This document shows, piece after piece, positions 1 to 64,000 of a DNA stretch of 64,000 nucleotides. The notes below the pieces were generated by a model, which had not been told where the DNA came from, did not search any database, and saw only the letters and a program-made list of their open reading frames with translations. Both the position numbers and the translations under genes were made by a program. How positions within the stretch are numbered: the first letter of the stretch is position 1; each line of letters starts with the position of its first letter. The DNA comes from Vitreimonas sp. GTDB taxonomy: Bacteria > Patescibacteriota > Microgenomatia > UBA1400 > PJMF01. Location: the NCBI GenBank assembly GCA_035627515.1, contig DASPLQ010000012.1:714331-778330 (forward strand), in the 5' to 3' direction.

Positions 1-150
<150 letters not shown>

Positions 151-198
151 GAGGCTGAGTTATAATCTGTCACATAATCAATAACTCTGTCCAGTAAG

Positions 199-741
199 GT
201 GCATATGGGAAAAGAAGCAGGCTCTAAATCACTAGATTCATTCAAAAAAATCTGGGAAATGACTTGGTCTGAAAAACCTACTCCTGTTTATAGTGACAAT
301 CAACAGTTCGGTAGAAGTTTAGTTTTTTTCAATTTTACTTTAGCTGAAATTGCTCAATATTTGCCAGAGTTAGCGTCTGATTATCGTCTTAATATAATGG
401 AAGTTCATCAGGGCGTCGAAATAGCAACACTGCAAGTCCAAATCGAAGACGAGATAGCGGCACTAATTGATCAACAACGTCTAAATAAAGATGCACTCAT
501 GCAGCTGATAGTGAAGCAAATTCGTAAGCTAATGATACTGCCAGCATATACAGATTTTATGCTGCAAGAAGAAATAGCCTATTTGCTGGAAACAGTTCGA
601 GAGCACGAAGATGAAGGCAAACCAGTTGAAAACTGGATTTTCGCTGAATATTTTGAGGAAGATGGTCAAACTCGCCATCATTTTCGTCAACGGGCGTTAC
701 TTAATCAGATTTTGGCACAAGATACTAGCAGGGCAAATTGA
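199..741 (+). CDS. hypothetical protein (180 aa)
   Basis: Long ORF with no recognisable motifs; codon usage looks similar to its neighbours. Confidence 0.4.
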   Translation: MHMGKEAGSKSLDSFKKIWEMTWSEKPTPVYSDNQQFGRSLVFFNFTLAEIAQYLPELASDYRLNIMEVHQGVEIATLQVQIEDEIAALIDQQRLNKDALMQLIVKQIRKLMILPAYTDFMLQEEIAYLLETVREHEDEGKPVENWIFAEYFEEDGQTRHHFRQRALLNQILAQDTSRAN

Positions 742-746
742 TATTT

Positions 747-1373
747 ATGACATTTGTTTACTTCCACGGCTCGTTTGGCTCACCGGATGAAAACTGGGTG
801 GGGTACCTAGAGCGGGAATTAAACGAGTTAGGTCATCACTTATTAAGGCCTCGCTTTCCGGCTGATGATTGGGACAGAATTACTACTGCTGGGCAAGCTA
901 CACCTCCGCAACGGCAATCGCTTCACAGTTGGATGAGGAGCTTTGATGAGTTCTACGAAACTGAGTTAAAAAATCACGCTCGTGAACCAATGGTTTTCAT
1001 CGGTCATTCACTAGGCCCGGTTTTTATTTTGCACGTTTTAGAAAAATACCAACTTAAAATTGATGCAGCATTTTTTGTAGCACCCTTTTTATCGGCACTT
1101 GCCACCAAGTGGCAGTTTGATCATGTCAATTATTCTTTTTATAAAACGGATTTTGACTTTGCAAATCTTCGCGAATTGATTACTAAATCATATGTGGTTT
1201 ATGGTCATGACGATCCGTATGTGCCTCAGACACGTTTTTTTGAGTTTGCTGACAAAATGGGCAGCGCCATGATTGAAGTCAAAGGTGGTAAACATTTAAG
1301 CAAGTCCGGTGGTTTCACCGAGTTTCCGTTGTTGTTAGAGCTGTGTAAAACTAGAATCTTTGGAGCTAAATAA
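747..1373 (+). CDS. alpha/beta-fold serine hydrolase, RBBP9/YdeN-like
   Basis: FIGHSLGP nucleophile elbow (GxSxG), YGHDDPYVP and GGKHL motifs, about 200 aa. The ORF track begins at a TTG at 738; the first ATG is at 747. Confidence 0.65.
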   Translation: MTFVYFHGSFGSPDENWVGYLERELNELGHHLLRPRFPADDWDRITTAGQATPPQRQSLHSWMRSFDEFYETELKNHAREPMVFIGHSLGPVFILHVLEKYQLKIDAAFFVAPFLSALATKWQFDHVNYSFYKTDFDFANLRELITKSYVVYGHDDPYVPQTRFFEFADKMGSAMIEVKGGKHLSKSGGFTEFPLLLELCKTRIFGAK

Positions 1374-1382
1374 AGGAAGCCT

Positions 1383-2519
1383 ATGTCTGACGTTTATCAA
1401 CAATCAGTTGAGTTACACCAAAAGTATCAAGGCAAGCTAGGTGTCCAATCATTAGTTTCTGTCAAAAATCGTGACGATTTGTCGTTAGCTTATACGCCTG
1501 GTGTAGCTGAGCCTTGTCGAGTAATTGCCAAAGATCCCGACAAATCTTTTGAGTTAACCATGCGAGGCAGAACCGTGGCGGTGATTTCTGATGGTTCGGC
1601 GGTATTGGGGTTGGGGAATATTGGACCGGAAGCTGCCATGCCAGTTATGGAAGGTAAATCGTTATTAATGAAAGAGTTTGGAGGTGTGGACTCAATTCCA
1701 CTGGTCATCGCTACACAAGATACTCAAGAAATTATTAAGTTCGTTAAACAAGTGGCCCCTTCATTTGCTGGTATTAATTTAGAAGATATTTCAGCCCCAC
1801 GGTGTTTTGAAGTGGAAAGTGCTTTACAAGACATTGGTATTCCCGTATTTCATGACGACCAAGATGGAACAGCCATTGTGGTCACTGCGGCTCTAAGAAA
1901 TGCTGCCAAAGTGGTGGGCAAGAAATTTGAGGAGCTCAGTATTGTGATCGTAGGTGCGGGTGCGGCTGGCTTAGCGACGGCTAAGATGTTACAGAGCGTG
2001 GGCGACGTGGTAGTCGTGGATAGTAAGGGAGCACTTAGTTTGGACCGAACTGACCTTAATCCCTATAAACGAGCCTTTGCCGAAATTTCTAATAAGCAAC
2101 AAAAGTCAGGAGATTTAGCAACTGTGTTGCAAGGCGCTGACGCGGTAATTGGAGTGTCAGGCCCGGGGATTATTACTAAAGAAATGGTATCCAGCATGGC
2201 CGATCAAGCCATCGTAATGGCCATGGCCAATCCGGTGCCAGAAATCATGCCAGCGTTAGCTAAAGAAGCCGGTGCCATGGTGGTGGCAAGCGGACGGAGT
2301 GATTTTCCTAATCAAATTAATAATGTGTTGGCATTTCCGGGTATTTTCCGAGCGGTGGTTGAAGCCCGTTTACCACGAATTACCAAAGAAATGAAGTTTG
2401 CAGCGGCTGAGGCCATTGCCAGCTGTATCCCTGAGCCTACTGCTGACCGTATTATCCCTGAGCCCTTTTTCCCTGATCTTTCTAAAATAGTAGCAGAAGC
2501 AGTTAAGAAAGTTGCCTAG
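1383..2519 (+). CDS. NAD(P)-dependent malic enzyme (short bacterial form)
   Basis: [27 protein letters not shown] and [14 protein letters not shown] motifs; Rossmann GAGAAG; 378 aa. Confidence 0.88.
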
Positions 2520-2527
2520 CTCAACCT

Positions 2528-3364
2528 ATGTCTAAAGTCTTAGTGACCGGTGCCAGCAGTTACGCCGGAGCCAAAATCTATACCGATTTGCAGTCACACC
2601 TTGAGGTGGTGGGAACATATTACACTCACCAGTTATTTCCGGAGCTAATTAAGTTAGATTTGACCAAGCCGAGTGAAGTTGAAACAGTTCTGACGAACAT
2701 CAAACCTGAGGTCATCGTTCATGTTGCTAATCATTCTAGTGGCAGCTGGTGTAAGAAACATCCGCAAGAAACTGAACAGCTAAATTATCAAGCTACTCAG
2801 ACCTTGGTGGATTTGGCTAATAAGTTAGCAGCGCAGCTAATTTATATCTCATCATTTGCTCCCTTAAATACTCCACCGGGGACAGACATCTATGCCGACT
2901 CTAAAATGAACGCTGAGAAGTATATTAATCAGACCTCAAATAATTACGTGATTGTCCAACCATCCGAGATTTATGGCTGGAGTCCTAACACTACTAATGA
3001 TCGGCCATTTAATCGTTTGCTGAAAAATATTCACAACCATGAAAATGGCGCTTATGACAATTTTTGGCAGTTTCAGCCCACCTACCTGAAGCATCTTTCT
3101 GAAGTCATTGCTGCAGTCATTACTAAAAAAATAAGTGGCCAAACTATTCCGGTGGCAGTCCATAAAAAAGTTACCCGCTACGAGTTGGCTAAAGATCTTT
3201 TTAAAGCTTTTGATTTACAAGTCGAGCCAATCGATGAAAATCGCGGCAGTAATACCTTCCAGGATAATCTCGAAAAACTTAATGAACTACATTTGCCCAC
3301 GTATACTTACGACCAAGTTATCGAAGAAATTATTCAGGAAATAAAGGAGCATCATGGCCAGTAA
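2528..3364 (+). CDS. NAD-dependent epimerase/dehydratase, SDR fold (RmlD-like sugar-nucleotide reductase)
   Basis: N-terminal VLVTGASSYAGAKI Rossmann motif and YADSK catalytic YxxxK; 278 aa. Overlaps gdhA by 11 nt. Confidence 0.6.
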   Translation: MSKVLVTGASSYAGAKIYTDLQSHLEVVGTYYTHQLFPELIKLDLTKPSEVETVLTNIKPEVIVHVANHSSGSWCKKHPQETEQLNYQATQTLVDLANKLAAQLIYISSFAPLNTPPGTDIYADSKMNAEKYINQTSNNYVIVQPSEIYGWSPNTTNDRPFNRLLKNIHNHENGAYDNFWQFQPTYLKHLSEVIAAVITKKISGQTIPVAVHKKVTRYELAKDLFKAFDLQVEPIDENRGSNTFQDNLEKLNELHLPTYTYDQVIEEIIQEIKEHHGQ

Positions 3365-4637
3365 CCCTCATAAAAATGCGGTCAAACAGCTTGATCATGT
3401 GGCAGGCCTACTCAGCAAACAGTACGACGGAAAGCTCAACCAACGTTTTCAGGCAGCTATTAACAAACTTAAAACCCCTGACCGTGTTTTAGAAACAGAA
3501 CTTAAAGTGAAGATGGATGACGGTAAAACAAAAACGTTTCAAGCCTATCGCTCTCAACACAACAATGCCCGAGGACCATACAAAGGTGGGATTCGCTTTC
3601 ACCCTGGTGTCACTAAAGAAGAGGTGATGGCCCTCTCTACCTGGATGACATGGAAATGTGCAGTAACCGGTATTCCGTATGGTGGTGGTAAAGGGGGAGT
3701 AATTGTCGATCCACAAACATTAAGTGCCACTGAGTTGCAAAATCTAAGCCGTGCTTATGCTCGTTTTATTGCTGAACACATTGGTCCCTGGACAGATATT
3801 CCGGCTCCTGACGTCAATACCAATGGTCAAATTATGGCTTGGATGGTGGACGAGTGGGAACAAGTGATGACCAAAAACTTGGGCCAAGTCCTCGAGAATC
3901 CCTGGGCCACATTTACGGGCAAGCCTCTTAATTTGGGTGGCTCGCAAGGTCGGGAAGAAGCAACGGGGTTGGGCGGAGTGATTACACTCAAAGAAGCTAG
4001 TTTTAACATGGGACTATTGCCCCGAGAAACCACTGTGGCTGTCCAAGGTTTTGGGAATGTGGGGTACTGGTTTGCCTTTCATGCTCAGCAAAGAGGTTAT
4101 AAAGTAGTGGCATTGTCTGATTCCAAAGGCGCTGTTTATAAGCGTGGAGGCTTTGATTTGGAGACTGTCATGGCTCATAAACAGAAGACAGGCTCACTCA
4201 AAGGATTAGGTGATGAGTTGACCAATGAAGAATTACTAGAACTTAAAGTTAATGTCCTCGTGCCCGCAGCCTTGGAGAACGTGATTACGGCTGAAAATGC
4301 AGACAAAATCAAAGCCCAATTAATTGTGGAGATGGCCAATGGACCGGTTACACCCGAAGCAGATCCGATTTTATTTGCTAAAGATATTACCGTCATTCCT
4401 GATGTGTTAGCTAATGCGGGTGGCGTGACGACCTCATACTTTGAGTGGGTGCAAAACCTGCACGGTTATTACTGGTCACATCAAGACGTGGTGGCAAAAT
4501 TGGAACCGCTCATGAAACAAGCTTTTGATCAAATGTGGCTGATGAAAGAGAAAACTCACCAAGATGGACGGACCGCTACCTACTTAAACGCAGTTAAATC
4601 AGTTGTGGATACCATGATTCTACGCGGTAGAGTATAA
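3354..4637 (+). CDS. gdhA: Glutamate dehydrogenase (Glu/Leu/Phe/Val dehydrogenase family)
   Basis: Diagnostic [11 protein letters not shown]...PYGGGKGG active-site region, plus the QGFGNVG dinucleotide-binding motif. Confidence 0.9.
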
Positions 4638-4671
4638 TAGCGCATTCACGCATCCTAAGAGGTACTTTTCT

Positions 4672-5763
4672 ATGGCTATTCCCAAAGCTGTCCAACGAGA
4701 TATTGAAGAACTGCTCAAAAAGGGCAAACAAGCTGGGTTCATCACTCAAGATGATGTTCTCGAAGCGTTTGTCGAGCCTGAGCTGTATATTGATGAGCTC
4801 GATGAGTTTTATGACCGCGTCATTAGCGAAGGTATCGATATCTTTGAGTCAGTCTCTGATGATGCCCAAGGTGAAGACGCCGACGTCTTGCAACGTGAGC
4901 TAGAAGTCTTATCTTCGCTTGATTCTGATGGTGTGTCTGACCCTGTCAGAATGTACCTCAAGGAAATTGGTCGCATTCCGCTTTTAAATCGTGAAGAAGA
5001 AATTCGTTTGGCTCAAAAAGCCGAGTCTGGTGATCTCAAAGCCAAAGAAAAACTGACAGCCTCTAACTTACGGTTAGTGGTCTCAATTGCCAAGAAATAC
5101 ATTGGTCGTGGCATGACGTTCTTGGATTTGATCCAAGAGGGCAACAAAGGTCTCATTCGGGCCGTCGAAAAGTACGACTGGACCAAAGGTTTTAAATTCT
5201 CAACCTACGCTACCTGGTGGATTCGCCAGGCTATTACGCGGGCCATCGCTGACCAGGCTCGGACCATCCGGATTCCGGTCCACATGGTGGAAACCATCAA
5301 TAAATTGATGCGCACCGCCCGTAAGTTGATGCAAGACCTCGGTCGTGAGCCAACTCCAGAGGAGATTGCCACCGCCATGGGCGACATGGATGCTGATAAG
5401 GTTCGTGAAATTCTCAAGATTTCTCAAAATACCACCTCATTGGAATCTCCAGTGGGTGAAAGTGATGATGACAGCGTCTTAGGCGACTTCATCGCTGATG
5501 AGCGACAAATTTCGCCTTACGAAGCTACCAGTCAACAAATGTTGCGTGAGAATGTGGAAGAGGTCCTGTCCGCACTCTCCGACCGAGAAGCTAAAGTCCT
5601 CAAAATGCGCTTTGGATTAAGTGGCAACAAGATGATGACTCTCGAAGAAGTGGGCCAAAAATTTGGCGTCACTCGCGAGCGGATCCGACAAATTGAAGCC
5701 AAGGCTCTGCGCAAGCTCAAACATCCTTCTCGACGAAAGATGCTGCAAGATTTCTTGGAGTAA
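4672..5763 (+). CDS. rpoD: RNA polymerase primary sigma factor (sigma-70)
   Basis: [16 protein letters not shown] (region 1.2), [29 protein letters not shown] (region 2.3-2.4), and a region 4 [29 protein letters not shown]. Confidence 0.92.
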
Positions 5764-6307
5764 TTGCTAGTTCTCTAATTGCTAATTGGATAATTTAAGC
5801 TTCTTTATTGAGGAAATGTGTATTTTAATTAGCTCTTCGTTTTCATTAAGTACTGGTCTTGAAACTGCTTCTTGAGCTTCCACAAAATTAGCCCAAATTG
5901 AATTACCTCGACCACGATAAGTATGGCAAGAGGCTAATTAAAAGCGATTTTCCTCTGAAGGCAAGTGACGGCTGAGACGGGATATCTCTTTGAAACAGGT
6001 GTATATACACTGGCATTATTGTGGCACGATCATGCACTATTTATGCTAGCGTAAAAATGAGGTTCTGTTTAGGAGTGTGTCAGCGAAAAGGTCTTTTGTT
6101 GAGCTCGTGTTTTTTCGTTTGTATGAATATTGGCAAAAATCATACAACGGACACAAAACTTCCTTCAAAATGGTACCCTCACAAACCTGTTTTTTATAGA
6201 TTGTGCGATTATTAACAAAAATGCCACTTACCAAACCTTCACTTGTCTCTAGCCTTGATCACACATACTTTCCTTAGACTATCCATCAGATCTAACGAAA
6301 GGAATGT

Positions 6308-6505
6308 ATGAACATCATTATCAAAGTTATCTTAGCTTTTGTTTTTCCACCTTTGGCTGCCTTGATGGAAGTTGGTTTAAGTTTCCACTTTGTCTTAAAT
6401 GTGGTCTTAACCTTATTCGGCTGGCTTCCCGGAGCTCTTCATGCCTTGTGGTTAGTTTATTCCGCCAATAACTCAGGTAATTATAGTGACCCTGTCACGC
6501 TGTAA
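6308..6505 (+). CDS. Pmp3/YqaE (UPF0057) family small membrane proteolipid
   Basis: 65 aa with two TM segments; ILAFVFPPLAALMEVG...LNVVLTLFGWLPGALHALW matches the Pmp3/YqaE signature. Confidence 0.75.
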   Translation: MNIIIKVILAFVFPPLAALMEVGLSFHFVLNVVLTLFGWLPGALHALWLVYSANNSGNYSDPVTL

Positions 6506-6582
6506 ATTCAATCATGGTTTTCGGGAAATGGCGCGAGTTCACTGATTGTGTTATAGCAGCCGCTGCCTTACAGTAAGCACTG

Positions 6583-7920
6583 ATGAATACCGTTCTTTCT
6601 CTTTCGAAGCTAGAGTTTAACGAGCAATTTAGCCAGGCTCTCGAAATTCTCGAAAAAAGTACCCAACATGTTTTTATCACTGGTCGTGCGGGGACTGGCA
6701 AATCTACCCTGCTCAGTTACTTTCGCCAGCAGACGCAACAAGCCTATGTGGTGGCCGCTCCCACCGGAGTGGCGGCGCTCAACGTCCAAGGAGAAACTAT
6801 TCACTCCTTATTTAAATTTTGGCCGAATATCACTGTCGCTGAAGCCAAGAAGCAAGCCTATAAAGCCCACAAGAAACGAGAGCTTTTTCAAAACCTCCAG
6901 ATTTTAGTCATCGATGAAATTTCGATGGTGAGAGCTGATTTGATGGATGCGATGGATATTTTTTTGCAAACCATCCGCGCTAATGATACGCCGTTTGGTG
7001 GTGTGCGCTTAATTGCCTTTGGTGATCTCTATCAATTACCACCGGTTTTAAATCGTGAAGAAGAGATTGCCTTTAGTTTGATTTATCCTTCTCCCTATTT
7101 TTTTGATTCCGAAGTTTTTCAACGCTTGTTGCAGATGCAACCATCACCTCTGACAGTGATTGAACTCCAGACAATTTATCGCCAATCTGAGCAAGAATTT
7201 ATTGAGGTTTTGAATGGGATTAGAGATAAGACCCTGACCTCTGAGCAATTAAACATCCTTAATCGCCGAGTCAATGATGAGTGGGCTGAACACCTAGATA
7301 CGGCAATTGTGTTGACTGCCACTAATTATCAGGCAGAACACATCAATACTCGCCAACTGCAAGCTTTAGATGCTGAACCATGGTTTTATCAGGGCTCGAT
7401 TACCGGCAGTTTTGATAAGCCCAGTTTTCCCACCGATGAAGTGATCACGCTGAAACCTGGAGCCAGAGTGATGATGGTTAATAATGACGCTGACAAACGC
7501 TGGGTCAATGGCAGTATGGGCCGGGTAGTCAAGTTTCAACCCAAGCCAGACAATCCTGCTGCCACCTTAGTGATTGTTAAGCTCGATAGTGGTGAAGAGG
7601 TGGAGGTGGCACCGTATTCATGGGAAATCAGCCAATCTATTTATAATCAAGAAACGAACACGATTGAGAGAGAAGTGATTGGCAGTTTTTCTCAATATCC
7701 TCTGCGGTTAGCGTGGGCAGTGACGATTCATAAAAGCCAAGGTAAAACTTTTACCAAAGTCATTGTGGATCTTGGTCGTCAAGCGTTTGCAGCGGGGCAG
7801 ACGTATGTGGCCTTAAGTCGCTGCACCTCTTTGGGTGGCCTCCATCTGGTACGTCCCCTCCGAGACAACGATATTCAGCTCGATTCTCGAATTCTCTCTT
7901 TTCTCAAGACACTTAAATAA
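6583..7920 (+). CDS. PIF1/RecD-like ATP-dependent DNA helicase (AAA_30 + UvrD_C_2)
   Basis: Walker A GRAGTGKST, Walker B LVIDEISMV, and the C-terminal HKSQGKTF...YVALSRCTSL helicase motifs. Confidence 0.8.
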   Translation: MNTVLSLSKLEFNEQFSQALEILEKSTQHVFITGRAGTGKSTLLSYFRQQTQQAYVVAAPTGVAALNVQGETIHSLFKFWPNITVAEAKKQAYKAHKKRELFQNLQILVIDEISMVRADLMDAMDIFLQTIRANDTPFGGVRLIAFGDLYQLPPVLNREEEIAFSLIYPSPYFFDSEVFQRLLQMQPSPLTVIELQTIYRQSEQEFIEVLNGIRDKTLTSEQLNILNRRVNDEWAEHLDTAIVLTATNYQAEHINTRQLQALDAEPWFYQGSITGSFDKPSFPTDEVITLKPGARVMMVNNDADKRWVNGSMGRVVKFQPKPDNPAATLVIVKLDSGEEVEVAPYSWEISQSIYNQETNTIEREVIGSFSQYPLRLAWAVTIHKSQGKTFTKVIVDLGRQAFAAGQTYVALSRCTSLGGLHLVRPLRDNDIQLDSRILSFLKTLK

Positions 7921-7973
7921 ACGCTTGGCTAAGAATTGTTTTCCTGATAAAATCAACGTTCGTTGAACCTCAA

Positions 7974-8045
7974 TCCCCGATAGCTCAATGGCAGAGCAAT
8001 TCGCTGTTAACGAAAAGGTTCTAGGTTCGAATCCTAGTCGGGGAG
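7974..8045 (+). tRNA. tRNA-Asn (anticodon GTT)
   Basis: Hand-folded cloverleaf. Perfect 7-bp acceptor stem TCCCCGA/TCGGGGA, D-arm GCTC/GAGC, anticodon loop CTGTTAA giving GTT, T-arm CTAGG-TTCGAAT-CCTAG, discriminator G, CCA not encoded. One A-A mismatch in the anticodon stem. Confidence 0.85.
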
Positions 8046-8113
8046 CTTCTGTTTTCCATCGAGTAAAATTTCCATAGCCCTCTTGGGTTCCGAACCTTTG
8101 TTATACTTCACTC

Positions 8114-8746
8114 ATGAAAATTAACAAAAAGTTTCAATCAACTGTTGAAGCATATAATCAATTTGCTCCTCAGTTTATTAAACATCTAGAAGCAAAAGTA
8201 TCAAATATTGAGATGGATAAATTTGATAGTCACGTTCAAGGAGGATATATCCTTGATGCTGGATGTGGTTCATGCAGAGACGCAGCCCAACTTATAAAGA
8301 GGGGTTATAAAGTTCTGGGGATTGATGCTTCAGAAGGGCTGTTGAATGAAGCAAAGAAAATTCATCCCGAGGTACCTACTCAGTTAATGAGTTTGACAGA
8401 ACTGGAATTTGAAACAGTGACTTTCAATGGGGTGTGGTGTAGGGCGACGCTGCTCCATATTGATAGAGATGAAGTACCTAAAGTTCTGTCGAATTTTCAC
8501 AAAATTTTGAAATCTCAAGGCATTTTATATATACAAACAAAAAAAGGTGAAGGAGAAGGAACTCAACCAGTCCCATTTGATCCATCTATGACACGCTTTT
8601 TCACTTTTTTTGAAGAAAAAGAACTATGTCAATTAGTTACTAATGCTGGATTTGAAATTGTAGAAAGTTATACGTACGACACCAAAGATAGAGAAAAGAG
8701 TGCTAAGGGACAAGAGTGGGTAGTAATTTTTGCAAGAAAGATTTAA
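8114..8746 (+). CDS. class I SAM-dependent methyltransferase
   Basis: Motif I ILDAGCGSCRD and an acidic post-I motif LGIDASE; visibly AT-rich; first gene after the tRNA. Confidence 0.75.
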   Translation: MKINKKFQSTVEAYNQFAPQFIKHLEAKVSNIEMDKFDSHVQGGYILDAGCGSCRDAAQLIKRGYKVLGIDASEGLLNEAKKIHPEVPTQLMSLTELEFETVTFNGVWCRATLLHIDRDEVPKVLSNFHKILKSQGILYIQTKKGEGEGTQPVPFDPSMTRFFTFFEEKELCQLVTNAGFEIVESYTYDTKDREKSAKGQEWVVIFARKI

Positions 8747-8805
8747 TTATTATTGAACAAGTTTAGCTTAAGGGGAGATAATAGTTTGTTTTTTCAAACG
8801 ATGTA

Positions 8806-8842
8806 GTTCGGTAATCTTTCCACAAAGTGAGCTCCTGTTTTT
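8806..8842 (+). repeat. degenerate copy of the tRNA-Asn 3' half plus downstream flank (att-like repeat C)
   Basis: GTTCGgtAATC...GAGCTcCTGTTTTT aligns to tRNA GTTCGAATCC...GAGCTTCTGTTTT (T-loop through 3' flank). Confidence 0.5.
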
Positions 8843-8871
8843 AACCTCAACACTTTTTATATAATAATCTC

Positions 8872-9234
8872 ATGTCAATAAAGAACAAGATGACTGGGGA
8901 TTTTAGTGATAAGCCTACAACGCAAACTTTTTTTGTCGCTATAACCAAATATATTGAATCACTAGGTCTAACCAATAAAGAAGTGAAAGCTCAAGTAAGT
9001 TACGGTGTAAACAGGAAATTTATATGGTTGTGGGCGTACGACAGAACACCCGATGGGATTCTTTACATGACCGTTTGCTTAGATAAAAAAATTGACGACT
9101 CCCACTTTCACAATGTTACGCAGATAAGCAAAAATCGTTGGAATCATCATGTCGAAGTAAGATCACAAGCAGCAGCAACAAGCGGCTGGTTACGTCTGCT
9201 TATCCATGAGGGATATGAGTTTGCTAAGAAATAA
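8872..9234 (+). CDS. hypothetical protein (120 aa)
   Basis: ORF in the AT-rich island; no motif recognised. Confidence 0.4.
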   Translation: MSIKNKMTGDFSDKPTTQTFFVAITKYIESLGLTNKEVKAQVSYGVNRKFIWLWAYDRTPDGILYMTVCLDKKIDDSHFHNVTQISKNRWNHHVEVRSQAAATSGWLRLLIHEGYEFAKK

Positions 9235-9329
9235 GTCTTAACTACTTCCAACATAGGGAGCATTAGTCTTCACTCAAGAACTGTTCTTGTCTCCCACTCA
9301 ACTTTTAAACTTTTGTTATACTTGGGACT

Positions 9330-9848
9330 ATGGCCCAATCTTTAGTTCGAAATGCCACTTCAGCCGATGCTTTAGCTATTGCCCAGATCCATGTTAAAAC
9401 ATGGCAATGTACATATCGGGGCCAAGTTCCGGATAGTTTTCTCGATTCGATGTCAGTTCAGCAAAGGAAAGAAGATTGGCAAAAAGCACTAGATAATCCA
9501 GCAAAAGATATCTATGCACTTGTTGCAGAAGTAGATAGCAAAATTGTGGGTTGGTGTACTGGCGGGGTTAACAGAGATGAAGATGTAGATAAAGATACTG
9601 GAGAGCTTCACGGAATTTATATTGACCCAGAATATATAGCCAAAGGTGTGGGTACAGCCCTAATGGAATATCTTCTCCAGCTGTTAAGAAAAGATGGCTA
9701 CAAAAAAGCGACCTTGTGGGTTCTCGATACTAATCAACAAACGAGAGAGTTTTACGAAAAGAAGGGCTGGCGCGTAGAGGGAAGAACGAAGGTAGAGCCA
9801 AGAGACGGTTTTTCACTGAATGAAGTAAGATACATTATTGAGCTATAA
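9330..9848 (+). CDS. GNAT family N-acetyltransferase
   Basis: Acetyl-CoA binding motif region IAKGVGTALMEYLL (Q/RxxGxG/A); 172 aa. Confidence 0.75.
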   Translation: MAQSLVRNATSADALAIAQIHVKTWQCTYRGQVPDSFLDSMSVQQRKEDWQKALDNPAKDIYALVAEVDSKIVGWCTGGVNRDEDVDKDTGELHGIYIDPEYIAKGVGTALMEYLLQLLRKDGYKKATLWVLDTNQQTREFYEKKGWRVEGRTKVEPRDGFSLNEVRYIIEL

Positions 9849-9862
9849 AAAATTTTCACGAT

Positions 9863-10624
9863 ATGACTTCAACTAATGTATCGGTAGCCGCTTTTCAAGG
9901 TCAAGCTATTTATAGTGATATTCCTAAAGCGCTTAAGGTAATCAAAGAAACACTTCAATGGGCTGAGAGCAAAGGTGTGGATATACTCTGTTTTCCAGAA
10001 TGTTACTTGCAAGGCTATACGTGGAGTGAAGAAATATCTCGTAAGGTGAGCATTGAGTTACATTCAGCAGATTTTAAACACATCCTTGAACAACTTCATA
10101 GCTATAAAACCACGGTAATATTAGGAGTAATAGAGAGAGACGCTGAGAAAATCTACAATACCGCAGTTGTAATAGAAAAAGGTAAACTCTTAGGTAAATA
10201 TCAAAAATGTCACATTCACAATAAAGAAGAGTTTTTTACATGTGGAACTGCGTATCCCATCTTTAAAAAGAAAGGCATAAAGTATGGAATTAATATCTGC
10301 TATGACTCAAGATTCCCTGACTCAACAGAAGCGTTAGCTAAACAAGGTGCTCAAGTTATTTTCAGCCCTTTAAATAATAGCTTGCCTCACGCCAAAGCTG
10401 ATGATTGGAAAGACAAGCACTTACCCTACTTTATTGAAAAAGCAAAACAAAGTGGTTGTTGGATTGTTACATCAGATGTGGTTGATAATTCAGAAACTCA
10501 CACCGGTTATGGTTGTACAGCTTTGGTTAGCCCAGATGGAAAGGTGATTGAGTATTTAGAACATTCCAAGCAAGGGAATTTTCTGAGAAAACTAAGTTTG
10601 TTCGAAAATCGTTCCAAAGAGTGA
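9863..10624 (+). CDS. carbon-nitrogen hydrolase (nitrilase superfamily)
   Basis: ILCFPECYLQGY (catalytic Glu), a KxH Lys region, and the INICYDSRFPD catalytic Cys motif: the E-K-C triad. Confidence 0.8.
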   Translation: MTSTNVSVAAFQGQAIYSDIPKALKVIKETLQWAESKGVDILCFPECYLQGYTWSEEISRKVSIELHSADFKHILEQLHSYKTTVILGVIERDAEKIYNTAVVIEKGKLLGKYQKCHIHNKEEFFTCGTAYPIFKKKGIKYGINICYDSRFPDSTEALAKQGAQVIFSPLNNSLPHAKADDWKDKHLPYFIEKAKQSGCWIVTSDVVDNSETHTGYGCTALVSPDGKVIEYLEHSKQGNFLRKLSLFENRSKE

Positions 10625-10737
10625 GTATTATCCTATAACAATTAATATTTTTCCAAACTTTAAATCTTATTTTGCTATATAAAGAAGCTATTTCAATTAA
10701 AAGAAATGTGTTAACCTGGTCTTGAAGGTTTTTATTT

Positions 10738-11361
10738 ATGCTAGAAAATAATGCACAGATAGGCTTAGAAGTTAACAAAACTCAAGACCTGGGTCCGGTA
10801 TTAAACACTAATCTAGTTGTCCCAAGAGAAAGTGTAACTGGGTTTGAGAATACTCCATGCTTGGTATTTGGTAATGGAGTTGAGATTGAGACTGTAGTCT
10901 ATGCCAAAAGTACCCAAGAGAACGTGAGAGAGATGGCCGATGGCAGAAGCGTCCTTTCATTACACCAAAGAAGAGGAAGCGATGGAGAAGGTACAGATGT
11001 AGTCAAAGTACATTTCCTACCCACAACTTCATTAGCAGAAAGGGCGTCAGATCCTGAGCAGGTGGCTGAGTCAGAGAAGTGGCACATACAAATAGATGCT
11101 ATAACAGGTTTTTTATCTATGGCGAATGCGTTTACAAAAGATCAAATTATTATTTCTAATGGCTCCTCACCTGATTATTATTTATTTATGGATACTAATC
11201 CACAATTTGCAGCCTTTATGAGATTGAGGTGTGGATTCAGAGGAACTATTGGAGGTACTCAGGTATGGATAAAAAGAAGCGAGTTCACATCAGAAGAGAA
11301 CAGAGCGCTAATGAGCAGCTTTTTAGAATCATTGAAAGAAAGAGTGAGTACTGTTTCATAA
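10738..11361 (+). CDS. hypothetical protein (207 aa)
   Basis: ORF with no recognisable motif; convergent with the 524-aa ORF, sharing a 6-nt 3' overlap. Confidence 0.4.
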   Translation: MLENNAQIGLEVNKTQDLGPVLNTNLVVPRESVTGFENTPCLVFGNGVEIETVVYAKSTQENVREMADGRSVLSLHQRRGSDGEGTDVVKVHFLPTTSLAERASDPEQVAESEKWHIQIDAITGFLSMANAFTKDQIIISNGSSPDYYLFMDTNPQFAAFMRLRCGFRGTIGGTQVWIKRSEFTSEENRALMSSFLESLKERVSTVS

Positions 11362-12930
11362 CTGGTTAATTAACTCAGATACCCATTTAGTTTGACTATC
11401 CAATGGCTTAGATAACTGTAAAGTTAGATATCCAGTTCTAGAAATGTGTGGATCATCAGAATTAGTAATCATTCTTGTGCCTGGCAATAATTCTAAAACA
11501 TGATTAACTAATTTTTCCTTATCATTTCTTATAGCGCTATCTATTTCTGAATTAACACGATGAATTCTGAAAGGAACTGTTTCCATTGCAATCAAGACAG
11601 TATCAATGTTTTTTTTGTGCAAAATAATAAGAGAACTAACTAAAGAAATTAACTTAGCTGATGGAGTTTGTGTTTTGACAAGTTCTTTGAATTCCTGTGG
11701 TAAAAAAAACTTCTTGAGTGAAGATAAGTTGAATTTTTGTTTTTGAAAGACTTCATCTTTTTCTAAGGCTTGCTGTTTCACCTTTTTATTATTGCGAAGT
11801 AAACTTATAAGATTCCATATGCGGTCTAAGTCTTCTTCAGGTTGATTTGAATTCAAATCTTTTAGCAAAACCTGTATTTTTGATTTCCACCAAAACTCAA
11901 GTGATGTTTCACTAGATTCTCTCAAATGAAGTTCAGTTAGATTTTTCTCAATAGTAGTGTAGTCGATGACATCTATTTCATTATTAAAGGTCAAAATAGT
12001 GAATAAGTCAGGAAAGTAGTTCTGTAAAATTAAAATAGCTTTATTTAATTCAATGCGGTTTCTTTCTAGAGCTAACTCAAGGCTTCTCTGTGATTGATTC
12101 TCAATTTTAGGTAATTGGATTGACTGGATAATGGCTGTAGTGGGTCCTGTAATTCCCACACGAACGTCGGGTAGCCGATATTCAGGTGCTTGTTTCCCAA
12201 TAGCTTCCAGAGGTGAAAGAGTAAATTGAAGTTCTTCAGGACCTTCATACACTAAATCCGGCGACTGGATTCGCCAACTGAGAAGTCCTTGATCTAAGGC
12301 AACTGAAGACCAAGATGTAGTATGAGCTAGAACAGTACTTTCCAACTGGTTTGCGAGCTGTTCAAAAAAAACACTGCCATGAATTAAATCACCTAGTGTC
12401 ATTTCTCTTAAATAACTTTCTACTAAGGTACTTAACCTCTCAATTGGTAACTCATTGTGAAGAAATATTCTTTGAAAATATTTCTCCCCACTATCTTGTC
12501 GCGTCTGGGTGGCTGTGATGATCCTATCAAGTGAGGTAACTAAGTTTGCTAAATCATCAACTCTAAGCAGTTTATGATAGTGGTAAAATTCCTCATTTTT
12601 ATCTTCATTATCGGGGTCTTTTTTCTCAAGATACTCAGTGTATGCATCAGGGTTATTCCAATAGCTCAATATAAATTGACCTTCGGATGTGGCGAATTGA
12701 ATAGCATCAAAGCCTAATCGACTGCGAGGTGAGAAAGAGGCACGGACAGAAAAAGAACCACTTGAGAGAAGTCTCAAAACGAGTTCTTTGCTAAGCGTAG
12801 AATTAGTTGGTGGTAAACTTTCCAAGTAGTTTTTAGCTTTGTCTAATACTTGATGAAAATTCGATTGAGGTCCTACTTCGTTGTTTGCCTTGGCTCTAAT
12901 AACTGCACCAACTGGGTATTCTAGAATCAT
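11356..12930 (-). CDS. hypothetical protein (524 aa), orphan
   Basis: Long uninterrupted ORF in AT-rich DNA. No P-loop, no nuclease, recombinase or HTH motif detected by eye. Confidence 0.5.
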   Translation of the reverse strand: MILEYPVGAVIRAKANNEVGPQSNFHQVLDKAKNYLESLPPTNSTLSKELVLRLLSSGSFSVRASFSPRSRLGFDAIQFATSEGQFILSYWNNPDAYTEYLEKKDPDNEDKNEEFYHYHKLLRVDDLANLVTSLDRIITATQTRQDSGEKYFQRIFLHNELPIERLSTLVESYLREMTLGDLIHGSVFFEQLANQLESTVLAHTTSWSSVALDQGLLSWRIQSPDLVYEGPEELQFTLSPLEAIGKQAPEYRLPDVRVGITGPTTAIIQSIQLPKIENQSQRSLELALERNRIELNKAILILQNYFPDLFTILTFNNEIDVIDYTTIEKNLTELHLRESSETSLEFWWKSKIQVLLKDLNSNQPEEDLDRIWNLISLLRNNKKVKQQALEKDEVFQKQKFNLSSLKKFFLPQEFKELVKTQTPSAKLISLVSSLIILHKKNIDTVLIAMETVPFRIHRVNSEIDSAIRNDKEKLVNHVLELLPGTRMITNSDDPHISRTGYLTLQLSKPLDSQTKWVSELINQL

Positions 12931-13038
12931 ACTTCAGTATAAAGGAGTTTATGTTTACTGCCAAACGCACACATTTTTGCTATGCTTAGTTTGTCATGGG
13001 TGAAAAAGGATTACAAACTATTGAAAATTGATAAAGTA

Positions 13039-13075
13039 TTTCGGGTAAAGTCCCACAAGGGGAGCTTTTTCTATC
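13039..13075 (+). repeat. degenerate copy of the tRNA-Asn 3' end plus flank (att-like repeat A)
   Basis: TTCGGGTAAAGTCCCACAAGGGGAGCTTTTTCT. About 27 of 31 nt identical to repeat B. GGGGAGCT matches the tRNA 3' terminus. Confidence 0.5.
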
Positions 13076-13127
13076 CGAACCATATTTTCGTCAAGTGAAG
13101 TGACTCGAGTCCTAGCTGGATGTCCCA

Positions 13128-13883
13128 CTATTTATTATCCGAACTTATTTTACTTTCTACAAATTGATGAATAGACGCTAACATCTGAGCAATATCTTTG
13201 TCTTGAATTAACACTCCCACAGGTTGTTGATTTGAATATGTAAATAAGATTACTTGGTTGCCAGATATATGTATGCCCCCAGGAAATGAGTAGTTAGCGG
13301 GTAGAAAGTACGTTTGTCGGAACTCAGTTATATCTTTTTTTATTTCTTTCAGAGCCGCTTTGTTTTTCGGTGTAATGAGTTTTGTGGGAATTTTTTTACT
13401 TACTCTGAGACTAGTATAGAAGGGGATTGGATCTCCGTGTTGTGTGTAGTTCCCAAAAACGAGAATTGGCTCTTTTTTGTCAATTAATGTCTGTTCTAGT
13501 AATGTTTGAACTCCAGATTCACCAGTAAAGATCGAAATCTTTGGTATATTGAGTTCACTTCGCTCCATTAATTCAAGTTCCTTTTGAACTTTTTCTAGCG
13601 AATTAATTTTTTTATTTAACTCCTGTTGCTGGTTCTTGAGATATTCTTTAATTCTGACTGGTGGTTCAGCATGAAAAAATAAAATCCCATTATCTGTCGA
13701 AACGCTGACTAACCCTTTTTGGATTAAAGTGTCCAAAGTTGTGTAGGCAGAAGCGCGCTTAATACCTGTACCCTTGGCAATTTGGCCTGCTTTAAGGTTA
13801 TTGTTCTCTAACAATGCTAAATAGATTTTGGCCTCATACTGGCTAAATCCGCATTTTGTCAGTGTGTCTTGAAGCTCTAACAT
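13128..13883 (-). CDS. TrmB family transcriptional regulator
   Basis: N-terminal winged HTH YEAKIYLALLENNNLKAGQIAKGTGIKRASAYTTLDTLIQKGLVS typical of TrmB; 251 aa. Confidence 0.7.
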   Translation of the reverse strand: MLELQDTLTKCGFSQYEAKIYLALLENNNLKAGQIAKGTGIKRASAYTTLDTLIQKGLVSVSTDNGILFFHAEPPVRIKEYLKNQQQELNKKINSLEKVQKELELMERSELNIPKISIFTGESGVQTLLEQTLIDKKEPILVFGNYTQHGDPIPFYTSLRVSKKIPTKLITPKNKAALKEIKKDITEFRQTYFLPANYSFPGGIHISGNQVILFTYSNQQPVGVLIQDKDIAQMLASIHQFVESKISSDNK

Positions 13884-13962
13884 AGTGTTGTCGGAATGTT
13901 ACAACATTTTGACAAAATAATCAAGTCGAATATACTGCACCTAATCAGTTAGAAGGATTTAT

Positions 13963-14349
13963 ATGTCCAAAGAAAATGCCGTTACTTTTTTAGACCCATT
14001 TGTAATAAGTGCCTACAAGCATCTAGTTTTAGGAATCGACTTTAGACAAGCTTTTGCAGATTCAGTGAGCTTAGTTGATTTTGAACAGAAAAAAGAGGAG
14101 TTATTGAAGGAAATAGATAGAAGGCTACTTAGTGGTTCTGTTGAAGATTTGGGTAAGCTTATTAAAAGTATGCAAATTACCAGAAATTCAAACAAAGATG
14201 AGTTGCAAGAAAGAGCTGCTCTAGAACGTTTAGAAAACGAACTTGGGTTAACAGTTGAACAGGCTTCTCTTGTATTTCAGACATGCACTCAGTTAAACGA
14301 TCAATTATTTAATAAGCTCTGGGGAATTAGTTCTCAAGGTCAAGGTTAA
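13963..14349 (+). CDS. hypothetical protein (128 aa)
   Basis: ORF divergent from the TrmB gene; no motif recognised. Confidence 0.4.
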   Translation: MSKENAVTFLDPFVISAYKHLVLGIDFRQAFADSVSLVDFEQKKEELLKEIDRRLLSGSVEDLGKLIKSMQITRNSNKDELQERAALERLENELGLTVEQASLVFQTCTQLNDQLFNKLWGISSQGQG

Positions 14350-14351
14350 TT

Positions 14352-15035
14352 ATGCCAATAGGTACTTTTATAAACATAGTAGCAGTAGTAATCGGTGGAG
14401 TAGTTGGGCTACTTCTAAATAAAAACTTTCCACAAAAAATTCAACAGATCGTATTTCAAGGAATTGGTCTGTGTACTTTATTAATTGGTATGCAAATGGC
14501 ACTTCAAGTAAAAGATCCGCTTATTCTTATTTTTAGTATCTTGATTGGGGGAATACTGGGTGAGATTACCAGACTAGAAGATAGAATTGAAAATCTCAGT
14601 AATATGCTAAAGAAAAGAGTTGGCTCTCAGGATGAAGGGTTTACTCAGGGACTTGTAACTGCTTTTCTCATTTTTTGTATTGGCTCTATGACGATTGTTG
14701 GCGCATTAAATGAAGGGATCTCTGGTGATCGTTCCTTGTTACTCACAAAATCAGTCTTAGACGGGTTTACCTCAATTGCCCTAGCTTCAACTTATGGGAT
14801 TGGTGTGCTTTTTTCAGTGATTCCAATGCTTATTTTCCAAGGTGGCTTGACTGTTTTTGCTAGTCAATTCAGTGACCTGTTTAGCCAATCTCTTCTTTTA
14901 CAACTTACGGCTACAGGAGGTATCCTAATCTTAGGTATTGGTATTAATTTGCTCGAAATCAAAAAAATAAAAGTAGTTAATCTCTTGCCTTCTTTACTAG
15001 TTGCTGTATTACTTACAGTGCTTTTACTTAAATGA
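14352..15035 (+). CDS. DUF554 (YqgA-like) membrane protein
   Basis: N-terminus MPIGTFINIVAVVIGGVVGLLL and a multi-TM profile typical of DUF554; 227 aa. Confidence 0.65.
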   Translation: MPIGTFINIVAVVIGGVVGLLLNKNFPQKIQQIVFQGIGLCTLLIGMQMALQVKDPLILIFSILIGGILGEITRLEDRIENLSNMLKKRVGSQDEGFTQGLVTAFLIFCIGSMTIVGALNEGISGDRSLLLTKSVLDGFTSIALASTYGIGVLFSVIPMLIFQGGLTVFASQFSDLFSQSLLLQLTATGGILILGIGINLLEIKKIKVVNLLPSLLVAVLLTVLLLK

Positions 15036-15367
15036 AAGGAAGTATGATCACAGTCGACGACTTTAAAAAGTTAGATATTCGTATTGGAAAAGTTATTTCA
15101 ATCGAAAAGGTCCCAGATGCTGATAAACTCCTGAGGTTTGTTTTTGATGTCGGTGATGAGCATAGGCAAATCATGGCGGGAATGGCAGAGTTTTTTCTTG
15201 ATCCTTCTCAGTTAGTAGGTAAAGAGATGCCCATTTTAATGAATATAGAGCCAAGGAATTTCCGTGGATACACTAGTCATGGAATGATTATTGCTGCTGA
15301 TGTAAATGGCGCTCCGGTTCTTTTACATCCTGAAAAAGAGATTCCTGCTGGGAGCATTGTTCGCTAA
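15032..15367 (+). CDS. tRNA-binding (Myf/EMAP domain) protein, CsaA-like
   Basis: DFKKLDIRIGKVISIEKVPDADKLLRFVFDVGDEHRQIMAGM is the classic tRNA-binding OB-fold motif. ATGA start/stop overlap with the upstream gene. Confidence 0.75.
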   Translation: MKGSMITVDDFKKLDIRIGKVISIEKVPDADKLLRFVFDVGDEHRQIMAGMAEFFLDPSQLVGKEMPILMNIEPRNFRGYTSHGMIIAADVNGAPVLLHPEKEIPAGSIVR

Positions 15368-15377
15368 CTAAATAACC

Positions 15378-15412
15378 GTTCGGATAAAGTCCCACACCGG
15401 GAGCTTCTGTTT
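15378..15412 (+). repeat. direct repeat of the tRNA-Asn 3' end plus flank (att-like repeat B)
   Basis: GGGAGCTTCTGTTT (14 nt) is identical to the sequence spanning the tRNA 3' terminus and flank (8041-8054); 16 of 19 nt match over the wider stretch. Confidence 0.6.
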
Positions 15413-15559
15413 GAAAAGATGGTTTTAAATCAGGCATTTTCAAGAATATATCAGTATATTTTTAGAGTTCGACTGAATCTCTGTATTTTTCTGCCTATTT
15501 TTTTTGTTCACCAAGTACTCTAGAGTGTGTAAACAGACTAATCCACCCAAATAAGAAGA

Positions 15560-17560
15560 TTAAAAAATTATCTTAAATCTTTTCTCAGCCTCTTCAAATA
15601 GTTTTATAACTCTATCTATCGTTTCTGAAGAAAGCTTTACTTCACTCTGCTCTGTTAGCTTCAGAAAGTTTCTAGATAATAAAACCTTATCTTTTTTATG
15701 TTGTTTTATATATTCTGAGTTTTTTGAAGTGTAACTTACGCTTTCATCTTCTAAAACATACTTTTTGAAATCCTCGGCAGCAAAGATATCTTCTATAGTG
15801 CTATTGTCACTATCTAATACAGACAATATTTCCTCTTTAGATATTAACCAATCTTTTCTAAGATGCTTTTCAGCATCTTTTTTACCTTTATCGTTGTCAT
15901 ATAAGTAAAGCACATTACATCCCCATCCATTAAGAATAGTACCTACAAAAGGCATATTTCCTGACCCACCTCCAAATATGAAATTTAATATAAATTTACC
16001 GGTCAATAGCTTAAAACTATTTAGATAGTAAACATCAGATGGTCCTTCACATACGATGTTGCTTTTCTTATCTAAGTTTACAACACCAGAGGTAAGCTCT
16101 AATCCAATTGCAGTTAATAAAGGTGTTAATGTTTCTTTGTCGGCGACTTTATGAATTTTCGACTCAATATGTGTGCCAATATTATATCCAATTGTGTACA
16201 AAATCCTCCGAAGCTTTTCTTGTTCATCTTCAGTTAGCTCATCAACTTTAGTTTTTAGTTGATAGTATATCCTGTCATCTTTTTTGTGTTTTTTTTCCTC
16301 ATAATACTTCTTTAAATCGTCTGTAATTTCAGATATTTGAACTGCTTCTATTAGTTTTGGGATCTCAGCTCTTTGAACAAGTCTTATTCGATGCAATTTG
16401 TCAGTATCTATTAGATATGGTGAATGGGTTGTAAAAATAATCTTCTTTTTTTTAGAAGTATCTTCTAATTTATTTAAGATATCTCTCTGTGCAGATGCAT
16501 GTAGAAATAAGCCTGGTTCGTCTATTAATAAAATATTATCCTTTTCTTCTTTGGATCTAGCAGTTATACGAATATAGAAAGCCAGATGCCATCTTTTTCC
16601 TTGACTTCTAATTTCAGGAGGGTAATATGATTCATCTTCTCTTATTTGAAACATTAGTTGTTCTGAATCCCAGTCAATTTGAATATTAGAAAAGTCTTGG
16701 GACCAAAACCTCTTATATTCTTGCTTTAGCTGTAGGTTTAATTGTTCTTTATGTTGTAGTTTTTCATGTATCTCACCTGAAGTAATAACATTTAGATCTA
16801 AGCCAGTTATTAAAGCAAGATCCTTCATCAGGGGATGACTCTGTACATCACTTAGAGCTAATGTAGAAGGGAAAGTTTCATCAAAAGACCTAAATAGAAT
16901 AAAGTTGGGTAGTAATGTTTTTATTACTGGGATGAAATTTACTTGGATATTATTTAGCAGTGAGAGCTGATTTGCTAGTAAATCAACATTTTGGACAATG
17001 TCTAATAGTTCTTTTTTTTCTTCAGATAAAGAAAGTGCGTCTCTAAGTTTGGAAATTTTTGTGTTGTAGGTAGTAAAATCCTCTATACTATCTGGTACTA
17101 AATGATGTAGTTCTTCACGATCTCTAAAACTATTAATTAATTTTTGTAGTTGGTCTTTGGCTTTTTCTTTGATAGTAGTATACGAATCAGCAACACCAAA
17201 CAGTTGTTCATATGTTTTATCATCTATGAAATACTCTGAAGGAAACCTTTTATTAATTGTAATTTCAATACCTTGACCTTTGCTATTTGGTTCAATCTTT
17301 AGTTGTTTCTTTATTACATCATTATCAGATTCTTGAAGGGAAAATGTTAAAGCAACCTCAGGTGTCCTATCTTTCCTAAATAAAGATTTTGCTTTCTCTC
17401 TGATAGGAATATCACTATTAAAATCTTCAAGAGCCTCTAGCAAGGCTGTTTTTCCAGCCTCATTTTTACCTGCAAATATAGTAATACCATCTTCAAAATT
17501 ACATTCACCGCTATCAATAATTGACTTATAGTTTTTAACTCTGAACCTAAGTAATTTCAT
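15560..17560 (-). CDS. OLD-family ATP-dependent endonuclease (ABC ATPase N-domain + TOPRIM C-domain); GajA-like / class-1 OLD
   Basis: Walker A GKNEAGKT (aa 31-38), Walker B/D-loop ILLIDEPGLFLH (aa 343-354), H-loop FTTHSP (aa 376-381). TOPRIM Glu in IVCEGPSD (E505) and DxD in YLYDNDKGK (D555, D557), 50 aa apart as in OLD/GajA. Very AT-rich. Confidence 0.8.
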   Translation of the reverse strand: MKLLRFRVKNYKSIIDSGECNFEDGITIFAGKNEAGKTALLEALEDFNSDIPIREKAKSLFRKDRTPEVALTFSLQESDNDVIKKQLKIEPNSKGQGIEITINKRFPSEYFIDDKTYEQLFGVADSYTTIKEKAKDQLQKLINSFRDREELHHLVPDSIEDFTTYNTKISKLRDALSLSEEKKELLDIVQNVDLLANQLSLLNNIQVNFIPVIKTLLPNFILFRSFDETFPSTLALSDVQSHPLMKDLALITGLDLNVITSGEIHEKLQHKEQLNLQLKQEYKRFWSQDFSNIQIDWDSEQLMFQIREDESYYPPEIRSQGKRWHLAFYIRITARSKEEKDNILLIDEPGLFLHASAQRDILNKLEDTSKKKKIIFTTHSPYLIDTDKLHRIRLVQRAEIPKLIEAVQISEITDDLKKYYEEKKHKKDDRIYYQLKTKVDELTEDEQEKLRRILYTIGYNIGTHIESKIHKVADKETLTPLLTAIGLELTSGVVNLDKKSNIVCEGPSDVYYLNSFKLLTGKFILNFIFGGGSGNMPFVGTILNGWGCNVLYLYDNDKGKKDAEKHLRKDWLISKEEILSVLDSDNSTIEDIFAAEDFKKYVLEDESVSYTSKNSEYIKQHKKDKVLLSRNFLKLTEQSEVKLSSETIDRVIKLFEEAEKRFKIIF

Positions 17561-17842
17561 AACCTACCTTTAAAGTTAACGTGATTTTAACAGATTGAAA
17601 TGAAAATAATATTAAGTAAAGATCATCTACACACTGCAGTTAAATATCTAGTATCATCAGACTTACTACTAACTTAACTAAAATGAGTAAAATTCTAACT
17701 TCCTCCAACAGAGGCAGCAAACGACATCGAACCTTTTTTCTTCAATTAATAACTCTAATCTAACCACAACCCAACTCGAAATGTTCAACCCTCTAACGTT
17801 TTTTGTAGTACAATTAGCCTATAAAATTAATAGGAGAATAAA

Positions 17843-18343
17843 ATGAGTAAGCTAATTACCTGTATCTGGTTTGTTAATAACAATGGAGAAGAGGCAGTAA
17901 GATACTACATCGACACTTTTAAATCAGCCCCTGGTAATCATGAAGCAAAACTGGGAGATATCACCAAAGCACCTAAAGCGTCTGAAGAAGTTTCTGGTAG
18001 ACCTGAGGGGTCCGTTATGACAGCTGAATGCGAGCTTGACGGTATAAGCTTCATGGCTCTAAATGGTGGTCCTCTCGAACAATTCAAACTTAATGGGTCA
18101 ACGTCTTTTATAGTTGAGTGTGAAACCCAAGAGGAAATTGATTTCTTCTGGGAAAAGTTATCAGCAGTTCCTGAAGCTGAGCAATGCGGATGGTGCACTG
18201 ATAAATTTGGCGTCACATGGCAAATCGTCCCCAGAATTTTAGATGAAATGATGAGAGACCCTCAAAAAGCTGAGGCGGTAACTGCTGCTTTTATGCCAAT
18301 GAAGAAACTTGACCTGGAAGCAATTAGAAAAGCTGGTGAATAA
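17843..18343 (+). CDS. VOC-family protein, PhnB-like (3-demethylubiquinone-9 3-methyltransferase domain)
   Basis: ITCIWFVNN...EAVRYYIDTF and EQCGWCTDKFGVTWQI motifs, shared with the VOC genes at 35226 and 35655. Confidence 0.7.
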   Translation: MSKLITCIWFVNNNGEEAVRYYIDTFKSAPGNHEAKLGDITKAPKASEEVSGRPEGSVMTAECELDGISFMALNGGPLEQFKLNGSTSFIVECETQEEIDFFWEKLSAVPEAEQCGWCTDKFGVTWQIVPRILDEMMRDPQKAEAVTAAFMPMKKLDLEAIRKAGE

Positions 18344-18369
18344 AGCTATTAAAAAAATAGAGTTTTAAG

Positions 18370-18567
18370 ATGAAAAACTCTCATACTGAGTTTCACAAAG
18401 ACGGCTCAATTAAAGCAATAGGAAAGCTTAAAGATGGAAAGCGCGATGGTTATTGGAAATGGTATCGCAAAGATGGAAGCAAGCTGAAAACTGGATACTT
18501 CAAACAAGGGATATTAGCAAAAGAATGGATGAAGTACGACAAAAAGGGGAAACTGATTAAATACTGA
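18370..18567 (+). CDS. MORN-repeat protein, YwqK-family antitoxin-like
   Basis: 65 aa containing KDGKRDGYWKWYRKDGSKLKTGYFKQG MORN-variant repeats. Confidence 0.55.
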   Translation: MKNSHTEFHKDGSIKAIGKLKDGKRDGYWKWYRKDGSKLKTGYFKQGILAKEWMKYDKKGKLIKY

Positions 18568-18578
18568 GCAGTAATTTT

Positions 18579-19145
18579 ATGAAGTTACCTAAAAGTCTAA
18601 CAACTGTAACACCGCTTTCAAAGGCTTTAGCTTTAATTCTTTTTTTCCTATTACCCATCTTAGGTTTTTATCTAGGCATGAAGTATCAGCAAGCTCTTAT
18701 TTTTAGTCATTCAATCTCCCTAATTGAAAACACGTCTTCAGATTTAGACATAGAGAAATCAGATACAACTAATTGGCTAGATTATAAAAATAATACCTGG
18801 GGGTTTGAACTAAAACTCCCCCCCACTTGGGAAGGATATTTAGTAAGTGAACATAATTGGACCACAAATCCAACACATGAGTATACTGCTGATATTTGTA
18901 TTTATTTTAAACGCTTTGATAGTATTCCTGCCTGTATTTTGCATGTGAGTGTGTTTTCTGCTGAAGAATTGCAAGCCGTAAGTAAAAAAGGTGCTTTACC
19001 TAATTTATTAGGTCAGTCGAATCAATTTTTCTTCGCAGCCAATGAGTATGATCCTCAATGTGCGCAATTAGATTCTTTTCAGTGTGATCGATCAAAAGAG
19101 CTGCCTGAGATTTTATCCACTTTTAAATTGAACGCTAAAGAATAA
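18579..19145 (+). CDS. hypothetical membrane-anchored or secreted protein (188 aa)
   Basis: N-terminal hydrophobic segment LALILFFLLPILGFYLGM; Cys-rich C-terminus. Confidence 0.4.
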   Translation: MKLPKSLTTVTPLSKALALILFFLLPILGFYLGMKYQQALIFSHSISLIENTSSDLDIEKSDTTNWLDYKNNTWGFELKLPPTWEGYLVSEHNWTTNPTHEYTADICIYFKRFDSIPACILHVSVFSAEELQAVSKKGALPNLLGQSNQFFFAANEYDPQCAQLDSFQCDRSKELPEILSTFKLNAKE

Positions 19146-19174
19146 AGAATGTAGTTCCTGTTATACTCACACCT

Positions 19175-19966
19175 ATGACCTCATTAGAAGAGCAAAATAT
19201 TAAACCGTTTAATTTGACTGATTCTGAACAAACGCTTCATTTAAAAGACACACTTGCTCAATCTGTCGATTTATCTGCAATTAAAGAAAAGCTAATGTGG
19301 GTGGACTGTGATATCTCACTATTTGATATTCAGTTATTAAAACAAGTCCTAAATCCAGAATTAATGGGTATTACTGTTTTCTCTTCAATGGATCAGGATG
19401 CTTTTAATAAATGGTCAAAATTTAGTAGTTATCCTGACAATGAATCCCTAGTACTTATCTCAAATCCTGAAGCACCCCAGGCTCTTTTTGAAGATTCAGC
19501 TTCATTTTGTTCTATTTTATTTTCTATAGATGAAAGTGGGGCTTCTGTATTACTGCACTATCCTGTGGTGAGTGACAGTGGGGCTTTAACACTTACGGAA
19601 GAAATGAAACTGCAGTTAGAGGATTTTGCGAAAGCTGCAATGAAACTCTCCCAAAATAGAAAAAACGTATTAACATCTACCAATGTATCTGATAAGAACC
19701 GAAACCAGGTACTCAATTTTATTAAAGATTGCATCGGTGAAGACTTTCATTTAGAAACTATTTTTACTCAGGAAACATTTGAAAATCAAAATGATATTAC
19801 ATCTACTTCAGTACAATTAACAAAAAATTTTATTAATGGTGTACTAATTATTCCCAAACAGTTGACCATAGATAAAAGAACAAAGGTTTTTTTATTTACC
19901 AATAAGACAGGGTACACATACGATCAATTAATGGAAACATTAACCAGAAATCACTTCACTCGATAA
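19175..19966 (+). CDS. hypothetical protein (263 aa)
   Basis: ORF at the distal end of the AT-rich island; no motif recognised. Confidence 0.4.
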   Translation: MTSLEEQNIKPFNLTDSEQTLHLKDTLAQSVDLSAIKEKLMWVDCDISLFDIQLLKQVLNPELMGITVFSSMDQDAFNKWSKFSSYPDNESLVLISNPEAPQALFEDSASFCSILFSIDESGASVLLHYPVVSDSGALTLTEEMKLQLEDFAKAAMKLSQNRKNVLTSTNVSDKNRNQVLNFIKDCIGEDFHLETIFTQETFENQNDITSTSVQLTKNFINGVLIIPKQLTIDKRTKVFLFTNKTGYTYDQLMETLTRNHFTR

Positions 19967-21426
19967 ACCCTCCACACCAATGATGGATTGTGTTCTTTTG
20001 GCACTGAGAGGGCGAGGTCAGTTTCTACACCGGGTGGTGGTCCACCTTGCCAAGTGAGTAAGAGGAACATTTCGTTTTCAGGGTATTTTTCTCGATACTT
20101 TTCAACTTGTGTGGTTTGTATGTCGTCGGCGCCGATAATCTTCATGTTTTTATGTTGTGCATACCGGATATTAAGACCATTGGGAAGCACGCCCAGTGGA
20201 TTATCAACGAGAATAACTACTTTTTGATCTTGGTGGGAATCGAAAAATGTATAGAGCTCAGGCAACCCTGTCCCCGAAAAATTCCCCTCGAAAAACTGCA
20301 GCCGCTCTAGTGCAGGAAGTTTAGCAGAGTCAGGATTTATAAGCACGGTATAAGTGGTGAAAATTTGTACTGAAAAGAAGGCCACTAAAGCAAAGGGAAG
20401 TAAAGTGTGTTTTACGGCGAGTGTATTTCTCACTTGCATCAGCCCGTGAGCGCTGAGTATCACCAATGGCCAACACATAAACAACACGTAGCGGGGAAAG
20501 AGTTGTTTGCCGTACAAAATTAAGGCCAGGATCGGGATTAAAAAGTGAGCCAACAGGAAAAAGGTTTCCCGATATTTTTGCTTTTTTAGTAGTACTCCCA
20601 CAGGCGCGAAAAGAAAAATACCTAGACCAAGATAGCCAAATAACCAAGAAGTGATGTTTTTGGTATTTTCAAACACACCACTCACTGGATCTTGGATCAC
20701 TTCAGCTGTCGTGCGGATGAAGAGATGGTTTTTCTGTGCGATCACGGGGAAGTATGTGGATAGTCGCAGCAGCGTCCCGATTCCTAGTGCTACTGAAATG
20801 CTAAGTGCAAAAAGGCAAATAAGCTTCAGAATTTCTGAACGGGTTTTATTAAGAGCGAATAGTGTGGCAGGAGCTGACAGTAACAGAAAAAAAGTGGCTG
20901 AGGATTTAGTCAATAGCCCCAAACCCATCACCACACCTAACCCCAGTGCAACTAAGATGCTGCCTCGTTTTGCTAATATGACTGCCAAGTAGCACGAAAA
21001 AATGCTCAGGCAGAGCAACAAGCCATCCATCAGAGCCAAGACATCATAGATTAGAAAAAAAGGCAGGATCAGATAAAGCACCAGCGCCAGGTGGGCTGTT
21101 TGTTTATCAAAAAATTCTTTGGTCACTAAATAAACACCAGTGAATGAACCGAACGCCGCACAGAATGACACTAACCGCCCAGCCACGATGGGGTTGGCTA
21201 TGAAATGCATGAAGACTGATGTGAGCCAGATAAATAGGGGTTGTTTGCCATCGATGAGTGAGATCCAGATATTAAAGCGGAAGTTTCGTAGCAGTTGCTG
21301 AGCCCAGTAGAGATAAATGGCTTCATCACCAAACAACGGAAAGCGAATCAATACCACTAATCGGGTGAGGAGAAAGAGGGAAAAGAGAAACAACAGGAAA
21401 CGATACTTTTTGAGGACTTCCATCAA
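19951..21426 (-). CDS. GT-C glycosyltransferase, ArnT/PMT (GT39/83)-like
   Basis: N-terminal FPLFGDEAIYLYWAQQL (the DE motif of ArnT/PMT); more than 10 predicted TM helices; 491 aa. Confidence 0.7.
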   Translation of the reverse strand: MMEVLKKYRFLLFLFSLFLLTRLVVLIRFPLFGDEAIYLYWAQQLLRNFRFNIWISLIDGKQPLFIWLTSVFMHFIANPIVAGRLVSFCAAFGSFTGVYLVTKEFFDKQTAHLALVLYLILPFFLIYDVLALMDGLLLCLSIFSCYLAVILAKRGSILVALGLGVVMGLGLLTKSSATFFLLLSAPATLFALNKTRSEILKLICLFALSISVALGIGTLLRLSTYFPVIAQKNHLFIRTTAEVIQDPVSGVFENTKNITSWLFGYLGLGIFLFAPVGVLLKKQKYRETFFLLAHFLIPILALILYGKQLFPRYVLFMCWPLVILSAHGLMQVRNTLAVKHTLLPFALVAFFSVQIFTTYTVLINPDSAKLPALERLQFFEGNFSGTGLPELYTFFDSHQDQKVVILVDNPLGVLPNGLNIRYAQHKNMKIIGADDIQTTQVEKYREKYPENEMFLLLTWQGGPPPGVETDLALSVPKEHNPSLVWRVYRVK

Positions 21427-21461
21427 TTCATTCTCTACTTCGCTTTCTGATGTCGCAATAG

Positions 21462-21893
21462 CTAAACTCTAACATAGCTCATCTCAAGATCTTTTCTCCA
21501 GGTTGCCCCTTTATCCTCAGATGCTTCTGCGACAGAGTGTAATCCGTAGGTGTTAATCTTGAGAGTAATACGTTGATAGAAGTCCGTATCATCTCTCCAA
21601 AAGAACATTTTTTCCCCGTCGAAGGTCATGTTAAAAATACGAGCTACGCCGCGTTGATCGTAGTAAAACGCCTGATATTTTTCTTGAGGGTCACTATAGC
21701 CTATCACCCAGATATCTTCAGGTTTTTTGTCGGCAGCAGTATTTCGGAGTACAACAAAAGCATCATTAAGTCGTTCGATACTGGTAGAGCCCGTTATTTT
21801 GGTATCCATACTCTCTAGGAACCAAGAGTTATACATAGTGTATTTCCATTCACCAATAAAAGGATCGAGTGCTGCCAACGCTTTATTTTTCAT
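21462..21893 (-). CDS. hypothetical protein (143 aa)
   Basis: ORF with no recognised motif. Confidence 0.4.
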   Translation of the reverse strand: MKNKALAALDPFIGEWKYTMYNSWFLESMDTKITGSTSIERLNDAFVVLRNTAADKKPEDIWVIGYSDPQEKYQAFYYDQRGVARIFNMTFDGEKMFFWRDDTDFYQRITLKINTYGLHSVAEASEDKGATWRKDLEMSYVRV

Positions 21894-21936
21894 ATCTATA
21901 ATGATACCAAAAATATACAGGTGATATACTCAGGAT

Positions 21937-22548
21937 ATGAATAAAGTTACCAGTGGCTTAACAATATCTTTGGATGGGTTTGGAGCAGGCATAAATCAAA
22001 CTTTCGAAAGACCGTTTGGAGACAACTTTGATGCAGACCTACTGGATCGGTGGATGTTTGCTGAGCCGGAAAAGCAGAAACATACCAAAGAAATAGACGC
22101 TATTTTAGATGCAGGCGCGTTCATTATGGGTAGTAATATGTTTGGACCTAAAGATCGAAGAGCCAGTGCAGAATGGAAAGGGTGGTGGGGAGACAACCCT
22201 CCGTATCACGCTCCGGTTTTTGTGCTCACCCACCAGGAGCGCGAACCAATAACAATGGCCGGTGGAACGACGTTTACTTTTGTGACTGACGGCATTGAAT
22301 CGGCGCTTTCTCAAGCAAAAGCAGCAGCCGGAAATCGAGATGTGAAGATTATGGGTGGCGCCAGTACTGTTAATCAATACTTGGCGGCAGGACTTATTGA
22401 TGAACTGTGGCTCCATATAGTTCCTGTCACCGTTGGTGCAGGCTCGCGGCTTTTTGAGGGAGTGCCCAATCTCAAGCTAGAAGCGGTCGAAGTGAGTGGG
22501 ACCAGCATCGTCACTCACATCAGGTATAACGTTTTTTCTACATACTGA
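21937..22548 (+). CDS. dihydrofolate-reductase-like protein (RibD C-terminal domain family)
   Basis: LTISLDGF, IMGSNMFG and IMGGASTVNQYLAAGLIDELWLHIVPVTVGAG motifs. Confidence 0.7.
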   Translation: MNKVTSGLTISLDGFGAGINQTFERPFGDNFDADLLDRWMFAEPEKQKHTKEIDAILDAGAFIMGSNMFGPKDRRASAEWKGWWGDNPPYHAPVFVLTHQEREPITMAGGTTFTFVTDGIESALSQAKAAAGNRDVKIMGGASTVNQYLAAGLIDELWLHIVPVTVGAGSRLFEGVPNLKLEAVEVSGTSIVTHIRYNVFSTY

Positions 22549-22820
22549 TGACAGTTCCTTTTGGGAAGTATTTTTTGCTAATATTAATGTATGTATTTTT
22601 TCGTGTAAAGTATATTTGTGCGTACACTTAAGCAGCTAATAGTTTCCCTCTTCCATTGGCCGAAACGCCAGCCGCTCAGCAGGTTAAGATCAGCATTGAG
22701 GAGGGGGCTAAATTACATCCTGATCAAAAAACTAGCTAGATATCTCCAATCATTTTCTTACCAAAACATTTTAAATCTAAGAGACGTGCTGACTATAATC
22801 CATGCTATGGAGATACGGGA

Positions 22821-23570
22821 ATGCAGATTTATATTGGGACTTCAGGTTTCACACTTCAGAACTTTTATGAGCCGCAGGTTAAATCAGCTGATAAGTTGGC
22901 GTACTATGCTCAACATTTCACCACCGTGGAAATCAACTCCACCTTTTATCACTTACCACGCTTAACTACATTACAAAAGTGGCAACAAGCTGTTGGTCCT
23001 GATTTTGTTTTTACTTTTAAGGTAAATCAGGATATTACTCATCAACCGTCATATATCCTCAATCAGGAGATAGTTAATAAATGGTTTGAGGTTTTTGAGA
23101 CCTTTGCTACCACTGACAAGCGGCATTTGATGCTTTTTCAGTTCCCAGCACATCTGGATTATGAAGAGAAGTATTTTAAAGACTTGGTAGCACTTTTGCC
23201 TGAAACTTTTAAATATGCTTTTGAGTTCAGAAATACTTCATGGTTTGTTCACCCGGTTTTTGAAGTAATAGACAAGAAACAAGCTACTATTGTGATAGCT
23301 GATGGGCCGGTGAAGAGAAATGGTCAACCAAGGTGGCCCAAATTTAGTTTAGATTCAGCACCATTTACTTATATTCGTATGCACGGTCAGCCTCAGCTCT
23401 ATCATTCTTCGTATTCTGACGAAAAGCTAGACCGATGTGCGGACTTCATTTTAAGCAGACAGAAAAAATCACTTGCCACCTATGTATATTTTAATAATGA
23501 TGCTAGCGGTCACGCAGTTGCGAATGCTCAGACACTACAAACTCTATTAGAAGAAAAGAGACATTCTTAA
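22821..23570 (+). CDS. DUF72 (YecE-like) family protein
   Basis: MQIYIGTSGF...YAQHFTTVEINSTFY matches the DUF72 N-terminal signature. Confidence 0.75.
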   Translation: MQIYIGTSGFTLQNFYEPQVKSADKLAYYAQHFTTVEINSTFYHLPRLTTLQKWQQAVGPDFVFTFKVNQDITHQPSYILNQEIVNKWFEVFETFATTDKRHLMLFQFPAHLDYEEKYFKDLVALLPETFKYAFEFRNTSWFVHPVFEVIDKKQATIVIADGPVKRNGQPRWPKFSLDSAPFTYIRMHGQPQLYHSSYSDEKLDRCADFILSRQKKSLATYVYFNNDASGHAVANAQTLQTLLEEKRHS

Positions 23571-23613
23571 CATCATGCTAAAATAAATAAGAACAAGCAA
23601 CTAAGAAAATCTT

Positions 23614-23964
23614 ATGTCCCACCATCGAATTTATACTACGAGTGTGGCGAGTGTTTACCCACATTATGTGACAAAAGCTGAGAAAAAAGGGCGGACAAAG
23701 GCAGAAGTGGACAAAATTATTGGTTGGTTGACGGGGTATACTCAGAAACAGCTAGAAGAAGAATTAAAAAAAGAAACAGACTTTGAGACATTCTTTGCCA
23801 AAGCTCCTCGCTTGAATCCTTCACGGTCTTTAATTACAGGGGTAGTATGTGGTGTTCGTATAGAAGAGATTGAGGAACCTACCATGCGAGAAATTCGCTA
23901 TTTAGATAAACTCATTGATGAGTTAGCAAAAGGGAAAACCATGGAGAAGATTTTGCGGAAGTAA
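23614..23964 (+). CDS. DUF2200 family protein
   Basis: [39 protein letters not shown] is characteristic of DUF2200. Confidence 0.65.
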
Positions 23965-23968
23965 ACAT

Positions 23969-24280
23969 ATGACTAAAACTATTTCCAGCGGTGTAGTACA
24001 TGAAGTACCAGCAGACTTGCGAAGTGTTTTAACTTCCAGCCCGAAAGCGTTGGCTCTCTGGGAGGATCTGACGCCGTTAGCTCGCAACGAGTGGATTTGC
24101 TGGGTCGAATCCGTTAAAAAAGAAGAGACTAGAAAGCATCATATTGTGAGAGTCGTTACCGAACTCATAGAAGGAAAACGCCGGCCATGTTGCTGGTTAG
24201 GGTGTATTCATCGCATAGATAAACAGATCAGTCCTTCTGTGCAGGGGATTCTCAATAAACGGCGTAGAGACACGCTATAA
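23969..24280 (+). CDS. YdeI/OmpD-associated family protein
   Basis: LALWEDLTPLARNEWICWVESVKKEETRKHHIVRVVTEL motif. Confidence 0.65.
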   Translation: MTKTISSGVVHEVPADLRSVLTSSPKALALWEDLTPLARNEWICWVESVKKEETRKHHIVRVVTELIEGKRRPCCWLGCIHRIDKQISPSVQGILNKRRRDTL

Positions 24281-24295
24281 TACCCTCACTCGCCT

Positions 24296-26533
24296 ATGCA
24301 AACAGAATATATTGTCATTAAAGGTGCTCGCGAAAATAATTTGCAAGATGTTTCGCTACGCATTCCCAAAAGAAAAATCACTATTTTTACTGGTGTTTCT
24401 GGTTCTGGAAAATCTTCGATTGTGTTCGACACGATTGCGACTGAAGCTAAACGGCAAGAGTATGAAACTTTTAGTATGTTTATTAGAGGTTTTCTGCCTA
24501 AGTATTCTCAGCCAGATGCGGAAGCGATCGAAAATTTAAGCATGGCGATTGTCGTTGATCAAAAAAGAATGGGGGGTGGCTCTCATTCCACCATGGGTAC
24601 TATTACTGATATTTACACTATTTTACGCTTACTATTTTCACGCGTTGGACAACCTCATGCTGGTGCTGCACACATTTTCTCTTTTAATGATCCACAAGGC
24701 TGGTGTCCGGAATGTAATGGTCTAGGCAAGAAAATTGCGATTAATACTGAAGGTTTCTTAGACATGGAGAAATCTCTTAATGAAGACGCTGTCCAAGTGC
24801 CTTTATTTTCCAACTGGGAAAAAGAAGCCTATCGAGGTTCAGGTTTTTTTGACAATGACAAAAAATTGAAAGACTTCACTAACGAAGAAATGGAGTTGTT
24901 GTTACATGGCAAAGATCTAAAATTTAAACTCCAAATTGGTGCTAATACCATGAACGCTACCTATTTAGGTATTATCGAAAAGCTGACCCGCTCGTACATT
25001 AAACGTGATCTCAAAACCCTCTCCGAACGCACGCAAAAAATGGTAGCACCTTATCTTCACTATGGTCCTTGTACTGAATGTCATGGTGCTCGGCTCAATC
25101 AAAAAGTGTTGAGCAGTAAAATAAATGGCTACAACATTGCTGATTTGTCAGCGATGGAAGTTGGAGAGTTAATCAAAGTTATTAAAGAAATTAAAGACCC
25201 GGTAGCAACTTCGATCGTGAAAACACTCACCGAGCGATTGCAACATGTGATTGATATAGGTTTGGAGTACATGAGCTTGAATCGTGAAACAGACACGCTT
25301 TCTGGTGGTGAATCTCAACGCATTAAGATGGTCAAACACTTAAGTAGTAGTCTAGTAGATGTGACATATATCTTTGATGAGCCAAGTGTGGGGCTTCATC
25401 CCCGAGATGTACACCGGCTGAATGAGTTGCTCCAAAAGCTACGCGATAAAGGTAACACAGTGATTGTGGTGGAGCATGACCCTGATGTAATTAAAATTGC
25501 TGATCACATCGTAGATGTGGGGCCTCACGCTGGTAGCCGCGGAGGCCAAATTGTATTTGAAGGCAGTTATCAAGACTTACTCAAAGCCAAGACTTTGACC
25601 GGCATACATCTCCAACAAACATTACCAATTAAAAGCACTTTTCGCAGCGCCACTGGCGCACTTTCTATCACCAATGCCAGTGCTAATAACTTGAAAAAGG
25701 TGAGTGTTAAAATTCCGACTGGTGTATTGACGGCTATCACTGGTGTAGCTGGTTCTGGTAAAAGTTCACTGATCCATGAAGTGTTTTTAAAACAACATCC
25801 GGATGCAATTGTGATTGACCAATCAGCAGTGGGTGCCAATTCTCGCTCCAATCCCAGTACTTATACAGGTATCATGGACGATATTCGCAAAGCCTTTGCT
25901 GAGGCTAATAAAGTCTCACCGGGACTATTTAGTTTTAATTCCCAGGGCGCCTGTGAGAACTGTCAGGGACAAGGCGTGGTCTATACAGATTTAGCTTTCC
26001 TTGAGGGTGTTAAAACCCCTTGTGATGTCTGTAGTGGTAAACGCTTCAAAGATGAAGTCTTAGCCTATACCTTGGACGGAAAATCAATTGCGGATGTATT
26101 AGAGATGAATGTGGACGAAGCCTTAAATTTCTTTAGTCTCAAAGAAGTGGTGAAAAAGTTGCAAGCGATGCAAGATGTTGGTTTAGGGTATCTAAAGTTA
26201 GGACAGCCACTCAATACGCTTTCCGGTGGTGAGTGTCAAAGAATTAAGTTGGCAAGTGAGTTGCATAAAAAAGGCAGTGTCTACGTTCTGGATGAGCCTA
26301 CCACAGGTTTGCACATGAGTGACATCACTCACCTGTTGGAAATCATGAATCGCCTAGTTGATGCTGGTAATACAGTACTAGTGATCGAGCATAACCTCGA
26401 TGTGATTCGTAATGCTGATTGGCTTATCGATATGGGTCCAGAAGGTGGGCACAAAGGTGGGCAAGTCATGTTTGAAGGTACACCTAAGGATCTGAAGGCT
26501 GATAAACACTCATTAACCAGCAAATATATTTAA
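24296..26533 (+). CDS. UvrA-like ABC ATPase (class II UvrA paralog lacking the UvrB-binding domain)
   Basis: Two ABC cassettes (GVSGSGKSS and GVAGSGKSS Walker A, two LSGGE signature motifs) and Zn-finger Cys pairs CPECNG and CDVCSGKR. 745 aa, against about 940 aa for canonical UvrA. Confidence 0.85.
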   Translation: MQTEYIVIKGARENNLQDVSLRIPKRKITIFTGVSGSGKSSIVFDTIATEAKRQEYETFSMFIRGFLPKYSQPDAEAIENLSMAIVVDQKRMGGGSHSTMGTITDIYTILRLLFSRVGQPHAGAAHIFSFNDPQGWCPECNGLGKKIAINTEGFLDMEKSLNEDAVQVPLFSNWEKEAYRGSGFFDNDKKLKDFTNEEMELLLHGKDLKFKLQIGANTMNATYLGIIEKLTRSYIKRDLKTLSERTQKMVAPYLHYGPCTECHGARLNQKVLSSKINGYNIADLSAMEVGELIKVIKEIKDPVATSIVKTLTERLQHVIDIGLEYMSLNRETDTLSGGESQRIKMVKHLSSSLVDVTYIFDEPSVGLHPRDVHRLNELLQKLRDKGNTVIVVEHDPDVIKIADHIVDVGPHAGSRGGQIVFEGSYQDLLKAKTLTGIHLQQTLPIKSTFRSATGALSITNASANNLKKVSVKIPTGVLTAITGVAGSGKSSLIHEVFLKQHPDAIVIDQSAVGANSRSNPSTYTGIMDDIRKAFAEANKVSPGLFSFNSQGACENCQGQGVVYTDLAFLEGVKTPCDVCSGKRFKDEVLAYTLDGKSIADVLEMNVDEALNFFSLKEVVKKLQAMQDVGLGYLKLGQPLNTLSGGECQRIKLASELHKKGSVYVLDEPTTGLHMSDITHLLEIMNRLVDAGNTVLVIEHNLDVIRNADWLIDMGPEGGHKGGQVMFEGTPKDLKADKHSLTSKYI

Positions 26534-26535
26534 GG

Positions 26536-26563
26536 CCTCTCTCACAAAAAAGGAACTCTTGCG
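26536..26563. terminator. bidirectional Rho-independent terminator
   Basis: AAAAAA-GGAACTC-TTGC-GAGTTCC-TTTT: a perfect 7-bp stem, 4-nt loop, flanked by an A-tract and a T-tract, between convergent genes. Confidence 0.7.
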
Positions 26564-26592
26564 AGTTCCTTTTCCATAACTTAAGTAAATTT

Positions 26593-27078
26593 TTATTGTG
26601 CTAAGACAGCATCCAGTTGTCGGTGACCCATCGCTAAGCCTTCGGCCATACCCATCTCCATTAATTGATTCATACTCGCTACGTCTTTAAAAATTATGAC
26701 TGTTTTAACTCTAGTCTGGCCTTCTTTTTCAATGAACTCAGTTTTAAATTGTGATACTGGCATGGTAGTGTTTCGGTTACCTTTGTCATCGGCAAATGAG
26801 TCCCAAGCGGTAAAGTTATCCTGAGGATTAATACTTTCGTACTCCATCATCGACCAATGTTTCTCATTATTGGGGCCAGCCATGTAATAATGCCACTTAC
26901 CACCTTCAGTAAAAGAGAATGACTCAGTCACGGCTTTATAAGGTTCTGGTGCCCACCATTTTTCTAGTATCTTACTATCAGTCCAAGCGGTCCACACTTT
27001 TTCTTTGCTGGCAGCAAATTGTCTTTCTATAGTGAGGGTTTTGTCAGCCTCATTTTTGATAAAAACTGTTTCAAACAT
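26593..27078 (-). CDS. SRPBCC/AHSA1-domain protein
   Basis: KVWTAWTDSKILEKWWAPEPYK...GGKWHY is typical of the Aha1-like SRPBCC family. Confidence 0.7.
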   Translation of the reverse strand: MFETVFIKNEADKTLTIERQFAASKEKVWTAWTDSKILEKWWAPEPYKAVTESFSFTEGGKWHYYMAGPNNEKHWSMMEYESINPQDNFTAWDSFADDKGNRNTTMPVSQFKTEFIEKEGQTRVKTVIIFKDVASMNQLMEMGMAEGLAMGHRQLDAVLAQ

Positions 27079-27096
27079 AGCTGTTCTCCTAATTAA

Positions 27097-27423
27097 TTAT
27101 TTAGTACTTTCTAAAAGTTCATCGAGGGCTTTAAAACGCTCATTCCAGACTTTCTCTAACTTACTTAGATCAGCTGTGACAAGAGCAAGTGTTTCTGGTG
27201 AAGCACTCACTAACTGCTGTTTGCCTAACTTGCGCTTCCGGACTAAACAGGCAGTCTCTAAAACTGCCACGTGCTTCGCTACGGCTGCAAATGACATATC
27301 GTACGGTTGAGCGATATCTTTGATAGGTAATTCCTGCTGAGCTACTCGCAGTAAAATGTCTCGACGTGTGGGGTCTGAGAGTGAGTAGTATGCTGCGTTT
27401 AATAATGAATTATATTCAACCAT
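27097..27423 (-). CDS. ArsR/SmtB family transcriptional regulator
   Basis: LSDPTRRDILL...QPYDMSFAAVAKHVAVLETACLV HTH. Classic ArsR-AHSA1 operon pair. Confidence 0.75.
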   Translation of the reverse strand: MVEYNSLLNAAYYSLSDPTRRDILLRVAQQELPIKDIAQPYDMSFAAVAKHVAVLETACLVRKRKLGKQQLVSASPETLALVTADLSKLEKVWNERFKALDELLESTK

Positions 27424-27485
27424 ATAGTTGAATGATAAATGTTGAGAAATAAAAAGTCAACAGCATCATCTGCTAAAATAGCAGG

Positions 27486-28043
27486 ATGAAGACCTATATA
27501 CTGCTTTTACGTGGCATTAATGTGGGAGGCAAGAATAAAGTTCCCATGGCCGATTTGAAGAAATGCCTGGTAGATATGGGGTTTAGTAATGTTTCTACTT
27601 ATATAGCCAGTGGCAATGCGATTATTGATTCCGATCAGAACCCTAAAGTAATACAGTCTCAGGTAGAAAAAGCGCTCATAAAAAACTTCAAGTTAGATAG
27701 TGAGCTCATCAAAGTGTTAGTTTTGACTCGTGATGAACTCCAAGCAGTGATTGAACATAAACCTAAAGGATTTGGTGAACAGCCCGACAAATATCACAGT
27801 GATGTCATTTTTCTAATGGAAATTGAGGCAGCTCAGGCTATGTCAGTGTTTGATCCGCGTGAGGGTGTGGACAAGGTGTGGCCAGGAAAAGGAGTCATTT
27901 ACTCTCAGCGGCTCAGCTCAGAACGAACCAAAAGTCGACTCAATAAGATTGTAGCTTCACCACTTTATAAATCGATGACCATACGCAACTGGAACACTAC
28001 CACTAAACTACTAAAACTTATCTCCGGTGACAAAACAATATAA
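27486..28043 (+). CDS. DUF1697 family protein
   Basis: YILLLRGINVGGKNKVPMADLK N-terminal signature. Confidence 0.7.
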   Translation: MKTYILLLRGINVGGKNKVPMADLKKCLVDMGFSNVSTYIASGNAIIDSDQNPKVIQSQVEKALIKNFKLDSELIKVLVLTRDELQAVIEHKPKGFGEQPDKYHSDVIFLMEIEAAQAMSVFDPREGVDKVWPGKGVIYSQRLSSERTKSRLNKIVASPLYKSMTIRNWNTTTKLLKLISGDKTI

Positions 28044-28068
28044 CTTCTTAACCTGCTAGAATAGCCAT

Positions 28069-28602
28069 ATGAATAATCTTTCTGTACAGATTCTCCTTAA
28101 CCAATTGCAAGGTGCTCATAAAGCAATTGAAGAAACTATGGAAGGGGTGACCGATGAAGTGGCTCACTTCATGCCGCCTGGCACTGCCAACCCCATTGCT
28201 GGTACCTATGCTCATTTGATCTTTTCCGAAGATTTGTTTCTCAATAGCTTTCTAAAAAAAACTCAGCCTATGTGGGAAACTAGCTTTAAAGACAAAACAG
28301 GGGCCAGTGAAATTCAACCCAGTGATTGGCAGGTGGCTTATCCTAAATGGTTAAGAGAAGTAAAAGTTGATATCAAACAACTCAGAATATATGCCAAAGC
28401 TGTTTTTGAAGAGACAGAAAAATACGTCGCTTCATTATCAGAAGCTGATTTAGAAAAAGAAGTGGATATGAGTGCCTTCGGGATGGGCAACAGAAAAGTC
28501 CATGATTTTATTGCTAACTTAATAAGCGGGCACGTATACCCAATTATGGGTGAAATCTCCGTCTTAAAAGGAATCCAAGGTCTCAAGGGTTATCCATTTT
28601 AA
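28069..28602 (+). CDS. DinB/YfiT-like (DinB_2) four-helix-bundle protein
   Basis: His-containing helices (HFMPPG, YAHLIFSED, GHVYP) typical of the DinB_2 metal-binding family. Confidence 0.55.
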   Translation: MNNLSVQILLNQLQGAHKAIEETMEGVTDEVAHFMPPGTANPIAGTYAHLIFSEDLFLNSFLKKTQPMWETSFKDKTGASEIQPSDWQVAYPKWLREVKVDIKQLRIYAKAVFEETEKYVASLSEADLEKEVDMSAFGMGNRKVHDFIANLISGHVYPIMGEISVLKGIQGLKGYPF

Positions 28603-28621
28603 TTTAAACTGTTGAAAGTGG

Positions 28622-28858
28622 CTAGTCTTCGGCAAGCGCAGCAAAGGCTTTTTTAGTTCTTAGGTACCACCCTATACCGGAGATGGGATTTCTCCATCGG
28701 CCTTGCATGTCTTTGAGGGCACTTTGGTGAGTTTCATCCCCGCTAGCCACCTTTTCCTTTAGATGTGCATCCTGGGCTTTAATTACCTCATCAGCACTAT
28801 TTCCTTGAAAAGCATGTTCACATGGGCCGCCTAGTTGTTTACAAGTCATAGTTTTCAT
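28622..28858 (-). CDS. DUF1059 family small protein
   Basis: MKTMTCKQLGGPCEHAFQGNSADEVIKAQDAHLKEK matches DUF1059. Confidence 0.6.
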   Translation of the reverse strand: MKTMTCKQLGGPCEHAFQGNSADEVIKAQDAHLKEKVASGDETHQSALKDMQGRWRNPISGIGWYLRTKKAFAALAED

Positions 28859-28925
28859 ATTTAGCGCTTCCTCTTTTTAGATATGAATAATTTATGATAT
28901 CAGATCTTCTTTACCTATCTGACAG

Positions 28926-29174
28926 CTACAGCCCTAAGATTTCCGCTAAATCACCAACGGCCAGTGTTCCCCACATAATTACTAGACCAACGATGACTTT
29001 TAAGGCGAAGGGAATCGTGAAACCCAGGTTTTTTTGGAGAATTTTATTTGTCACCGGAAAGTAAATCAAAGATAGAACAAGATAGAAAACTCCGGGAACA
29101 GGATGGACTAAAAGTAAATTTAAAACACCGATTACAAAAAAAATAATACCAAAGAGCCAATTAATTATATGCAT
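28926..29174 (-). CDS. small membrane protein (82 aa)
   Basis: Three hydrophobic helices; no motif recognised. Confidence 0.35.
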   Translation of the reverse strand: MHIINWLFGIIFFVIGVLNLLLVHPVPGVFYLVLSLIYFPVTNKILQKNLGFTIPFALKVIVGLVIMWGTLAVGDLAEILGL

Positions 29175-29206
29175 ACATTATTCTCCTAAGGTTTTTTAGC
29201 TGCTCA

Positions 29207-29716
29207 TTAATTTCCTGCAAACGGCGAGCCAAATAAGCCGACAGCTAGTTCAACCCAAATCAAAAGGAAGACAAACACTATGGCAAGGGCGATAGCGATC
29301 CGTTGATTCGTATTCTTTACTTTACTACTGACAAATTCCAACATCAGACCCGTGGCTGAAAGGAGTACGCCCATGATCACAAAGTCACTCACTGTCCATG
29401 GCCATTGGCCTAATAAGGGGATCATTAACAGGGCAGCAGTTCCCAGTGCCACGCGCATCAAGCTTTGATTTTTCATAACAGGATTTCCTTTCTTACTTTG
29501 TATATGTTGAATAACAAGACTTTTAAGTATATCTACGCTGGTTCGTGCCCACAAATTAATCACTCCCTGTTCACGACGTTGTTGGTAACTGTCTTTAAGT
29601 GACTCACAAAACACAAACATCATTTCCTGCTCATACTCTTGTCTAAAACTCCTCGGATAGAGCTTGAGCAGAAAAGCGTACGTTTGTTCCGATTTTTGTA
29701 TTAAGGCCTTGCTCAT
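29207..29716 (-). CDS. PadR-associated membrane protein (HAAS-like)
   Basis: Soluble N-terminal helices followed by TM segments. 4-nt overlap with the upstream PadR gene. Confidence 0.5.
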   Translation of the reverse strand: MSKALIQKSEQTYAFLLKLYPRSFRQEYEQEMMFVFCESLKDSYQQRREQGVINLWARTSVDILKSLVIQHIQSKKGNPVMKNQSLMRVALGTAALLMIPLLGQWPWTVSDFVIMGVLLSATGLMLEFVSSKVKNTNQRIAIALAIVFVFLLIWVELAVGLFGSPFAGN

Positions 29717-30090
29717 ATTCCATAGGCTAAATTGGTCATGCCTAAACTATCAAAAAGATTTTTTCGCTTAGCTAGTTCCACGGCATCGTTATATCGTTCC
29801 AGTTCTGATGATAAAGACTTTCGGCCCTTCTCAGTTAAGGCATAGTATTTGCGGCGTGGATTATCGCCGGCAATTTCTTCGATCAAGTCTGAGTGGAGCA
29901 TCCGTTTGATAGAACCGTACAATGTTCCAGGTCCCAGCAACACTTTTTGTCCCGAGTCCTGTTCCACCTGCTTCATGATTTCATAACCATGCCGCTGTTT
30001 GATCGCCAAAGAGAGCAAAATATAAAATTCAGATTGTGATAAAGAAGTATCCATTAACTCATTATATATCGAACATCGATATATTGTCAA
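29713..30090 (-). CDS. PadR family transcriptional regulator
   Basis: QRHGYEIMKQVEQDSGQKVLLGPGTLYGSIKRM winged-HTH signature. Confidence 0.8.
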   Translation of the reverse strand: MTIYRCSIYNELMDTSLSQSEFYILLSLAIKQRHGYEIMKQVEQDSGQKVLLGPGTLYGSIKRMLHSDLIEEIAGDNPRRKYYALTEKGRKSLSSELERYNDAVELAKRKNLFDSLGMTNLAYGI

Positions 30091-30115
30091 ACGATATATT
30101 TGCTATACTGATGTC

Positions 30116-30916
30116 ATGCCTACGCTGTCAGTGCTCTGCTTCAACTGTTTTGGTAGCCCCATTTCTCTGAATAGAAAAAAGCGTTTTCCAGTGATTGCTC
30201 AAGAAATTGAGAAGTTTAATCCTGATATCGTGATGCTTCAAGAAGTCACCACTCCTCGCTCAAGTCGCTTGTTAGATAAGGAACTGCAAAAATTGGGCTG
30301 GCAGGCATATTTTACTCAAGGTTTGGTTTTTAGACGTGGCGGTTTGACGATGTATACCAAAAAACATCAACTGAAGTCACTTACTTTTCATCCTTTTACT
30401 AACCAAGGCCCACTCATGTCATGGTCTCTAGCCGATCGCATAGTCTGCAAAGGGTTCCAAAGTGCGGTATTGGAGTTCAACCAGCAAGATATCTTGTTAA
30501 TTAACACCCATGTCACCAGTAATTATGCTAAAGATAAGCAACGGGTTGGCTTCCAAAAACAACAGCTAGACCAGATACGAGTATTTATTAATACTCAACC
30601 ATATAAAGAAGTCATTTTAGCTGGGGATCTTAATTTTTCACCAGATTCAGTGATTATGAAGTCCTTTGCATTAAACTCACATCTGCAAGATACATTGAGT
30701 GAGGAAATAACTACCATTGATCCTAATAACGTCAAAGACAACTGGATTCTAAATACCTTTAGCAGTGAGGAGCCAATCCGAGTTGATTATGTCCTGGTGT
30801 CTCCGGCTATCCGCGTACAACAATGTGAAGTCGTGTTGAGTCGACCTTATGTGGTTGATAATAAACCCTGTTATCTCTCTGATCACTCCGGTATTTACGC
30901 TCAGTTGAACTTTTAA
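30116..30916 (+). CDS. endonuclease/exonuclease/phosphatase (EEP) family protein
   Basis: VMLQEV (catalytic Glu), INTHV, GDLNF and LSDHSGI motifs of the EEP fold. Confidence 0.75.
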   Translation: MPTLSVLCFNCFGSPISLNRKKRFPVIAQEIEKFNPDIVMLQEVTTPRSSRLLDKELQKLGWQAYFTQGLVFRRGGLTMYTKKHQLKSLTFHPFTNQGPLMSWSLADRIVCKGFQSAVLEFNQQDILLINTHVTSNYAKDKQRVGFQKQQLDQIRVFINTQPYKEVILAGDLNFSPDSVIMKSFALNSHLQDTLSEEITTIDPNNVKDNWILNTFSSEEPIRVDYVLVSPAIRVQQCEVVLSRPYVVDNKPCYLSDHSGIYAQLNF

Positions 30917-30918
30917 AA

Positions 30919-31362
30919 TTGTTATCTGTTACAATCCAGGTACCTATGAACATGTTTAAGTCTGTAAAAGCTGAAACTATTGAAGAATATTTCGATTCTT
31001 TGCCGTCAGATCGCCGAGAACCTATCAACTTCTTACACCGTTTTATCCAAGAAATGGCACCCAGCCTAAAACCACACTTTGCGTCTAACATGTTGGGATA
31101 TGGCAGTTTTAAATACAAAAATTATAAAAAAGAGATAATTGATTGGCCGACTATTGCTTTAGCAAGTCAAAAAAACTACATCAGTTTGTATGTTTGTGCG
31201 ATGAAAGATGGTGAGTACATCGCTGAAAAACATCAAGGAGAGCTGGGTAAAGTAAGTGTGGGCAGAAGCTGTATTCGCTTTAAAAAAATCGAAGACCTCA
31301 ATTTGAAAACATTAGAAAAAGTCATCAAAGCTGCCGAGAAATCACCTGGGCTTCAGGTTTAA
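30919..31362 (+). CDS. DUF1801 (YdhG-like) protein
   Basis: IEEYFDSLPSD...GRSCIRFKKIEDLNLKTLEKVIKAA is the typical DUF1801 layout. Confidence 0.65.
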   Translation: MLSVTIQVPMNMFKSVKAETIEEYFDSLPSDRREPINFLHRFIQEMAPSLKPHFASNMLGYGSFKYKNYKKEIIDWPTIALASQKNYISLYVCAMKDGEYIAEKHQGELGKVSVGRSCIRFKKIEDLNLKTLEKVIKAAEKSPGLQV

Positions 31363-31402
31363 AAGTATATTTATTTAACAATATAGTTCACTTTATTGCG
31401 CT

Positions 31403-33025
31403 TTAAATCTCCACTACTTTTCCGCCCATTCGATTAATAAAATAAGTGTCATGAGAGATATAAAGAATACCGCCTTCGAATTTTGAAAGAGCATTTTCGA
31501 GTTCTTCGATAGAGGGTAAGTCGAGGTGGTTAGTTGGCTCATCAAGAATCAAGAGGTTTGGTTCACCAATAAACATCTTGATGAGTTGAAAACGTGCTTT
31601 TTGTCCACCTGACAAAAACATGATTTTTTGTTGGCCATCAGCAATCGGATCAAAGAGATACTGAGCTAACAAACTTTTAACTTGTCTATCTTCAATAATA
31701 ACTTTTTTTTCTTTATAACTCAACCGGATAGCTTCTTCTAGCGGTAACTCCAAATACTTATCACTGATCTCTTGCTCATACTCACCAATTCGCAAGTCGG
31801 CTCCTAAGATGATCTCACCATTTAGCTGGAGAGCTTTCGGTTGTTGATGGTGAGCGAGTGCTAAGATGGTACGTACGAGGGTACTCTTGCCGGCGCCGTT
31901 TTTACCTTTGATAAAAACTCGATCATTATTTCGCATCGAAAAATGAAGGTGCTCAAAAACCGGTTCTTCATAACCTAAACTCAAATTTCTAATTAACATT
32001 AATTCCGTCCCGCTCTCACCCTCACCAGAGACTGAAATTCTAATATTTTTCTCCTTAAATTTCTGATAAGAGTCAACAACTTTCCCATCTAGTTCCTCAA
32101 CTGAATTTTGATCTATCCAAAACGAAGGTTTGACAGTCTCTGCTTTGATCTTTTCGTAGTCTCTGAGCCAATGATCATATCGAATTTTCCATTGTTTGCT
32201 TTTAGCACGCATTTGCAAACCCCACTCAACTCTTTTCTTGGCTTCTTTTAAGCGATTTAATTGATCAGAGTACAGTTTGACTGAGCTCAAGGTTTGAGTA
32301 GCATTTTGGGCGATATAGTGATCATAGTTACCCTTAAACACTTCAATCTTTTGATTCTTTAATTCAAAAATTTTCGTGACATGTTTGAGCACATCACGAT
32401 CGTGAGTGACCACTAACACAGTTTGAGACAAACTTTTCATCCACGAAATAAAGCGATCTTTCCCCTGGTAGTCCATGTGATTAGTTGGTTCGTCTACCAG
32501 CAATAAATCCGACCGTGAGAACATCATCCGAGTCATTTCGACATATCGTTTTTCACCACCAGAAAGATTGGCTAACGGTTGATGTGCGGCGTCATGAGGA
32601 ATATTGAAATCAGCTAAAGTACTTAAGATAGCATCAATAACATGAAAGTATCGTTTTTCTGTGAACTGCTCAAGGGTCCGCAAATATTGATCGGTATTGG
32701 TATTCAAGCCTTGCTCATAATCATCTAAAATTTTTTTGTACTGATAGAAATGGGGCACATCTTTCAAGATGTATTCGAGTGGGGAATGTGTAGTGCCACG
32801 TAAATGTTCTTGTTTAGTGAGCGTAATCCTCAGACCTTTACGTGTAGTGATCTTGCCGTCAAAGTCGTGGTCTTCGCCACTAAGCATTTTTAGGAGTGTT
32901 GTTTTGCCATAGCCATTTCTGCCAATCAAGGCAATTTTTTCTCCCGGCACAATCGTAAAAGCCACATCTTTAAATAAGTGTTTGGCACCAATGGATTTAG
33001 TAAGGTTGGTAGCTTCGATGAGCAT
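31403..33025 (-). CDS. ABC-F family ATPase (tandem ABC cassettes, no TMD)
   Basis: Two Walker A motifs (GRNGYGKTTLLK, GKNGAGKSTLV), signatures LSGGEKRY and LSGGQKARF, and an inter-domain linker; 540 aa. Confidence 0.85.
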   Translation of the reverse strand: MLIEATNLTKSIGAKHLFKDVAFTIVPGEKIALIGRNGYGKTTLLKMLSGEDHDFDGKITTRKGLRITLTKQEHLRGTTHSPLEYILKDVPHFYQYKKILDDYEQGLNTNTDQYLRTLEQFTEKRYFHVIDAILSTLADFNIPHDAAHQPLANLSGGEKRYVEMTRMMFSRSDLLLVDEPTNHMDYQGKDRFISWMKSLSQTVLVVTHDRDVLKHVTKIFELKNQKIEVFKGNYDHYIAQNATQTLSSVKLYSDQLNRLKEAKKRVEWGLQMRAKSKQWKIRYDHWLRDYEKIKAETVKPSFWIDQNSVEELDGKVVDSYQKFKEKNIRISVSGEGESGTELMLIRNLSLGYEEPVFEHLHFSMRNNDRVFIKGKNGAGKSTLVRTILALAHHQQPKALQLNGEIILGADLRIGEYEQEISDKYLELPLEEAIRLSYKEKKVIIEDRQVKSLLAQYLFDPIADGQQKIMFLSGGQKARFQLIKMFIGEPNLLILDEPTNHLDLPSIEELENALSKFEGGILYISHDTYFINRMGGKVVEI

Positions 33026-33044
33026 GAGATAGACATTATACCCT

Positions 33045-35066
33045 CTAGGTTGGATTATTGCAGTTTAATAACTCAGGTTGTGAATCGTAAAGTTTAATAA
33101 TCTTAGTGATATGTCTCTGCTTGGCATAGTCGCAAAGTTCATCATCAGTTAACGATTTTGCTGCTGGTAATTCAGTAGGTTGATAAAGTGATAATCCGGG
33201 ATAATCTGTCTCACAGTTGATCAATGACTGATTGGCAAGGATAGGTAATTCACTCAATGCACTAATCATTAGTGAACTGATATAACATCGACCATTAATA
33301 CTCCAAAGATTAGAGTCGGGTGGTAGGTAAACAGCTGCGGCTGAAAGTGGAGTATATAAATGTAGTTTTTCCAGTTCTCTTGTTTGCATGCTTAGTTTGG
33401 TGTCTTGGGCACTCGCCAGTGAAGTAATTTCTAATTGATAGGTATGATAGAAGGTCACCAGGTTAGCTGTGATTTTTATCGTGAGAATGCTAATTAAAAG
33501 CAGCTTTATCAGGTTAGTTACTTGAGACTGAGTGAGAGTGAGATGTAAAAATCGTGAACTCAGCTGGTTTAGCAACTGTGAAGCATTATTAAAAAGTGTG
33601 TTGCTGGTTACTAACAGCAACGATAGGGCTACCCATCGGTGATAATCTAATAAATAGTTAGAGAAAGAACGGGTGTTAAAGACCAATGATGGTAGTAATC
33701 CACCGAGGAGTAATACCATGACTACTTCCAAGGTAAGGAACTGGTAACTCTTGAAGGCTTTTTTTAACTTGGCTTTAGTTAGAGGTAGCTGCTGGATATA
33801 CGTTATGAAACCATATAACCATGTCGTAATAAATCCATATGCTAACCATAGCCATACTAACTTTTGATCAATAAAGTGTAGGTAGAAAAACGGCTCAAAA
33901 AAAATACTGTGTTCAGGTAAGTTAAAAAAAACAATACCAATCATTCCTACCCCAGCTAAACTCATCATGAAAAGAACAAAAAATATTTTTTTGTAGAGCT
34001 GAAGCCGAAGTGTGAGGTAGCCAAGTACGACTAATGCTAGATATAAATGTGACAACTTAATTAACGCTAAGCAACTTAAAGCTCCTAACAAAAGTGCTAA
34101 ATTAAGTAAAAGTGACTTTGAAAATTGTTGATTGATAACCGCTAAAATAATAGGCACTACTATCGGGATTAATAAAAAGGAAAATGTATTGGCAACCGTA
34201 TATGATTCATTAAATAAAAAAATATCGACGACACCAATTCGATTACTGATAGCAGTGGGAAGTAGGCCAATGATTATGCTAAAAAAGAGTAACCACCATG
34301 AAGTATTATGTGCCAGTGGCACGTTTTTTTCTCTTATTAGCTGGTGTTTAAAATATAATCCTAACTTAAGTAAAGCATGGACAAAGAGCGATACTATCAT
34401 TCCGTGAAAGCCAAATTGATAGAAGAAGACGGTTTTAATTTGTAATAACTGCGCAATGCCGGCAAACAGCAGGTGGGACCCAAAGTGGTATGGTGTCCAG
34501 ACTAAGCCATCCAGCCCAGTGGTAGGGTAAAGCTGATAACGTAAGCGATTGGTGAGTGCTGTATAAAAAACAGTATCAGGATGAGCGGTGCCAGCCAAGA
34601 TTTTGTGTGGCAATAAAAAGTTAAAGGTGTTGCTGAGGGCACCAGCTGTGAAAATCCATACTCCCATCACCAACGCTAAAAAAATAAGTAGCAAGACACT
34701 CTTAAATGAATTACTTCGCCACCATGTAAGCAGGTTCCTAGCAAATAGTACACCACCCCTAATGAACATGATTCCCACAATAAGCATGCTCACTGGAGCT
34801 GGTAAAAATAAACCGATCAAACTCAGCGAGACTATACTTAAAATGTAAAGTGTATTACTTCTTATTGCGTTATTGTGGGTAGAAAGCCAGTGAGAGTGGG
34901 ATTGGTTAATGAGGTACAAAGTCATCATGAAGACTTTTATGGCCGAGAAAAAATAATTCTCTATGCCTGTGGTAAAGAAGAGAAATGAACCCAAAATAGT
35001 AAGAGCTAGAAATGAAGAAAAAAGAGTGACTACTAACGAGTCAGTTTCGTACTGTTTTACAGTCAT
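33045..35066 (-). CDS. large polytopic membrane protein (673 aa), possible GT-C-like glycosyltransferase
   Basis: About 14 TM helices followed by a roughly 130-aa Cys-containing C-terminal domain. 20 nt upstream of the ABC-F gene on the same strand. Confidence 0.5.
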   Translation of the reverse strand: MTVKQYETDSLVVTLFSSFLALTILGSFLFFTTGIENYFFSAIKVFMMTLYLINQSHSHWLSTHNNAIRSNTLYILSIVSLSLIGLFLPAPVSMLIVGIMFIRGGVLFARNLLTWWRSNSFKSVLLLIFLALVMGVWIFTAGALSNTFNFLLPHKILAGTAHPDTVFYTALTNRLRYQLYPTTGLDGLVWTPYHFGSHLLFAGIAQLLQIKTVFFYQFGFHGMIVSLFVHALLKLGLYFKHQLIREKNVPLAHNTSWWLLFFSIIIGLLPTAISNRIGVVDIFLFNESYTVANTFSFLLIPIVVPIILAVINQQFSKSLLLNLALLLGALSCLALIKLSHLYLALVVLGYLTLRLQLYKKIFFVLFMMSLAGVGMIGIVFFNLPEHSIFFEPFFYLHFIDQKLVWLWLAYGFITTWLYGFITYIQQLPLTKAKLKKAFKSYQFLTLEVVMVLLLGGLLPSLVFNTRSFSNYLLDYHRWVALSLLLVTSNTLFNNASQLLNQLSSRFLHLTLTQSQVTNLIKLLLISILTIKITANLVTFYHTYQLEITSLASAQDTKLSMQTRELEKLHLYTPLSAAAVYLPPDSNLWSINGRCYISSLMISALSELPILANQSLINCETDYPGLSLYQPTELPAAKSLTDDELCDYAKQRHITKIIKLYDSQPELLNCNNPT

Positions 35067-35225
35067 TCTAGTATCATAACTCCCAAGTAAACAAAGTCGA
35101 TTGGAAAATAGGTCTCACATTTCCAGTAGGCATATTTTAGGTAAATCCAAAATAATAGTACGCCTCTGGTCTAGATTGGTATATGATACGGAGGCTAATT
35201 AACAATCATTACACAAGGAGCCTGC

Positions 35226-35642
35226 ATGCAATCCCGACTTAACCCCTATATCAATTTTAAAGACAACACTCGCCAGGCAATGGAGTTTTACCGCACTGTT
35301 TTTGGTGGAAAGTTAGATATGAATACATTTGGTGAATTTCACGCCTCTCAAGATCCGAGTGAAGCAGACAAAATCATGCATGCGATGTTGATCGCTGACA
35401 ATGGTATTACCTTCATGGCTTCTGATACCCCCAATAGTATGGAGTATCAGCCGGGCAAAAATATGAGTATGTCCTTGAGTGGTGACAACGAGGCGGAGTT
35501 AAAAGGCTATTGGGAAAAATTAAGTGAGGGTGCAACCATTACGATGCCACTTGATAAAGCTCCATGGGGGGACACTTTTGGTATGTTAAGTGATAAATTT
35601 GGTATTACTTGGATGGTTAACATCTCACCCGCTACCAATTAA
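35226..35642 (+). CDS. VOC-family protein (PhnB-like)
   Basis: LNPYINFKDNTRQAMEFYRTVFGG...FGITWMV motifs. Confidence 0.7.
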   Translation: MQSRLNPYINFKDNTRQAMEFYRTVFGGKLDMNTFGEFHASQDPSEADKIMHAMLIADNGITFMASDTPNSMEYQPGKNMSMSLSGDNEAELKGYWEKLSEGATITMPLDKAPWGDTFGMLSDKFGITWMVNISPATN

Positions 35643-35654
35643 CAGGAATATCTC

Positions 35655-36536
35655 ATGCAAAAAATCGTCACTCACTTATGGTATGACAAAGAAGCCGTGG
35701 AAGCGGCAGAGTTTTATACCTCTGTCTTTCCCAATTCTAAGATCAACTATAAAACCACGATTCATAACACGCCGTCCGGTGACTGTGACATTTTAAGCAT
35801 CGAGATTATGGGCCAGGAATTCATGCTCATTAGTGCTGGACCATACTTCAAGTTTAATCCTTCGGTTTCGTTTTTGGTATCCTGTAAAACTAAAACTGAA
35901 GTGGATGAGTTATGGGGCAAGCTTTCGGTGGGAGGGGCGGCGTTAATGGAGCTGGGTGAGTATCCTTTTAGCAAATGGTATGGTTGGACGCAAGATAAAT
36001 ATGGCTTGTCATGGCAAATAATGTTAAGCGATCAAGAAATAAAGCAAGTTATTGTTCCGACTATGATGTTTGTCGGGGATCAATGTGGCCGAGCCGAAGA
36101 AGCTATCACTTTCTACAACTCGGTCTTCCGTAATAGCAGTGTTGGCCATGTCATGCGCTATAACGAAGGTGAAGAGCCAGATAAAGCCGGTACTATCCGA
36201 CACGCGGGTTTTACTTTGGAAGGCCAAGAGTTTGCAGCTATGGACAGTGCGCAGGAGCATACGTTTGCATTTAATGAAGCGATTTCCTTCATTGTTCGCT
36301 GTGAAGATCAAACAGAGATTGATTATTATTGGGAAAAACTGTCAGCAGATCCTAAAGCCGAGCAATGTGGCTGGTTGAAAGATAAGTTTGGTTTTTCTTG
36401 GCAAATTGAGCCCACAGCGATGCAGAAAATAATGCAAGATAAGGATCAAGCGCGTGTTGATCGGGTCACTCAGGCTTTCTTAAAAATGAAGAAGTTTGAT
36501 ATTGCTGAACTCGAAAAAGCTTATGAGGGTAAATAA
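35655..36536 (+). CDS. tandem two-domain VOC/PhnB-like protein
   Basis: The single-domain pattern occurs twice internally: HLWYDKEAVEAAEFYTSVF...KYGLSWQI and MMFVGDQCGRAEEAITFYNSVF...EQCGWLKDKFGFSWQI. Confidence 0.7.
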   Translation: MQKIVTHLWYDKEAVEAAEFYTSVFPNSKINYKTTIHNTPSGDCDILSIEIMGQEFMLISAGPYFKFNPSVSFLVSCKTKTEVDELWGKLSVGGAALMELGEYPFSKWYGWTQDKYGLSWQIMLSDQEIKQVIVPTMMFVGDQCGRAEEAITFYNSVFRNSSVGHVMRYNEGEEPDKAGTIRHAGFTLEGQEFAAMDSAQEHTFAFNEAISFIVRCEDQTEIDYYWEKLSADPKAEQCGWLKDKFGFSWQIEPTAMQKIMQDKDQARVDRVTQAFLKMKKFDIAELEKAYEGK

Positions 36537-36548
36537 CTATTCACAATC

Positions 36549-36935
36549 ATGCTAAAAATTTCAGTTAAACACAACAATAATAACTCGCCTAAGCAAATGT
36601 TATTGCGTGATTTTACTTTAGCTTTCGCCCAAGGTAATGAAGAATTCATTATTAGTAACATGGCTGATAATATCCACTGGGAAATGGTGGGGGAGAAAGT
36701 AATTGAAGGCAAAGAGGCAGCAACGGCTATGGTTAAAGAATCGCTTGACGGCAGTATTACAGAATTAGTCTTGGATTATGTTTTTACGCACGGGAGAGCC
36801 GGTTGTGTACAAGGTCTAATGACGTTTAATACTGGCAAAACCTTTAGCTTCTGTGACGTGTATGAGTTCTCTAGTTTGGGTAGGGATGCCAAAATCAAAA
36901 ACATTATTTCATATGTAGTGGAGATGAAAGTTTAA
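36549..36935 (+). CDS. NTF2-like (SnoaL/ketosteroid-isomerase-like) protein
   Basis: Small alpha+beta protein; the FAQGNEEFIISNMADNIHWEMVGEK pattern is typical of SnoaL_2. Confidence 0.5.
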   Translation: MLKISVKHNNNNSPKQMLLRDFTLAFAQGNEEFIISNMADNIHWEMVGEKVIEGKEAATAMVKESLDGSITELVLDYVFTHGRAGCVQGLMTFNTGKTFSFCDVYEFSSLGRDAKIKNIISYVVEMKV

Positions 36936-36939
36936 CTGT

Positions 36940-37071
36940 ATGTCCATGCTAGCAGAGTATGAAGGGGGTAAAGGAACAATTAAATTTCCGCTCACCAAAC
37001 CTATTCCGTATGATTTGATAGCTAAGATTACGCAGTTTAGAGCTGAAGAAAATAGAGCAAAAAAGCAGTAG
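36940..37071 (+). pseudogene. 43-codon ORF resembling the C-terminus of DUF1801/YdhG-like proteins (possible gene remnant)
   Basis: Translation MSMLAEYEGGKGTIKFPLTKPIPYDLIAKITQFRAEENRAKKQ* resembles the conserved C-terminal GKG.IRFpl.kp.P..LI..I...R motif. Too short to be a full domain. Confidence 0.3.
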
Positions 37072-37079
37072 GAATCTGC

Positions 37080-38765
37080 CTACCTTTGGAGCCAGACTCC
37101 GCCGTATGCACCCAACTTAACCTGATTTTTTTTGATGATGACACGATTAACCTGAGCGATATTAGTAAAGCCTTTAGTTTCCAACGCCACTTCTTTAAGA
37201 GTGTTATCTAAGTTAACTAGGACAATAAACTGTGACGAGCCTATTTCATATTTAAGGGCAAAGACAGCCAGATCATGATGAGGAAGCCTGACAGGCTCAA
37301 TGTTTACATAGCGGTGTAATTTACTGCGTTGCTTTAAAAAATGAGAAAGAATTTTAAACAAACGTTTGCCCGTGGCTGATTGGAAATGTTTTTTAGTCAG
37401 GTAACCGCGATTAATGTTGCGGTTATCATTTTTTTCAGCAGCAGTTAATTTAGTTAAAGGAATATTTTTAGCTCCAAGCTCGTCACCATACGGAATTGCT
37501 ACACCATCTGGAAATGAAAGTAACAAAAAGTAAGCCATTAAAAATCGACGTGTTTTTTTTCCTAATAAAGAATACGTCCGGCCAGAAACTCCGTAGCCCT
37601 CACGGAATGAGGCGCCGCGAGGTAAGAGTTCGGTAGAAACTTCATCTTTAATGTTCTCTGGCAAGTATGCCAAGCTTAGTTCATCATGATTGCGCAAAAA
37701 GTTAATCCACTCTGCATGAATAGGAATTTTATTCATATATTTGAGTTTTTCCCAGATGAAGTTGACGTCTTTCTTAATAATACTGACCCACAAACTCGTA
37801 CAGAGATGAAAGTTATATGACAACTCAGCTTGTCGGACATTGGAGGTACCAAAGTAATCTATGACCGTAGGTAATGACTCATAGGTTTCCACAATCAGCG
37901 AACATTCAGGATTAATTTGACTTGCTAGCTGATTTAAAGCGGCAATAATAGCAAAGGTTCTCTCATGCTCACAATCAACTTTTTTGTAAGCTTCTTTACC
38001 AACAAAAGGAATAGCGTCAAGCCGAAAGTTAAATCCAAACTGCGCCCAGTACATTGTGATTTTTGCAAACTCAATAAAAACATCCGGGTTTAACCAATTG
38101 ACGTCAATTTGCTGAGGATAATAGGTATGATAATACCAATAGCAATCCTCAGCTTGTATCCAGTGGGGAACTTCACCTGCTGATTCTGGAAAAGCTATAT
38201 TAATGGTTTCAGTTTTGCCATCAACTTCATACTCACCCCAGACCGCCGCATCTTTATGAAATTTGCGGATGAATTTAGGCTTATCTGGACAATGAATAAA
38301 ATACTGCCGATATTTTTCATCACCTTGGACTGCCTTTTTAAACCACTGATGCTGGTCAGAAACGTGATTGAAAACTAAATCTATAAATACGCGTAGTCCT
38401 AACTCATCAGCTCGCTTTTTTATAGTAATTAAGTCGGAATGTGTTCCTAAGTCTGGACGAATTTTATAATAGTCACTGATATCAAAACCTTTGTCTATCA
38501 GAGGGGACTCAAAAAATGGCAAGATATGAAAAGCGGTACAACCCAATTCTTTAATATGGTCTAATAATGGCAAGAGCGCCGTTAGTGGTTTTTCGGTACG
38601 ACTGAGAATCGTATCAGGGTACAAGACATATAAATTGACAAATTTATACCACGAGAGATTGGGAAAAGGATTTGTGACTTTGTGTAAAGTTTGACTAAAC
38701 TTCTCTAATTCTGTGGTGATGCGAGACACATCATCAGGATAAAGCTCTGCTAGGTAACTCTGCAT
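37080..38765 (-). CDS. GH13 alpha-amylase family glycoside hydrolase/transglucosidase
   Basis: DGFDISDYY (region I-like), GFNFRLDAIPF (region II with the catalytic Asp), EWINFLRNHDE (region IV); 561 aa. Confidence 0.8.
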   Translation of the reverse strand: MQSYLAELYPDDVSRITTELEKFSQTLHKVTNPFPNLSWYKFVNLYVLYPDTILSRTEKPLTALLPLLDHIKELGCTAFHILPFFESPLIDKGFDISDYYKIRPDLGTHSDLITIKKRADELGLRVFIDLVFNHVSDQHQWFKKAVQGDEKYRQYFIHCPDKPKFIRKFHKDAAVWGEYEVDGKTETINIAFPESAGEVPHWIQAEDCYWYYHTYYPQQIDVNWLNPDVFIEFAKITMYWAQFGFNFRLDAIPFVGKEAYKKVDCEHERTFAIIAALNQLASQINPECSLIVETYESLPTVIDYFGTSNVRQAELSYNFHLCTSLWVSIIKKDVNFIWEKLKYMNKIPIHAEWINFLRNHDELSLAYLPENIKDEVSTELLPRGASFREGYGVSGRTYSLLGKKTRRFLMAYFLLLSFPDGVAIPYGDELGAKNIPLTKLTAAEKNDNRNINRGYLTKKHFQSATGKRLFKILSHFLKQRSKLHRYVNIEPVRLPHHDLAVFALKYEIGSSQFIVLVNLDNTLKEVALETKGFTNIAQVNRVIIKKNQVKLGAYGGVWLQR

Positions 38766-38871
38766 AACGTAGTGATCATCCCCAAAAATGGAGTGTAATA
38801 AATGAGTAGTAGGTAAGAATTTGACATGAAAAACGGTTAAAAAGATTGATCAATGAGATAAAAAATATTTT

Positions 38872-39507
38872 TTATGCGCAAACTCTACATTCAGCTGAAG
38901 CGGAGCCTAACCAGGTATGTGGATTTCCATCCCAGCACCATCCTAAGTTCGGTTCCTTGTGACCATTAATCCAGATTGCCGGCACTCTCTGATCGCCTTT
39001 ATGTCGTGAGGCCAAAAGTGAAAAACAATTATTTTTCTTTAAAAAATCTGGGTAGTGAGTGACAATTGCTACCCCTTCATCAATAGTTAGAGGAGTACGA
39101 CCGGCTGTCGTAATGATTTTTAAAGCCTGATTGGGAGGAAGGTTAATATTCTCTTTCCCGCGATCGATATTCATCAGTAGATAGGCATTTTCAACTGGTA
39201 CCGGCACGGTTTCTAGGGTGGAAAAGTCGGTGGGTTGATGAGGAAACAATTTGGTGACACCAGCTTTGCCATCTTTTTCAATGACACTCATCGCGGTTTC
39301 AGTGGGCACCAGCTCACTTTTGATGACAATAACAAAAGATAATTTGCCCAGCTCAATGTCTATTACAAACTCCTCATTTTGAGAAAGTTTAGCTTTAAGC
39401 GGAGTGATTAAATCACTAAAAGCTTGTTCAGTGAGTCCTGCGGCCTGATGATATTTCTTATCAATTAAAGTGGCTAGCTGGTGGTCAAAAGCTTCATGAA
39501 GAGTCAT
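38872..39507 (-). CDS. hypothetical protein (211 aa)
   Basis: ORF co-oriented with the LigT-like gene, 10 nt apart. Confidence 0.4.
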   Translation of the reverse strand: MTLHEAFDHQLATLIDKKYHQAAGLTEQAFSDLITPLKAKLSQNEEFVIDIELGKLSFVIVIKSELVPTETAMSVIEKDGKAGVTKLFPHQPTDFSTLETVPVPVENAYLLMNIDRGKENINLPPNQALKIITTAGRTPLTIDEGVAIVTHYPDFLKKNNCFSLLASRHKGDQRVPAIWINGHKEPNLGWCWDGNPHTWLGSASAECRVCA

Positions 39508-39516
39508 AGGCTGATT

Positions 39517-40065
39517 CTAACGGAATTGATGCCCAGTTCCAAATTTAAAAACGTTCTTGATTTGCCAGGGTTCAAATCGATGATGCTGGAATAACGTCAG
39601 ACTGTTAATTTCGATTTGTAGAGACAGTTTTAAAGCTCTAACTTGTTGTTTTACTGCATCCACAGTATTCAAGTCCAAGCGGTTAGCAATTGTTAAATGT
39701 GGAGTGTAGTTAGTTTCGAGGGGTAAAAATCTTATCGACTGTGTTAAGTCTTGCTCTAACTCTCGGAAGGGTTTAGCCCTTTCTGGTGCTAAGAAAACAG
39801 TCCCATACTTATGATGTTTGAAGCTGCCTATCTTTTCAAAATCGACAGTGAATGGTCGCTGACGTTTGGCCCACTTCTCTAGCTGTTCGCTGAGAGGTTT
39901 TTCGAAGTGATATCTAAAAGGTCTTTTGATCGTAATATGGGGCGGACTAGATAAAATTGATCTGTTTTCTAACTGCTGGCGAATTGCAGTAATGACTGCA
40001 GTTTCCTGGGGAGGTAAGCCACAACCTAAGAAATATTCTAGATCTGGATCTAACGCATACGCCAT
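39517..40065 (-). CDS. 2H phosphoesterase (LigT/ThpR-like RNA 2',3'-cyclic phosphodiesterase family)
   Basis: Two H-x-T/S-x motifs (HITIKRPF and HLTIANRL) spaced as in the 2H superfamily. Confidence 0.65.
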   Translation of the reverse strand: MAYALDPDLEYFLGCGLPPQETAVITAIRQQLENRSILSSPPHITIKRPFRYHFEKPLSEQLEKWAKRQRPFTVDFEKIGSFKHHKYGTVFLAPERAKPFRELEQDLTQSIRFLPLETNYTPHLTIANRLDLNTVDAVKQQVRALKLSLQIEINSLTLFQHHRFEPWQIKNVFKFGTGHQFR

Positions 40066-40128
40066 AACAGCTGATTGTACGCTGAGTTTAGCAAGGAAAG
40101 GACTAGAAACGTGCTAGATTCTGATTAA

Positions 40129-40782
40129 CTATGGTGTTAAATCAATACTTTGAATGATGGCTAAAGCTTCTCGAGGATCGATCGCGGCAGTGCCCACCCC
40201 TTCACCACCAGTAAAGTAACCAAACACGTATCGGTAACCATTATGTTCTAGTAAGAACCGTCGCTCGGTAGTCCCAGTGGGAAACTCCCAAGGCTCAGTG
40301 TTTTCATAACTTTTGACGGTCAGCCCATCAATGGTGACGTCATCAACGCGGGTATATGTTAGCCACCGGTCAAACTCAGGTTGGCCCGAATCTGAGAGAG
40401 ACACGCTTTTGCCAATCTCTAAAGGTTGGAGCATAGTAAAGGTCCGGTGGCTGTAGTTGTAAATTTCACCCTCATTATTGCTTTGTGGAGGAATTGCTGA
40501 TAAATAAATTAAATTAGCTGGTCCCTGTGATAAAGGTTGATTTTTAGTGATCAGCTGGGCGCTATAACTAGAAGTGCGCTGAAGTTCAAGGTTATGAGGA
40601 ATGATAACGCTATAACCGTGTGCCTGCTCAACATGTCGCTCACCTTGGAGTGGCAAGCTGCCCACTGAAGCCGGCTGAGGAGAACCTGAAGGGGTGAGAG
40701 GTAAGAGGGGCTTAAGGTAAAGGCCAGCGCCCACAAGGATACATACAAAGCCTATGGCAAGTAACGGTAAATATTGTTTCAT
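40129..40782 (-). CDS. hypothetical secreted protein (217 aa)
   Basis: N-terminal signal/TM segment LPLLAIGFVCILVGAGLYL. Confidence 0.45.
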   Translation of the reverse strand: MKQYLPLLAIGFVCILVGAGLYLKPLLPLTPSGSPQPASVGSLPLQGERHVEQAHGYSVIIPHNLELQRTSSYSAQLITKNQPLSQGPANLIYLSAIPPQSNNEGEIYNYSHRTFTMLQPLEIGKSVSLSDSGQPEFDRWLTYTRVDDVTIDGLTVKSYENTEPWEFPTGTTERRFLLEHNGYRYVFGYFTGGEGVGTAAIDPREALAIIQSIDLTP

Positions 40783-40828
40783 ATTATAGTAAGTATACGA
40801 GTTTTAATTTCAAACCACACCAGCGATT

Positions 40829-41374
40829 TTGATTGGTAGAATAAGAAGTATGAAAAATTTTACTTTGGTTTGTGTGGTGGCTTTAGTTGTCTTTATTGCT
40901 TGGCTAAGTTTGGTTACCCCAATGACAATGAAACAAGAATTGAGTGATACCTCATTAAGTTCTACACCTTCACCTACACAGCTGCCAGAAAGTGTGCCGG
41001 GTCCGATTGTAACTCCCGATGCGAATAGTGATAACTCTGGTGGTGGGAGTTATTTGCCTTTTTCACCAGAAGTGATGAACATGACCAGTACTACTCGGCG
41101 AGTGCTTTTTTTCTATGCTAATTGGTGTCCGACGTGCAAACCTGCCGATGAGGATTTCACTAATAATAGCCATCGTTTGCCAGCGGATGTGACTGTGATT
41201 CGCGTCAATTACAATGATCCTGATACCGATGAAACCGAAAAAGCCTTAGCAAAAAAATATGCCGTCACGTATCAGCACACCTATGTGCAAATTGATGAAA
41301 GTGGTGATGCCGTCACAAAGTGGAATGGGGGGCAAGTAGAAGAAATGCTGAGTAAACTCCAGCCCAGTCGGTAA
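40829..41374 (+). CDS. membrane-anchored thioredoxin-like protein
   Basis: N-terminal TM helix followed by a thioredoxin fold with FFYANWCPTCK (CxxC). Confidence 0.7.
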   Translation: MIGRIRSMKNFTLVCVVALVVFIAWLSLVTPMTMKQELSDTSLSSTPSPTQLPESVPGPIVTPDANSDNSGGGSYLPFSPEVMNMTSTTRRVLFFYANWCPTCKPADEDFTNNSHRLPADVTVIRVNYNDPDTDETEKALAKKYAVTYQHTYVQIDESGDAVTKWNGGQVEEMLSKLQPSR

Positions 41375-41419
41375 GAGTACGCTTAGACATTGGAATAAGG
41401 TACAATAACCCCTTACGCG

Positions 41420-42712
41420 ATGAAAAACTTTTATCATTTACTAGCTAATACCTTGATTGCTTCCATTACTAACATGAGTGTGTGGTTTGCCATCATTTTC
41501 TATGTATATCTACAAACAAACTCAGTAATGGCCACTTCAATAATGTCAGGTATTTATTCAACTGCTGTGGCGTCATCAGGTATTTGGTTTGGAAGTTTAG
41601 TGGACCATTATAAAAAGAAATACGTGATGATGGCCTCCAGTTTTGTTTCCTTATTGTTATTTAGTGTAGGCTTTGGAGTGTATTTAACCACTGCCCCAGA
41701 AGAATTTACACAAATTACTAGTGTACGACTATGGGTGTTGATTCCTATTTTATTATTTGGCGTAGTGGTGGGAAACATTCGCACCATTGCCCTACCTACC
41801 TTAGTTACCTTATTAGTGGCTGAAAAAAAACGTGATAAAGCAAATGGCTTAGTGGGTACTACCAGTGGAATTGCTTTCACGATTACTTCTGTCATCAGTG
41901 GTTTCTTGGTCAGTTTAGGTGGCATGTTTTATGTGATGATCCTAGCCATAGCGATGACTTTATTATCAATTCTTCATTTGTGGTTGGTCCCGATCGTCGA
42001 AAAGAAAATTGTTCATCTTCAAAAGGGCAAAAGTAAAATTGATATGGCTGGTACTTTGAAAGCCATCTTCAAGATCTCCGGGTTAGCTGCCTTAATTCTG
42101 TTTACCACCTTTAATAATTTTTTAGGTGGTGTGTTTATGTCGCTGATGGATGCCTATGCCTTATCCATGGTATCTGTAGAAGTGTGGGGTTTATTATTGG
42201 GACTCATAAGTACAGCCTTTATTATGGGCGGAATGATGATTGCCAAATTCGGGTTGGGCAAAAATCCACTGCTGGCACTGTTTACGGCGAACATCATCAT
42301 GTGGATAATTTGTTGTTTCTTTACTATTTATCCATCAGTTATCTTGCTAGTGGCAGGCATGTATGCCTATTTATGCGTTGTGCCTTACATTGAAGCTTCC
42401 GAACACACCATTATTCAAAAAGTTGTGCCAGTGGAACGACAAGGTCGTGTCTTTGGTTTTGCTCAAAGTGTGGAACAAGCGGCTTCGCCAATCACGGCTT
42501 TTGCAATTGGCCCTATTGCTCAGTACCTCTTCATTCCATTCATGACGACTGGTGCTGGGGTAGAGCTGATTGGGTGGTGGTTTGGCACTGGGCATGACAG
42601 AGGTATTGCTCTGGTCTTTACAGTCACCGGCATTATTGGTTTATGTATGACCTTGATTGCCTTTAACTCTAAACAATACCGAGTGTTGTCTCAACAATAC
42701 TTGAGTAAATAA
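41420..42712 (+). CDS. MFS transporter
   Basis: 12 predicted TM segments; 430 aa. Confidence 0.75.
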   Translation: MKNFYHLLANTLIASITNMSVWFAIIFYVYLQTNSVMATSIMSGIYSTAVASSGIWFGSLVDHYKKKYVMMASSFVSLLLFSVGFGVYLTTAPEEFTQITSVRLWVLIPILLFGVVVGNIRTIALPTLVTLLVAEKKRDKANGLVGTTSGIAFTITSVISGFLVSLGGMFYVMILAIAMTLLSILHLWLVPIVEKKIVHLQKGKSKIDMAGTLKAIFKISGLAALILFTTFNNFLGGVFMSLMDAYALSMVSVEVWGLLLGLISTAFIMGGMMIAKFGLGKNPLLALFTANIIMWIICCFFTIYPSVILLVAGMYAYLCVVPYIEASEHTIIQKVVPVERQGRVFGFAQSVEQAASPITAFAIGPIAQYLFIPFMTTGAGVELIGWWFGTGHDRGIALVFTVTGIIGLCMTLIAFNSKQYRVLSQQYLSK

Positions 42713-42772
42713 GTTGACTACATCACCCTACAGCCTTGCCAAAAGCCATTTCCTGAGTATACTCAGGGATAT

Positions 42773-43138
42773 ATGCTCAACCTCAACTCTCTCATGGTCG
42801 GTACCATGCAACCCCAAGTATTAGGTGAATTTTATGGCAAGGTTTTTGATAAAGCCCCCGATATGCATGATGGTGATTGGTATGGTTGGCAAGTGGGTGG
42901 CTGTTTCTTTACTGTGGGCGAGCACTCAGAAATGGGTGGAGCAGCCAAAGATCCTGGCCGAATGATGTTTAATTTAGAAACTACTGAAGTGAAACAAGAG
43001 TTTGATCGGCTGGTATCGGTAGGTGCCACCGTAATTAAAGAACCTTATGAGATGCAGGGAGCCTGGATTGCTACTTTAGCTGATCCAGACGGAAATTACT
43101 TCCAACTGATGACACCTTGGGAAGCACCGAGCAAATAA
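42773..43138 (+). CDS. VOC/glyoxalase-family protein
   Basis: Small beta-alpha-beta-beta-beta fold pattern; DPDGNYFQL C-terminal motif. Confidence 0.55.
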   Translation: MLNLNSLMVGTMQPQVLGEFYGKVFDKAPDMHDGDWYGWQVGGCFFTVGEHSEMGGAAKDPGRMMFNLETTEVKQEFDRLVSVGATVIKEPYEMQGAWIATLADPDGNYFQLMTPWEAPSK

Positions 43139-43150
43139 GCGCGTGTAGTT

Positions 43151-44023
43151 TTAGGGACTGGTTGTGGAGTGTGTAGCAGCTGATGAAGATGTCAGCTCAT
43201 CCGCGTGCCCTAAACATCGACCTTGGTAGTTCGCTTCACATTCAGAACAGCAAATAAACAACTCCACACAGTTTTCCACGGTACAGTCTATGTATCTGGT
43301 GATCGGTACCTGGCAGTATACGCAATGACTAATGATTGAAGGATCCACGGTGTTAACAGGAACGTGTAAGCGCTTATCAAACACAAACATCTCACCTTCA
43401 AAGTATTTGCCCCCAGTTTGCTCACCATACTCATGAATTCCACCATGCAGTTGACGAACGTTTTGGAAACCTTGTTCGCGCAAGTAAGCTGAGGCTTTTT
43501 CACAGCGCACGCCACCGGTGCAGTAGGTGATTACTTCTTTATCTTTGAACTGGTCCAGCCGCTTCACAAAGGCAGGAAAGTCCCGAAAATTTTCAATGGG
43601 AGCAATCACGGCATTTTTGAATTTACCCACTTCAGCTTCATACCCATTGCGGGCATCAATGATTACGAACTCTTTATTATGGTCATAGAGTTGCTGCAAC
43701 TCATGAGGCTCAATATACTGAGCTTTGTTGGCAATGTTGACATCTGACCCACTTTTTCTAACTCCCAGTGTCACGATCTCATCTCGCACCAGCACTCGCA
43801 ACTTAGGAAAAACTTGCTCAGCAGCCCATGAGATTTTCCACTCCATATCATTAAATTCGGGGAGTGAGCTCGTCGTCTCCATGTACTCATTAATTTCATT
43901 CTCTAAGCCAGCCACGGTGCCATTAATACCCTCATGTGAGATCAAAATCCGCCCGTTAAGATTTAAGCTCGTACACAGATCCTTTTGCTGAACTTTTAGA
44001 GCTTCTGGGTCAGCGAGGCTCAC
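43151..44023 (-). CDS. trhO: rhodanese-domain tRNA U34 hydroxylase (UPF0176/TrhO/YceA family)
   Basis: CTGGVRCEKASAYLREQGFQNVRQLHGGI rhodanese active-site Cys loop, plus a C-terminal Cys-rich tail. Confidence 0.75.
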   Translation of the reverse strand: MSLADPEALKVQQKDLCTSLNLNGRILISHEGINGTVAGLENEINEYMETTSSLPEFNDMEWKISWAAEQVFPKLRVLVRDEIVTLGVRKSGSDVNIANKAQYIEPHELQQLYDHNKEFVIIDARNGYEAEVGKFKNAVIAPIENFRDFPAFVKRLDQFKDKEVITYCTGGVRCEKASAYLREQGFQNVRQLHGGIHEYGEQTGGKYFEGEMFVFDKRLHVPVNTVDPSIISHCVYCQVPITRYIDCTVENCVELFICCSECEANYQGRCLGHADELTSSSAATHSTTSP

Positions 44024-44069
44024 ATATTTATAATAGAGAAGAATTTTATAAGTGTTCGAAATAGTAGAG

Positions 44070-44831
44070 CTATTTTACCAGATCAAAAGCTAATTCATCC
44101 AGCTCGACGCAATCACTTTTATCGTAAGGACCATTGGCGGTGCGTGTAATTGACCAGGTAGTGGCGGGTATATTAATGTGCGTTGCTACATCTTGTACTA
44201 ATTGTCGAATATACGTTCCAGGTGAGGTAGTGACGCTATGAGTGGTAATTAATAAATCAGTAGCCTCTTTGGCGAGGGCTTTCTCCCATGAGTCAAGTAT
44301 CTCACTTTGTCTAAAATCTCCAGCCAACGACTGGACGGAGTTACTTTGCTGGCTTAAGATGGCAGATGCCGCAGCTACAGAGACATCATGAAGGTGAAAG
44401 TGATGGAGAGAAATATCACGGGTTTTAAGAGGCAATTCGCTGCCGCCTTTTGCCAGCTCAAAATGAGATTGCCCCTGCCAGCGGGCTGCTGAAAAAGCAG
44501 GTACAGACTGAGAATACTGCGCAGGAAATTTTTCTATGATCCTGCGAAGTTCATCGATTTTTGGCTGCTGACCGCGGTAAGTAGTAATCAAGCCTAATCT
44601 ATCCAAGGAATCCGTGGCTACTCCCCACAAAATTGAGAAGTGATAGGTTTTTTGCCAATCTTGAAGCTGGCCTTTAGCAAATCGATCATCACCAGCTAAA
44701 ATCACCAGTACACCTTCTGCCATGGGATCGAGGGTGCCAGTATGAGTAGCAGGTGCATTAAGAGCCCGTCCGCAGGCCTCAGCCAAACGATGAGAAGAAC
44801 TGCCCAGTGGCTGCCAGATAGGAAAAATCAT
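44070..44831 (-). CDS. truB: tRNA pseudouridine(55) synthase
   Basis: HTGTLDPMAEGVLVILAGD (catalytic Asp motif) and SPGTYIRQLVQDV motifs. Confidence 0.8.
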   Translation of the reverse strand: MIFPIWQPLGSSSHRLAEACGRALNAPATHTGTLDPMAEGVLVILAGDDRFAKGQLQDWQKTYHFSILWGVATDSLDRLGLITTYRGQQPKIDELRRIIEKFPAQYSQSVPAFSAARWQGQSHFELAKGGSELPLKTRDISLHHFHLHDVSVAAASAILSQQSNSVQSLAGDFRQSEILDSWEKALAKEATDLLITTHSVTTSPGTYIRQLVQDVATHINIPATTWSITRTANGPYDKSDCVELDELAFDLVK

Positions 44832-44869
44832 GGTGGTACTATACCACTTTGATCTTCAGGGTGGGGAAT

Positions 44870-45487
44870 CTAGAATCCTAAGTCTTCATTTACAAAAATG
44901 ATTCGTAAGCGCTCAGGATTAACCTCACGATTGATGATGAGAATTTTACTAATAAACGTTTCCCAGTTCTCAGGTAAGCCATAAGCTTGTTGTGCCCGCT
45001 TAGTTTCTAAGGGGACCACGTGTTCTTGAGTTCTTTTCAAACCATCATCAATACTAGAGGTGATTTTCTTGGTACTCACTACCCAAATTACATGTGACGC
45101 TCCATAGGCATACGCCGGTAATTGACTGCCGGTGTTAGAAACCACGAGCACTTTACCATCTTCAGTGACTGCATGCACACTCCCGACTACCCATTCAGGG
45201 GCGGCGCCGAGTTGTTGCATTTTGGCATGATCAGTTTCACGATCAAGTTTACTGAGCGTGGTTTTAACTGAAGCATAGGTATCAGAATTGAGTGCGTCTT
45301 CCAAGCCCGATTGAAGTAGGGTGATCGAAGTCATTGTCATCACTTCTGCTCCAGCTGGGATGAGTGAGAGGACTCTATCTTTAGCTTCAGCAGCTGTTTG
45401 GACATATTCGGCTGTAATGCCATTGGCCTGAAGGGCTGCTATGGTTTTAGTGACAGTTTCAGCTGAGGCGAGTGAGGTGTGACTCAT
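44870..45487 (-). CDS. LUD-domain (LutC/YkgG-like) protein
   Basis: About 200 aa with the N-terminal pattern typical of the LUD domain. Confidence 0.5.
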   Translation of the reverse strand: MSHTSLASAETVTKTIAALQANGITAEYVQTAAEAKDRVLSLIPAGAEVMTMTSITLLQSGLEDALNSDTYASVKTTLSKLDRETDHAKMQQLGAAPEWVVGSVHAVTEDGKVLVVSNTGSQLPAYAYGASHVIWVVSTKKITSSIDDGLKRTQEHVVPLETKRAQQAYGLPENWETFISKILIINREVNPERLRIIFVNEDLGF

Positions 45488-45564
45488 AGGGTGTGTACTT
45501 TCTGGTAATTACTAGTATAATTACTATATAATTTGTAGTGCTATAAAAGTGATAGTACTATGAA

Positions 45565-45894
45565 ATGAGTAGTATGTCAACCAATCTTCAACCCCCTATT
45601 TCACCCGCTCTTAATACAGCTTTAAAAATGCTAGGAGATACTTGGGTATTGTCCATCTTATGTAATCTGTCACGTCAAAAAATGCGCTTTAACGAACTGC
45701 AACGTTCCATTGAAGGTATTAATCCTTCTACTTTAGCTAATAGACTTAAGAAATTGGAACAAGAACAGGTCATAAATCGACAAGAAGAAACTTTAGACAA
45801 GTTATCTGTGGTTTATGAATTGACACCAAAAGGCGAAGCTATTTTACCGATCACACGTGAGTTTCGAAAGTTTGCGGAGAAATTTTATCAGTAA
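45565..45894 (+). CDS. HxlR family transcriptional regulator
   Basis: LGDTWVLSILCNL...MRFNELQRSIEGINPSTLANRLKKLEQEQVI winged-HTH. Confidence 0.8.
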   Translation: MSSMSTNLQPPISPALNTALKMLGDTWVLSILCNLSRQKMRFNELQRSIEGINPSTLANRLKKLEQEQVINRQEETLDKLSVVYELTPKGEAILPITREFRKFAEKFYQ

Positions 45895-45974
45895 TTAACA
45901 CTCGCTTAGTCATTACTTAGTTATTACCAAAGTGTAACGTAGTGATATCGTCAGCGGTGTTAAAATAAGGCACT

Positions 45975-46664
45975 ATGAATGCAACACCACGTTGGTTTGG
46001 AATCTTTTTAGCTATCGTCTTAGTAATTGGCTTAAGCATGGCAGGTTTAATGTTTATTGGTTTTCGTGAGTTAGAGAGTGGCCCCTCACCCGTCCCACAA
46101 GCTAGTTTGGCGCCGTCTATTAATCCCATAGTGCCTGTATTTGAGTCGCCTTCCCCCACGCCTTCAGGGACACCGGCCACTCCCTTAGATTACACAACTT
46201 GGAAACTTTTTCGAAATGGATACGCGTTGCCTTTGCCCCCTAACTGGAAAAACACTTCCGATAGTAATGGTCGAGCTGTTTTTCATCCCGGTGATAAGGT
46301 AGGCAGTCTGACCGAGATCTCGGTCACGGTGCTATCGGACGCCAAAGCACCTCAGGGCCAGCAGTTCACGACGCAAGCAGAGTTTGATCAATGGTCAGCC
46401 GTACAAGGTGATGTCCAAGGTGCAATTCAAAAAATTGATAACGTGACTGTAGATGGTCAGCCCGGACTGATGTTGCTCGATACACGGGGTGGTGAAGATC
46501 AGTGGCTCGTTATTGTGTGGGTTCGCAAGGATAAGAATAATCTTTATCTCACATTCAAAGGTAACCAAAAATATGACGTGGCTGATGCTAGTGCTATAGA
46601 TTATATTGTCTCTAAATTTACGTTTACTGCGCCACCCATGACTGGTTTAGAAGGAAAACAGTAA
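45975..46664 (+). CDS. hypothetical membrane-anchored protein (229 aa)
   Basis: N-terminal TM helix, then a Pro/Ser-rich linker and a globular domain. Confidence 0.4.
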   Translation: MNATPRWFGIFLAIVLVIGLSMAGLMFIGFRELESGPSPVPQASLAPSINPIVPVFESPSPTPSGTPATPLDYTTWKLFRNGYALPLPPNWKNTSDSNGRAVFHPGDKVGSLTEISVTVLSDAKAPQGQQFTTQAEFDQWSAVQGDVQGAIQKIDNVTVDGQPGLMLLDTRGGEDQWLVIVWVRKDKNNLYLTFKGNQKYDVADASAIDYIVSKFTFTAPPMTGLEGKQ

Positions 46665-46671
46665 TCATTTC

Positions 46672-47817
46672 ATGGTAGGCATGTCGCAACGATTTCTATT
46701 ACTCCAGGTCATTACCCCGCATTATCACCAAGATGCTGCTTTGCGCAATATGTCTGAGCTAGAACAATTGGTGACAACGTATGGTGGTGAGACAATTGAA
46801 AAATCCATTCAACACCGCGTCAAACCCCACCCTGCCACCTATATTGGCAGTGGGAAGTTAGAATGGTTGAAAGAGACCGTCAAAGAAAAAAAGATTGACG
46901 TGGTTGTTATTAATTCATTAGTAAATGCTGGGCAGTTGTTCCGTCTGACTAAAGCTTTGTGGGAAGTGAACACGCGCATTGCGGTGTGGGATCGGGTGGA
47001 TTTAATTTTAAATATTTTTGATCAACACGCGACCACAACCGAGGCTAAGCTGCAAATTCAATTAGCTCGGGTAGAGCATACGGGACCACTTATCTACGGT
47101 TTGGGTAAAACCGAGTTGTCACGACAGGGAGGTGGAATTGGTACCCGGGGGGCAGGTGAAACTAATATTGAAAAGGAACGCCGGAACATTAAGAAGTTAA
47201 AGTACGAAATTCAGCAACAACTCAAACAGCGCACGGCTGAGCAAGCCAAACGAATTCAGCAGCGCCAAGCCAAAGGTATCCGAACTGTGGCTTTAGTTGG
47301 TTATACGAGCGCTGGTAAAACGACGCTCTTCAATGCGCTGACGAGTAAAAATCGTGACATGAACCAAGCCCTTTTCACCACTCTGGATAGTGTGGTGGGT
47401 AAACTAAAAATAAGTGAGTATGATCCTACGGTTTTAGTTTCTGACACGATTGGTTTTATCGATGAACTGCCACCAGCTCTTATTGATGCATTTCGGACCA
47501 CCCTAATGGAGTCATTAGCGGCCAAAATTTTGTTACACGTTATCGATGTCAGCGATGATCAATTTGAAGATAAAATGATGGTAGTAGACAAGATTTTGAC
47601 AGAGCTCAATGCTGATCAAAGTATCATTCTAGTCTTTAATAAAATTGATAAAGTCGGTCAAGAAAAACTACAGTATTTGCAGCAAAAGTATGCTGGTCAT
47701 GACATGGCCTTTGTTTCAGCTTACACCAAACAGGGAATAGATGAGTTAAAACGTGAGATTAGCCAGCGCTTGGGAATAAAGCTTTATACTGAATCGACAG
47801 TTAACTCAACCCCGTAA
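46672..47817 (+). CDS. hflX: GTPase HflX
   Basis: G1 GYTSAGKTT, G3 DTIGF, G4 NKID, plus the HflX N-terminal domain. Converges on greA with a 17-nt overlap. Confidence 0.85.
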   Translation: MVGMSQRFLLLQVITPHYHQDAALRNMSELEQLVTTYGGETIEKSIQHRVKPHPATYIGSGKLEWLKETVKEKKIDVVVINSLVNAGQLFRLTKALWEVNTRIAVWDRVDLILNIFDQHATTTEAKLQIQLARVEHTGPLIYGLGKTELSRQGGGIGTRGAGETNIEKERRNIKKLKYEIQQQLKQRTAEQAKRIQQRQAKGIRTVALVGYTSAGKTTLFNALTSKNRDMNQALFTTLDSVVGKLKISEYDPTVLVSDTIGFIDELPPALIDAFRTTLMESLAAKILLHVIDVSDDQFEDKMMVVDKILTELNADQSIILVFNKIDKVGQEKLQYLQQKYAGHDMAFVSAYTKQGIDELKREISQRLGIKLYTESTVNSTP

Positions 47818-48274
47818 TAGTATAAGTGACTTCCCCGACAGGAATTTTCACTTGTACACTGTCGCCAACTTTTTTGCCCATGATGGCTGCACCAATAGGA
47901 CTAGCAGTCGATAATTTACCTTCCATAGGGTTGGATTCATGGACGCTAACGATAAGATAGTCACGGGATTTTTTGCCATCATCAAGCGTGACCGTGCAAC
48001 CAAAATCAACTACTTCATACTTAGATTTTTTGGCAACAACTTGGCCATGAGCCAATAAATGTTTGATTTTACTAATTTGACGTGACAATGAGCCTAACTC
48101 CATCCGGCCGTATTTATAGGCGGCATTTTCTGATAAGTCACCCATCTCGCGGGCAATTTGGACGCGCTTCATGACCTCGGCTCGGGTTTGAGTCAGGCGC
48201 GCTAGCTCCTGCTCTAGCTTGAGATAGGCTTCGGCGGTAAAGGGTATGGTGGGATTGGTAGTGGCTGGCTTCAT
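47801..48274 (-). CDS. greA: transcription elongation factor GreA
   Basis: N-terminal coiled coil LKLEQELARL...DLSENAAY and C-terminal FKBP-like domain; 157 aa. Confidence 0.85.
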   Translation of the reverse strand: MKPATTNPTIPFTAEAYLKLEQELARLTQTRAEVMKRVQIAREMGDLSENAAYKYGRMELGSLSRQISKIKHLLAHGQVVAKKSKYEVVDFGCTVTLDDGKKSRDYLIVSVHESNPMEGKLSTASPIGAAIMGKKVGDSVQVKIPVGEVTYTITGLS

Positions 48275-48323
48275 GAATGCTCCATCTTAACATATCAAGT
48301 AATTTTTGTTACTGTAGCAAGTA

Positions 48324-49667
48324 ATGTGGCAGACTTTTCTGACTAGTAAATTGGTATACCCGGCTTTATTTTGCGGGGCAATGGCTATTTTTTTGGTTCA
48401 TTACCTAGTCTCTGGGCAAGCGGTGTATGGTGATGGCATAGGTTATTATGCCCATCTTCATACCTGGGTCATTGATCGTGATTTTGATCATACCAATGAG
48501 TACAAACACATTTATACACCTGTTAATAATAATGCTCTTACTCCTACTGTCTCACCAGTTATTCAAATTGTGGCGACTACCCAAGATGGGAGAGCTGAAA
48601 ATCACTATAGCCCGGGAGTGGCTTTGTTATTGCTACCTTTTTACATTACGGGGCATTTGGTAGCTCAGCTGCTGGTGTTAGGTGGCATATCAGTTTCAGT
48701 TACAGGATATGGAGATATTTATCAGATTTCATCAGGAATAGGAGCTATTTTATACGTCATACTAGGCTTATATCTGTTGGAGCGGTTAGTAAGGTTCCAT
48801 CTGGCTGATGCGACCATTTCACGATTAACGATAGTTGCCATGTTTTTAGCAACTAACTTACTTTATTACGGCAGCTTTGACGTCATTAACTCACACTTTG
48901 CCTCATTCTTTTTGAGTGTTTTATTTTTTTATATTTTTTATACGCAGCCCTCCAGTCTCAAAAAAGAGTTCGGGCTGGGGTTAGTAGCAGGTTGGCTAAC
49001 GACTAATCGCTTGCAAGATGGAGCAGTGGTCATTATTTGGGGGCTACAAAAGGTACTAGAGCTTTATCAGCGGCGCCTGACTATAACCACGTTTTTAAGA
49101 CAGATGGTGTTATTTGGATCAGGGTGGTTGGTGATGATACTGCCGTTATTGCTCCACTGGCAGCATGTTTTTGGCGATGGCACAGCTCATACTTATTGGC
49201 GTAATTTTGAGAATGATTATGCTGATAAGCGACTCCCCTCGGTACTAGGGAGTTTATTCCATCCGGTAACTGGTTTATTTTCGCGAACACCTTTGTTGGG
49301 GATGGGTTTTATGTATTATCTCTGGTTGAGTTTCAAGCAATGGGCGGAAGGTGTACAGTGGCTTATGATGTTTTTCGGACTTCAAGTGATAGTTATTACG
49401 CTCCAAGGCGGGTGGTTTGCAGCTGCCTACGGTGGCAGAATGTATATTTCATCCTTAGTTTTTTTCGCTGTGGTTTTGGCTAAAATGCTGCAGCATTTGC
49501 GACAAGTTCGGCCCAGCTATTCAATGATACTGATAGGAGTATTTATTCTTCTCAACATTATCTCGGTCTGTTCGTTTGTGTTATTTGAAAAAGGTGCTGA
49601 GGGTGGCGTGACTGGCACAGAACTAAAAACCCTCGAGAGAATCAAAAACTTGCCCAATGTGTTATAA
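48324..49667 (+). CDS. polytopic membrane protein (447 aa), possible GT-C-like
   Basis: About 11 TM helices; no catalytic motif recognised. Confidence 0.45.
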   Translation: MWQTFLTSKLVYPALFCGAMAIFLVHYLVSGQAVYGDGIGYYAHLHTWVIDRDFDHTNEYKHIYTPVNNNALTPTVSPVIQIVATTQDGRAENHYSPGVALLLLPFYITGHLVAQLLVLGGISVSVTGYGDIYQISSGIGAILYVILGLYLLERLVRFHLADATISRLTIVAMFLATNLLYYGSFDVINSHFASFFLSVLFFYIFYTQPSSLKKEFGLGLVAGWLTTNRLQDGAVVIIWGLQKVLELYQRRLTITTFLRQMVLFGSGWLVMILPLLLHWQHVFGDGTAHTYWRNFENDYADKRLPSVLGSLFHPVTGLFSRTPLLGMGFMYYLWLSFKQWAEGVQWLMMFFGLQVIVITLQGGWFAAAYGGRMYISSLVFFAVVLAKMLQHLRQVRPSYSMILIGVFILLNIISVCSFVLFEKGAEGGVTGTELKTLERIKNLPNVL

Positions 49668-49806
49668 TAATAGAGTATTAACAGCTGAAAATGAGATACT
49701 TCCGTAGTTTTAATCGCTCTTGATAGACCAAGAATTAGATTTTTCCACACACACGCGCTGAGTTTCTTTTTTTCCTTATAACAGAGCCACTTTTTTGTGG
49801 TGATCT

Positions 49807-51000
49807 GTGGAATGTAACCATATGAGAAATAAATCATATAATCGGTCTGGGTACCGGTCGAGGTTTTCGACCCCTAGACGAAACTTTAATAGTAGTAAAC
49901 GACAGTCGTTTGATCCGTCAATGTTTGTCAAAAAGGCAGTGGTGCAAACCGAAGAGGTTTATACCGCTACTCACACTTTTGCAGACTTTGGTTTACATCG
50001 TCAACTGCAACGCAACATCGAAGCTCGGGGTTATTTAACTCCTACACCCATTCAAGATCAAGCCATTCCTCATTTATTGGAAGGCAGAGATTTAATTGGC
50101 TTAGCTAACACTGGCACTGGTAAAACAGCCGCCTTTTTAGTTCCTTTGATCAACAAAGTGGCTGAAAATCGTGATGAACGTGTACTGATTGTGGCACCAA
50201 CTCGTGAGTTGGCAGTGCAAATTGAGCAAGAGTACAAACAATTCTCACACAATTTGGGATTGTATTCAGCTCTGTGTATTGGTGGCGTCAGCATGTACAA
50301 CCAAATCTATAAATTGGAAAGAAATCCAGAATTTGTGATTGGAACTCCCGGTCGCTTAAAAGATTTGGAACAGCAAGGTGTATTGAGATTTAGTGACTAC
50401 AATAATATTGTGCTTGATGAAGTCGATCAAATGTTTGATATGGGTTTCATTAAAGATGTCAAATACATGATCTCTAAATTGTCACAACCTCGACAATCAT
50501 TGTTTTTTTCAGCCACGTTAACCGATGCCTTACAACAAATAATGCAAGGCTTTTTGAATAATCCAATCAAAGTCTCGGTCAAATCTCGTGAAGCTGCTCA
50601 AAACATTGATCAGGATATCGTGCGATTAAATGGCAAACCTAAATTAGAAGTCTTATATGACTTATTAGCTCAAGATGATTTTGACAAGGTTTTGGTCTTT
50701 TCACGAACTAAACGTGGGACTGAGAAACTAGCTCAATCACTGTATGACCAAGGTTTCGCTGTTGATGCCATTCATGGAAATAAAAGTCAAAATCAACGTC
50801 AACGTGCTATCGATCATTTCAAGCGTAGTCGCGTGAAGATTTTAGTTGCCACTGACGTCGCATCACGAGGCTTAGATATTGATAACGTCTCACATGTCAT
50901 TAATTTTGACCTCCCTGAAACTTATCAGGACTATATCCATCGTATCGGTCGTACCGGTCGAGCCAATAAAAAAGGCATTGCCTTAACTTTTATTGATTAA
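49807..51000 (+). CDS. DEAD-box ATP-dependent RNA helicase
   Basis: Q-motif FADFGL...PTPIQ, Walker A ANTGTGKT, DEVD (DEAD variant), SAT, and HRIGRTGR. Preceded by a leader of about 140 nt. Confidence 0.9.
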   Translation: MECNHMRNKSYNRSGYRSRFSTPRRNFNSSKRQSFDPSMFVKKAVVQTEEVYTATHTFADFGLHRQLQRNIEARGYLTPTPIQDQAIPHLLEGRDLIGLANTGTGKTAAFLVPLINKVAENRDERVLIVAPTRELAVQIEQEYKQFSHNLGLYSALCIGGVSMYNQIYKLERNPEFVIGTPGRLKDLEQQGVLRFSDYNNIVLDEVDQMFDMGFIKDVKYMISKLSQPRQSLFFSATLTDALQQIMQGFLNNPIKVSVKSREAAQNIDQDIVRLNGKPKLEVLYDLLAQDDFDKVLVFSRTKRGTEKLAQSLYDQGFAVDAIHGNKSQNQRQRAIDHFKRSRVKILVATDVASRGLDIDNVSHVINFDLPETYQDYIHRIGRTGRANKKGIALTFID

Positions 51001-51101
51001 AGTCGCAACTTACTTTCACGCAGTTAGTAGACTCCTTACCTAATTCTTGCGTTTTATTTTCAAGACTATGAAGTAGGCCAGGTAGGGTACACCTACTAAC
51101 T

Positions 51102-52439
51102 GTGATGACAAAAAAAAGTATTTTAGCAGCCGTCTTTCTTGTTTTGTGTGTGATTATTTTCAGTGGTTGGTGGTGGACGAGACCTAGTGGTAAAGTTCCA
51201 GCTCCTACTGAACCAATGGAGCTGAAAGGTGTGCCCTCTGTCAGCCCAGTCCCTTCCCCTTCGTTGTCCACCTCAGATTTTGAAAATGGAGTTGTACTGA
51301 GTACCTACAAAAAAGTAGCTATCTTAGATACTGCTGCGATCACAAAAGCTCAATACTCATTTTTAAAAAAGAACGTCCCCGTTCCTATTACTACCATTGC
51401 TGTCTATGAACTGCATTTAGAGGTACCTACGGCGACCTTGAGTGGCGTCACTTCACCGATCAAAGCTCAAGTTTTTATTCCAGTCACTCATGATAAAGTG
51501 CCCGTGATTGTGTACGGCTCAGGTACCAGTGGCCTAGCCCCTGCCTGTGCACCCTCACTTGAAAACGTGGAGAAAAGTAATATTGGTAACTATGCTAATC
51601 AAATGATTTCATTGGCTAGCTTAGGGTACTTAGTTATCTTTCCTGATTATGAAGGTTTCTTTAATCCGTCTACTACTCATCCTTATTTTGTGGCTGATTT
51701 AGAAGCCAAAGTTTTGTTGGGGAGTTTACGAGGGACACAGGTCTTTGCCGATAGTGAGGTGACAGACATTCCTACAGATTTTAAAAATGTTTTTTTGATG
51801 GGGTATTCACAAGGTGGACATGCCGCCTTGGCGGCAGCAGTTAATCGACAATGGCTGGACGACCCTAGCATAATTAAAGGTGTAATAGGCTATGCACCCG
51901 CTTTTGATGTGGTTGCTTTATTAGCAGACAGCCCTCGGTTAGCCCCCTATTTGGTGTATGCCTATCGAAAACACTATGGCATCGCAAATCAAGAACTGGA
52001 ATCAATTTTATTACCACGCCATATTTCTAACTTAGAAAATGATGTATTGAGCCATTGTATTGATACGGTATACAAGTTTTATCCTAGCCACGCCCACGAA
52101 ATATACACCACGCATTTTTGGGAGCAGTTAGTCGCCCAACAGCTAGAAAGTATCACACCAAGTTTTGCTCAGGCCTTAGCTAAAAATCAAGTCAATACCT
52201 GGTCAACTGAGGTGCCAGTGCTGATCGTTCAAGGGAGCAAAGATCCAATTGTGACTGAAAATACTCAACGTAGTAACTTACGAAAGTTCTGCCGCAAGGG
52301 CATGAGAGTTACCTATCACGCTCAGCCGCATGCCAATCACTTTCAGTCTCCCTCTCAGGGCACATTACGTTCACACTCGTGGATGCAAAAAATCTTAGCC
52401 GGGGATATTCCTGATGATTGTTTGTCCTTACCTGAATAA
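51102..52439 (+). CDS. secreted alpha/beta hydrolase, lipase-like (paralog 1)
   Basis: Signal/TM segment, GYSQGGH nucleophile elbow, and conserved Cys pairs; paralogous to the next gene. Confidence 0.6.
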   Translation: MMTKKSILAAVFLVLCVIIFSGWWWTRPSGKVPAPTEPMELKGVPSVSPVPSPSLSTSDFENGVVLSTYKKVAILDTAAITKAQYSFLKKNVPVPITTIAVYELHLEVPTATLSGVTSPIKAQVFIPVTHDKVPVIVYGSGTSGLAPACAPSLENVEKSNIGNYANQMISLASLGYLVIFPDYEGFFNPSTTHPYFVADLEAKVLLGSLRGTQVFADSEVTDIPTDFKNVFLMGYSQGGHAALAAAVNRQWLDDPSIIKGVIGYAPAFDVVALLADSPRLAPYLVYAYRKHYGIANQELESILLPRHISNLENDVLSHCIDTVYKFYPSHAHEIYTTHFWEQLVAQQLESITPSFAQALAKNQVNTWSTEVPVLIVQGSKDPIVTENTQRSNLRKFCRKGMRVTYHAQPHANHFQSPSQGTLRSHSWMQKILAGDIPDDCLSLPE

Positions 52440-52484
52440 AGTCACTTTCTTATCAATTCTTAATTCGGTTACGTTTTAATAGCT

Positions 52485-53753
52485 ATGATGCGAAAAAAGC
52501 TTTTGTTTATGGTGGTGTGTGGTTTAAGTTGTGGCCTGTTACTAGCTAGCTATTTTTATCACTCGCGCAGCGGTGGCACGGTATTGAGTTCTACCAATGA
52601 ACTGCCTTCGCCAGTCAGTGCATTTAAAGTTGAAAACGTGACTTTAAACGAAGTTGCGACGCACAACCAACAGCGAATTCAATCTGCTTATCAATTATTT
52701 CTCAGCCAAAGCGCTCCTGTATCAGCTGGGGTGACTGAATTTGAATTAAAGTACGTGGTTAAGCGGCCTAATAAACCTGACGTTCCGGCCAGTGCTCAAA
52801 TTTTTGTGCCACTGGAGTTGGCAGAAGGCCCAAATCTTCTCATGATCTATGGGCCAGGTACAACCGGCTTAGATGACAGATGTGCCCCATCCACGGAAAA
52901 TCCCTTCAATCCCACCTTAGGTAATTATGAAAATCAAATGCTAACATATGCTGCTCAAGGCATCACAGTAATTATGCCTGATTATCTAGGTTTTGATACG
53001 CAACACCAATTGCAGTACTACTTCATTGCAGAGGAAGAAGCTTATAGTATGCTGAGTGCAGTACTGGCGTTTTTTGAAACACGACCTGAAGCTAGGCAGA
53101 ATGTAAGCATCTTTTTAGCGGGCTATTCTCAGGGCGGTCATTCAGCTTTTGCGGCTGCAGATTACGCTCAACAGCTCACCCCCGAACTTAAAATCGCCGG
53201 CGTGGTTGGTCACGGCCCGACAACCAATGTTGAAAACTTATTGCACTCGAACCCTAATTTAGCACCCTATGTGATAAGTGCCTATGACGATTTCTATCCG
53301 CAATTGGAGCCTGAAAAAATTATTAATGCACAACGTTTGGCCAGCTTAAATTCAGCTGAAAAAATATGTGCTGATGAAGGTTTCGGTTATGACTCAGTGG
53401 CCTTGTCCCAGATGTACACCAGTGACTTTTTTCAAGCTTTAGAAGCTCATCAGGTAGCTGAGCGCTTTCCACAGGAATATTCATTATTTAGTAGTAATAA
53501 TGCTGGCAGAAGCTTTTCAAAATACCCGGTATTTCTAGCCCAGGGCACTAACGATCCAATTGTAACAAAAGATGACCAGGATGGCTTTGTGAGTGATTTG
53601 TGTCGCAGGGCTGTCCCAGTAACCTATTATCTCTATGAAGGTTTGCATCACTTTTTTATTAGACAGCGCTCATTTGTGGATACCCATACCTGGATGAAGC
53701 AAGTTGCACAAGGCGCTCATTCATCGGAGTGCACAACTCAGGTGCATACCTAG
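52485..53753 (+). CDS. secreted alpha/beta hydrolase, lipase-like (paralog 2)
   Basis: GYSQGGHSA plus shared blocks (YG.GT.GL...CAPS.EN, GNYENQM, PDY.GF) with the 51102 gene. Confidence 0.6.
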   Translation: MMRKKLLFMVVCGLSCGLLLASYFYHSRSGGTVLSSTNELPSPVSAFKVENVTLNEVATHNQQRIQSAYQLFLSQSAPVSAGVTEFELKYVVKRPNKPDVPASAQIFVPLELAEGPNLLMIYGPGTTGLDDRCAPSTENPFNPTLGNYENQMLTYAAQGITVIMPDYLGFDTQHQLQYYFIAEEEAYSMLSAVLAFFETRPEARQNVSIFLAGYSQGGHSAFAAADYAQQLTPELKIAGVVGHGPTTNVENLLHSNPNLAPYVISAYDDFYPQLEPEKIINAQRLASLNSAEKICADEGFGYDSVALSQMYTSDFFQALEAHQVAERFPQEYSLFSSNNAGRSFSKYPVFLAQGTNDPIVTKDDQDGFVSDLCRRAVPVTYYLYEGLHHFFIRQRSFVDTHTWMKQVAQGAHSSECTTQVHT

Positions 53754-53756
53754 TCA

Positions 53757-54836
53757 TTAAGATTTGCCTTTGACGTGTGTATCAAAGAACTCAATGGAGC
53801 GTTGCATCGCGCGTGAAAAATTTTGAGATAAGTTGTGATCATCACCAGGATAAATGAATACTTCCACGGGTTTGCCAACTGCCTCTAATTGAGTGCCTAG
53901 TTTTTCTGAGAACTCAACGGGAACGGAATCATCGTCGGTGCCATGGTGTAACTGTACGGGTCCAGAAATTTGATTTAAAAAAGTGGTAGAGGAAATTGAG
54001 TTCCAGAACTGGGGATTTTGCTCTGGAGAACCATACTCACCGACTAAAGCATCTCGCCAACGTCGAGAGGTACCAGAAGGTGGGGGTAGTGCAGGTGCCC
54101 GCCGCCGCCAGTTACTTAGTAAGTCAGGATATGACGCTACCACCCCAGCCCAAATCACTCCAGCTTTAATATCTTGGGTAACCACCATCGATCGCAAAGT
54201 AATATGCCCACCCATGGAATGGCCCCACATACCCAGGCGATTACCATCAACATCAGGGTGTTTTTTGAGAGAAGCCACAGCATTTAAGATATCAATAGTA
54301 TAGTCATTGGAACCGTAGCCACCTTCGGCGGTGCCTTCTGAACTGCCATGGCCGCGGTAATCAGGTCGTAACAAAATGTAGCCATTTCGTGAGAAGCCAT
54401 CAGTGTAGGCCACATAGCGCTCAGTAGTACGGTATTGATCAGGAGGAATATAGCCATGATTAAAAACTATCGTAGGCCAACCTGAAGCAGGTTTTTCACC
54501 ATTGGGAATAGTAAGCAGAGCGTAAATTTTCAAACCTTCTGATAGGTATGACACCCGATAGCGTTGGTAGTTACTACCAGGAGAAAGTTTTTCTTCAATC
54601 ACGAACTCACTACCGGGATAGCTGCCTTTTTGAAGAGCTTCAATACTGAGTGGGTGAAGTGTTGTCTCAGCGGGGAGCGGAGTCTCTATACTTTCATTCA
54701 AATTTTCGTTACTATCAGTTAAGAGCGAAGTGTTGGAAACACCACTAGGAGTTTTTTGGCTTTGCCAAGCGAAGGTCATCCCAGCGATAAGGATGATGCC
54801 AATTAACACCAGAAAAAAGGTGGTTCTTTTCGACAT
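53757..54836 (-). CDS. alpha/beta hydrolase (peptidase S9 / dienelactone-hydrolase-like), membrane-anchored
   Basis: N-terminal TM segment, GHSMGGH nucleophile elbow, and HHGTDDDSVP (Asp/His region). Confidence 0.65.
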   Translation of the reverse strand: MSKRTTFFLVLIGIILIAGMTFAWQSQKTPSGVSNTSLLTDSNENLNESIETPLPAETTLHPLSIEALQKGSYPGSEFVIEEKLSPGSNYQRYRVSYLSEGLKIYALLTIPNGEKPASGWPTIVFNHGYIPPDQYRTTERYVAYTDGFSRNGYILLRPDYRGHGSSEGTAEGGYGSNDYTIDILNAVASLKKHPDVDGNRLGMWGHSMGGHITLRSMVVTQDIKAGVIWAGVVASYPDLLSNWRRRAPALPPPSGTSRRWRDALVGEYGSPEQNPQFWNSISSTTFLNQISGPVQLHHGTDDDSVPVEFSEKLGTQLEAVGKPVEVFIYPGDDHNLSQNFSRAMQRSIEFFDTHVKGKS

Positions 54837-54887
54837 GGATTATGCTTTACATTGTAAACTATAGTAGGTTATTTCACAAAGGTAAAT

Positions 54888-55193
54888 ATGACATTTCGCG
54901 ATAAAATTTATGAGCTTTGCCGACAAATACCTCAGGGGCGGGTAGCTACTTATGGTCAGTTAGCAATTATGGCGGGAAGTCCTCGCGCCGCGCGAGCGGT
55001 CGGAATGTGTATGCAGAGTAATCCAGATGCTCCACAAACACCCTGCCATCGAGTGGTAGCAAGTGATGGTTCATTACATGGATACTCGGCTGGTGATGGT
55101 ATTCCTACCAAAAAAGCGATGTTGATAACTGAAGGTGTGATATTTAAAGGTGATAAAGTTGATTTAAGCCGCTCTCAATGGAGCCCATCTTGA
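54888..55193 (+). CDS. MGMT-family protein (methylated-DNA-protein-cysteine methyltransferase DNA-binding domain only)
   Basis: IPQGRVATYGQLA and the PCHRVV active-site Cys motif; 101 aa with no N-terminal domain. Confidence 0.75.
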   Translation: MTFRDKIYELCRQIPQGRVATYGQLAIMAGSPRAARAVGMCMQSNPDAPQTPCHRVVASDGSLHGYSAGDGIPTKKAMLITEGVIFKGDKVDLSRSQWSPS

Positions 55194-55771
55194 AAGATCT
55201 TTCCCTAAAAAGTGCTAGCTTAATATCATTAGTTTTAATAGGCAGTACTGCTATAGTCTTGTGGCTGATGAATCGTGTCGTTTACTGCACTTGTGGTTAT
55301 ATTAAGTTATGGCAAAGTAATTCTTGGAGCTCAGAAAACTCACAACACCTTTTGGATTGGTATACCCTTTCGCATGTGATTCACGGCTTTATTTTTTATT
55401 GGTTGTTGCAAAGATTTGTTCCCAAATGGTCGATCGGCACCAAGATGTTGATGGCTTTGATGATCGAAATTGTCTGGGAGATTTGGGAGAACACTGAGTT
55501 TGTGATTTCTCGTTATCGTGAAGTAACAGCCTCACTCCATTATGATGGTGATAGCATTGTTAACTCTGTGTCAGACATTTTAGCGTGTTTGGTGGGTTTC
55601 TGGTTGGCACGTACATTACCGTGGTGGCAAGCTATGCTAGTAGTCATAATCATGGAAATTGGTGCTGCCTTAATCATCCGTGATAACTTAACACTCAACG
55701 TTTTGATGCTGATTTATCCCTGGCAGCTCATCAAAAATTGGCAGTTAGAATTAGCTCCGCCTCTCCCATAA
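55178..55771 (+). CDS. UPF0314/DUF2585-like membrane protein
   Basis: CTCGYIKLWQSNSWSSENSQHLLDWYTLSHVIHGF resembles the UPF0314 signature; 4-5 TM helices. Confidence 0.5.
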   Translation: MEPILKDLSLKSASLISLVLIGSTAIVLWLMNRVVYCTCGYIKLWQSNSWSSENSQHLLDWYTLSHVIHGFIFYWLLQRFVPKWSIGTKMLMALMIEIVWEIWENTEFVISRYREVTASLHYDGDSIVNSVSDILACLVGFWLARTLPWWQAMLVVIIMEIGAALIIRDNLTLNVLMLIYPWQLIKNWQLELAPPLP

Positions 55772-55807
55772 AGCCCAGCAAATGATCTATTTTGATATAA
55801 TTTAGAA

Positions 55808-57472
55808 ATGGCATTTGAAAATCGTGGCCGGTTTTTGCAAGAGTTTGGTCCCCAGGTAGTAATGTATACCTCTGGCGGTGAGCCAGTGGAGTTACAGTAC
55901 CATCGTGATTTAGCCACCCGAGATTTTACGGTTATTAGCTTGTGGTCATTGCTCTCGGCGTATGGGCAATCGGTGGTAGCGATGAAGGAAATCGACACAA
56001 CAGAGCTTGAAGAGCCTGAACATTTTGATCTTCTGTATGAAGAGCTCATACGGGAAATAGAGAATTACTTCGAGTTAATTACCGAGATGCCTGAATATGA
56101 AGGAGTGGCTTATCCTCGAATGTATCAGTTGGCACATGGAGGTGGTTTACCTTATTTATTAATGGAAGTGTTTGCCACTACCTTTGATAAAAAATATAAG
56201 CTCAATTACATTCCTCGGATTATTCCCGCGACTGGTGCTTTGCTTCAAAAGCGTTTAACCACCTTTATTAGATTGTGCTGGGCAATTGATATTTTTCACC
56301 GTCACGGGTACGTGCTTGATGACATAAAACCCTCCAACGCAGCTATTCAAAATAGTCCAGAAAAAAATGTGTATCCTTTTGATTTTGCGACCTTGAGGAA
56401 ACAAAGCGACAAAGAAGTCATTGGCTACACTCCCGACTATAAACCTGAACTTAAAGATTTTACTTTACAAGATTTTCAGCCAGTGGCTGCCGATGCGTAC
56501 TCATTAGTGGCAATTCTGTATGAAATGATCACTGGACATAACCATACTCCCCTGACATCATTTTTTGGTTTTAACCCGGGTTTTAAAAAAGAAGAGTTGG
56601 TTGATGATTTATATAAAAGCAAAGCATTGCGGGAGCTCATTATTAACACTCAAAAGCTGGACATAGATCAAGCAGAACAATACTTAACCCAGGTCATTGG
56701 CGAGTTCTTCTTTGAGATCTTAGATGAACACTGTTTTGCTTCACTGCATCAGTCGTTGACTGTAGAAAAGTTGGTTGTTTTACTTGGAGAGTTACTTAAC
56801 TTTAGAGTAGACTTTACCCAAGAACCATGGTCACCGACGTGGGAGAAATCTGCTGACCAGACTGCGCTTCTATCACGTTTGTTAACAGTGCTGCTACTGT
56901 TATCTTCATTGACTGTCTTACGCTTTAGTGAAAATCAAGGTGAGCATCGTTATCAACCTACTGTTAGGGAGCTTGAAATAGAAAGTAATGCTATCCCTGA
57001 GCTTTTTCAAGGTTTATCTGAAGTTGAAGGTGAGATAGTGAGGCTGATGGGAAGGGAAGAAGTTACCATTTCTCATAAGCAAGGGGTGACAGGCACCTTA
57101 ATTGAAGTAATGCCGACATTTGATGACAGCGCCATTGAAGACAGTTTCCTAAAAGTAATGTTGACGGAGAGAGAAGTGGGAGTGATTGCTTTGACAATGT
57201 ATTCCAATCACCCTCAGGAAGGATATTTAGTTCAAACCAATAATTTTTTTACTCAATTACAATCAGGGCAAAGTACCGATATTACCTTGGAGTTACATTT
57301 GTACCCGGTGGGCGCTATTCCTGATCCGGAACTAGACACCGTTTATCGTATCAAGTTAATAGCTGGTATCAACTATGATGGCACACGATGGTGGGAATAT
57401 GTCGATTTCGATCGGAGTAGTAATGATGCGGTTGGTTTTGGTTTCTCATTACCGGCAAATCGAAACCGTTAA
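55808..57472 (+). CDS. eukaryotic-like Ser/Thr protein-kinase-domain protein with a C-terminal domain of unknown function
   Basis: VAMK (beta3 Lys60), catalytic-loop variant HRHGYVLDDIKPSN (Asp172), DFA in place of DFG (192-194), KPE for APE, and SDAYSLVAILYEMITG (subdomain IX). About 270 aa of C-terminus unassigned. Confidence 0.6.
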   Translation: MAFENRGRFLQEFGPQVVMYTSGGEPVELQYHRDLATRDFTVISLWSLLSAYGQSVVAMKEIDTTELEEPEHFDLLYEELIREIENYFELITEMPEYEGVAYPRMYQLAHGGGLPYLLMEVFATTFDKKYKLNYIPRIIPATGALLQKRLTTFIRLCWAIDIFHRHGYVLDDIKPSNAAIQNSPEKNVYPFDFATLRKQSDKEVIGYTPDYKPELKDFTLQDFQPVAADAYSLVAILYEMITGHNHTPLTSFFGFNPGFKKEELVDDLYKSKALRELIINTQKLDIDQAEQYLTQVIGEFFFEILDEHCFASLHQSLTVEKLVVLLGELLNFRVDFTQEPWSPTWEKSADQTALLSRLLTVLLLLSSLTVLRFSENQGEHRYQPTVRELEIESNAIPELFQGLSEVEGEIVRLMGREEVTISHKQGVTGTLIEVMPTFDDSAIEDSFLKVMLTEREVGVIALTMYSNHPQEGYLVQTNNFFTQLQSGQSTDITLELHLYPVGAIPDPELDTVYRIKLIAGINYDGTRWWEYVDFDRSSNDAVGFGFSLPANRNR

Positions 57473-57508
57473 ATTGAATCCTGATCAGTTTTGTGACATT
57501 ATACGGGT

Positions 57509-58096
57509 ATGAAAGAAATTTTAGGCTTATTAGCTACTGCTATTGCATTAGCAGGATACATTCCCTACTTTAGAGACATTTGGGCTGGGCGGACGAAGCC
57601 GCATGCTTTTTCGTGGCTGGTATGGGGCATCTTGACTGCAATTGGATTTTTTAGCCAGATTTCAGATGGTGCTGGTCCGGGTGCCTGGGTGACTGGTTTT
57701 ACGGCGTTGGTGTGTGTCTTCATTTTCTCAGCAGCTTTAAAAAACGGCCGCAAAGATATTACAGCATTAGATTGGATGAGCTTGGTTGGGGCGATTTTTG
57801 CCCTGATCTGTTGGTGGGTGACCAAAACTGCATTTTTATCAGTGCTATTGATTAGTCTAATTGATTTATTAGGTTTGGTTCCCACAGTTCGCAAGTCATA
57901 TTACAAACCTTATGAAGAAACGTTGATCACCTACGTACTGAGTGGTTTTAAATTTGTGTTGGCCATAGCGGCACTGGAAAAAATGTCGTTTATCACCGCT
58001 TTCTACCCCGCCAGTTTAATTTTTAGTAACTTCTTTTTTGTGACCCTGCTCGTTATTCGACGTCGTGCCCTTGTTGCCCTAGCTGATGCCAAATAG
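57509..58096 (+). CDS. hypothetical membrane protein (195 aa)
   Basis: Five or six hydrophobic helices. Confidence 0.4.
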   Translation: MKEILGLLATAIALAGYIPYFRDIWAGRTKPHAFSWLVWGILTAIGFFSQISDGAGPGAWVTGFTALVCVFIFSAALKNGRKDITALDWMSLVGAIFALICWWVTKTAFLSVLLISLIDLLGLVPTVRKSYYKPYEETLITYVLSGFKFVLAIAALEKMSFITAFYPASLIFSNFFFVTLLVIRRRALVALADAK

Positions 58097-59192
58097 AGTC
58101 ATTATTTTCGATGCTGATGGCGTAGTGATAATACCTGAGCGTAAGTTCAGCCAAACCTTGTGTGAGGAACTTTCACTGACCCCCGCTGATACGGCTGCCT
58201 TTTTTAGTGGTCCATTTCTAGAGTGTTTAGTAGGGAAAGCTGATTTAAAGCAAGAGTTAGAGCCATACTTAAAGAAGTGGGGTTGGAGCAAGAGTAGTGA
58301 AGAGTTTTTATCGTGGTGGTTTGACTCTGAAGCGATAGTGAATCAGGTGATCATAAATGAAGTGGAACGGTTGCGGAGCCGAGGTTTTACAGTGTGTTTA
58401 GCCACCAACCAAGAACAGTATCGAACTAATTATTTAAAAAATGAGATGGGTTTAGGCACTCATTTTGATCACATTTTTAGTTCAGCGGAACTGGGTGTAA
58501 GAAAACCACAACGGGCTTTTTTTGAGCGAATTGCAGAACATTTTTCAATTTCTGATCCGTCACAGTTACTGTTGATTGATGACACAGCAGAAAATGTGAA
58601 AGCTGCTCATCAAGCGGGTTGGAAAGCTCACTTTTACCAGAACAATGAGAGTACTCTGCGTGCCCTAAATGATGTATTGGATAGACCAGTGACACTCAGT
58701 ATCTATGCACACCAACCATCCACGCCGCTCTCTATCCGAACACTGTGTTTTTTGCTTAGAGAGAATCAGGTGTTACTAGGATTGAAGAAAAAAGGTTTTG
58801 GGCAGGGTAAGTATGTAGGCATTGGCGGTAAGGTGGAAAGTGGAGAAGGTATTGAGCAGGCTGTAATTAGAGAGGTGGAAGAAGAAATTGAAGTTACGCC
58901 TACGAAGCTAATCCCCGCTGGTGTAGTTAATTTTTATTTTCCCTATCAAGATTCTCCTATCCGTTGGAATCAGCAAGGTAATATTTATTTAACTACGTCA
59001 TGGACTGGTCAAATTCAGGAGACCGCCGAGATTGCTCCTCAATGGTGGGAAATAACTGCTCTTCCCTATGATCAGATGTGGCCCGATGCAGTTTACTGGC
59101 TAGAGTTGGCTTTGCGGAGGCAGTTACAAACAGGCGTCTTTTTATACACTCAAACCCTACAGCTGGAAGAGGTAGTGCTACTTACTAGGTGA
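58086..59192 (+). CDS. HAD-superfamily hydrolase fused to a NUDIX hydrolase domain
   Basis: HAD motif I IIFDADGVV, motif II CLATNQ, motif IV LLIDDTAENV. C-terminal Nudix box GIGGKVESGEGIEQAVIREVEEEIEV. Confidence 0.7.
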   Translation: MPNRVIIFDADGVVIIPERKFSQTLCEELSLTPADTAAFFSGPFLECLVGKADLKQELEPYLKKWGWSKSSEEFLSWWFDSEAIVNQVIINEVERLRSRGFTVCLATNQEQYRTNYLKNEMGLGTHFDHIFSSAELGVRKPQRAFFERIAEHFSISDPSQLLLIDDTAENVKAAHQAGWKAHFYQNNESTLRALNDVLDRPVTLSIYAHQPSTPLSIRTLCFLLRENQVLLGLKKKGFGQGKYVGIGGKVESGEGIEQAVIREVEEEIEVTPTKLIPAGVVNFYFPYQDSPIRWNQQGNIYLTTSWTGQIQETAEIAPQWWEITALPYDQMWPDAVYWLELALRRQLQTGVFLYTQTLQLEEVVLLTR

Positions 59193-59751
59193 GGGTAGCC
59201 CGGGAGCGGCGCCAGCGCAACTGCAGTTTTCTTATTTCAACCAAGAGATACGCGATGATAACGTACTCTACAAAGCGGATACCAATTACTTGAAATAAGG
59301 AGGGTCGATCGATAACCTTACCGCTGGCATCTACACAGCGGAAATCTTGAGTAATATCGGTTCGGCCAGGCAAGGGATGAGTGACATCTACCTCGCGGCT
59401 AATCACTGTCGCTGGTGGACAGAGCCATCTGAGTGGATAGTTGAGCACAAAATTACCAGGCTGATCAATGGCCATACCCATCAAAGCATAGAAACAAATC
59501 AAAGCACCTTTGGTAAAACTATCAATTGCTCCGGAATGAGGCTGGGAAGTTTTATCGGGTAATGAAACTGACCCGACCACTGCCAACCAACCCACGCCAA
59601 TAATAATGAGTGAAGCCAACCCCTCTACATTTGCTAACAAGAAAAAACTAAAGATAATGCTGCCAATAAAACCACACAGCCCTGCCACTAAAAGAATAAT
59701 CCACACTATAGAAGGTGCACCAGACAACCATTTTCCCAGTTTGTTCATCAT
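59185..59751 (-). CDS. hypothetical membrane protein (188 aa)
   Basis: Two N-terminal TM helices and a C-terminal TM helix. Confidence 0.4.
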   Translation of the reverse strand: MMNKLGKWLSGAPSIVWIILLVAGLCGFIGSIIFSFFLLANVEGLASLIIIGVGWLAVVGSVSLPDKTSQPHSGAIDSFTKGALICFYALMGMAIDQPGNFVLNYPLRWLCPPATVISREVDVTHPLPGRTDITQDFRCVDASGKVIDRPSLFQVIGIRFVEYVIIAYLLVEIRKLQLRWRRSRATLT

Positions 59752-59873
59752 ATTTAATTGATCTTATCATACTCAAGCGAGGAGTAACTTACTGAACTAT
59801 CATTCTCTTCTTAAATATCCTTGATATATGATCTGTAGAATCAAAACATTTACTGTTCTGAAATGATATTTGT

Positions 59874-60338
59874 ATGCAAGTTCCTAAAATTTCTACCCAA
59901 ACCCCAGCCATTACACCCCTTACTCCCGAGCAGGAAATAATCAGCAAAGTGGAGCCAAAATCAGAGGTGTTATTTGAAGCTCAAACGTTATTTCCCTTTG
60001 ATTTATTCCCGGCGTGTGTGACAGTGACGCCTACCAGCGTGACTGTGATAAATAAATATTTTTTTGGTCAGGAGCGGATTCAAACCATCGCAATCAAGGA
60101 TATCTTCACCATAGAGGTACAGACAGCTTTCTTTTTTGCCCGAGTACTTTTTTGGTATCGGCAAATGAATAACATGTTTGTCGGTGTTGATTACTTATCA
60201 AAAGCCAATGGCTTGCAGCTTCAAAAAATAGTTCAAGGGTTGATTATTGCCCAAAATGAAAATATCGATCCGAGTTTGTTGACACCTCGGCAAACTATTG
60301 AGCAAGTCCAAAAGTTGGTGCATGTCCAGGGTGTCTAG
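59874..60338 (+). CDS. hypothetical protein (154 aa)
   Basis: ORF with no firm motif. Confidence 0.35.
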   Translation: MQVPKISTQTPAITPLTPEQEIISKVEPKSEVLFEAQTLFPFDLFPACVTVTPTSVTVINKYFFGQERIQTIAIKDIFTIEVQTAFFFARVLFWYRQMNNMFVGVDYLSKANGLQLQKIVQGLIIAQNENIDPSLLTPRQTIEQVQKLVHVQGV

Positions 60339-60377
60339 CTATTTTAAGAATGTCTGCTATCATTAAGTACTAAATTA

Positions 60378-60938
60378 GTGCTTAGTATGGTTAATGATTC
60401 TAGTTTCACCCTTCTTCGGGAAAAAAAGTTACTTGATACTCCCTGGCTGAAGGTCACGGCTAATGATTATCAACTACCCAATCAGCAGCAGCTTCATGAG
60501 TATTACGTAGTCCAAGAAAAAAACGGCGTCACAGTTGTGCCCCTGACTACTAACAATGAAATATTAATCGTCAAACAATTTCGTCCTCCCATCAATGAAA
60601 TGTGTTATGACTTGCCCGGTGGATTAATTGATGCTGAAGGTATCGATCCACTTCTCCAAGCACAGCAAGAATTGCTACAGGAAACAGGTTATGCTACCAA
60701 AAATTGGATTAGCATTGGCAGTTTTTATCCAGCTCCTCATCGTTTGAGAAATTTCCAAGAATGTTATATTGCTAAAGATATTACCAAAATCGCTACCCCT
60801 AAGCTTGATAATACGGAAGTCGTGACATATGAATTAGTTGATTTGAATATTTTTGAACAGATGATTAAAGAAAACATTTTTAAGTGCAGTTACTGTATTA
60901 CTGCTTATTTTAAAGCTAAACTTTCTCTGGGAATTTAA
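60378..60938 (+). CDS. NUDIX hydrolase (ADP-ribose pyrophosphatase-like)
   Basis: Nudix box GGLIDAEGIDPLLQAQQELLQETGY. Confidence 0.7.
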   Translation: MLSMVNDSSFTLLREKKLLDTPWLKVTANDYQLPNQQQLHEYYVVQEKNGVTVVPLTTNNEILIVKQFRPPINEMCYDLPGGLIDAEGIDPLLQAQQELLQETGYATKNWISIGSFYPAPHRLRNFQECYIAKDITKIATPKLDNTEVVTYELVDLNIFEQMIKENIFKCSYCITAYFKAKLSLGI

Positions 60939-60954
60939 TTAACTAAAGTGTGGT

Positions 60955-62823
60955 TTGCATGATTTTTTAGTTGTTTTACGACTAATTAGATGCAGGTCAC
61001 TACTTATGGATATATTACTGACATTAATTTTAATTACTAGTCCGCTTATTTATGTCATAGGTTTGGGCTTAGTGGTAATTAAGTTTTTTTCCTTTTTAAG
61101 TAGCCGTACAGCTCCCACCCCGACGCATGCTTCCTCATCAATACATGCTTCTCATGTTTCCACGTCATACCCCAAAATCGTTAGCACTTCACATCATCAG
61201 GATAGCGCTAGGTGGTTAAGTTGGTGCCTTGGTTTTTTGTATGTATTGGTAGTTAATTGGTACGGCTGGCCTACCGGTTTGCAGTTAAGTATTATTTATA
61301 GCTTATGGCTGGGTGCCATTTTCTATATTAGTTTTGACCGCCAACTTGCACAGTCAAAGGTTTGGCAATTGATAATGGCTATCAGCTTGCTAATCGCTGG
61401 GTATGCAGCCCTCACGACTAATGTGTATCTTGATTTACTAAACAAGCTTAGTGTGTTGGGTGTGGGTTGGGCCAGTTTAATTTTCATCGCTCGTGGTACC
61501 TTGCCGAAAACCATAGGTGAAATGATTGCAGCCAGCTTCAACTTAATGAACTCACTCTTTATACATTTATTTGAGTGGTCAGCCAATCGGCGATTATTAG
61601 TCTTGCCTAACTGGAAATGGAGTTGGAAACAGGTATCCACCGAAAAATTAATTGGTTTTGCAATTGCCATCCCTTTGTTAACTATTTTTCATTGGCTATT
61701 TGCTCGAACTAACCAAGAGTATGCTCTTTTTGTCACTCAGCTTTTGCAGTGGATGTGGATGGTAATTAAGTTTATTTGGGAGTTAGATATTATTGAGCTG
61801 TTTATTAAGACACTCGTGACGAGCTTCATTTTTTATCAATGTTTTGATGTTAAAGCTATTCACAATCAAGCTAAGCTTTCTGACTCACAACAATTATCAC
61901 TCCAGTTATTTCACATTGTTATTTACTGTTGCATAGGGATCTTTGGTTTGTTTTCCTTCTTTCAGTCCCAACTACTGTTCATTAATTATGCCCAGGTCAC
62001 TTTTAAAGTGCTATCAACATATGTTATTCAAGGTTTTTGGGAGTTATTAGCAGCAGCTTTAATTGGGTACACAATAATTTTAGCTGTGTTATCTCAATTA
62101 ATCCAGAGCCGAGATAAAGAAACCGTTTACTCTCGTAGCTTATTAACCATATTTGCTATCGAGCTGATGTTAGTAATTTTATTTACTTTACATAAACTGG
62201 GAATACACCAACTTTTCTTTGGTTTCAAGGATCAGCGGCTATTAGCAACCGGCGCGGTGATATTAGTACTGATGACCTTTTTGATGTTACTGGGTCGGAT
62301 ATGGAAATATATTCAGCAGCAGCAGGTATTTGCAGTTCAGGTCGTTGCCACCCTCGCTATGATATTAGGCTTTAATGTTATGAACTTAGATTGGTTTATA
62401 ACTCGTTTCAACCCTGTTAGCTATTATCAGCAAGGGCAGAAATATAAAGATTACTCATATCTTTTAGGCAATTCGTACGATAACTACGGTGAGTGGGAGA
62501 AGTTAATTACTGAAATGGAGGTGGTGAAGCCACCTCAACCTGATACTGATCAGTACTACTATGGTTGGTATCCTTCACTATGCCAGTCTCGAGTCGATGC
62601 TGGTCCTTATGCGATGTACAATTTAAGCTCTAGTCGTACCAGCACTCACACATCATATTTAGAAAATAAATATCTCTACTTAGAACGTAAATACGGGACA
62701 AACTCGCCACGTGAGTTGCATCAAATATTTCAGTTTAATTGGCGTGAATACCAGGCTTTTCATGCTTGGCAACGCTTACAACCTCGCTTAACCACCGTAG
62801 TGACACAAATTTGTTCTCAATAA
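60955..62823 (+). CDS. large polytopic membrane protein (622 aa)
   Basis: More than 12 TM helices plus a C-terminal soluble domain of about 150 aa. Confidence 0.45.
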   Translation: MHDFLVVLRLIRCRSLLMDILLTLILITSPLIYVIGLGLVVIKFFSFLSSRTAPTPTHASSSIHASHVSTSYPKIVSTSHHQDSARWLSWCLGFLYVLVVNWYGWPTGLQLSIIYSLWLGAIFYISFDRQLAQSKVWQLIMAISLLIAGYAALTTNVYLDLLNKLSVLGVGWASLIFIARGTLPKTIGEMIAASFNLMNSLFIHLFEWSANRRLLVLPNWKWSWKQVSTEKLIGFAIAIPLLTIFHWLFARTNQEYALFVTQLLQWMWMVIKFIWELDIIELFIKTLVTSFIFYQCFDVKAIHNQAKLSDSQQLSLQLFHIVIYCCIGIFGLFSFFQSQLLFINYAQVTFKVLSTYVIQGFWELLAAALIGYTIILAVLSQLIQSRDKETVYSRSLLTIFAIELMLVILFTLHKLGIHQLFFGFKDQRLLATGAVILVLMTFLMLLGRIWKYIQQQQVFAVQVVATLAMILGFNVMNLDWFITRFNPVSYYQQGQKYKDYSYLLGNSYDNYGEWEKLITEMEVVKPPQPDTDQYYYGWYPSLCQSRVDAGPYAMYNLSSSRTSTHTSYLENKYLYLERKYGTNSPRELHQIFQFNWREYQAFHAWQRLQPRLTTVVTQICSQ

Positions 62824-62824
62824 T

Positions 62825-63901
62825 TTGGTACAATCGGTGGCTATGACGCATCAGCAAGCTATAGAACGCCGTGGCGTTTCCATTTTGAAAGGATTGGCAG
62901 TATTGCCAGTGGTCTTAATTCATACCATGGCGGCATTTCCAGCTTGGCTCTATGTAGATCAACCATGGAGTTTAGGGTCCGTTTTTATCGATCAGTTAGG
63001 CCGTTACTCAGTGCCTTTGTTCATTGCGCTGTCTGGCTATGGCTTGACCAAAAAGCATGCCTATCACAGCGTGCCATTTACTTCATACTTAGTCAGTCGT
63101 GTCACTAAGTTGTTGCCACTTTATATATTGTGGAGCTGGGGTTTATTTATATTTTTGAGTTCAGCTCCAGGATGGCATAGCGTGGGTGCAACCACAACTT
63201 TTTTTGACACCTTACTATGGGGCAGTGCTGATTATCATTTGTATTTTATCCCACTTATTTTGCAGTTATATTTATTGTTTCCCAGTATCAATAAACTAAG
63301 TGATAATGCCTTAAAAATAGCTATTGCCATCACCGGCTTAGTACAGTTTGTGGCTTTTGGTTTTTTAGAATTACTACGGACTCAAACAGTGGTCATCGAA
63401 AATATTTCGCCATTAATCTATTTTGATCAGTTGCAGTATTTGATAGCTCCTAGTTGGTTGGTTTATTTTTTGTTAGGATGCTGGATGGCTCGTACACAGG
63501 TACAAAAATCATCTCTGTATGAGCGCGCTTCAGAATTTGGATTAGGATTTTCTCTCATCATAGCCACCGCTCAAAGTTTGTATTTATTACAAACTGAAAC
63601 CAATGTGCCAGTTACCACTCGTTTTACGAGAGTGGCAGTCTTAGCGTATGCGCTGATAGCTGTTTACTGGTTATTGAGTAAGGTCAATAAAATAGGTGAG
63701 TGGCAAGGTAAGCTCAGCTCACTATTAAAATCACTCGGTGACAACTCATTTTTAATTTATTTAAGCCACACGCTTATTATTCGGTTAGTGATTGGGGTTT
63801 ATTTTAAGCCTTTATCAAGTATTTTGTGGTTAGAAGGGGTGCTATTTGTAGGATTGCTGATTTGGGTATCAAAACTAATTTCAGGCCGAGAATCAGCTTA
63901 G
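62825..63901 (+). CDS. acyltransferase family 3 (OafA/YrhL-like) membrane O-acyltransferase
   Basis: Conserved N-terminal His in the VLPVVLIHTM block and about 10 TM helices; 358 aa. Confidence 0.7.
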   Translation: MVQSVAMTHQQAIERRGVSILKGLAVLPVVLIHTMAAFPAWLYVDQPWSLGSVFIDQLGRYSVPLFIALSGYGLTKKHAYHSVPFTSYLVSRVTKLLPLYILWSWGLFIFLSSAPGWHSVGATTTFFDTLLWGSADYHLYFIPLILQLYLLFPSINKLSDNALKIAIAITGLVQFVAFGFLELLRTQTVVIENISPLIYFDQLQYLIAPSWLVYFLLGCWMARTQVQKSSLYERASEFGLGFSLIIATAQSLYLLQTETNVPVTTRFTRVAVLAYALIAVYWLLSKVNKIGEWQGKLSSLLKSLGDNSFLIYLSHTLIIRLVIGVYFKPLSSILWLEGVLFVGLLIWVSKLISGRESA

Positions 63902-64000
63902 CACCAGATACTATGTCACGACCAGCTAATCTTACTGATTGCTATCGTTTAATAGCCGCCATATGTATTGTATGGTTGCATAGTAGCTTCGTGCTAAAGT

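Follow-up and report, generated by a model that had tools for sequence, protein, structure and literature searches.

The 64,000-nt stretch of DNA analysed here (the window) carries a gene for tRNA-Asn(GTT) followed by an AT-rich island that extends to about position 19970. The gene adjoining tRNA-Asn encodes a PIF1 helicase; rpoD and gdhA, which the first-pass annotation had named upstream, do lie on that side but further away. The GC content was 0.353 in 8047-19970 versus 0.439 and 0.413 in the left and right flanks, and GC3 ranged from 0.22 to 0.37 inside the island versus mostly 0.39-0.50 in flanking genes, with one exception (22821-23570, GC3 0.344). Both measures shifted sharply at the tRNA end and at ~19970. 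The composition check therefore upheld the earlier description of this DNA as AT-rich, and the low GC and GC3 with sharp edges mark it as foreign-looking. The features of the island are listed below.

7974-8046, + strand: tRNA-Asn(GTT), detected by ARAGORN and by Rfam tRNA (68.8 bits)
8024-8032 (GGTTCGAAT) to 8040-8046 (core GGGGAGC): T-loop/acceptor 3' half of the tRNA, putative B arm of the integrase target (attB-left)
8047-8096, + strand: putative decayed attL right half, with inner segment TTCTGTTTT and a displaced P'-type outer motif TCCGAACC at 8089-8096
8114-8746, + strand: SAM-dependent methyltransferase (Pfam Methyltransf_25/11/23; GC3 0.25), putative cargo remnant of the tRNA-proximal element
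8806-8840, + strand: copy A, degenerate P arm (core GTGAGC, flank TCCTGTTT), putative attR-type scar of the first element
8841-13038: putative cargo remnant of the second element, encoding DUF5655, a GNAT acetyltransferase, a carbon-nitrogen hydrolase and 207-aa and 524-aa orphans (Pfam; GC 0.367)
13039-13081, + strand: copy B, with P arm at 13039-13061, core GAGC at 13062-13065 and right half TTTTTC-TATCCGAACC
13082-15377: putative cargo remnant of the third (oldest recognisable) element, encoding a TrmB-like HTH regulator (- strand), a 128-aa orphan, a DUF554 membrane protein and a tRNA_bind/CsaA-like protein (Pfam, NCBIfam; GC 0.364)
15378-15412, + strand: copy C, a near-perfect P arm with core GGGAGC and flank TTCTGTTT, putative outermost attR
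15413-19970: AT-rich stretch past the last att scar (GC 0.331, GC3 0.22-0.34; Pfam, PADLOC)
15560-17560, - strand: OLD/AriA/PtuA/GajA-like defence-type ABC ATPase (Pfam, PADLOC)
17843-18343: glyoxalase-like protein, accompanied in 15413-19970 by two orphans

The 207-aa and 524-aa orphans had no match in Pfam, PHROGs, PADLOC or NCBIfam. A domain search of the ORFs of at least 70 aa in 7974-19970 revealed no recombinase, integrase or transposase, and tblastn of the window with the relevant large serine recombinase (LSR) gave no match, in agreement with the claim that no recombinase survives.

Three same-strand repeat copies were found 3' of tRNA-Asn, starting at 8806 (A), 13039 (B) and 15378 (C); as first described, each lies in an intergenic gap, and all are on the + strand. 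The 14-mer GGGAGCTTCTGTTT occurs exactly at 8041-8054 and within copy C at 15399-15412 (not at 15398-15411, as initially placed), forming a 14-bp direct repeat with no further copy in the 64 kb and 0 expected from shuffles. Copies B and C were identical at 25/28 positions (0 expected) and were the sole significant nhmmer profile matches in the window (E values of 2e-9 and 3e-11, respectively). The closest pair is thus B and C, and not A and B, for which about 27 of 31 identical positions had been reported: copy A matched B at 19/28 (68%) and C at 25/35, where the best of 40 shuffles reached 23. Copy A is the weakest part of the array because it was missed by the nhmmer profile. Matches to the P arm in the window were confined to the island.

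The bulk of the repeats consists of GTTCGGATAAAGTCCCACAC, and the overlap with the tRNA is a 6-9 nt core plus a short inner region. Outside the tRNA core, the remaining ~20 nt matched, by blastn at 93-100% identity, the LSR 3' coding end/attP arm in several contigs. The LSRs have a Resolvase + Recombinase + zinc-ribbon/coiled-coil architecture. In contig L006, the 27-nt motif directly adjoins CACGTCTCACTTATCCGAACC; it occupies the final codons of an LSR gene (Recombinase + Zn_ribbon_recom) in antisense orientation. L002 carries an LSR fragment of 96% protein identity that breaks off at CTTATCCGAAC, and the motif is found 7.5 kb off on the far side of the LSR, an arrangement that is a circular permutation. 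In L004, O-P' and a 57-nt piece of the LSR 3' end are present at 8117, with the P arm 4.8 kb further on, and L020, a 14.2 kb contig, has the attP configuration with a circularly permuted gene order. Together, these contigs demonstrate a circularly permuted attP/attL/attR relationship. The copies in L002 and L004 are integrated outside tRNA genes. LSR decay is also seen there, with a shortened gene in L002 and hardly any of it left in L004, and a 280-nt P-end remnant is all that survives in L007 and L010. Solo P arms, copy C included, still read LPVWDFIRT(I/V)..stop in antisense. The frame is LPVWDFIRTVI-stop in copy C and LPLWDFTRN in copy B, and L-T-L-W-..-R-T is still readable in copy A. Judged by these alignments, the repeats are homologous to the P arm of the attP of an LSR family from CPR/Microgenomates-like bacteria. 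Because attP lies within the LSR's own coding 3' end, integration swaps the C-terminal tail; the LSR of L006 ends in TWLPVWDFIRTIGQM followed by a stop, and that of L011 in TWLPD followed by a stop. None of the 31 LSR homologs was located on the 1,409,795-bp contig carrying the window proteins.

The same tRNA is occupied in relatives. In both L011 and L023, the LSR gene extends with its 3' end into an intact tRNA-Asn(GTT), L011 having a canonical attL (GGGGAGCCA-AGTATTGCTTA-TCCGAACC), and tRNA-Asn-like 3' halves occur at the same junction in L012, L013-L016, L021 and L022. Every one of these contigs has rpoD 0.5-4 kb past the junction, with 66-79% identity to the window rpoD; L011 further shares Pyr_redox, malic enzyme and gdhA with the window. 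These contigs establish tRNA-Asn as the target at the same syntenic locus. For the intact elements L011-L016, L022 and L023, the attR end was not found within the 10 kb read.

The geometry of the sites agrees with this assignment. The distance from GTTCGAAT (GTTCGRAT) to GAGC is 18 nt in the tRNA versus 23 nt in the P arms (A, B, C, L006 and L020), so that GTTCGRAT is 5 bp nearer the core GGGGAGC in the attB arm of the tRNA than in the attP arm of the repeats. Motifs for the zinc-ribbon domain lie 5 bp nearer the centre in attB than in attP, as supported experimentally (Rutherford et al. 2013, PMC3783163), and the offset between tRNA and repeats fits these LSR rules. The inner segments are alike in tRNA and P arm (19/23), as would be expected for binding by the recombinase domain.

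The first-pass annotation had explained the repeats as tRNA 3' ends duplicated by a tyrosine integrase, attL and attR being left behind after the integrase was lost. The tRNA-adjacent, AT-rich setting and the 14-bp direct repeat across the tRNA terminus agree with such an island, as does the fact that tRNA 3' ends are the usual targets of tyrosine integrases; mycobacteriophage serine integrases do not use tRNA genes (PMC9262239; PMC5704250). However, just 5-6 nt of the repeat fall within the tRNA, and the other ~20 nt match the LSR 3' coding end/attP arm, whose antisense strand codes for the C-terminal tail LPVWDFIRT.... The T-loop-like motif, earlier read as a copy of the T-loop, is 5 nt out of register with the real one. 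LSR elements sit at exactly this tRNA in relatives, and neither the island nor any related element showed a tyrosine integrase. This origin is therefore very improbable, whereas the location of a hotspot at the tRNA-Asn 3' end, with modules divided by att remnants, is supported.

Even less credible is that the motif is a scattered intergenic repeat of the lineage, of REP-like or terminator-like type, that has nothing to do with integration and resembles the tRNA end by coincidence. The motif is indeed intergenic with unrelated flanks in ~9 other contigs, and copies B and C have the potential for hairpins with T-rich tracts after them (copy B folds as a palindrome, z -3.1). Against this, it was matched only once among 185,579 species genomes and eight times among 241 M metagenome records and is thus not abundant, and a simple terminator scan called none of the copies. 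The 3' conservation stops sharply at the core while the 5' homology extends up to 280 nt, a unit in which neither a signal for RNA structure (z -0.4) nor a match to an Rfam family was found. In L006, L002 and L004 the motif is half of a recombination-split site. The motif, whose presence away from the tRNA locus had been named as evidence against the earlier reading, is present at non-tRNA sites in other genomes, where it is an LSR att half-site rather than a REP-like element.

We consider the island, with a probability of about 0.8, to be a relic of site-specific integration of LSR elements at tRNA-Asn, in which at least three elements were stacked and each was gutted. The source would be integrative elements of ~10-14 kb from CPR (Microgenomates/Woesebacteria-like) bacteria, equipped with an LSR, a replication module of primase type and variable cargo that is often of defence type. 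Their attP (~47 bp) would be GTTCGGAT-N15-GAGC-N11-TATCCGAAC inside the last LSR codons, and attB would be the tRNA-Asn T-loop/acceptor 3' half and its trailer. Crossover in the common core GGGGAGC(CA/TT) would rebuild the tRNA and set the LSR beside it (attL), with attR formed by the P arm joined to the former downstream DNA. At least three elements may thus have come to lie head to tail in 8047-15412: tRNA/attL-methyltransferase-A, A-DUF5655 to 524-aa orphan-B, and B-TrmB to CsaA-C. Deletions would then have removed the LSR and replication core of each element, leaving P-proximal cargo and P-arm scars. The number and order of the integration events are inferred, as is the choice of a modified attL for the following insertion.

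The LSR gene expected after tRNA-Asn (8047-8096) is completely deleted. The attL right half is recognisable there by one 8-mer only, displaced by ~29 nt, and the P' profile finds nothing in this segment; TCCGAACC occurs twice in the 64 kb, in the tRNA trailer and in the copy B right half, both on the + strand just 3' of a core. As the window retains no remnant of an LSR or replication module, the link to LSRs rests on sites of ~30 nt, and none of the window cargo genes had a homolog among the related elements compared. The array, now lacking an LSR, is very probably immobile, as had been proposed. The stretch 15413-19970, counted earlier as a fourth att-delimited module, begins past the final att scar; neither the P nor the P' profile matched there, and a right-hand att remnant is absent. 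It is foreign-looking and may share a history with the att array.

Canonical LSRs do not accept attL as a partner for attP (Rutherford et al. 2013, PMC3783163), which makes repeated integration at one tRNA mechanistically awkward. Head-to-tail accretion thus needs an extra assumption: attL may have been reset, for example by a 5-bp-shorter spacer as in B, or a multimer may have integrated. Alternatively, a composite or multimeric element with internal P-O-P' junctions, or a cointegrate, may have entered tRNA-Asn once and then decayed. Such a single event would avoid attL as a target, and it accords with the similar GC of the three modules (0.354-0.367) and with copy B, which is a junction between two elements and has a P arm and a P'-like arm configured as at the L006 junction. 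It is nevertheless unlikely. The P arms have decayed unequally (1, 3 and 9 of 27 mismatches, copy C having 1 relative to the L006 attP arm), suggesting different ages or different source elements. In addition, the copy B spacer is 5 bp shorter than in any attP and out of frame for the LSR tail, its outer motif lying 5 bp nearer the core than in attP, which is attB-type geometry.

The relic at tRNA-Asn is unremarkable in itself. Moderate novelty attaches to the LSR family from which it would derive, which targets a tRNA gene, unusually for large serine integrases. The LSRs of phiC31, Bxb1, Listeria A118/LI, SPbeta and TP901-1 share with this family the Resolvase + Recombinase + zinc-ribbon/coiled-coil architecture, an attP of ~47 bp that is an imperfect inverted repeat beside int, an attB ~10 bp shorter with outer motifs shifted 5 bp inward, and integrated copies bounded by hybrid attL and attR. 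Characterised serine integrases mostly have protein-coding targets and a 2-3 bp core (PMC9262239, PMC5704250). Unlike in those systems, the target here is the 3' half of a tRNA gene rebuilt via a common core of 7-9 bp, the integrase's coding 3' end contains attP, the hosts are CPR bacteria and the window is without an integrase. Tyrosine-integrase tRNA islands (P4-like, ICE/IME and pathogenicity islands) resemble the locus in the tRNA 3' end site with an intact tRNA, deviant composition, nested att remnants delimiting modules, accessory or defence-type cargo and lost mobility genes; in contrast to these, the att remnants here are homologous to a serine-recombinase attP arm and not to a long tRNA-derived core. 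In mycobacteriophage BPs-type systems, attP likewise lies in an element gene (PMC9262239), so that C-termini differ between the integrated and excised states. There a tyrosine integrase acts and the repressor gene is altered, whereas here, as predicted from the sequences, the gene altered would be that of the serine integrase itself.

An AT-rich island follows the tRNA-Asn gene, as the first-pass annotation had described. The GC content was 0.353 over 8047-19970 versus 0.439 to the left and 0.413 to the right, and GC3 was 0.22-0.37 within the island and mostly 0.39-0.50 in flank genes, one of which was at 0.344. The edges of this shift are sharp and lie at the tRNA-Asn end and at a convergent gene pair near 19970. 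The generic features of a genomic island were found, namely tRNA adjacency, deviant composition, direct-repeat flanks and accessory cargo. Pfam analysis reproduced the earlier gene calls, which were a methyltransferase, DUF5655, GNAT, CN-hydrolase, TrmB-like, DUF554 and tRNA_bind/CsaA genes, an AAA_15/AAA_21 ATPase, a glyoxalase-like protein and a GT39/PMT_2 gene; as a minor correction, the gene adjoining tRNA-Asn encodes a PIF1 helicase. The neighbourhoods of PIF1 helicase homologs (contigs L017-L019) were not syntenic with the window. No recombinase occurs among the Pfam-matched genes of 7974-19970, in line with the earlier statement that the island lacks an integrase. Resolvase, Recombinase and zinc-ribbon domains were absent from every ORF in this interval, and Phage_integrase, the tyrosine integrase domain, had no match in the island ORFs. 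The features of the island are as follows.

Features of the tRNA-Asn island (window positions)
7974-8045/6, + strand, tRNA-Asn(GTT), called by ARAGORN and Rfam
8089-8096, + strand, outer P'/B' motif TCCGAACC, 43 nt past the tRNA-Asn end
8806, + strand, repeat copy A
10738-11361, orphan ORF of 207 aa
11356-12930, - strand, orphan ORF of 524 aa
13039, + strand, repeat copy B
13074-13081, + strand, outer motif TCCGAACC, in the right half of copy B
13963-14349, orphan ORF of 128 aa
15378, + strand, repeat copy C
15560-17560, - strand, ABC-type ATPase of 666 aa, matched by AriA, PtuA, Old and GajA models over the N-terminal ~460 aa only
18579-19145, orphan ORF of 188 aa
19175-19966, + strand, orphan ORF of 263 aa

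The 14-mer GGGAGCTTCTGTTT covers the final five bases of tRNA-Asn and its trailer, and only GGGAG(C) of it falls within the tRNA. Its exact recurrence was verified (8041-8054 and 15399-15412; twice in 64 kb, 0 expected from shuffles), although the second copy had been placed one base too far left. Repeat finding and pattern searches both recovered the proposed three-member direct-repeat family, with A, B and C all in gaps between genes and on the strand of tRNA-Asn. The close pair is B and C (25/28 identical), not A and B, for which 27 of 31 had been reported. Copies B (E 2e-9) and C (E 3e-11) were the sole significant matches to the motif profile in the window. Copy A is degenerate (19/28 versus B, 25/35 versus C), and both copy A and the tRNA end (24/35) scored above the best of 40 composition-preserving shuffles (20-23). 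A REP- or MITE-like dispersed repeat would be expected in many copies across the genome, irrespective of element ends. Within the 64 kb, all motif copies are confined to the island.

A search of the B/C consensus against 185,579 species-representative genomes returned a single contig, L002, in which the match runs 13 nt past the search pattern (32/34 versus copy C). Eight further contigs were obtained from a metagenome scan. Seven of the eight share the block (A/T)CGTTCGGATAAAGTCCCACACGGGGAGC within unrelated flanks, and conservation ends sharply at GGGGAGC, followed by CA, AA or TT. The eighth, the GC-rich contig L003, matched the search pattern, but not in the flanking conserved bases, and was taken as a chance match.

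The motif runs on as ...GGGGAGCCACGTCTCACTTATCCGAACC in contig L006 and forms a complete imperfect palindrome of 47 bp, which sits in antisense orientation within the final codons of a large serine recombinase (LSR) gene (Recombinase and Zn_ribbon_recom domains; ...ISETWLPVWDFIRTIGQM*). A tblastn search of the window with this LSR gave no match. In L002, an LSR fragment (96% protein identity) is broken exactly at CTTATCCGAAC, and the remaining half-site, which is the motif, lies 7.5 kb off, beyond the LSR and cargo. This layout is the circular permutation expected for an integrated B-O-P'-LSR...cargo...P-O-B' element, where P and P' are the halves of attP, B and B' those of attB, and O is the core between. 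L004 has the same layout, with only 57 nt of the LSR left (O-P' at 8117, P at 12911), and contains an extra solo P arm upstream. The 14.2-kb contig L020 is in the attP configuration with a circularly permuted gene order, and its P-arm variant keeps the spacing unchanged. Reciprocal exchange is seen between L006 and L020, where P-O-P' is contiguous, and L002, L004 and L011, which read O-P'-LSR...P-O. The three P arms of the window (A, B, C) and its two P' motifs (8089, 13074) follow the order and orientation expected from attP/attL/attR exchange. By sequence comparison, the repeat is identified as a putative P arm of an LSR attP, and the solo copies as predicted attR-type junctions, each with the element lying 5' of it.

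Contigs L007 (4637-4915) and L010 (3344-3621) share a 280-nt non-coding unit that is 91% identical and stops exactly at the P-arm core; past the core there is no similarity, and the gene contexts differ. This unit is a minimal remnant of an element's P end. Read in antisense, nearly all solo copies still give LPVWDFIRT(I/V)...stop, and the window copies give LPVWDFIRTVI* (C), LPLWDFTRN (B) and LTLWKDYRT (A). Both the unit and the antisense frames fit the P-arm identity of the repeat. Other explanations of the motif were weighed. The GGGGAG-CCA end raised a structured RNA or a tRNA-like 3' end, and this reading was dropped because no Rfam family matched in the window or the loci and ARAGORN found no tRNA near the solo copies. 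The folding of the 280-nt unit was no better than that of shuffles (z -0.4). The copies were not called as intrinsic terminators by a consensus scan, and a phage origin was rejected since neither the motif nor the LSR had a match in IMG/VR.

The LSR family comprises 31 homologs of 513-545 aa, one of them named Candidatus Woesebacteria by its source. An LSR with Resolvase, Recombinase and zinc-ribbon domains is present next to the att site in L006, L011-L016 and L020-L023. L011 and L023 carry an intact tRNA-Asn(GTT) into which the 3' end of the LSR gene reaches, e.g. ...GGTTCGAATCCTAGTCGGGGAGCCA|AGTATTGCTTATCCGAACC, and in L012, L013-16, L021 and L022 a degenerate tRNA-Asn 3' half lies at the same junction. 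These tRNA-Asn-like remnants near rpoD are at ~11530-11600 in L012, L013 and L022 and at ~2210-2290 in L021. They consist of the T-arm and acceptor only, or of a tRNA with a mutated anticodon loop. No tRNA was called by ARAGORN at the LSR junctions of these four contigs; the functional tRNA-Asn must be elsewhere in those genomes. The housekeeping sigma-70 gene, 66-79% identical to the window rpoD (4672-5763), occurs 0.5-4 kb past the junction in all of these contigs, and L011 shares the order of Pyr_redox, malic enzyme and gdhA genes with window 1-4634. As these junctions lie at tRNA-Asn beside rpoD, the tRNA-Asn of the window is considered the orthologous attB of the element family.

Intact elements encode an HTH gene, SpoVG or DUF5659, a Prim-Pol or Toprim primase, two conserved hypotheticals and the LSR, along with variable cargo of SAVED or SMODS (CBASS-like) or DruA/NurA/HerA-like genes. 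The far (attR) end of the intact elements in L011-L016, L022 and L023 was not found within the 10 kb examined, and the cargo and orphans of the window had no homology to genes of the related elements.

The two kinds of site differ in spacing as follows.

Motif spacing in the att sites
GTTCGRAT to GAGC, 18 nt, in tRNA-Asn (window, L011, L013, L023)
GTTCGRAT to GAGC, 23 nt, in every P arm (A, B, C, L006, L020)
GAGC to ...CCGAAC, 20 nt, in the P' arms

LSR sites are imperfect inverted repeats of ~50 bp (attP) and ~40 bp (attB, ~10 bp shorter), and the outer (ZD) motif lies 5 bp nearer the centre in attB than in attP (PMC3783163). The spacing of the natural sites studied here obeys this 5-bp-shift rule. 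The shift also explains the T-loop similarity of the copies noted previously, which is real but offset by 5 nt. The match of 16 of 19 reported between copy C and the tRNA corresponds to the inner region common to attP and attB (19/23), where binding of the recombinase domain would be expected. The core GGGGAGC(CA/TT) gives identity between partners over 7-9 bp, with its symmetry centre at the 4th G. LSR crossover uses a 2-bp central dinucleotide and needs little other identity. The common core GGGGAGC(CA) would rebuild the tRNA acceptor end; the tRNA, B, C and L002 all carry it as GGGGAGCTT, and the lineage does not encode CCA.

The first-pass annotation had implied a tyrosine integrase, the classical agent of tRNA islands, in which the common core usually comprises at least 15 bp within the tRNA. 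Here, P-arm and not tRNA sequence makes up the 20 upstream nt of each copy, and the T-loop-like motif is displaced by the 5 nt. The intact elements at tRNA-Asn in relatives carry an LSR, not a tyrosine integrase. Given the P-arm homology, the LSR at the same tRNA in relatives and the missing tyrosine integrase, the mechanism was corrected to serine recombination.

Under serine recombination, the window is predicted to hold a head-to-tail array of three gutted elements.

Modules of the predicted array
Module 1, tRNA (B arm), core, decayed P', methyltransferase, copy A (P-core)
Module 2, DUF5655, GNAT, nitrilase and two orphans, copy B (P-core-P'-like)
Module 3, TrmB-like, orphan, DUF554 and CsaA-like genes, copy C (P-core-TTCTGTTT...)

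The outer motif has just two occurrences in the 64 kb, both shortly downstream of a core. Each window element keeps only the cargo near its P end, the same polarity of decay as in L002, L004, L007 and L010. In the right half of copy B, the distance from GAGC to GAAC is 15 nt versus 20 nt in P', which is attB-type spacing, and its spacer TTTTTC could have arisen from the lineage-typical TTCTGTTTTTC through loss of CTGTT. With canonical serine integrases, attL is not a partner for attP (PMC3783163), so that repeated integration requires one of two routes, either the reset of attL into an attB-like site or the integration of a multimer or composite element. The P arms have decayed unequally (1, 3 and 9 mismatches in 27), which would favour separate events. 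Because the recombinase is absent from the window, the array is regarded as a relic of LSR elements rather than a functional member. The 1.41-Mb contig with the window's genes carries none of the 31 LSR homologs, which fits an immobile relic.

The stretch 15413-19970, previously taken as a fourth module, is indeed AT-rich, with the lowest GC of all (0.331), but it lies outside the last att scar, and neither P nor P' profiles recognized a right-hand att site for it. It holds the OLD/AriA/PtuA/GajA-like ATPase, the glyoxalase-like gene and two orphans. No domain matched the C-terminal ~200 aa of the ATPase, and none of the genes next to it is a typical PARIS, Septu or Gabija partner. Searches of Pfam, NCBIfam, PHROGs and PADLOC gave no match for the five orphan ORFs of the island, and none of the five has a homolog in the retrieved loci. 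The stretch may be an older insertion with vanished scars, an island acquired by another route or ancestral flank. The last island ORF and the GT39/PMT_2 gene (19951-21426, - strand) converge and overlap by 16 nt (19951-19966), leaving no intergenic spacer at the compositional boundary that could keep an att scar. No orthologous right flank was found for GT39/PMT_2, whose nearest homologs are at most 39% identical. With no relative closer than this, or than 79% at rpoD, the right boundary is defined by composition alone.

Window proteins P0001 and P0152 are labelled 'MAG TPA: Vitreimonas sp.' (an alphaproteobacterium) in the source record. The relatives of rpoD, the helicase, GT39 and the LSR elements all come from Microgenomates, Woesebacteria or other CPR bins, and the GC is 41%; the Vitreimonas label looks wrong. 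L002 (JBILGT010000032.1, binned as Limisphaerales) is 8.3 kb long and almost entirely a decayed LSR element, in which the truncated LSR is accompanied by Fur, a low-complexity protein of 1022 aa and a ClpB-like ATPase; the contig probably belongs to a CPR genome and has been mis-binned. L010 comes from a relative of the window's organism and has, at 6712-6847 (- strand), a SAM-I/IV riboswitch match of 42 bits, against a gathering score of 41.1, that precedes a 369-aa gene.

Since attP occupies the last codons of the integrase gene, the LSR C-terminus depends on the state of the element. The excised (attP) form ends in ...TWLPVWDFIRTIGQM* (L006, 1026-1100) or in a 36-aa tail (L020). The integrated forms (L011, 11480-11560; L012, L013, L021) end in ...TWLPD*, ...TWLLG* or ...TWLPRVDSNHEP*, read from the antisense tRNA, and the stop codon of ...TWLPD is supplied by the tRNA T-stem. 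The tail change could be an integration-dependent switch. In L018 (6563-8108), an LSR 24% identical to protein P0121 ends inside tRNA-Glu(TTC), overlapping it in antisense in the same way, with SMODS/AGS_C genes as nearby cargo, and the sister contig L019 (1-75) breaks in assembly exactly at tRNA-Glu. This overlap indicates that the design may be general, and tRNA-targeting LSRs may be common in CPR bacteria.

A joint model is offered tentatively, at a probability of roughly 0.3, in which CPR LSR families hold the niche of tyrosine integrases at tRNA 3' halves, swap their tails through an attP in their own codons and accrete through deletion-reset attL sites. The T-loop of tRNA-Asn, or of tRNA-Glu for the L018 LSR, would serve as the zinc-ribbon-domain motif. 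On integration, a C-terminal tail of 14-36 residues would give way to the few residues encoded antisense to the tRNA, and this swap could switch integrase stability or directionality. A small deletion, such as the one suggested by the 5-bp-shorter spacer in copy B, would turn an inert attL into a new attB and permit the head-to-tail accretion that is forbidden to canonical serine integrases.

On the serine-recombination reading, the 12-kb compositional anomaly is explained as an immobile graveyard of integrative elements, whose ~30-nt scars expose a natural LSR family with a readable pair of sites, an attP of 47 bp in the int 3' end and an attB of 37-40 bp in tRNA-Asn. As a relic it is ordinary, and a moderate degree of novelty lies in the exposed integrase family. 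To our knowledge, mobile DNA in CPR bacteria is little documented, and the elements with primase modules and CBASS-/Druantia-like cargo appear to be among the main carriers of accessory and defence genes for these small genomes. LSRs with defined short att sites are sought-after genome-engineering tools, and a tRNA-directed family with an integration-altered C-terminus would offer a new case in which to study how directionality is controlled. The literature search found no description of such a tRNA-targeting LSR family, which is not proof of absence.

Mechanistically, the window system is predicted to be a serine-integrase system. According to reviews, tRNA genes are not used by mycobacterial phages with serine integrases, and serine-recombinase IMEs insert within protein genes (PMC9262239, PMC5704250). 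Unlike these characterised serine integrases, the present family, while obeying the structural 5-bp shift, has a tRNA gene as its target and uses a core of 7-9 bp to restore it, carries its attP within the integrase's own coding end, and has CPR bacteria as its hosts.

Follow-up and report, generated by a model that had tools for sequence, protein, structure and literature searches.

According to a 2026 preprint, bacteria with the N-terminal GlmU domain alone imply 'an unidentified acetyltransferase' (10.64898/2026.06.23.733835). In eukaryotes, glucosamine-6-phosphate acetylation is done by a stand-alone GNAT, GNA1 (PMC3413214), and in this GNA1/GNPNAT1 arrangement a small stand-alone acetyltransferase and a separate uridyltransferase lead to UDP-GlcNAc (PMC3413214). 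Two further groups of described systems resemble parts of the locus examined here: OLD-family defence islands (Gabija GajA, PARIS AriA, Septu PtuA, and P2 Old), and GNAT-type toxins of toxin–antitoxin modules (TacT, AtaT, KacT), which acetylate tRNA. We compared with these systems a convergent pair of genes, for proteins of 207 and 524 aa, in the window, that is, the whole 64,000-nt stretch of DNA analyzed. The genes proved to be unpaired and without link to known defence systems. The 207-aa family is in two cases a neighbor of what is by sequence a uridyltransferase-only GlmU.

Two convergent genes in a variable region at tRNA-Asn

The principal features of the locus are the following.

7974–8046, plus strand: tRNA-Asn(GTT), which anchors the variable region (ARAGORN; Rfam, 68.8 bits)
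9863–10624, plus strand: carbon-nitrogen hydrolase gene, the upstream neighbor (Pfam CN_hydrolase, E = 4.5e-34)
10738–11361, plus strand: 207-aa gene (ORF), from a small conserved soluble alpha/beta family
11356–11361, no strand: convergent stop overlap TCATAA, read from the sequence, 6 nt
11356–12930, minus strand: 524-aa gene (ORF), from a rare, fast-evolving family
12936–12964, minus strand: promoter-like site TTGGCA-17-TATACT, the best regional match (10/12)
13040–13067, plus strand: att-like repeat 1, resembling a tRNA 3′ end (family D1; alignment with the tRNA 3′ half)
15379–15412, plus strand: att-like repeat 2 (families D1 and D9; alignment with the tRNA)
15560–17560, minus strand: OLD/AAA_15-type ATPase gene (Pfam AAA_15, E = 9e-22; PADLOC AriA, PtuA, and Old, E = 2e-22 to 4e-18)

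The lengths, convergence, and 6-nt overlap given for the two ORFs in the initial annotation are exact to the nucleotide. Within the overlap, the 207-aa gene stops at TAA, and the TCA before it is the reverse complement of the TGA that ends the 524-aa gene; no terminator-like site was seen at the junction. The 207-aa gene starts with an ATG preceded at 8 nt by GAAGG and has no alternative start. Its description, and that of its partner, as lacking a P-loop, a transmembrane segment, or any recognizable domain was borne out: a P-loop is absent from both proteins, the maximal 19-residue Kyte–Doolittle hydropathy is 0.93 for the 207-aa protein and 1.22 for the 524-aa protein, and neither matches Pfam, NCBIfam, PADLOC, or PHROGs. 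The term orphan, in contrast, applies in part, since 10 metagenomic relatives of the 207-aa protein were found at 40 to 59% identity (giving 11 clusters of the family in all), along with three distant ones of the 524-aa protein. Both ORFs are genuine genes, as established by their homologs, by conserved alignment columns, by a pN far below pS in the 207-aa family, and by the relatives of the 524-aa protein recovered in an exhaustive scan.

The two genes lie, as had been proposed, between a nitrilase-like gene, here assigned to CN_hydrolase, and an att-like repeat. Every NCBIfam match of the CN_hydrolase gene was under its cut-off. The 28-nt copies at 13040–13067 and 15379–15406 are 89% identical, with two matches in the window versus none expected by chance, and both resemble the T-arm and acceptor 3′ end of tRNA-Asn in diverged form (19/23 nt). 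Att-like repeat 2 has GGGAGCTTCTGTTT in common with the tRNA-Asn 3′ end and its flank, and TTCTGTTT, which directly follows tRNA-Asn, recurs in it. The positions of the repeats and of tRNA-Asn thus place both ORFs within one bounded segment of about 5 kb, from tRNA-Asn to the first repeat. The AT-richness noted earlier was confirmed as a difference in GC3, which is 0.22 to 0.37 in genes between 8.1 and 20 kb versus 0.39 to 0.50 in the upstream core genes (malic enzyme, glutamate dehydrogenase, rpoD, and a PIF1-like helicase). This low-GC3 DNA extends for about 12 kb after tRNA-Asn, interspersed with copies resembling the tRNA 3′ end. The GC content of the source is about 41%.

Relatives with RpoD at least 90% identical have entirely different genes downstream of rpoD, and none of the window proteins from 8 to 22 kb is present at these loci. 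In one such relative (L022), rpoD and tRNA-Asn come first; the 3′ end of the tRNA is abutted by a serine recombinase gene, after which lie an HTH gene, a restriction–modification pair of MamI-type endonuclease and N6/N4 methyltransferase, another recombinase, and Prim-Pol. The window RpoD itself (363 aa) and short SigA proteins (368 to 390 aa) align over their full lengths; proteobacterial RpoDs of 613 to 652 aa align with the window protein only from residue ~102 to 118. Taken with the GC content, this makes the labeling of the source as Vitreimonas, a genus of Alphaproteobacteria, doubtful. Because of the repeats, the GC3 shift, and the differing gene content of close relatives, the variable, tRNA-linked region is real. 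Four features of genomic islands are present (a tRNA border, repeats of the tRNA 3′ end, atypical GC3, and variability among relatives), in keeping with the island context that had been suggested; no integrase or recombinase gene was found between 8 and 21 kb in the window.

The two genes as a putative defence pair

The initial annotation placed the pair beside a known defence nuclease and read it as a candidate defence or conflict system. An OLD/AAA_15-type ATPase gene is indeed present in the same variable tRNA-linked region, as in the OLD-family islands, but it occupies a separate repeat-bounded segment past the second repeat, 2.6 kb from the start of the 524-aa gene and with an att-like repeat and four unrelated genes in between. 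Moreover, neither ORF resembles a partner protein of Gabija, PARIS, Septu, or P2 Old, and their homologs have no such association elsewhere.

A two-gene defence or conflict module on a tRNA-linked island would account for the variable AT-rich DNA at tRNA-Asn with an OLD-type ATPase nearby, for the mobile element carried at the same tRNA-Asn in L022, and for the lack of known domains in both proteins. We examined it against the distribution of the two families, which for the 207-aa family comprises nine independent contexts (the window, L001–3, L004–5, L006–9, L010, L017, L018, L024, and L025) and for the 524-aa family four (the window, L011, L012–15, and L016). Outside the window, the two families co-occur in none of the 12 other independent contexts. 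Similar-sized large neighbors were considered as members of the partner family and rejected, having proved unrelated. The convergent partner of one 524-aa homolog (P0013) is a TPR protein, and profile–profile comparison of the two families gave a probability of 0.1%. It is this lack of co-occurrence that largely refutes a defence module.

The search for enrichment of homologs next to defence systems was likewise negative. Neither ORF matches PADLOC-DB 2.0 at E ≤ 0.1, and among the neighbors of 524-aa homologs PADLOC returned nothing but a generic methyltransferase-domain match to mad2. Neither family was found in IMG/VR viral contigs, GenBank phages, or PLSDB plasmids, and the convergent orientation of the genes rules out an operon. 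With the OLD gene in another segment as well, we consider a two-gene module very improbable. The opposite outcome that had been envisaged, widespread syntenic core genes with assigned functions, describes neither gene. Together, these data show that the genes are unpaired and without link to known defence systems; they lie tail to tail by an accident of gene order and do not form a conserved two-gene system. The joint reading, in which they are unrelated adjacent genes, the 207-aa protein being an enzyme of envelope precursors and the 524-aa protein a member of a rare accessory family, seems to us about an even call.

The rare 524-aa protein family

A word-indexed search with the 524-aa protein returned only the self match. 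An exhaustive HMMER scan of 1.84 billion representatives recovered three relatives at 25 to 30% identity (E = 2.4e-9 to 2e-6), which align to residues ~150 to 524; tblastn against the homolog loci gave E = 2e-15 to 2e-13. Conserved blocks in the alignment (A2) cover residues 176 to 200 (DLIHG/P), 251 to 275 (VRxGI..PT.AII.SIQ.PKIE), 426 to 475 (FRxHR, D464), and 501 to 524. The first ~150 residues are lineage-specific, and the central helices (~281–420) are variable. The charged helical C-terminal repeats ascribed to this protein are not there: no off-diagonal self-match appears at E ≤ 50, and what the sequence holds is one lysine-rich helical stretch (~376–420). Comparison of AlphaFold models, which had been suggested for both proteins, yielded weak GNAT matches for the 207-aa protein (see below) and little for this one. 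The 524-aa model, built from four sequences, is of low confidence (pLDDT 50.6), and none of its Foldseek matches has an E value under 0.39; GNATs make up about half of the 50 best, below threshold and a lead at most.

The promoter-like site at 12936–12964 ends 6 nt before the ATG of the 524-aa gene. This spacing suggests that the mRNA from this candidate promoter would be leaderless or near-leaderless; the total count of such sites does not exceed that expected from shuffling.

One relative, P0014, lies in a tight co-directional run that consists of a GNAT, a TehB-like methyltransferase, a purO-like IMP cyclohydrolase, P0014 itself, and a dCTP-deaminase-like gene. The block has 33 to 38% GC versus 41 to 43% in its flanks and is situated between tRNA-Gly and tRNA-Cys. 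Of the 14 contigs on which P0014 was observed, 11 have this neighborhood in common. The GNAT and methyltransferase genes of this locus were considered as orthologs of those in the window and rejected, as they are not orthologous.

These features bear on whether the 524-aa gene alone might be carried by the island for a role in conflict, be it defence, anti-defence, or addiction, and evolve quickly in an arms race. Such a role would fit the rarity and divergence of the family, the lineage-specific N-terminal ~150 residues and central helices, and the location of two of the four contexts in AT-rich blocks beside tRNA genes. However, no defence genes adjoin any homolog, P0014 shares its run with purO-like and dCTP-deaminase-like genes of nucleotide metabolism, there is no PADLOC or PHROGs match, and no member occurs on phages or plasmids; we judge a conflict role unlikely. 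The 524-aa protein is most safely described as an accessory protein, rare and fast-evolving, whose core is enzyme-like. Its family may be built on a conserved alpha/beta core interrupted by a variable helical insertion and carried in AT-rich, tRNA-adjacent blocks.

The 207-aa family and its link to a half-length GlmU

The alignment of the 207-aa family (A1) has 36 invariant columns, which include C41, G45-N46-G47-x-E49-I50-E51, H92, D120, D146, Y148, C165, and W177. The invariant Cys, His, Asp, and Glu positions are patterned like an active site or a metal-binding site. With pN at 0.28 to 0.45 versus pS at 0.67 to 0.85, and dN/dS at 0.15 to 0.40 where dS is unsaturated, the family is by these sequence measures under purifying selection. 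Its AlphaFold model has a mean pLDDT of 85.8 and a pTM of 0.82, with the first 23 residues disordered; from residue 56, it runs through three strands, a helix, a strand, a helix, and a strand, an order that fits the GNAT core.

GNATs gave the best fold matches of the model in both structure libraries, represented by AtaT, KacT, and TacT and by a Yasminevirus acyl-CoA N-acetyltransferase. The top match in the PDB is a GNAT at E = 0.057, and that in BFVD is a GNAT acyltransferase at E = 2.8e-3 (probability 0.90). The model nevertheless departs from GNATs in several respects: TM is ~0.3, there is no Pfam or HMM similarity, the N-terminal alpha1–alpha2 helices are replaced by short strands, and an antitoxin partner is lacking. 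At the sequence level, none of the 11 members matches Pfam GNAT at E ≤ 1, hhalign of the family with a GNAT pair gave a probability of 0.16%, the profile found no match among PDB sequences, and real GNATs score no higher with the A1 HMM than shuffled sequences do (154 of 500 shuffles reach the observed score). The CoA-binding motif A loop (Q/R-x-x-G-x-G/A) was not found by regular expression in any of the 11 members, in which the region reads LP[KT]TSLAERAxDP. GNAT is accordingly a weak best fold match for the predicted structure.

Because the top 11 PDB matches are all tRNA-acetylating toxins of the TacT, AtaT, and KacT type, we considered whether the 207-aa protein could be the toxin of a toxin–antitoxin module. 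Those matches, however, have E values of 0.06 or worse and TM scores of 0.23 to 0.31. No small antitoxin gene is conserved, the genes upstream of the homologs differing in every context; motif A is absent from the family; PADLOC has no match for the protein; and in one context (L004), the homolog is translationally coupled to a half-length GlmU. A toxin of this kind is therefore the least probable of the readings considered, and we give it next to no weight.

The coupling in L004 is one of two links to GlmU. There, the start of the 207-aa homolog overlaps by 8 nt the end of a gene for a 247-aa nucleotidyltransferase, which is followed by a 112-aa ORF, mraY, and ftsW. In L017, the homolog is oriented divergently from a run that comprises mraY (fragment), murA, murB, murC, a PgeF-like Cu-oxidase_4 gene, a nucleotidyltransferase gene, yvcK (a UDP-GlcNAc-binding CofD relative, 270 bits), and murE (364 bits), and an S26 signal peptidase–CAP fusion comes after the homolog; this nucleotidyltransferase is also 247 aa. 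The two nucleotidyltransferases are 42% identical to each other and match GlmU equivalog models at 184 to 207 bits, under the full-length cut-offs. As the models are matched over positions ~1 to 240 of ~450 only, both proteins are by sequence uridyltransferase-only GlmU, without the beta-helix acetyltransferase domain. The adjoining 207-aa homologs are only 45% identical, and no member has diverged further than that of L017. The half-GlmU linkage is therefore not a recent shared arrangement and spans the deepest split in the family.

In the other contexts, the genes around the homolog vary. L010 has an S26 peptidase and a GT2 gene, L006–7 an M23 peptidase and GAPDH, and L001–3, L024, and L025 unrelated or unknown genes. 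Half-GlmU is thus linked in two of nine contexts and glmU is lacking in the remaining seven, most homolog contigs being only 1 to 6 kb long. The window contains no glmU, and its 207-aa copy is nowhere near glmU or mur genes. No neighbor family is conserved around the 207-aa genes other than a 221/403-aa protein in one subgroup. The family tends toward housekeeping and cell-envelope genes as neighbors.

From this tendency and the half-GlmU cases, we infer for the 207-aa protein an enzymatic role in the cytoplasm, in the metabolism of cell-envelope precursors. As a general role for the family, this stands in our estimate somewhat short of even. Against it may be set a lineage-specific protein unrelated to the envelope, for example with a binding or regulatory function, whose adjacency to glmU and mur genes would come from compact, shuffled genomes or inherited synteny. 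The seven contexts without glmU agree with this alternative, as do the negative outcome of every sequence-level GNAT test and a range of neighbors that includes GAPDH, ParB, a Macro-domain protein, a PhnB-like protein, and unknowns. Yet chance linkage within three genes of glmU in two of nine contexts would have a probability of ~1e-3 (a rough estimate for a genome of ~1000 genes), the two linked cases differ in gene order and orientation and involve the most divergent members, and the invariant residues resemble an active or metal-binding site. We consider an envelope-unrelated protein rather unlikely.

A narrower version of the envelope-precursor role would make the 207-aa family the stand-alone glucosamine-phosphate N-acetyltransferase of half-GlmU bacteria. 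We raise this idea because the half-GlmU neighbors would need a separate acetyltransferase and because GNA1 sets a precedent. The 207-aa protein would work with the uridyltransferase-only GlmU and stand in for its missing beta-helix acetyltransferase domain, as a non-orthologous replacement with a highly divergent GNAT-like fold and without the canonical CoA motif. Its invariant Cys, His, and Asp residues could be used in the candidate reaction, and the copy in the window would be a displaced or laterally acquired member.

The proposed division of labor is that of GNA1/GNPNAT1, and the invariant cysteines of the 207-aa family recall the conserved cysteine near the GNA1 active site (PMC3413214). 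The two proteins, however, have no detectable sequence similarity, GNA1 is not among the top 50 Foldseek matches, and its catalytic Tyr and CoA motif have no counterpart in the 207-aa family. The C-terminal left-handed beta-helix domain of GlmU has the very activity that is missing from the half-GlmU beside the 207-aa homologs, but its fold is entirely different, the 207-aa model being alpha/beta and the family lacking any Hexapep Pfam match. Because glmU is absent from seven of nine contexts, the window copy is distant from it, the family lacks the CoA motif, and no more than 11 clusters of it were found, we regard the acetyltransferase role as distinctly doubtful, well below the general envelope-precursor role.

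As a defence lead, the locus has little importance: the pair is an accident of gene order, two hypothetical genes in a flexible region, and the 524-aa family adds one more very rare accessory gene family. Only the linkage of the 207-aa family to half-GlmU deserves to be pursued. Peptidoglycan formation requires UDP-GlcNAc synthesis, itself an antibiotic target, and the 207-aa family offers a concrete candidate for the missing acetyltransferase in at least one lineage of uncultured bacteria.

Neighborhoods of the two orphan families

On two contigs carrying homologs of the 207-aa protein, L008 and L024, genes L008:247-912 and L024:433-1644 share an unnamed domain family (55% identity across ~220 aa). 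Their common motif is FNDDPNQGYKFHLNVKPENVRQVA...GKIFTVYTGSK, and a Pfam search with this domain family returned no match. The family is found repeatedly 5′ of a subgroup of 207-aa homologs that have a long N-terminus: in L008 it is the immediate upstream neighbor, and in L024 it lies two genes upstream. The 207-aa family is also represented by a decayed copy:

L018:1218-1628, degenerate copy of the 207-aa family

This copy lacks its N-terminal half, and an in-frame stop lies within CGFRGN*RSG. The same contig also encodes an Mrr-type restriction enzyme and a tyrosine recombinase.

Two further contigs with 207-aa homologs, both from uncultured bacteria, encode uridyltransferase-only GlmU homologs within mur/mraY/ftsW clusters:

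L004:90-833, GlmU homolog, 247 aa, uridyltransferase domain only
L017:4962-5705, (−) strand, GlmU homolog, 247 aa, uridyltransferase domain only

Both match only positions ~1 to 240 of GlmU models (~450 positions), and both lack the β-helix acetyltransferase domain.

For the 524-aa family, the homolog P0014 resides in a tRNA-flanked block:

L012:5391-11238, AT-rich block holding P0014, between tRNA-Gly and tRNA-Cys

The block also contains GNAT and TehB-like methyltransferase genes, along with a PurO-like IMP cyclohydrolase of archaeal type and a short gene resembling dCTP deaminase, a mix that is unusual in a bacterium.

Local features of the window

Window 10616-10639 and 11339-11362, similar 24-nt stretches at gene 3′ ends, 79% identity
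Window 12940-12989, (+) strand, 12-codon ORF behind a Shine–Dalgarno-like AAGGAG, ATG at 12951
Window 15560-17560, (−) strand, solitary OLD/AAA_15-type ATPase, 666 aa, with PADLOC matches to AriA, PtuA, Old, and GajA

The 24-nt stretch common to the CN_hydrolase and 207-aa genes (AAAGAGTGAGTA...ATAAC) may reflect chance likeness. The strong AAGGAG lies 5 nt upstream of its ATG, in the intergenic region between the start of the 524-aa gene and the att-like repeat, and opens only the 12 codons MFTAKRTHFCYA. No recognizable partner gene (AriB, PtuB, or GajB) adjoins the ATPase gene, whose GC3 of 0.216 is the window minimum.

Lineage and the tRNA-Asn locus

RpoD (363 aa; window 4672-5763) gives an end-to-end alignment with short SigA proteins. 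Both this RpoD and the ~41% GC across the whole window disagree with the NCBI label "Vitreimonas sp." (Alphaproteobacteria); the MAG is probably misclassified under that label. A close relative (RpoD at least 90% identical) was compared at tRNA-Asn:

L022:11155-21095, integrated element at tRNA-Asn

In this relative, rpoD is directly followed by tRNA-Asn, which abuts the element; its genes encode two serine recombinases, an HTH protein, a MamI-type restriction enzyme, an N6/N4 methyltransferase, and a Prim-Pol. Because this element adjoins the same tRNA, tRNA-Asn is an active integration hotspot in this lineage.

What the first reader, a model, noticed from the sequence alone, without database searches (positions are those of the whole stretch)
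15560..17560. Solo OLD-family ABC-ATPase/TOPRIM nuclease at the island junction: candidate anti-phage gene
Seen in sequence: a 666-aa protein with an N-terminal ABC ATPase (Walker A GKNEAGKT, Walker B/D-loop LLIDEPGLFLH, H-loop THSP) fused to a C-terminal TOPRIM (E505 in CEGPSD, D555-N-D557 in YLYDNDKG, the Gly-rich GGGSGN between them). The gene is conspicuously AT-rich and begins right next to att-like repeat B.

Established knowledge: this architecture defines OLD (overcoming lysogenization defect) nucleases, Gabija GajA, and also fused PARIS AriA-AriB. These are phage-defence effectors, usually partnered with a UvrD-like helicase (class 2 OLD, Gabija) or stand-alone (class 1).

No helicase or second component lies within 2 kb on either side. 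The flanks are a PhnB-like VOC gene divergently upstream and the CsaA gene past repeat B. It therefore appears to be a solo class-1-type OLD protein or a single-chain PARIS-like variant.
Basis: partly seen in the sequence, partly recalled or inferred. Interest (0 to 1): 0.75.

Follow-up and report, generated by a model that had tools for sequence, protein, structure and literature searches.

The report
Solo OLD-family ATPase–TOPRIM nuclease gene
An intact single gene in a Patescibacteria (candidate phyla radiation) genome encodes a divergent member of the OLD family of ATP-driven nucleases that bacteria use against phages; it is a new member of a known kind, not a new type of system.

The parts
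15560..17560 (-). Complete gene for the 666-aa OLD-family protein (stop codon at 15560-15562)
   Evidence: The identical protein is on record on a 1.41-Mb contig.
16370..17560 (-). ABC ATPase domain, residues 1-397 (AAA_15 type)
   Evidence: PF13175 AAA_15 covers residues 1-384, E 9.3e-22. Foldseek gives full-length matches to TsOLD 6p74 and to GajA.
17447..17470 (-). Walker A motif GKNEAGKT (residues 31-38; K37)
   Evidence: G31, N33, E34, G36 and K37 are invariant even in the deep alignment.
16916..17221 (-). Helical insertion in the ATPase (about residues 114-215), the likely counterpart of the OLD dimerisation domain
   Evidence: The AF2 model has helices at 127-144, 162-177 and 180-214 between the two ATPase lobes. 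TsOLD and GajA carry a dimerisation domain inserted in the ATPase (PMC10568477). The equivalence is inferred.
16598..16609 (-). Degenerate ABC signature-like motif R318-S-Q-G321
   Evidence: R318, S319 and G321 are invariant in the deep alignment. A degenerate signature is reported for OLD proteins (PMC7049728).
16499..16531 (-). Walker B / D-loop motif LLIDEPGLFLH (residues 344-354; D347, E348, H354)
   Evidence: It aligns with IDEPELYLH of P2 Old.
16418..16429 (-). H-loop THSP (residues 378-381; H379)
   Evidence: Invariant. It aligns with THS of P2 Old.
16178..16366 (-). Clade-specific insertion of about 60 aa (residues 399-461), function unknown
   Evidence: Present only in the window protein and its 48-52% identical relatives P0002, P0004, P0005, P0007 and P0008. 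Modelled with pLDDT about 85-94. Only a weak YfeC-like hit, E 0.023.
16094..16159 (-). Family-invariant linker motif KIHKVADKETLTPLLTAIGLEL (residues 468-489), role unknown
   Evidence: D474, L478, P480 and G486 are invariant across bacteria and archaea. Not confidently modelled, pLDDT below 50.
15746..16063 (-). TOPRIM core (about residues 500-605). Putative metal A ligands: E505, D555, D557. Putative metal B ligands: D509, T588, E590
15563..15745 (-). C-terminal helical region (residues 606-666) with invariant K625, a candidate counterpart of the class 2 catalytic Lys
   Evidence: Helices at 614-620, 625-637 and 645-665. K625 is invariant in the deep alignment. Foldseek gives TM 0.51-0.54 over the whole BpOLD C-terminal region 6nk8. 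The role of K625 is inferred.
15379..15412 (+). Distal degenerate copy of the tRNA-Asn 3' end (attR-like), 148 nt from the gene's stop codon
   Evidence: The exact 14-mer GGGAGCTTCTGTTT is shared with 8041-8054.
7974..8046 (+). tRNA-Asn(GTT), an integration hotspot that marks the start of the variable AT-rich segment holding the gene (context)
   Evidence: It is conserved in relatives L090 and L092, and the content diverges directly after it.

Best explanation
The gene encodes a stand-alone OLD-family enzyme. Shown: an N-terminal ABC ATPase of the OLD/AAA_15 type with a helical insertion is fused to a C-terminal OLD-type TOPRIM nuclease domain with a short helical tail. Every residue needed for ATP binding and hydrolysis is conserved (K37, D347/E348, H354, H379). 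So is every residue needed for two-metal phosphodiester cleavage (E505, D555, D557; D509, E590). Inferred: by analogy with characterised OLD proteins, the protein dimerises or oligomerises through the helical insertion, and the ATPase heads act as a nucleotide-dependent switch that licenses the TOPRIM site to cut nucleic acid. The target could be DNA (nicking or degradation, as in Vc OLD and Ts OLD) or tRNA (as in P2 Old). The outcome would be to stop a phage or other mobile element, possibly at the cost of the cell. The gene is horizontally acquired cargo in a variable region next to a tRNA-Asn integration hotspot of a Patescibacteria genome, and here it works without an adjacent partner gene. 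The trigger and the substrate are not known.
For: Architecture and motifs.
Catalytic residue spacing matches TsOLD (PMC7049728).
Solo context.
Foreign and accessory character: 30.9% GC. RpoD has relatives at 92% identity, but the best OLD relative is only 52-53% identical. Related genomes carry different cargo after the same tRNA-Asn, including a TIR-domain gene and a recombinase element.
Defence association of the family: patchy distribution across bacterial and archaeal phyla. There is no shared synteny. Homologs are embedded in type III and type I R-M operons or lie next to GmrSD-HNH. R-M-type genes reach 9.3 per 100 kb within 2 kb, against about 1 per 100 kb at 4-8 kb. Serine recombinases lie within 4 kb in 8 of 67 loci. 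Solo copies occur on Lactococcus and B. thuringiensis plasmids.
Precedent: solo class 1 OLDs defend on their own (PMC12392090; PMC12445682; PMC13261556). The single-chain ABC-ATPase/TOPRIM protein HEC-04 defends when tested (bioRxiv 10.1101/2024.01.29.577857).
Against: There is no experimental evidence for any member of this subfamily.
In this protein the Pfam TOPRIM hit is below the curated cutoff (16.3 vs 23.2 bits). Defence-model hits (PADLOC) cover only the ATPase.
The window's own neighbours are not recognisable defence genes, so the defence-island argument rests on homologs.
The R-M enrichment has no genome-wide background control, and its queries were taken from near neighbours.
OLD proteins need not be defensive: Cran1 acts in the archaeal cell cycle (PMC12796447). 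[quoted passage not shown]
Confidence: 0.66

Rival explanations
1. It is an orphaned or trans-acting component of a two-part arrangement. In this reading the subfamily normally works as a guard wired to a restriction-modification system, as PrrC is wired to EcoprrI, or as PARIS senses anti-restriction proteins. The window copy would then depend on an R-M system or partner encoded elsewhere in the genome, or would be a leftover.
For: 13 of 67 loci have an R-M-type gene within 500 nt. These include mod 3-4 nt upstream with res downstream (L041, L043, L055, L056, L066) and HsdM-OLD-x-HsdS-HsdR (L042). The closest genome relative, L010 (53% identity), has a type I R-M 1.3 kb away. Embedding of ABC-ATPase defence genes as back-ups is documented.
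Against: Most loci, including the window and the closest relatives (L001, L004, L006, L008), have no R-M neighbour. The window gene is intact, with every catalytic residue. Solo plasmid copies exist. No direct evidence of a physical or regulatory link exists.
Confidence: 0.15
2. It is a housekeeping or chromosome-maintenance OLD/ABC ATPase, like archaeal Cran1 (class 5) or a RecF/SbcC/Rad50-type repair protein, and not a defence gene.
For: OLD-family proteins can have non-defence roles (PMC12796447). The family is unusually well conserved, with mean column identity 58% among 30 members. Several copies sit among ordinary metabolic and housekeeping genes. Weak RecF/Rad50/SMC_N profile hits exist.
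Against: RecF/RecN/Rad50 scores are far below the cutoffs (28 vs 172 bits and similar). Only 144 relatives were confirmed in 185,579 species genomes, scattered over many phyla of both domains. That count is pattern-limited. Close relatives of the host (RpoD about 90% identical) carry different genes at the equivalent locus, in the roughly 10 kb examined downstream of rpoD. No shared synteny exists. The GC content is atypical. The gene is linked to R-M systems and recombinases.
Confidence: 0.07
3. It is a fused single-chain PARIS system (AriA-AriB, class 4 OLD). It would sense phage anti-restriction proteins and cleave tRNA with a DUF4435-type TOPRIM.
For: The best PADLOC hit is an AriA model covering residues 1-384 (E 2.4e-22), and an AriAB fusion model also hits (E 3.4e-13). 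The solo fused architecture is compatible. The R-M association of homologs fits an anti-restriction sensor.
Confidence: 0.04
4. It is a selfish stabilisation or competition module of a mobile element (island or plasmid addiction, or exclusion of rival elements), rather than host-beneficial phage defence.
For: The gene sits next to a tRNA integration hotspot. It lies near serine recombinases in 8 of 67 loci and directly after a resolvase gene on a Lactococcus plasmid. P2 Old itself is prophage cargo used in phage-phage conflict.
Against: No integrase, recombinase or other mobility gene lies in the window's 8-20 kb segment. No full-length relative occurs in 50,697 phage records, and no PHROG matches the C-terminal domain. 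Many copies sit in chromosomal contexts without mobility genes. In practice this overlaps with defence and is hard to separate.
Confidence: 0.08

Closest known systems
Class 1 OLD family nucleases (P2 Old, Thermus scotoductus OLD, Vibrio cholerae OLD, E. coli YbjD/OldB)
   Same: Single isolated gene. N-terminal ABC ATPase with a helical insertion and a degenerate signature motif. C-terminal TOPRIM with Glu, DxD and a second acidic pair. The family profile aligns colinearly with P2 Old. The full-length model matches TsOLD 6p74 best.
   Different: Very remote in sequence: BLASTP to P2 Old finds only the Walker B region, 27% over 95 aa. About 80-140 aa longer than P2 Old (586), TsOLD (528) and YbjD (552). 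It has a C-terminal helical tail with an invariant Lys, which TsOLD lacks. It has a family-specific invariant linker motif and, in this clade, a 60-aa insertion. It is not found in phages.
Class 2 OLD nucleases / Gabija GajA (B. pseudomallei and X. campestris OLD C-terminal regions, B. cereus GajA)
   Different: [quoted passage not shown] No recurrent helicase partner appears in 67 homolog loci other than R-M HsdR/Res subunits. GajA models hit only weakly.
HEC-04 (single-chain ABC ATPase-TOPRIM defence protein found embedded in Hma systems; bioRxiv 10.1101/2024.01.29.577857)
   Same: One polypeptide with an ABC ATPase plus a TOPRIM that superposes on BpOLD 6NK8. Members of the present family are likewise embedded inside other defence operons, here type I and type III R-M.
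   Different: No HEC-04 model is among the 25 best PADLOC hits, where only HEC-01A ATPase models appear. The relationship was not tested directly. The window copy is not embedded in anything.
PARIS (AriA + AriB; class 4 OLD), including fused AriAB
   Same: ABC ATPase of the same broad AAA_15 type, plus a TOPRIM-fold nuclease. The best PADLOC hit is an AriA model.
   Different: The TOPRIM domain is not of the AriB/DUF4435 type.
PrrC / RloC anticodon nucleases embedded in type I R-M loci
   Same: An ABC-type ATPase fused to a C-terminal nuclease, with the gene inserted between R-M subunit genes in several homolog loci. The back-up logic is described.
   Different: The nuclease domain is unrelated (TOPRIM here). 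No evidence exists for tRNA cleavage or for control by the R-M enzyme. The window copy is solo.
Cran1 (class 5 OLD, Sulfolobales)
   Same: OLD-family ATPase plus TOPRIM with no known defence partner.
   Different: Cran1 is vertically inherited, sits in a conserved operon and is essential. This family is patchy, context-variable and compositionally foreign.

Membership tests
OLD family (ATPase-TOPRIM nucleases) | N-terminal ABC-type ATPase with Walker A Lys, Walker B acidic residue, and D-loop/H-loop His | tested here: met
   AAA_15 E 9.3e-22. K37, D347, E348, H354 and H379 are invariant down to 29% identity. Walker B and the H-loop align with P2 Old.
OLD family (ATPase-TOPRIM nucleases) | Helical dimerisation domain inserted in the ATPase | tested here: inconclusive
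   The model shows a helical insertion of about 100 aa (helices 127-144, 162-177, 180-214) between the ATPase lobes, and the full-length model matches TsOLD and GajA. Dimerisation itself cannot be tested here.
OLD family (ATPase-TOPRIM nucleases) | C-terminal TOPRIM domain of the OLD type, with the catalytic Glu and DxD (metal A) | tested here: met
OLD family (ATPase-TOPRIM nucleases) | Second (metal B) acidic set: acidic residue at Glu+4 and an S/T-x-E motif, plus a basic transition-state residue | tested here: inconclusive
   D509 (E505+4) is invariant. T588-x-E590 is present, with E590 at least 90% conserved. K625 is invariant and K599 is at least 90% conserved among the 30 closer relatives. 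The spacing mirrors TsOLD D381/S478/E480.
OLD family (ATPase-TOPRIM nucleases) | Metal-dependent nuclease and ATPase activity | not testable with these tools
   This needs purified protein.
Class 1 OLD | Isolated single gene, with no helicase, RT or other dedicated partner adjacent | tested here: met
   No same-strand gene lies within 150 nt on either side, and the flanking genes are convergent or divergent. No small ORF partner or known RNA is present. The neighbours match no defence system.
Class 1 OLD | C-terminal region lacking the class 2 helical domain (as in TsOLD); shorter protein | tested here: not met
   Residues 606-666 form three helices. The C-terminal model matches the class 2 C-terminal regions 6nk8/6njw best. 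The family length is about 608-675 aa. Classes are defined by gene context, so this is a structural difference, not an exclusion.
Class 2 OLD / Gabija GajA | [quoted passage not shown] | tested here: not met
   Downstream is a 192-nt gap and then a convergent CsaA-like gene. The only helicase is Pif1-like, 7.6 kb away. No recurrent UvrD-like neighbour appears in 67 loci.
Class 3 OLD (retron effector) | Adjacent reverse transcriptase and retron ncRNA | tested here: not met
   No RT appears among the neighbours. No Rfam match lies within 15200-18000 at E<=1.
Class 4 OLD / PARIS (AriA-AriB or fused AriAB) | TOPRIM nuclease of the AriB/DUF4435 type | tested here: not met
Class 5 OLD (Cran1) | Vertical inheritance within a lineage and a conserved operon partner | tested here: not met
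   Patchy distribution across phyla and domains. Variable contexts. Close relatives of the host carry different genes at the equivalent locus, in the roughly 10 kb examined downstream of rpoD.
HEC-04 (PADLOC candidate, ABC ATPase-TOPRIM fusion) | Match to the HEC-04 profile | tested here: inconclusive
   84 PADLOC families hit, but only the best 25 are shown. HEC-01A models are listed and no HEC-04 model is among them.

The most novel reading that the evidence does not exclude
This ~600-670-aa subfamily could be a distinct, so far unnamed OLD clade that combines a class 2-like TOPRIM-plus-helical C-terminal region with helicase independence. The C-terminal module has 629 representatives at the 50%-identity cluster level. 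Among the named hits the clade is prominent in ultra-small Patescibacteria genomes and also occurs in DPANN archaea. In this reading it acts as a guard of restriction-modification systems, triggered when a phage disables R-M, as with PrrC or PARIS. It might then cut tRNA, like P2 Old and AriB, rather than DNA. The invariant linker motif ADKETLTPxLTAIG would be the sensor or autoinhibitory element.
Probability: 0.12. Interest if true: 0.55.

Novelty: new member of a known kind. Interest (0 to 1): 0.3.

Why it matters
Stand-alone (class 1) OLD nucleases are the least understood branch of a widespread defence family. Only P2 Old, Vc OLD and YbjD have any phenotype, and those three disagree on substrate (tRNA versus DNA nicking) and on whether the nuclease is needed at all. 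This gene belongs to a well-conserved, easily alignable subfamily that curated TOPRIM and defence profiles largely miss. The subfamily occurs in Patescibacteria and DPANN archaea, for which a literature search here turned up little on defence systems. In other genomes it is repeatedly wired into type I and type III R-M operons. It also has cultivable, plasmid-borne relatives in Lactococcus lactis and Bacillus thuringiensis, which would allow direct tests. For annotation, it shows that 'AAA family ATPase' labels on such genes hide an OLD-type nuclease.

Tried and rejected
2. phmmer and hmmsearch against PDB sequences matched only the ATPase motifs, so they were uninformative for the TOPRIM part.
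3. An exact look-up of the window protein's own contig failed. The host was instead identified through RpoD relatives.
4. The promoter and terminator scan was no better than shuffled sequence.
5. The Rfam scans found only the tRNA.
6. A search for a further att-like repeat beyond the gene found none, so the distal end of the AT-rich segment (about 20 kb, by GC) is undefined.
7. A YaaC-family gene overlapping one homolog was considered as a possible partner. It did not recur in the neighbour clustering.
8. The PARIS, RecF/SbcC, retron and Gabija readings were rejected (see the membership table).
9. I could not measure distances between the putative catalytic residues, because model coordinates are not exposed.
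10. I could not place the family in the U1-U11 clades of PMC12796447.
Full report
OBSERVATION. The ORF is real and is exactly as described. It spans 15560-17560 on the minus strand, with an ATG start, 666 codons and a TAA stop. A script located each motif at the stated residue numbers: Walker A GKNEAGKT at 31-38, Walker B/D-loop LLIDEPGLFLH at 344-354, THSP at 378-381, CEGPSD at 504-509, GGGSGN at 530-535 and YLYDNDKG at 552-559. The gene has 30.9% GC. That is the lowest of the 27 genes measured, against 40.5% for the window and 44-48% for the core genes near rpoD. Its neighbours are a divergent PF06983 (PhnB-like) gene and a convergent tRNA_bind (CsaA-like) gene. No same-strand gene, small ORF or known RNA lies next to it.

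WHAT THE PROTEIN IS. Residues 1-384 match Pfam AAA_15 (E 9e-22). They also match the ATPase parts of the PADLOC AriA, PtuA, Old and GajA models. RecF, RecN and Rad50 models score far below their cutoffs.

No profile reached threshold on the C-terminal 200 residues of this sequence alone. OLD-like_TOPRIM (PF20469) scored 16.3 bits against a cutoff of 23.2. I therefore collected homologs: 947 hits, and the listed ones are 39-52% identical, nearly all over the full length. In an alignment of 30 of them, E505, G506, S508, D509, G530, G532, D555, D557 and E590 are invariant. Of these 30 members, 25 hit PF20469 individually (best E 9.9e-6). DUF4435 is not among the families they hit.

An AlphaFold2 model of the whole protein (pLDDT 81) matches the class 1 OLD of Thermus scotoductus (6p74) and GajA across both domains. 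PtuA, Rad50 and SMC heads cover only the ATPase.

Finally, hhalign of the family profile against P2 Old itself, fetched from AF063097, gives 93% probability (E 2.7e-7). The alignment is colinear, running from IDEPxLxLH and THS through the TOPRIM glutamate (VVEGxSD / LVEGKTE) to the DxD motif (YLYDND / ILADCD).

CATALYTIC RESIDUES. In TsOLD, metal A is held by E377/D431/D433 and metal B by D381/S478/E480, and R487 acts where class 2 enzymes use K562 from the helical domain (PMC7049728). Here E505/D555/D557 and D509/T588/E590 have the same spacing.

I also aligned relatives that are only 29-35% identical, from Methanosarcinales, Micrarchaeota, Firmicutes and Alphaproteobacteria. In that alignment K37, D347, E348, H354, H379, E505, G506, D509 and K625 remain invariant, and D555, D557 and E590 are at least 90% conserved. 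K625 lies in the C-terminal helical tail (helix 625-637). This fits the better match to class 2 C-terminal regions, so K625 is my candidate for the K562 equivalent. That step is inference, because I could not access model coordinates.

CONTEXT IN THE WINDOW. The host is a Patescibacteria bacterium. Its RpoD is 77-92% identical to proteins labelled Patescibacteria, Pacebacteria or Woesebacteria where named. The 'Vitreimonas sp.' label on the deposited 1.41-Mb contig is therefore probably wrong.

A tRNA-Asn lies at 7974-8046. Its 3' end plus 8 downstream bases (GGGAGCTTCTGTTT) recurs exactly at 15399-15412, and degenerate copies lie at 8807-8840 and 13040-13067. The segment from 8 to 20 kb is AT-rich, at 35.3% GC.

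Two related genomes (RpoD about 90% identical) share the GluDH-RpoD block and the tRNA-Asn but differ completely after the tRNA. One has a TIR-domain gene about 50 nt downstream. The other has a large serine recombinase overlapping the tRNA's 3' end, with a Prim-Pol gene nearby. So the tRNA-Asn is an integration hotspot.

The OLD gene sits 148 nt beyond the distal repeat. That is the position that would have been directly downstream of the tRNA before the 7.4-kb insertion. The window segment holds no integrase and no recognisable defence system besides this gene.

FAMILY DISTRIBUTION AND NEIGHBOURS. A scan of one genome per species (185,579 species) confirmed 144 relatives. The scan is pattern-limited. 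Of the 80 loci kept, 23 are labelled as Patescibacteria lineages and 11 as archaea: Nanoarchaeota, Aenigmatarchaeota, Micrarchaeota, Methanosarcinales, Hadarchaeota, Nitrosotalea and Nitrosomirales (both ammonia-oxidising archaea), plus one labelled only 'uncultured archaeon'. The rest are spread over Elusimicrobia, Planctomycetota, Bdellovibrionota, Chloroflexi, Proteobacteria, Spirochaetia, Firmicutes and others. Some TPA labels are doubtful.

The C-terminal module alone finds 629 representatives at the 50%-identity cluster level among 1.84 billion proteins. It nearly always sits at the C-terminus of a 600-650-aa protein.

Contexts share no synteny. Clustering the neighbours of 67 loci, with Pfam checks on representatives, showed several recurrent arrangements:
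- The gene lies between mod and res of type III R-M operons, with mod ending 3-4 nt upstream (L041, L043, L055, L056, L066).
- It lies inside a type I operon, HsdM-OLD-x-HsdS-HsdR (L042).
- It lies next to HsdS (L049), HsdR (L052), a DNA methylase in a Methanosarcinales archaeon (L067), or GmrSD-HNH genes (L021, L040, L050 within 500 nt; L034 2.7 kb away).

R-M-type genes occur at 9.3 per 100 kb within 2 kb of the gene, against about 1 per 100 kb at 4-8 kb. Large serine recombinases lie within 4 kb in 8 loci. The caveat is that the 13 queries themselves lie in the near bins, and no genome-wide background was computed.

No phage record carries a full-length relative. Plasmids do: Lactococcus lactis pLLN8-2 has a solo copy right after a resolvase gene, and B. 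thuringiensis pMC319 has a copy annotated as OLD-family-like about 3 kb from an ATPase plus HNH pair.

MECHANISM. Shown: the domain architecture, conservation of all ATPase and TOPRIM catalytic residues, the solo context, the accessory and foreign character, and the family's association with R-M systems and mobile elements.

Inferred from characterised OLD proteins: oligomerisation through the helical insertion, nucleotide-dependent control of the nuclease, two-metal cleavage, and an anti-phage or anti-MGE outcome.

The substrate cannot be predicted. P2 Old severs tRNA anticodon stems (PMC12445682). Vc OLD nicks DNA (PMC12392090). TsOLD degrades DNA in vitro. In YbjD the TOPRIM domain is dispensable (PMC13261556). 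The trigger is also unknown.

COMPARISON AND NOVELTY. By the context-based scheme (class 1 solo; class 2 with GajB helicase; class 3 retron; class 4 PARIS; class 5 Cran1), this is a class 1 OLD. It differs from the characterised class 1 enzymes in several ways:
- It has a class 2-like C-terminal region.
- It carries a family-invariant linker motif (residues 468-489) that AF2 cannot place.
- In this clade it carries a confidently modelled 60-aa insertion (residues 399-461).
- It is very distant from them in sequence.

This is not surprising. Published phylogenies show class 2 nested within class 1 and at least 11 uncharacterised OLD clades. A single-chain ABC-ATPase/TOPRIM protein embedded in another defence system (HEC-04) has already been validated experimentally.

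I therefore rate this as a new, divergent member of a known kind, with interest 0.3. The most novel reading not excluded is an R-M-guarding, possibly tRNA-targeting OLD clade found in Patescibacteria and DPANN archaea. I give it about 12% probability.

Noticed in passing
window 7974-8054, 8807-8840, 13040-13067, 15379-15412; L090 15022-16221; L092 12681-14310: The tRNA-Asn is an integration hotspot in this Patescibacteria lineage. An exact 14-nt direct repeat (the tRNA 3' end plus 8 nt) brackets a 7.4-kb integrase-less insert, with two more degenerate copies inside it. Related genomes carry a TIR-domain gene, or a serine-recombinase/Prim-Pol element, at the same tRNA.
   Followed up: partly
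whole window (rpoD at 4672-5763): The deposited 1.41-Mb contig is labelled 'Vitreimonas sp.' (an alphaproteobacterium). RpoD, however, is 77-92% identical to Patescibacteria, Pacebacteria and Woesebacteria proteins. The taxonomic label looks wrong.
   Followed up: partly
window 16094-16159 (residues 468-489): The linker motif KIHKVADKETLTPLLTAIGLEL is the most conserved stretch of the family. D474, L478, P480 and G486 are invariant from archaea to Firmicutes. AlphaFold2 nevertheless gives it pLDDT below 50, and P2 Old has no counterpart. It may be an interaction or autoinhibitory element.
   Followed up: no
window 16178-16366 (residues 399-461): An insertion of about 60 aa between the ATPase and the linker is present only in the window protein and its 48-52% identical relatives. 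It is confidently modelled (pLDDT about 85-94) as a small beta/alpha module. The only hit is a weak YfeC-like match (E 0.023).
   Followed up: no
L041, L042, L043, L049, L052, L055, L056, L066, L067: Homologs are embedded in type III (mod-OLD-RhuM-res) and type I (HsdM-OLD-x-HsdS-HsdR) R-M operons, or lie directly next to R-M subunits. One case is in an archaeon. The arrangement resembles that of PrrC.
   Followed up: partly
L003 / L012 9790-10890: A YaaC-family (PF14175) gene overlaps the 3' end of one homolog by about 30 nt, near a serine recombinase. It did not recur at other loci.
   Followed up: partly
window 17843-18343 and 35655-36536: The window holds two PhnB-like (PF06983) genes. The second appears to be a tandem-domain version, since both halves match the L090 homolog. 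A related genome also has a PF06983 gene in its variable region after the tRNA-Asn.
   Followed up: no
window 6583-7920: A Pif1-like SF1 helicase gene lies immediately upstream of the tRNA-Asn. It is absent from the equivalent position in the two related genomes. It gives partial hits to the PADLOC candidate models PDC-S68 and PDC-M16A.
   Followed up: no
window 11356-12930, 10738-11361, 13963-14349, 18579-19966: Several ORFs in the AT-rich segment (524, 207, 128, 188 and 263 aa) have no Pfam or PADLOC match at all.
   Followed up: no
proteins P0241, P0250, P0275: A few representatives of 177-226 aa consist of the TOPRIM-plus-helical module alone. They could be contig-end fragments or genuinely split (PARIS-like two-gene) versions of the family.
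   Followed up: no
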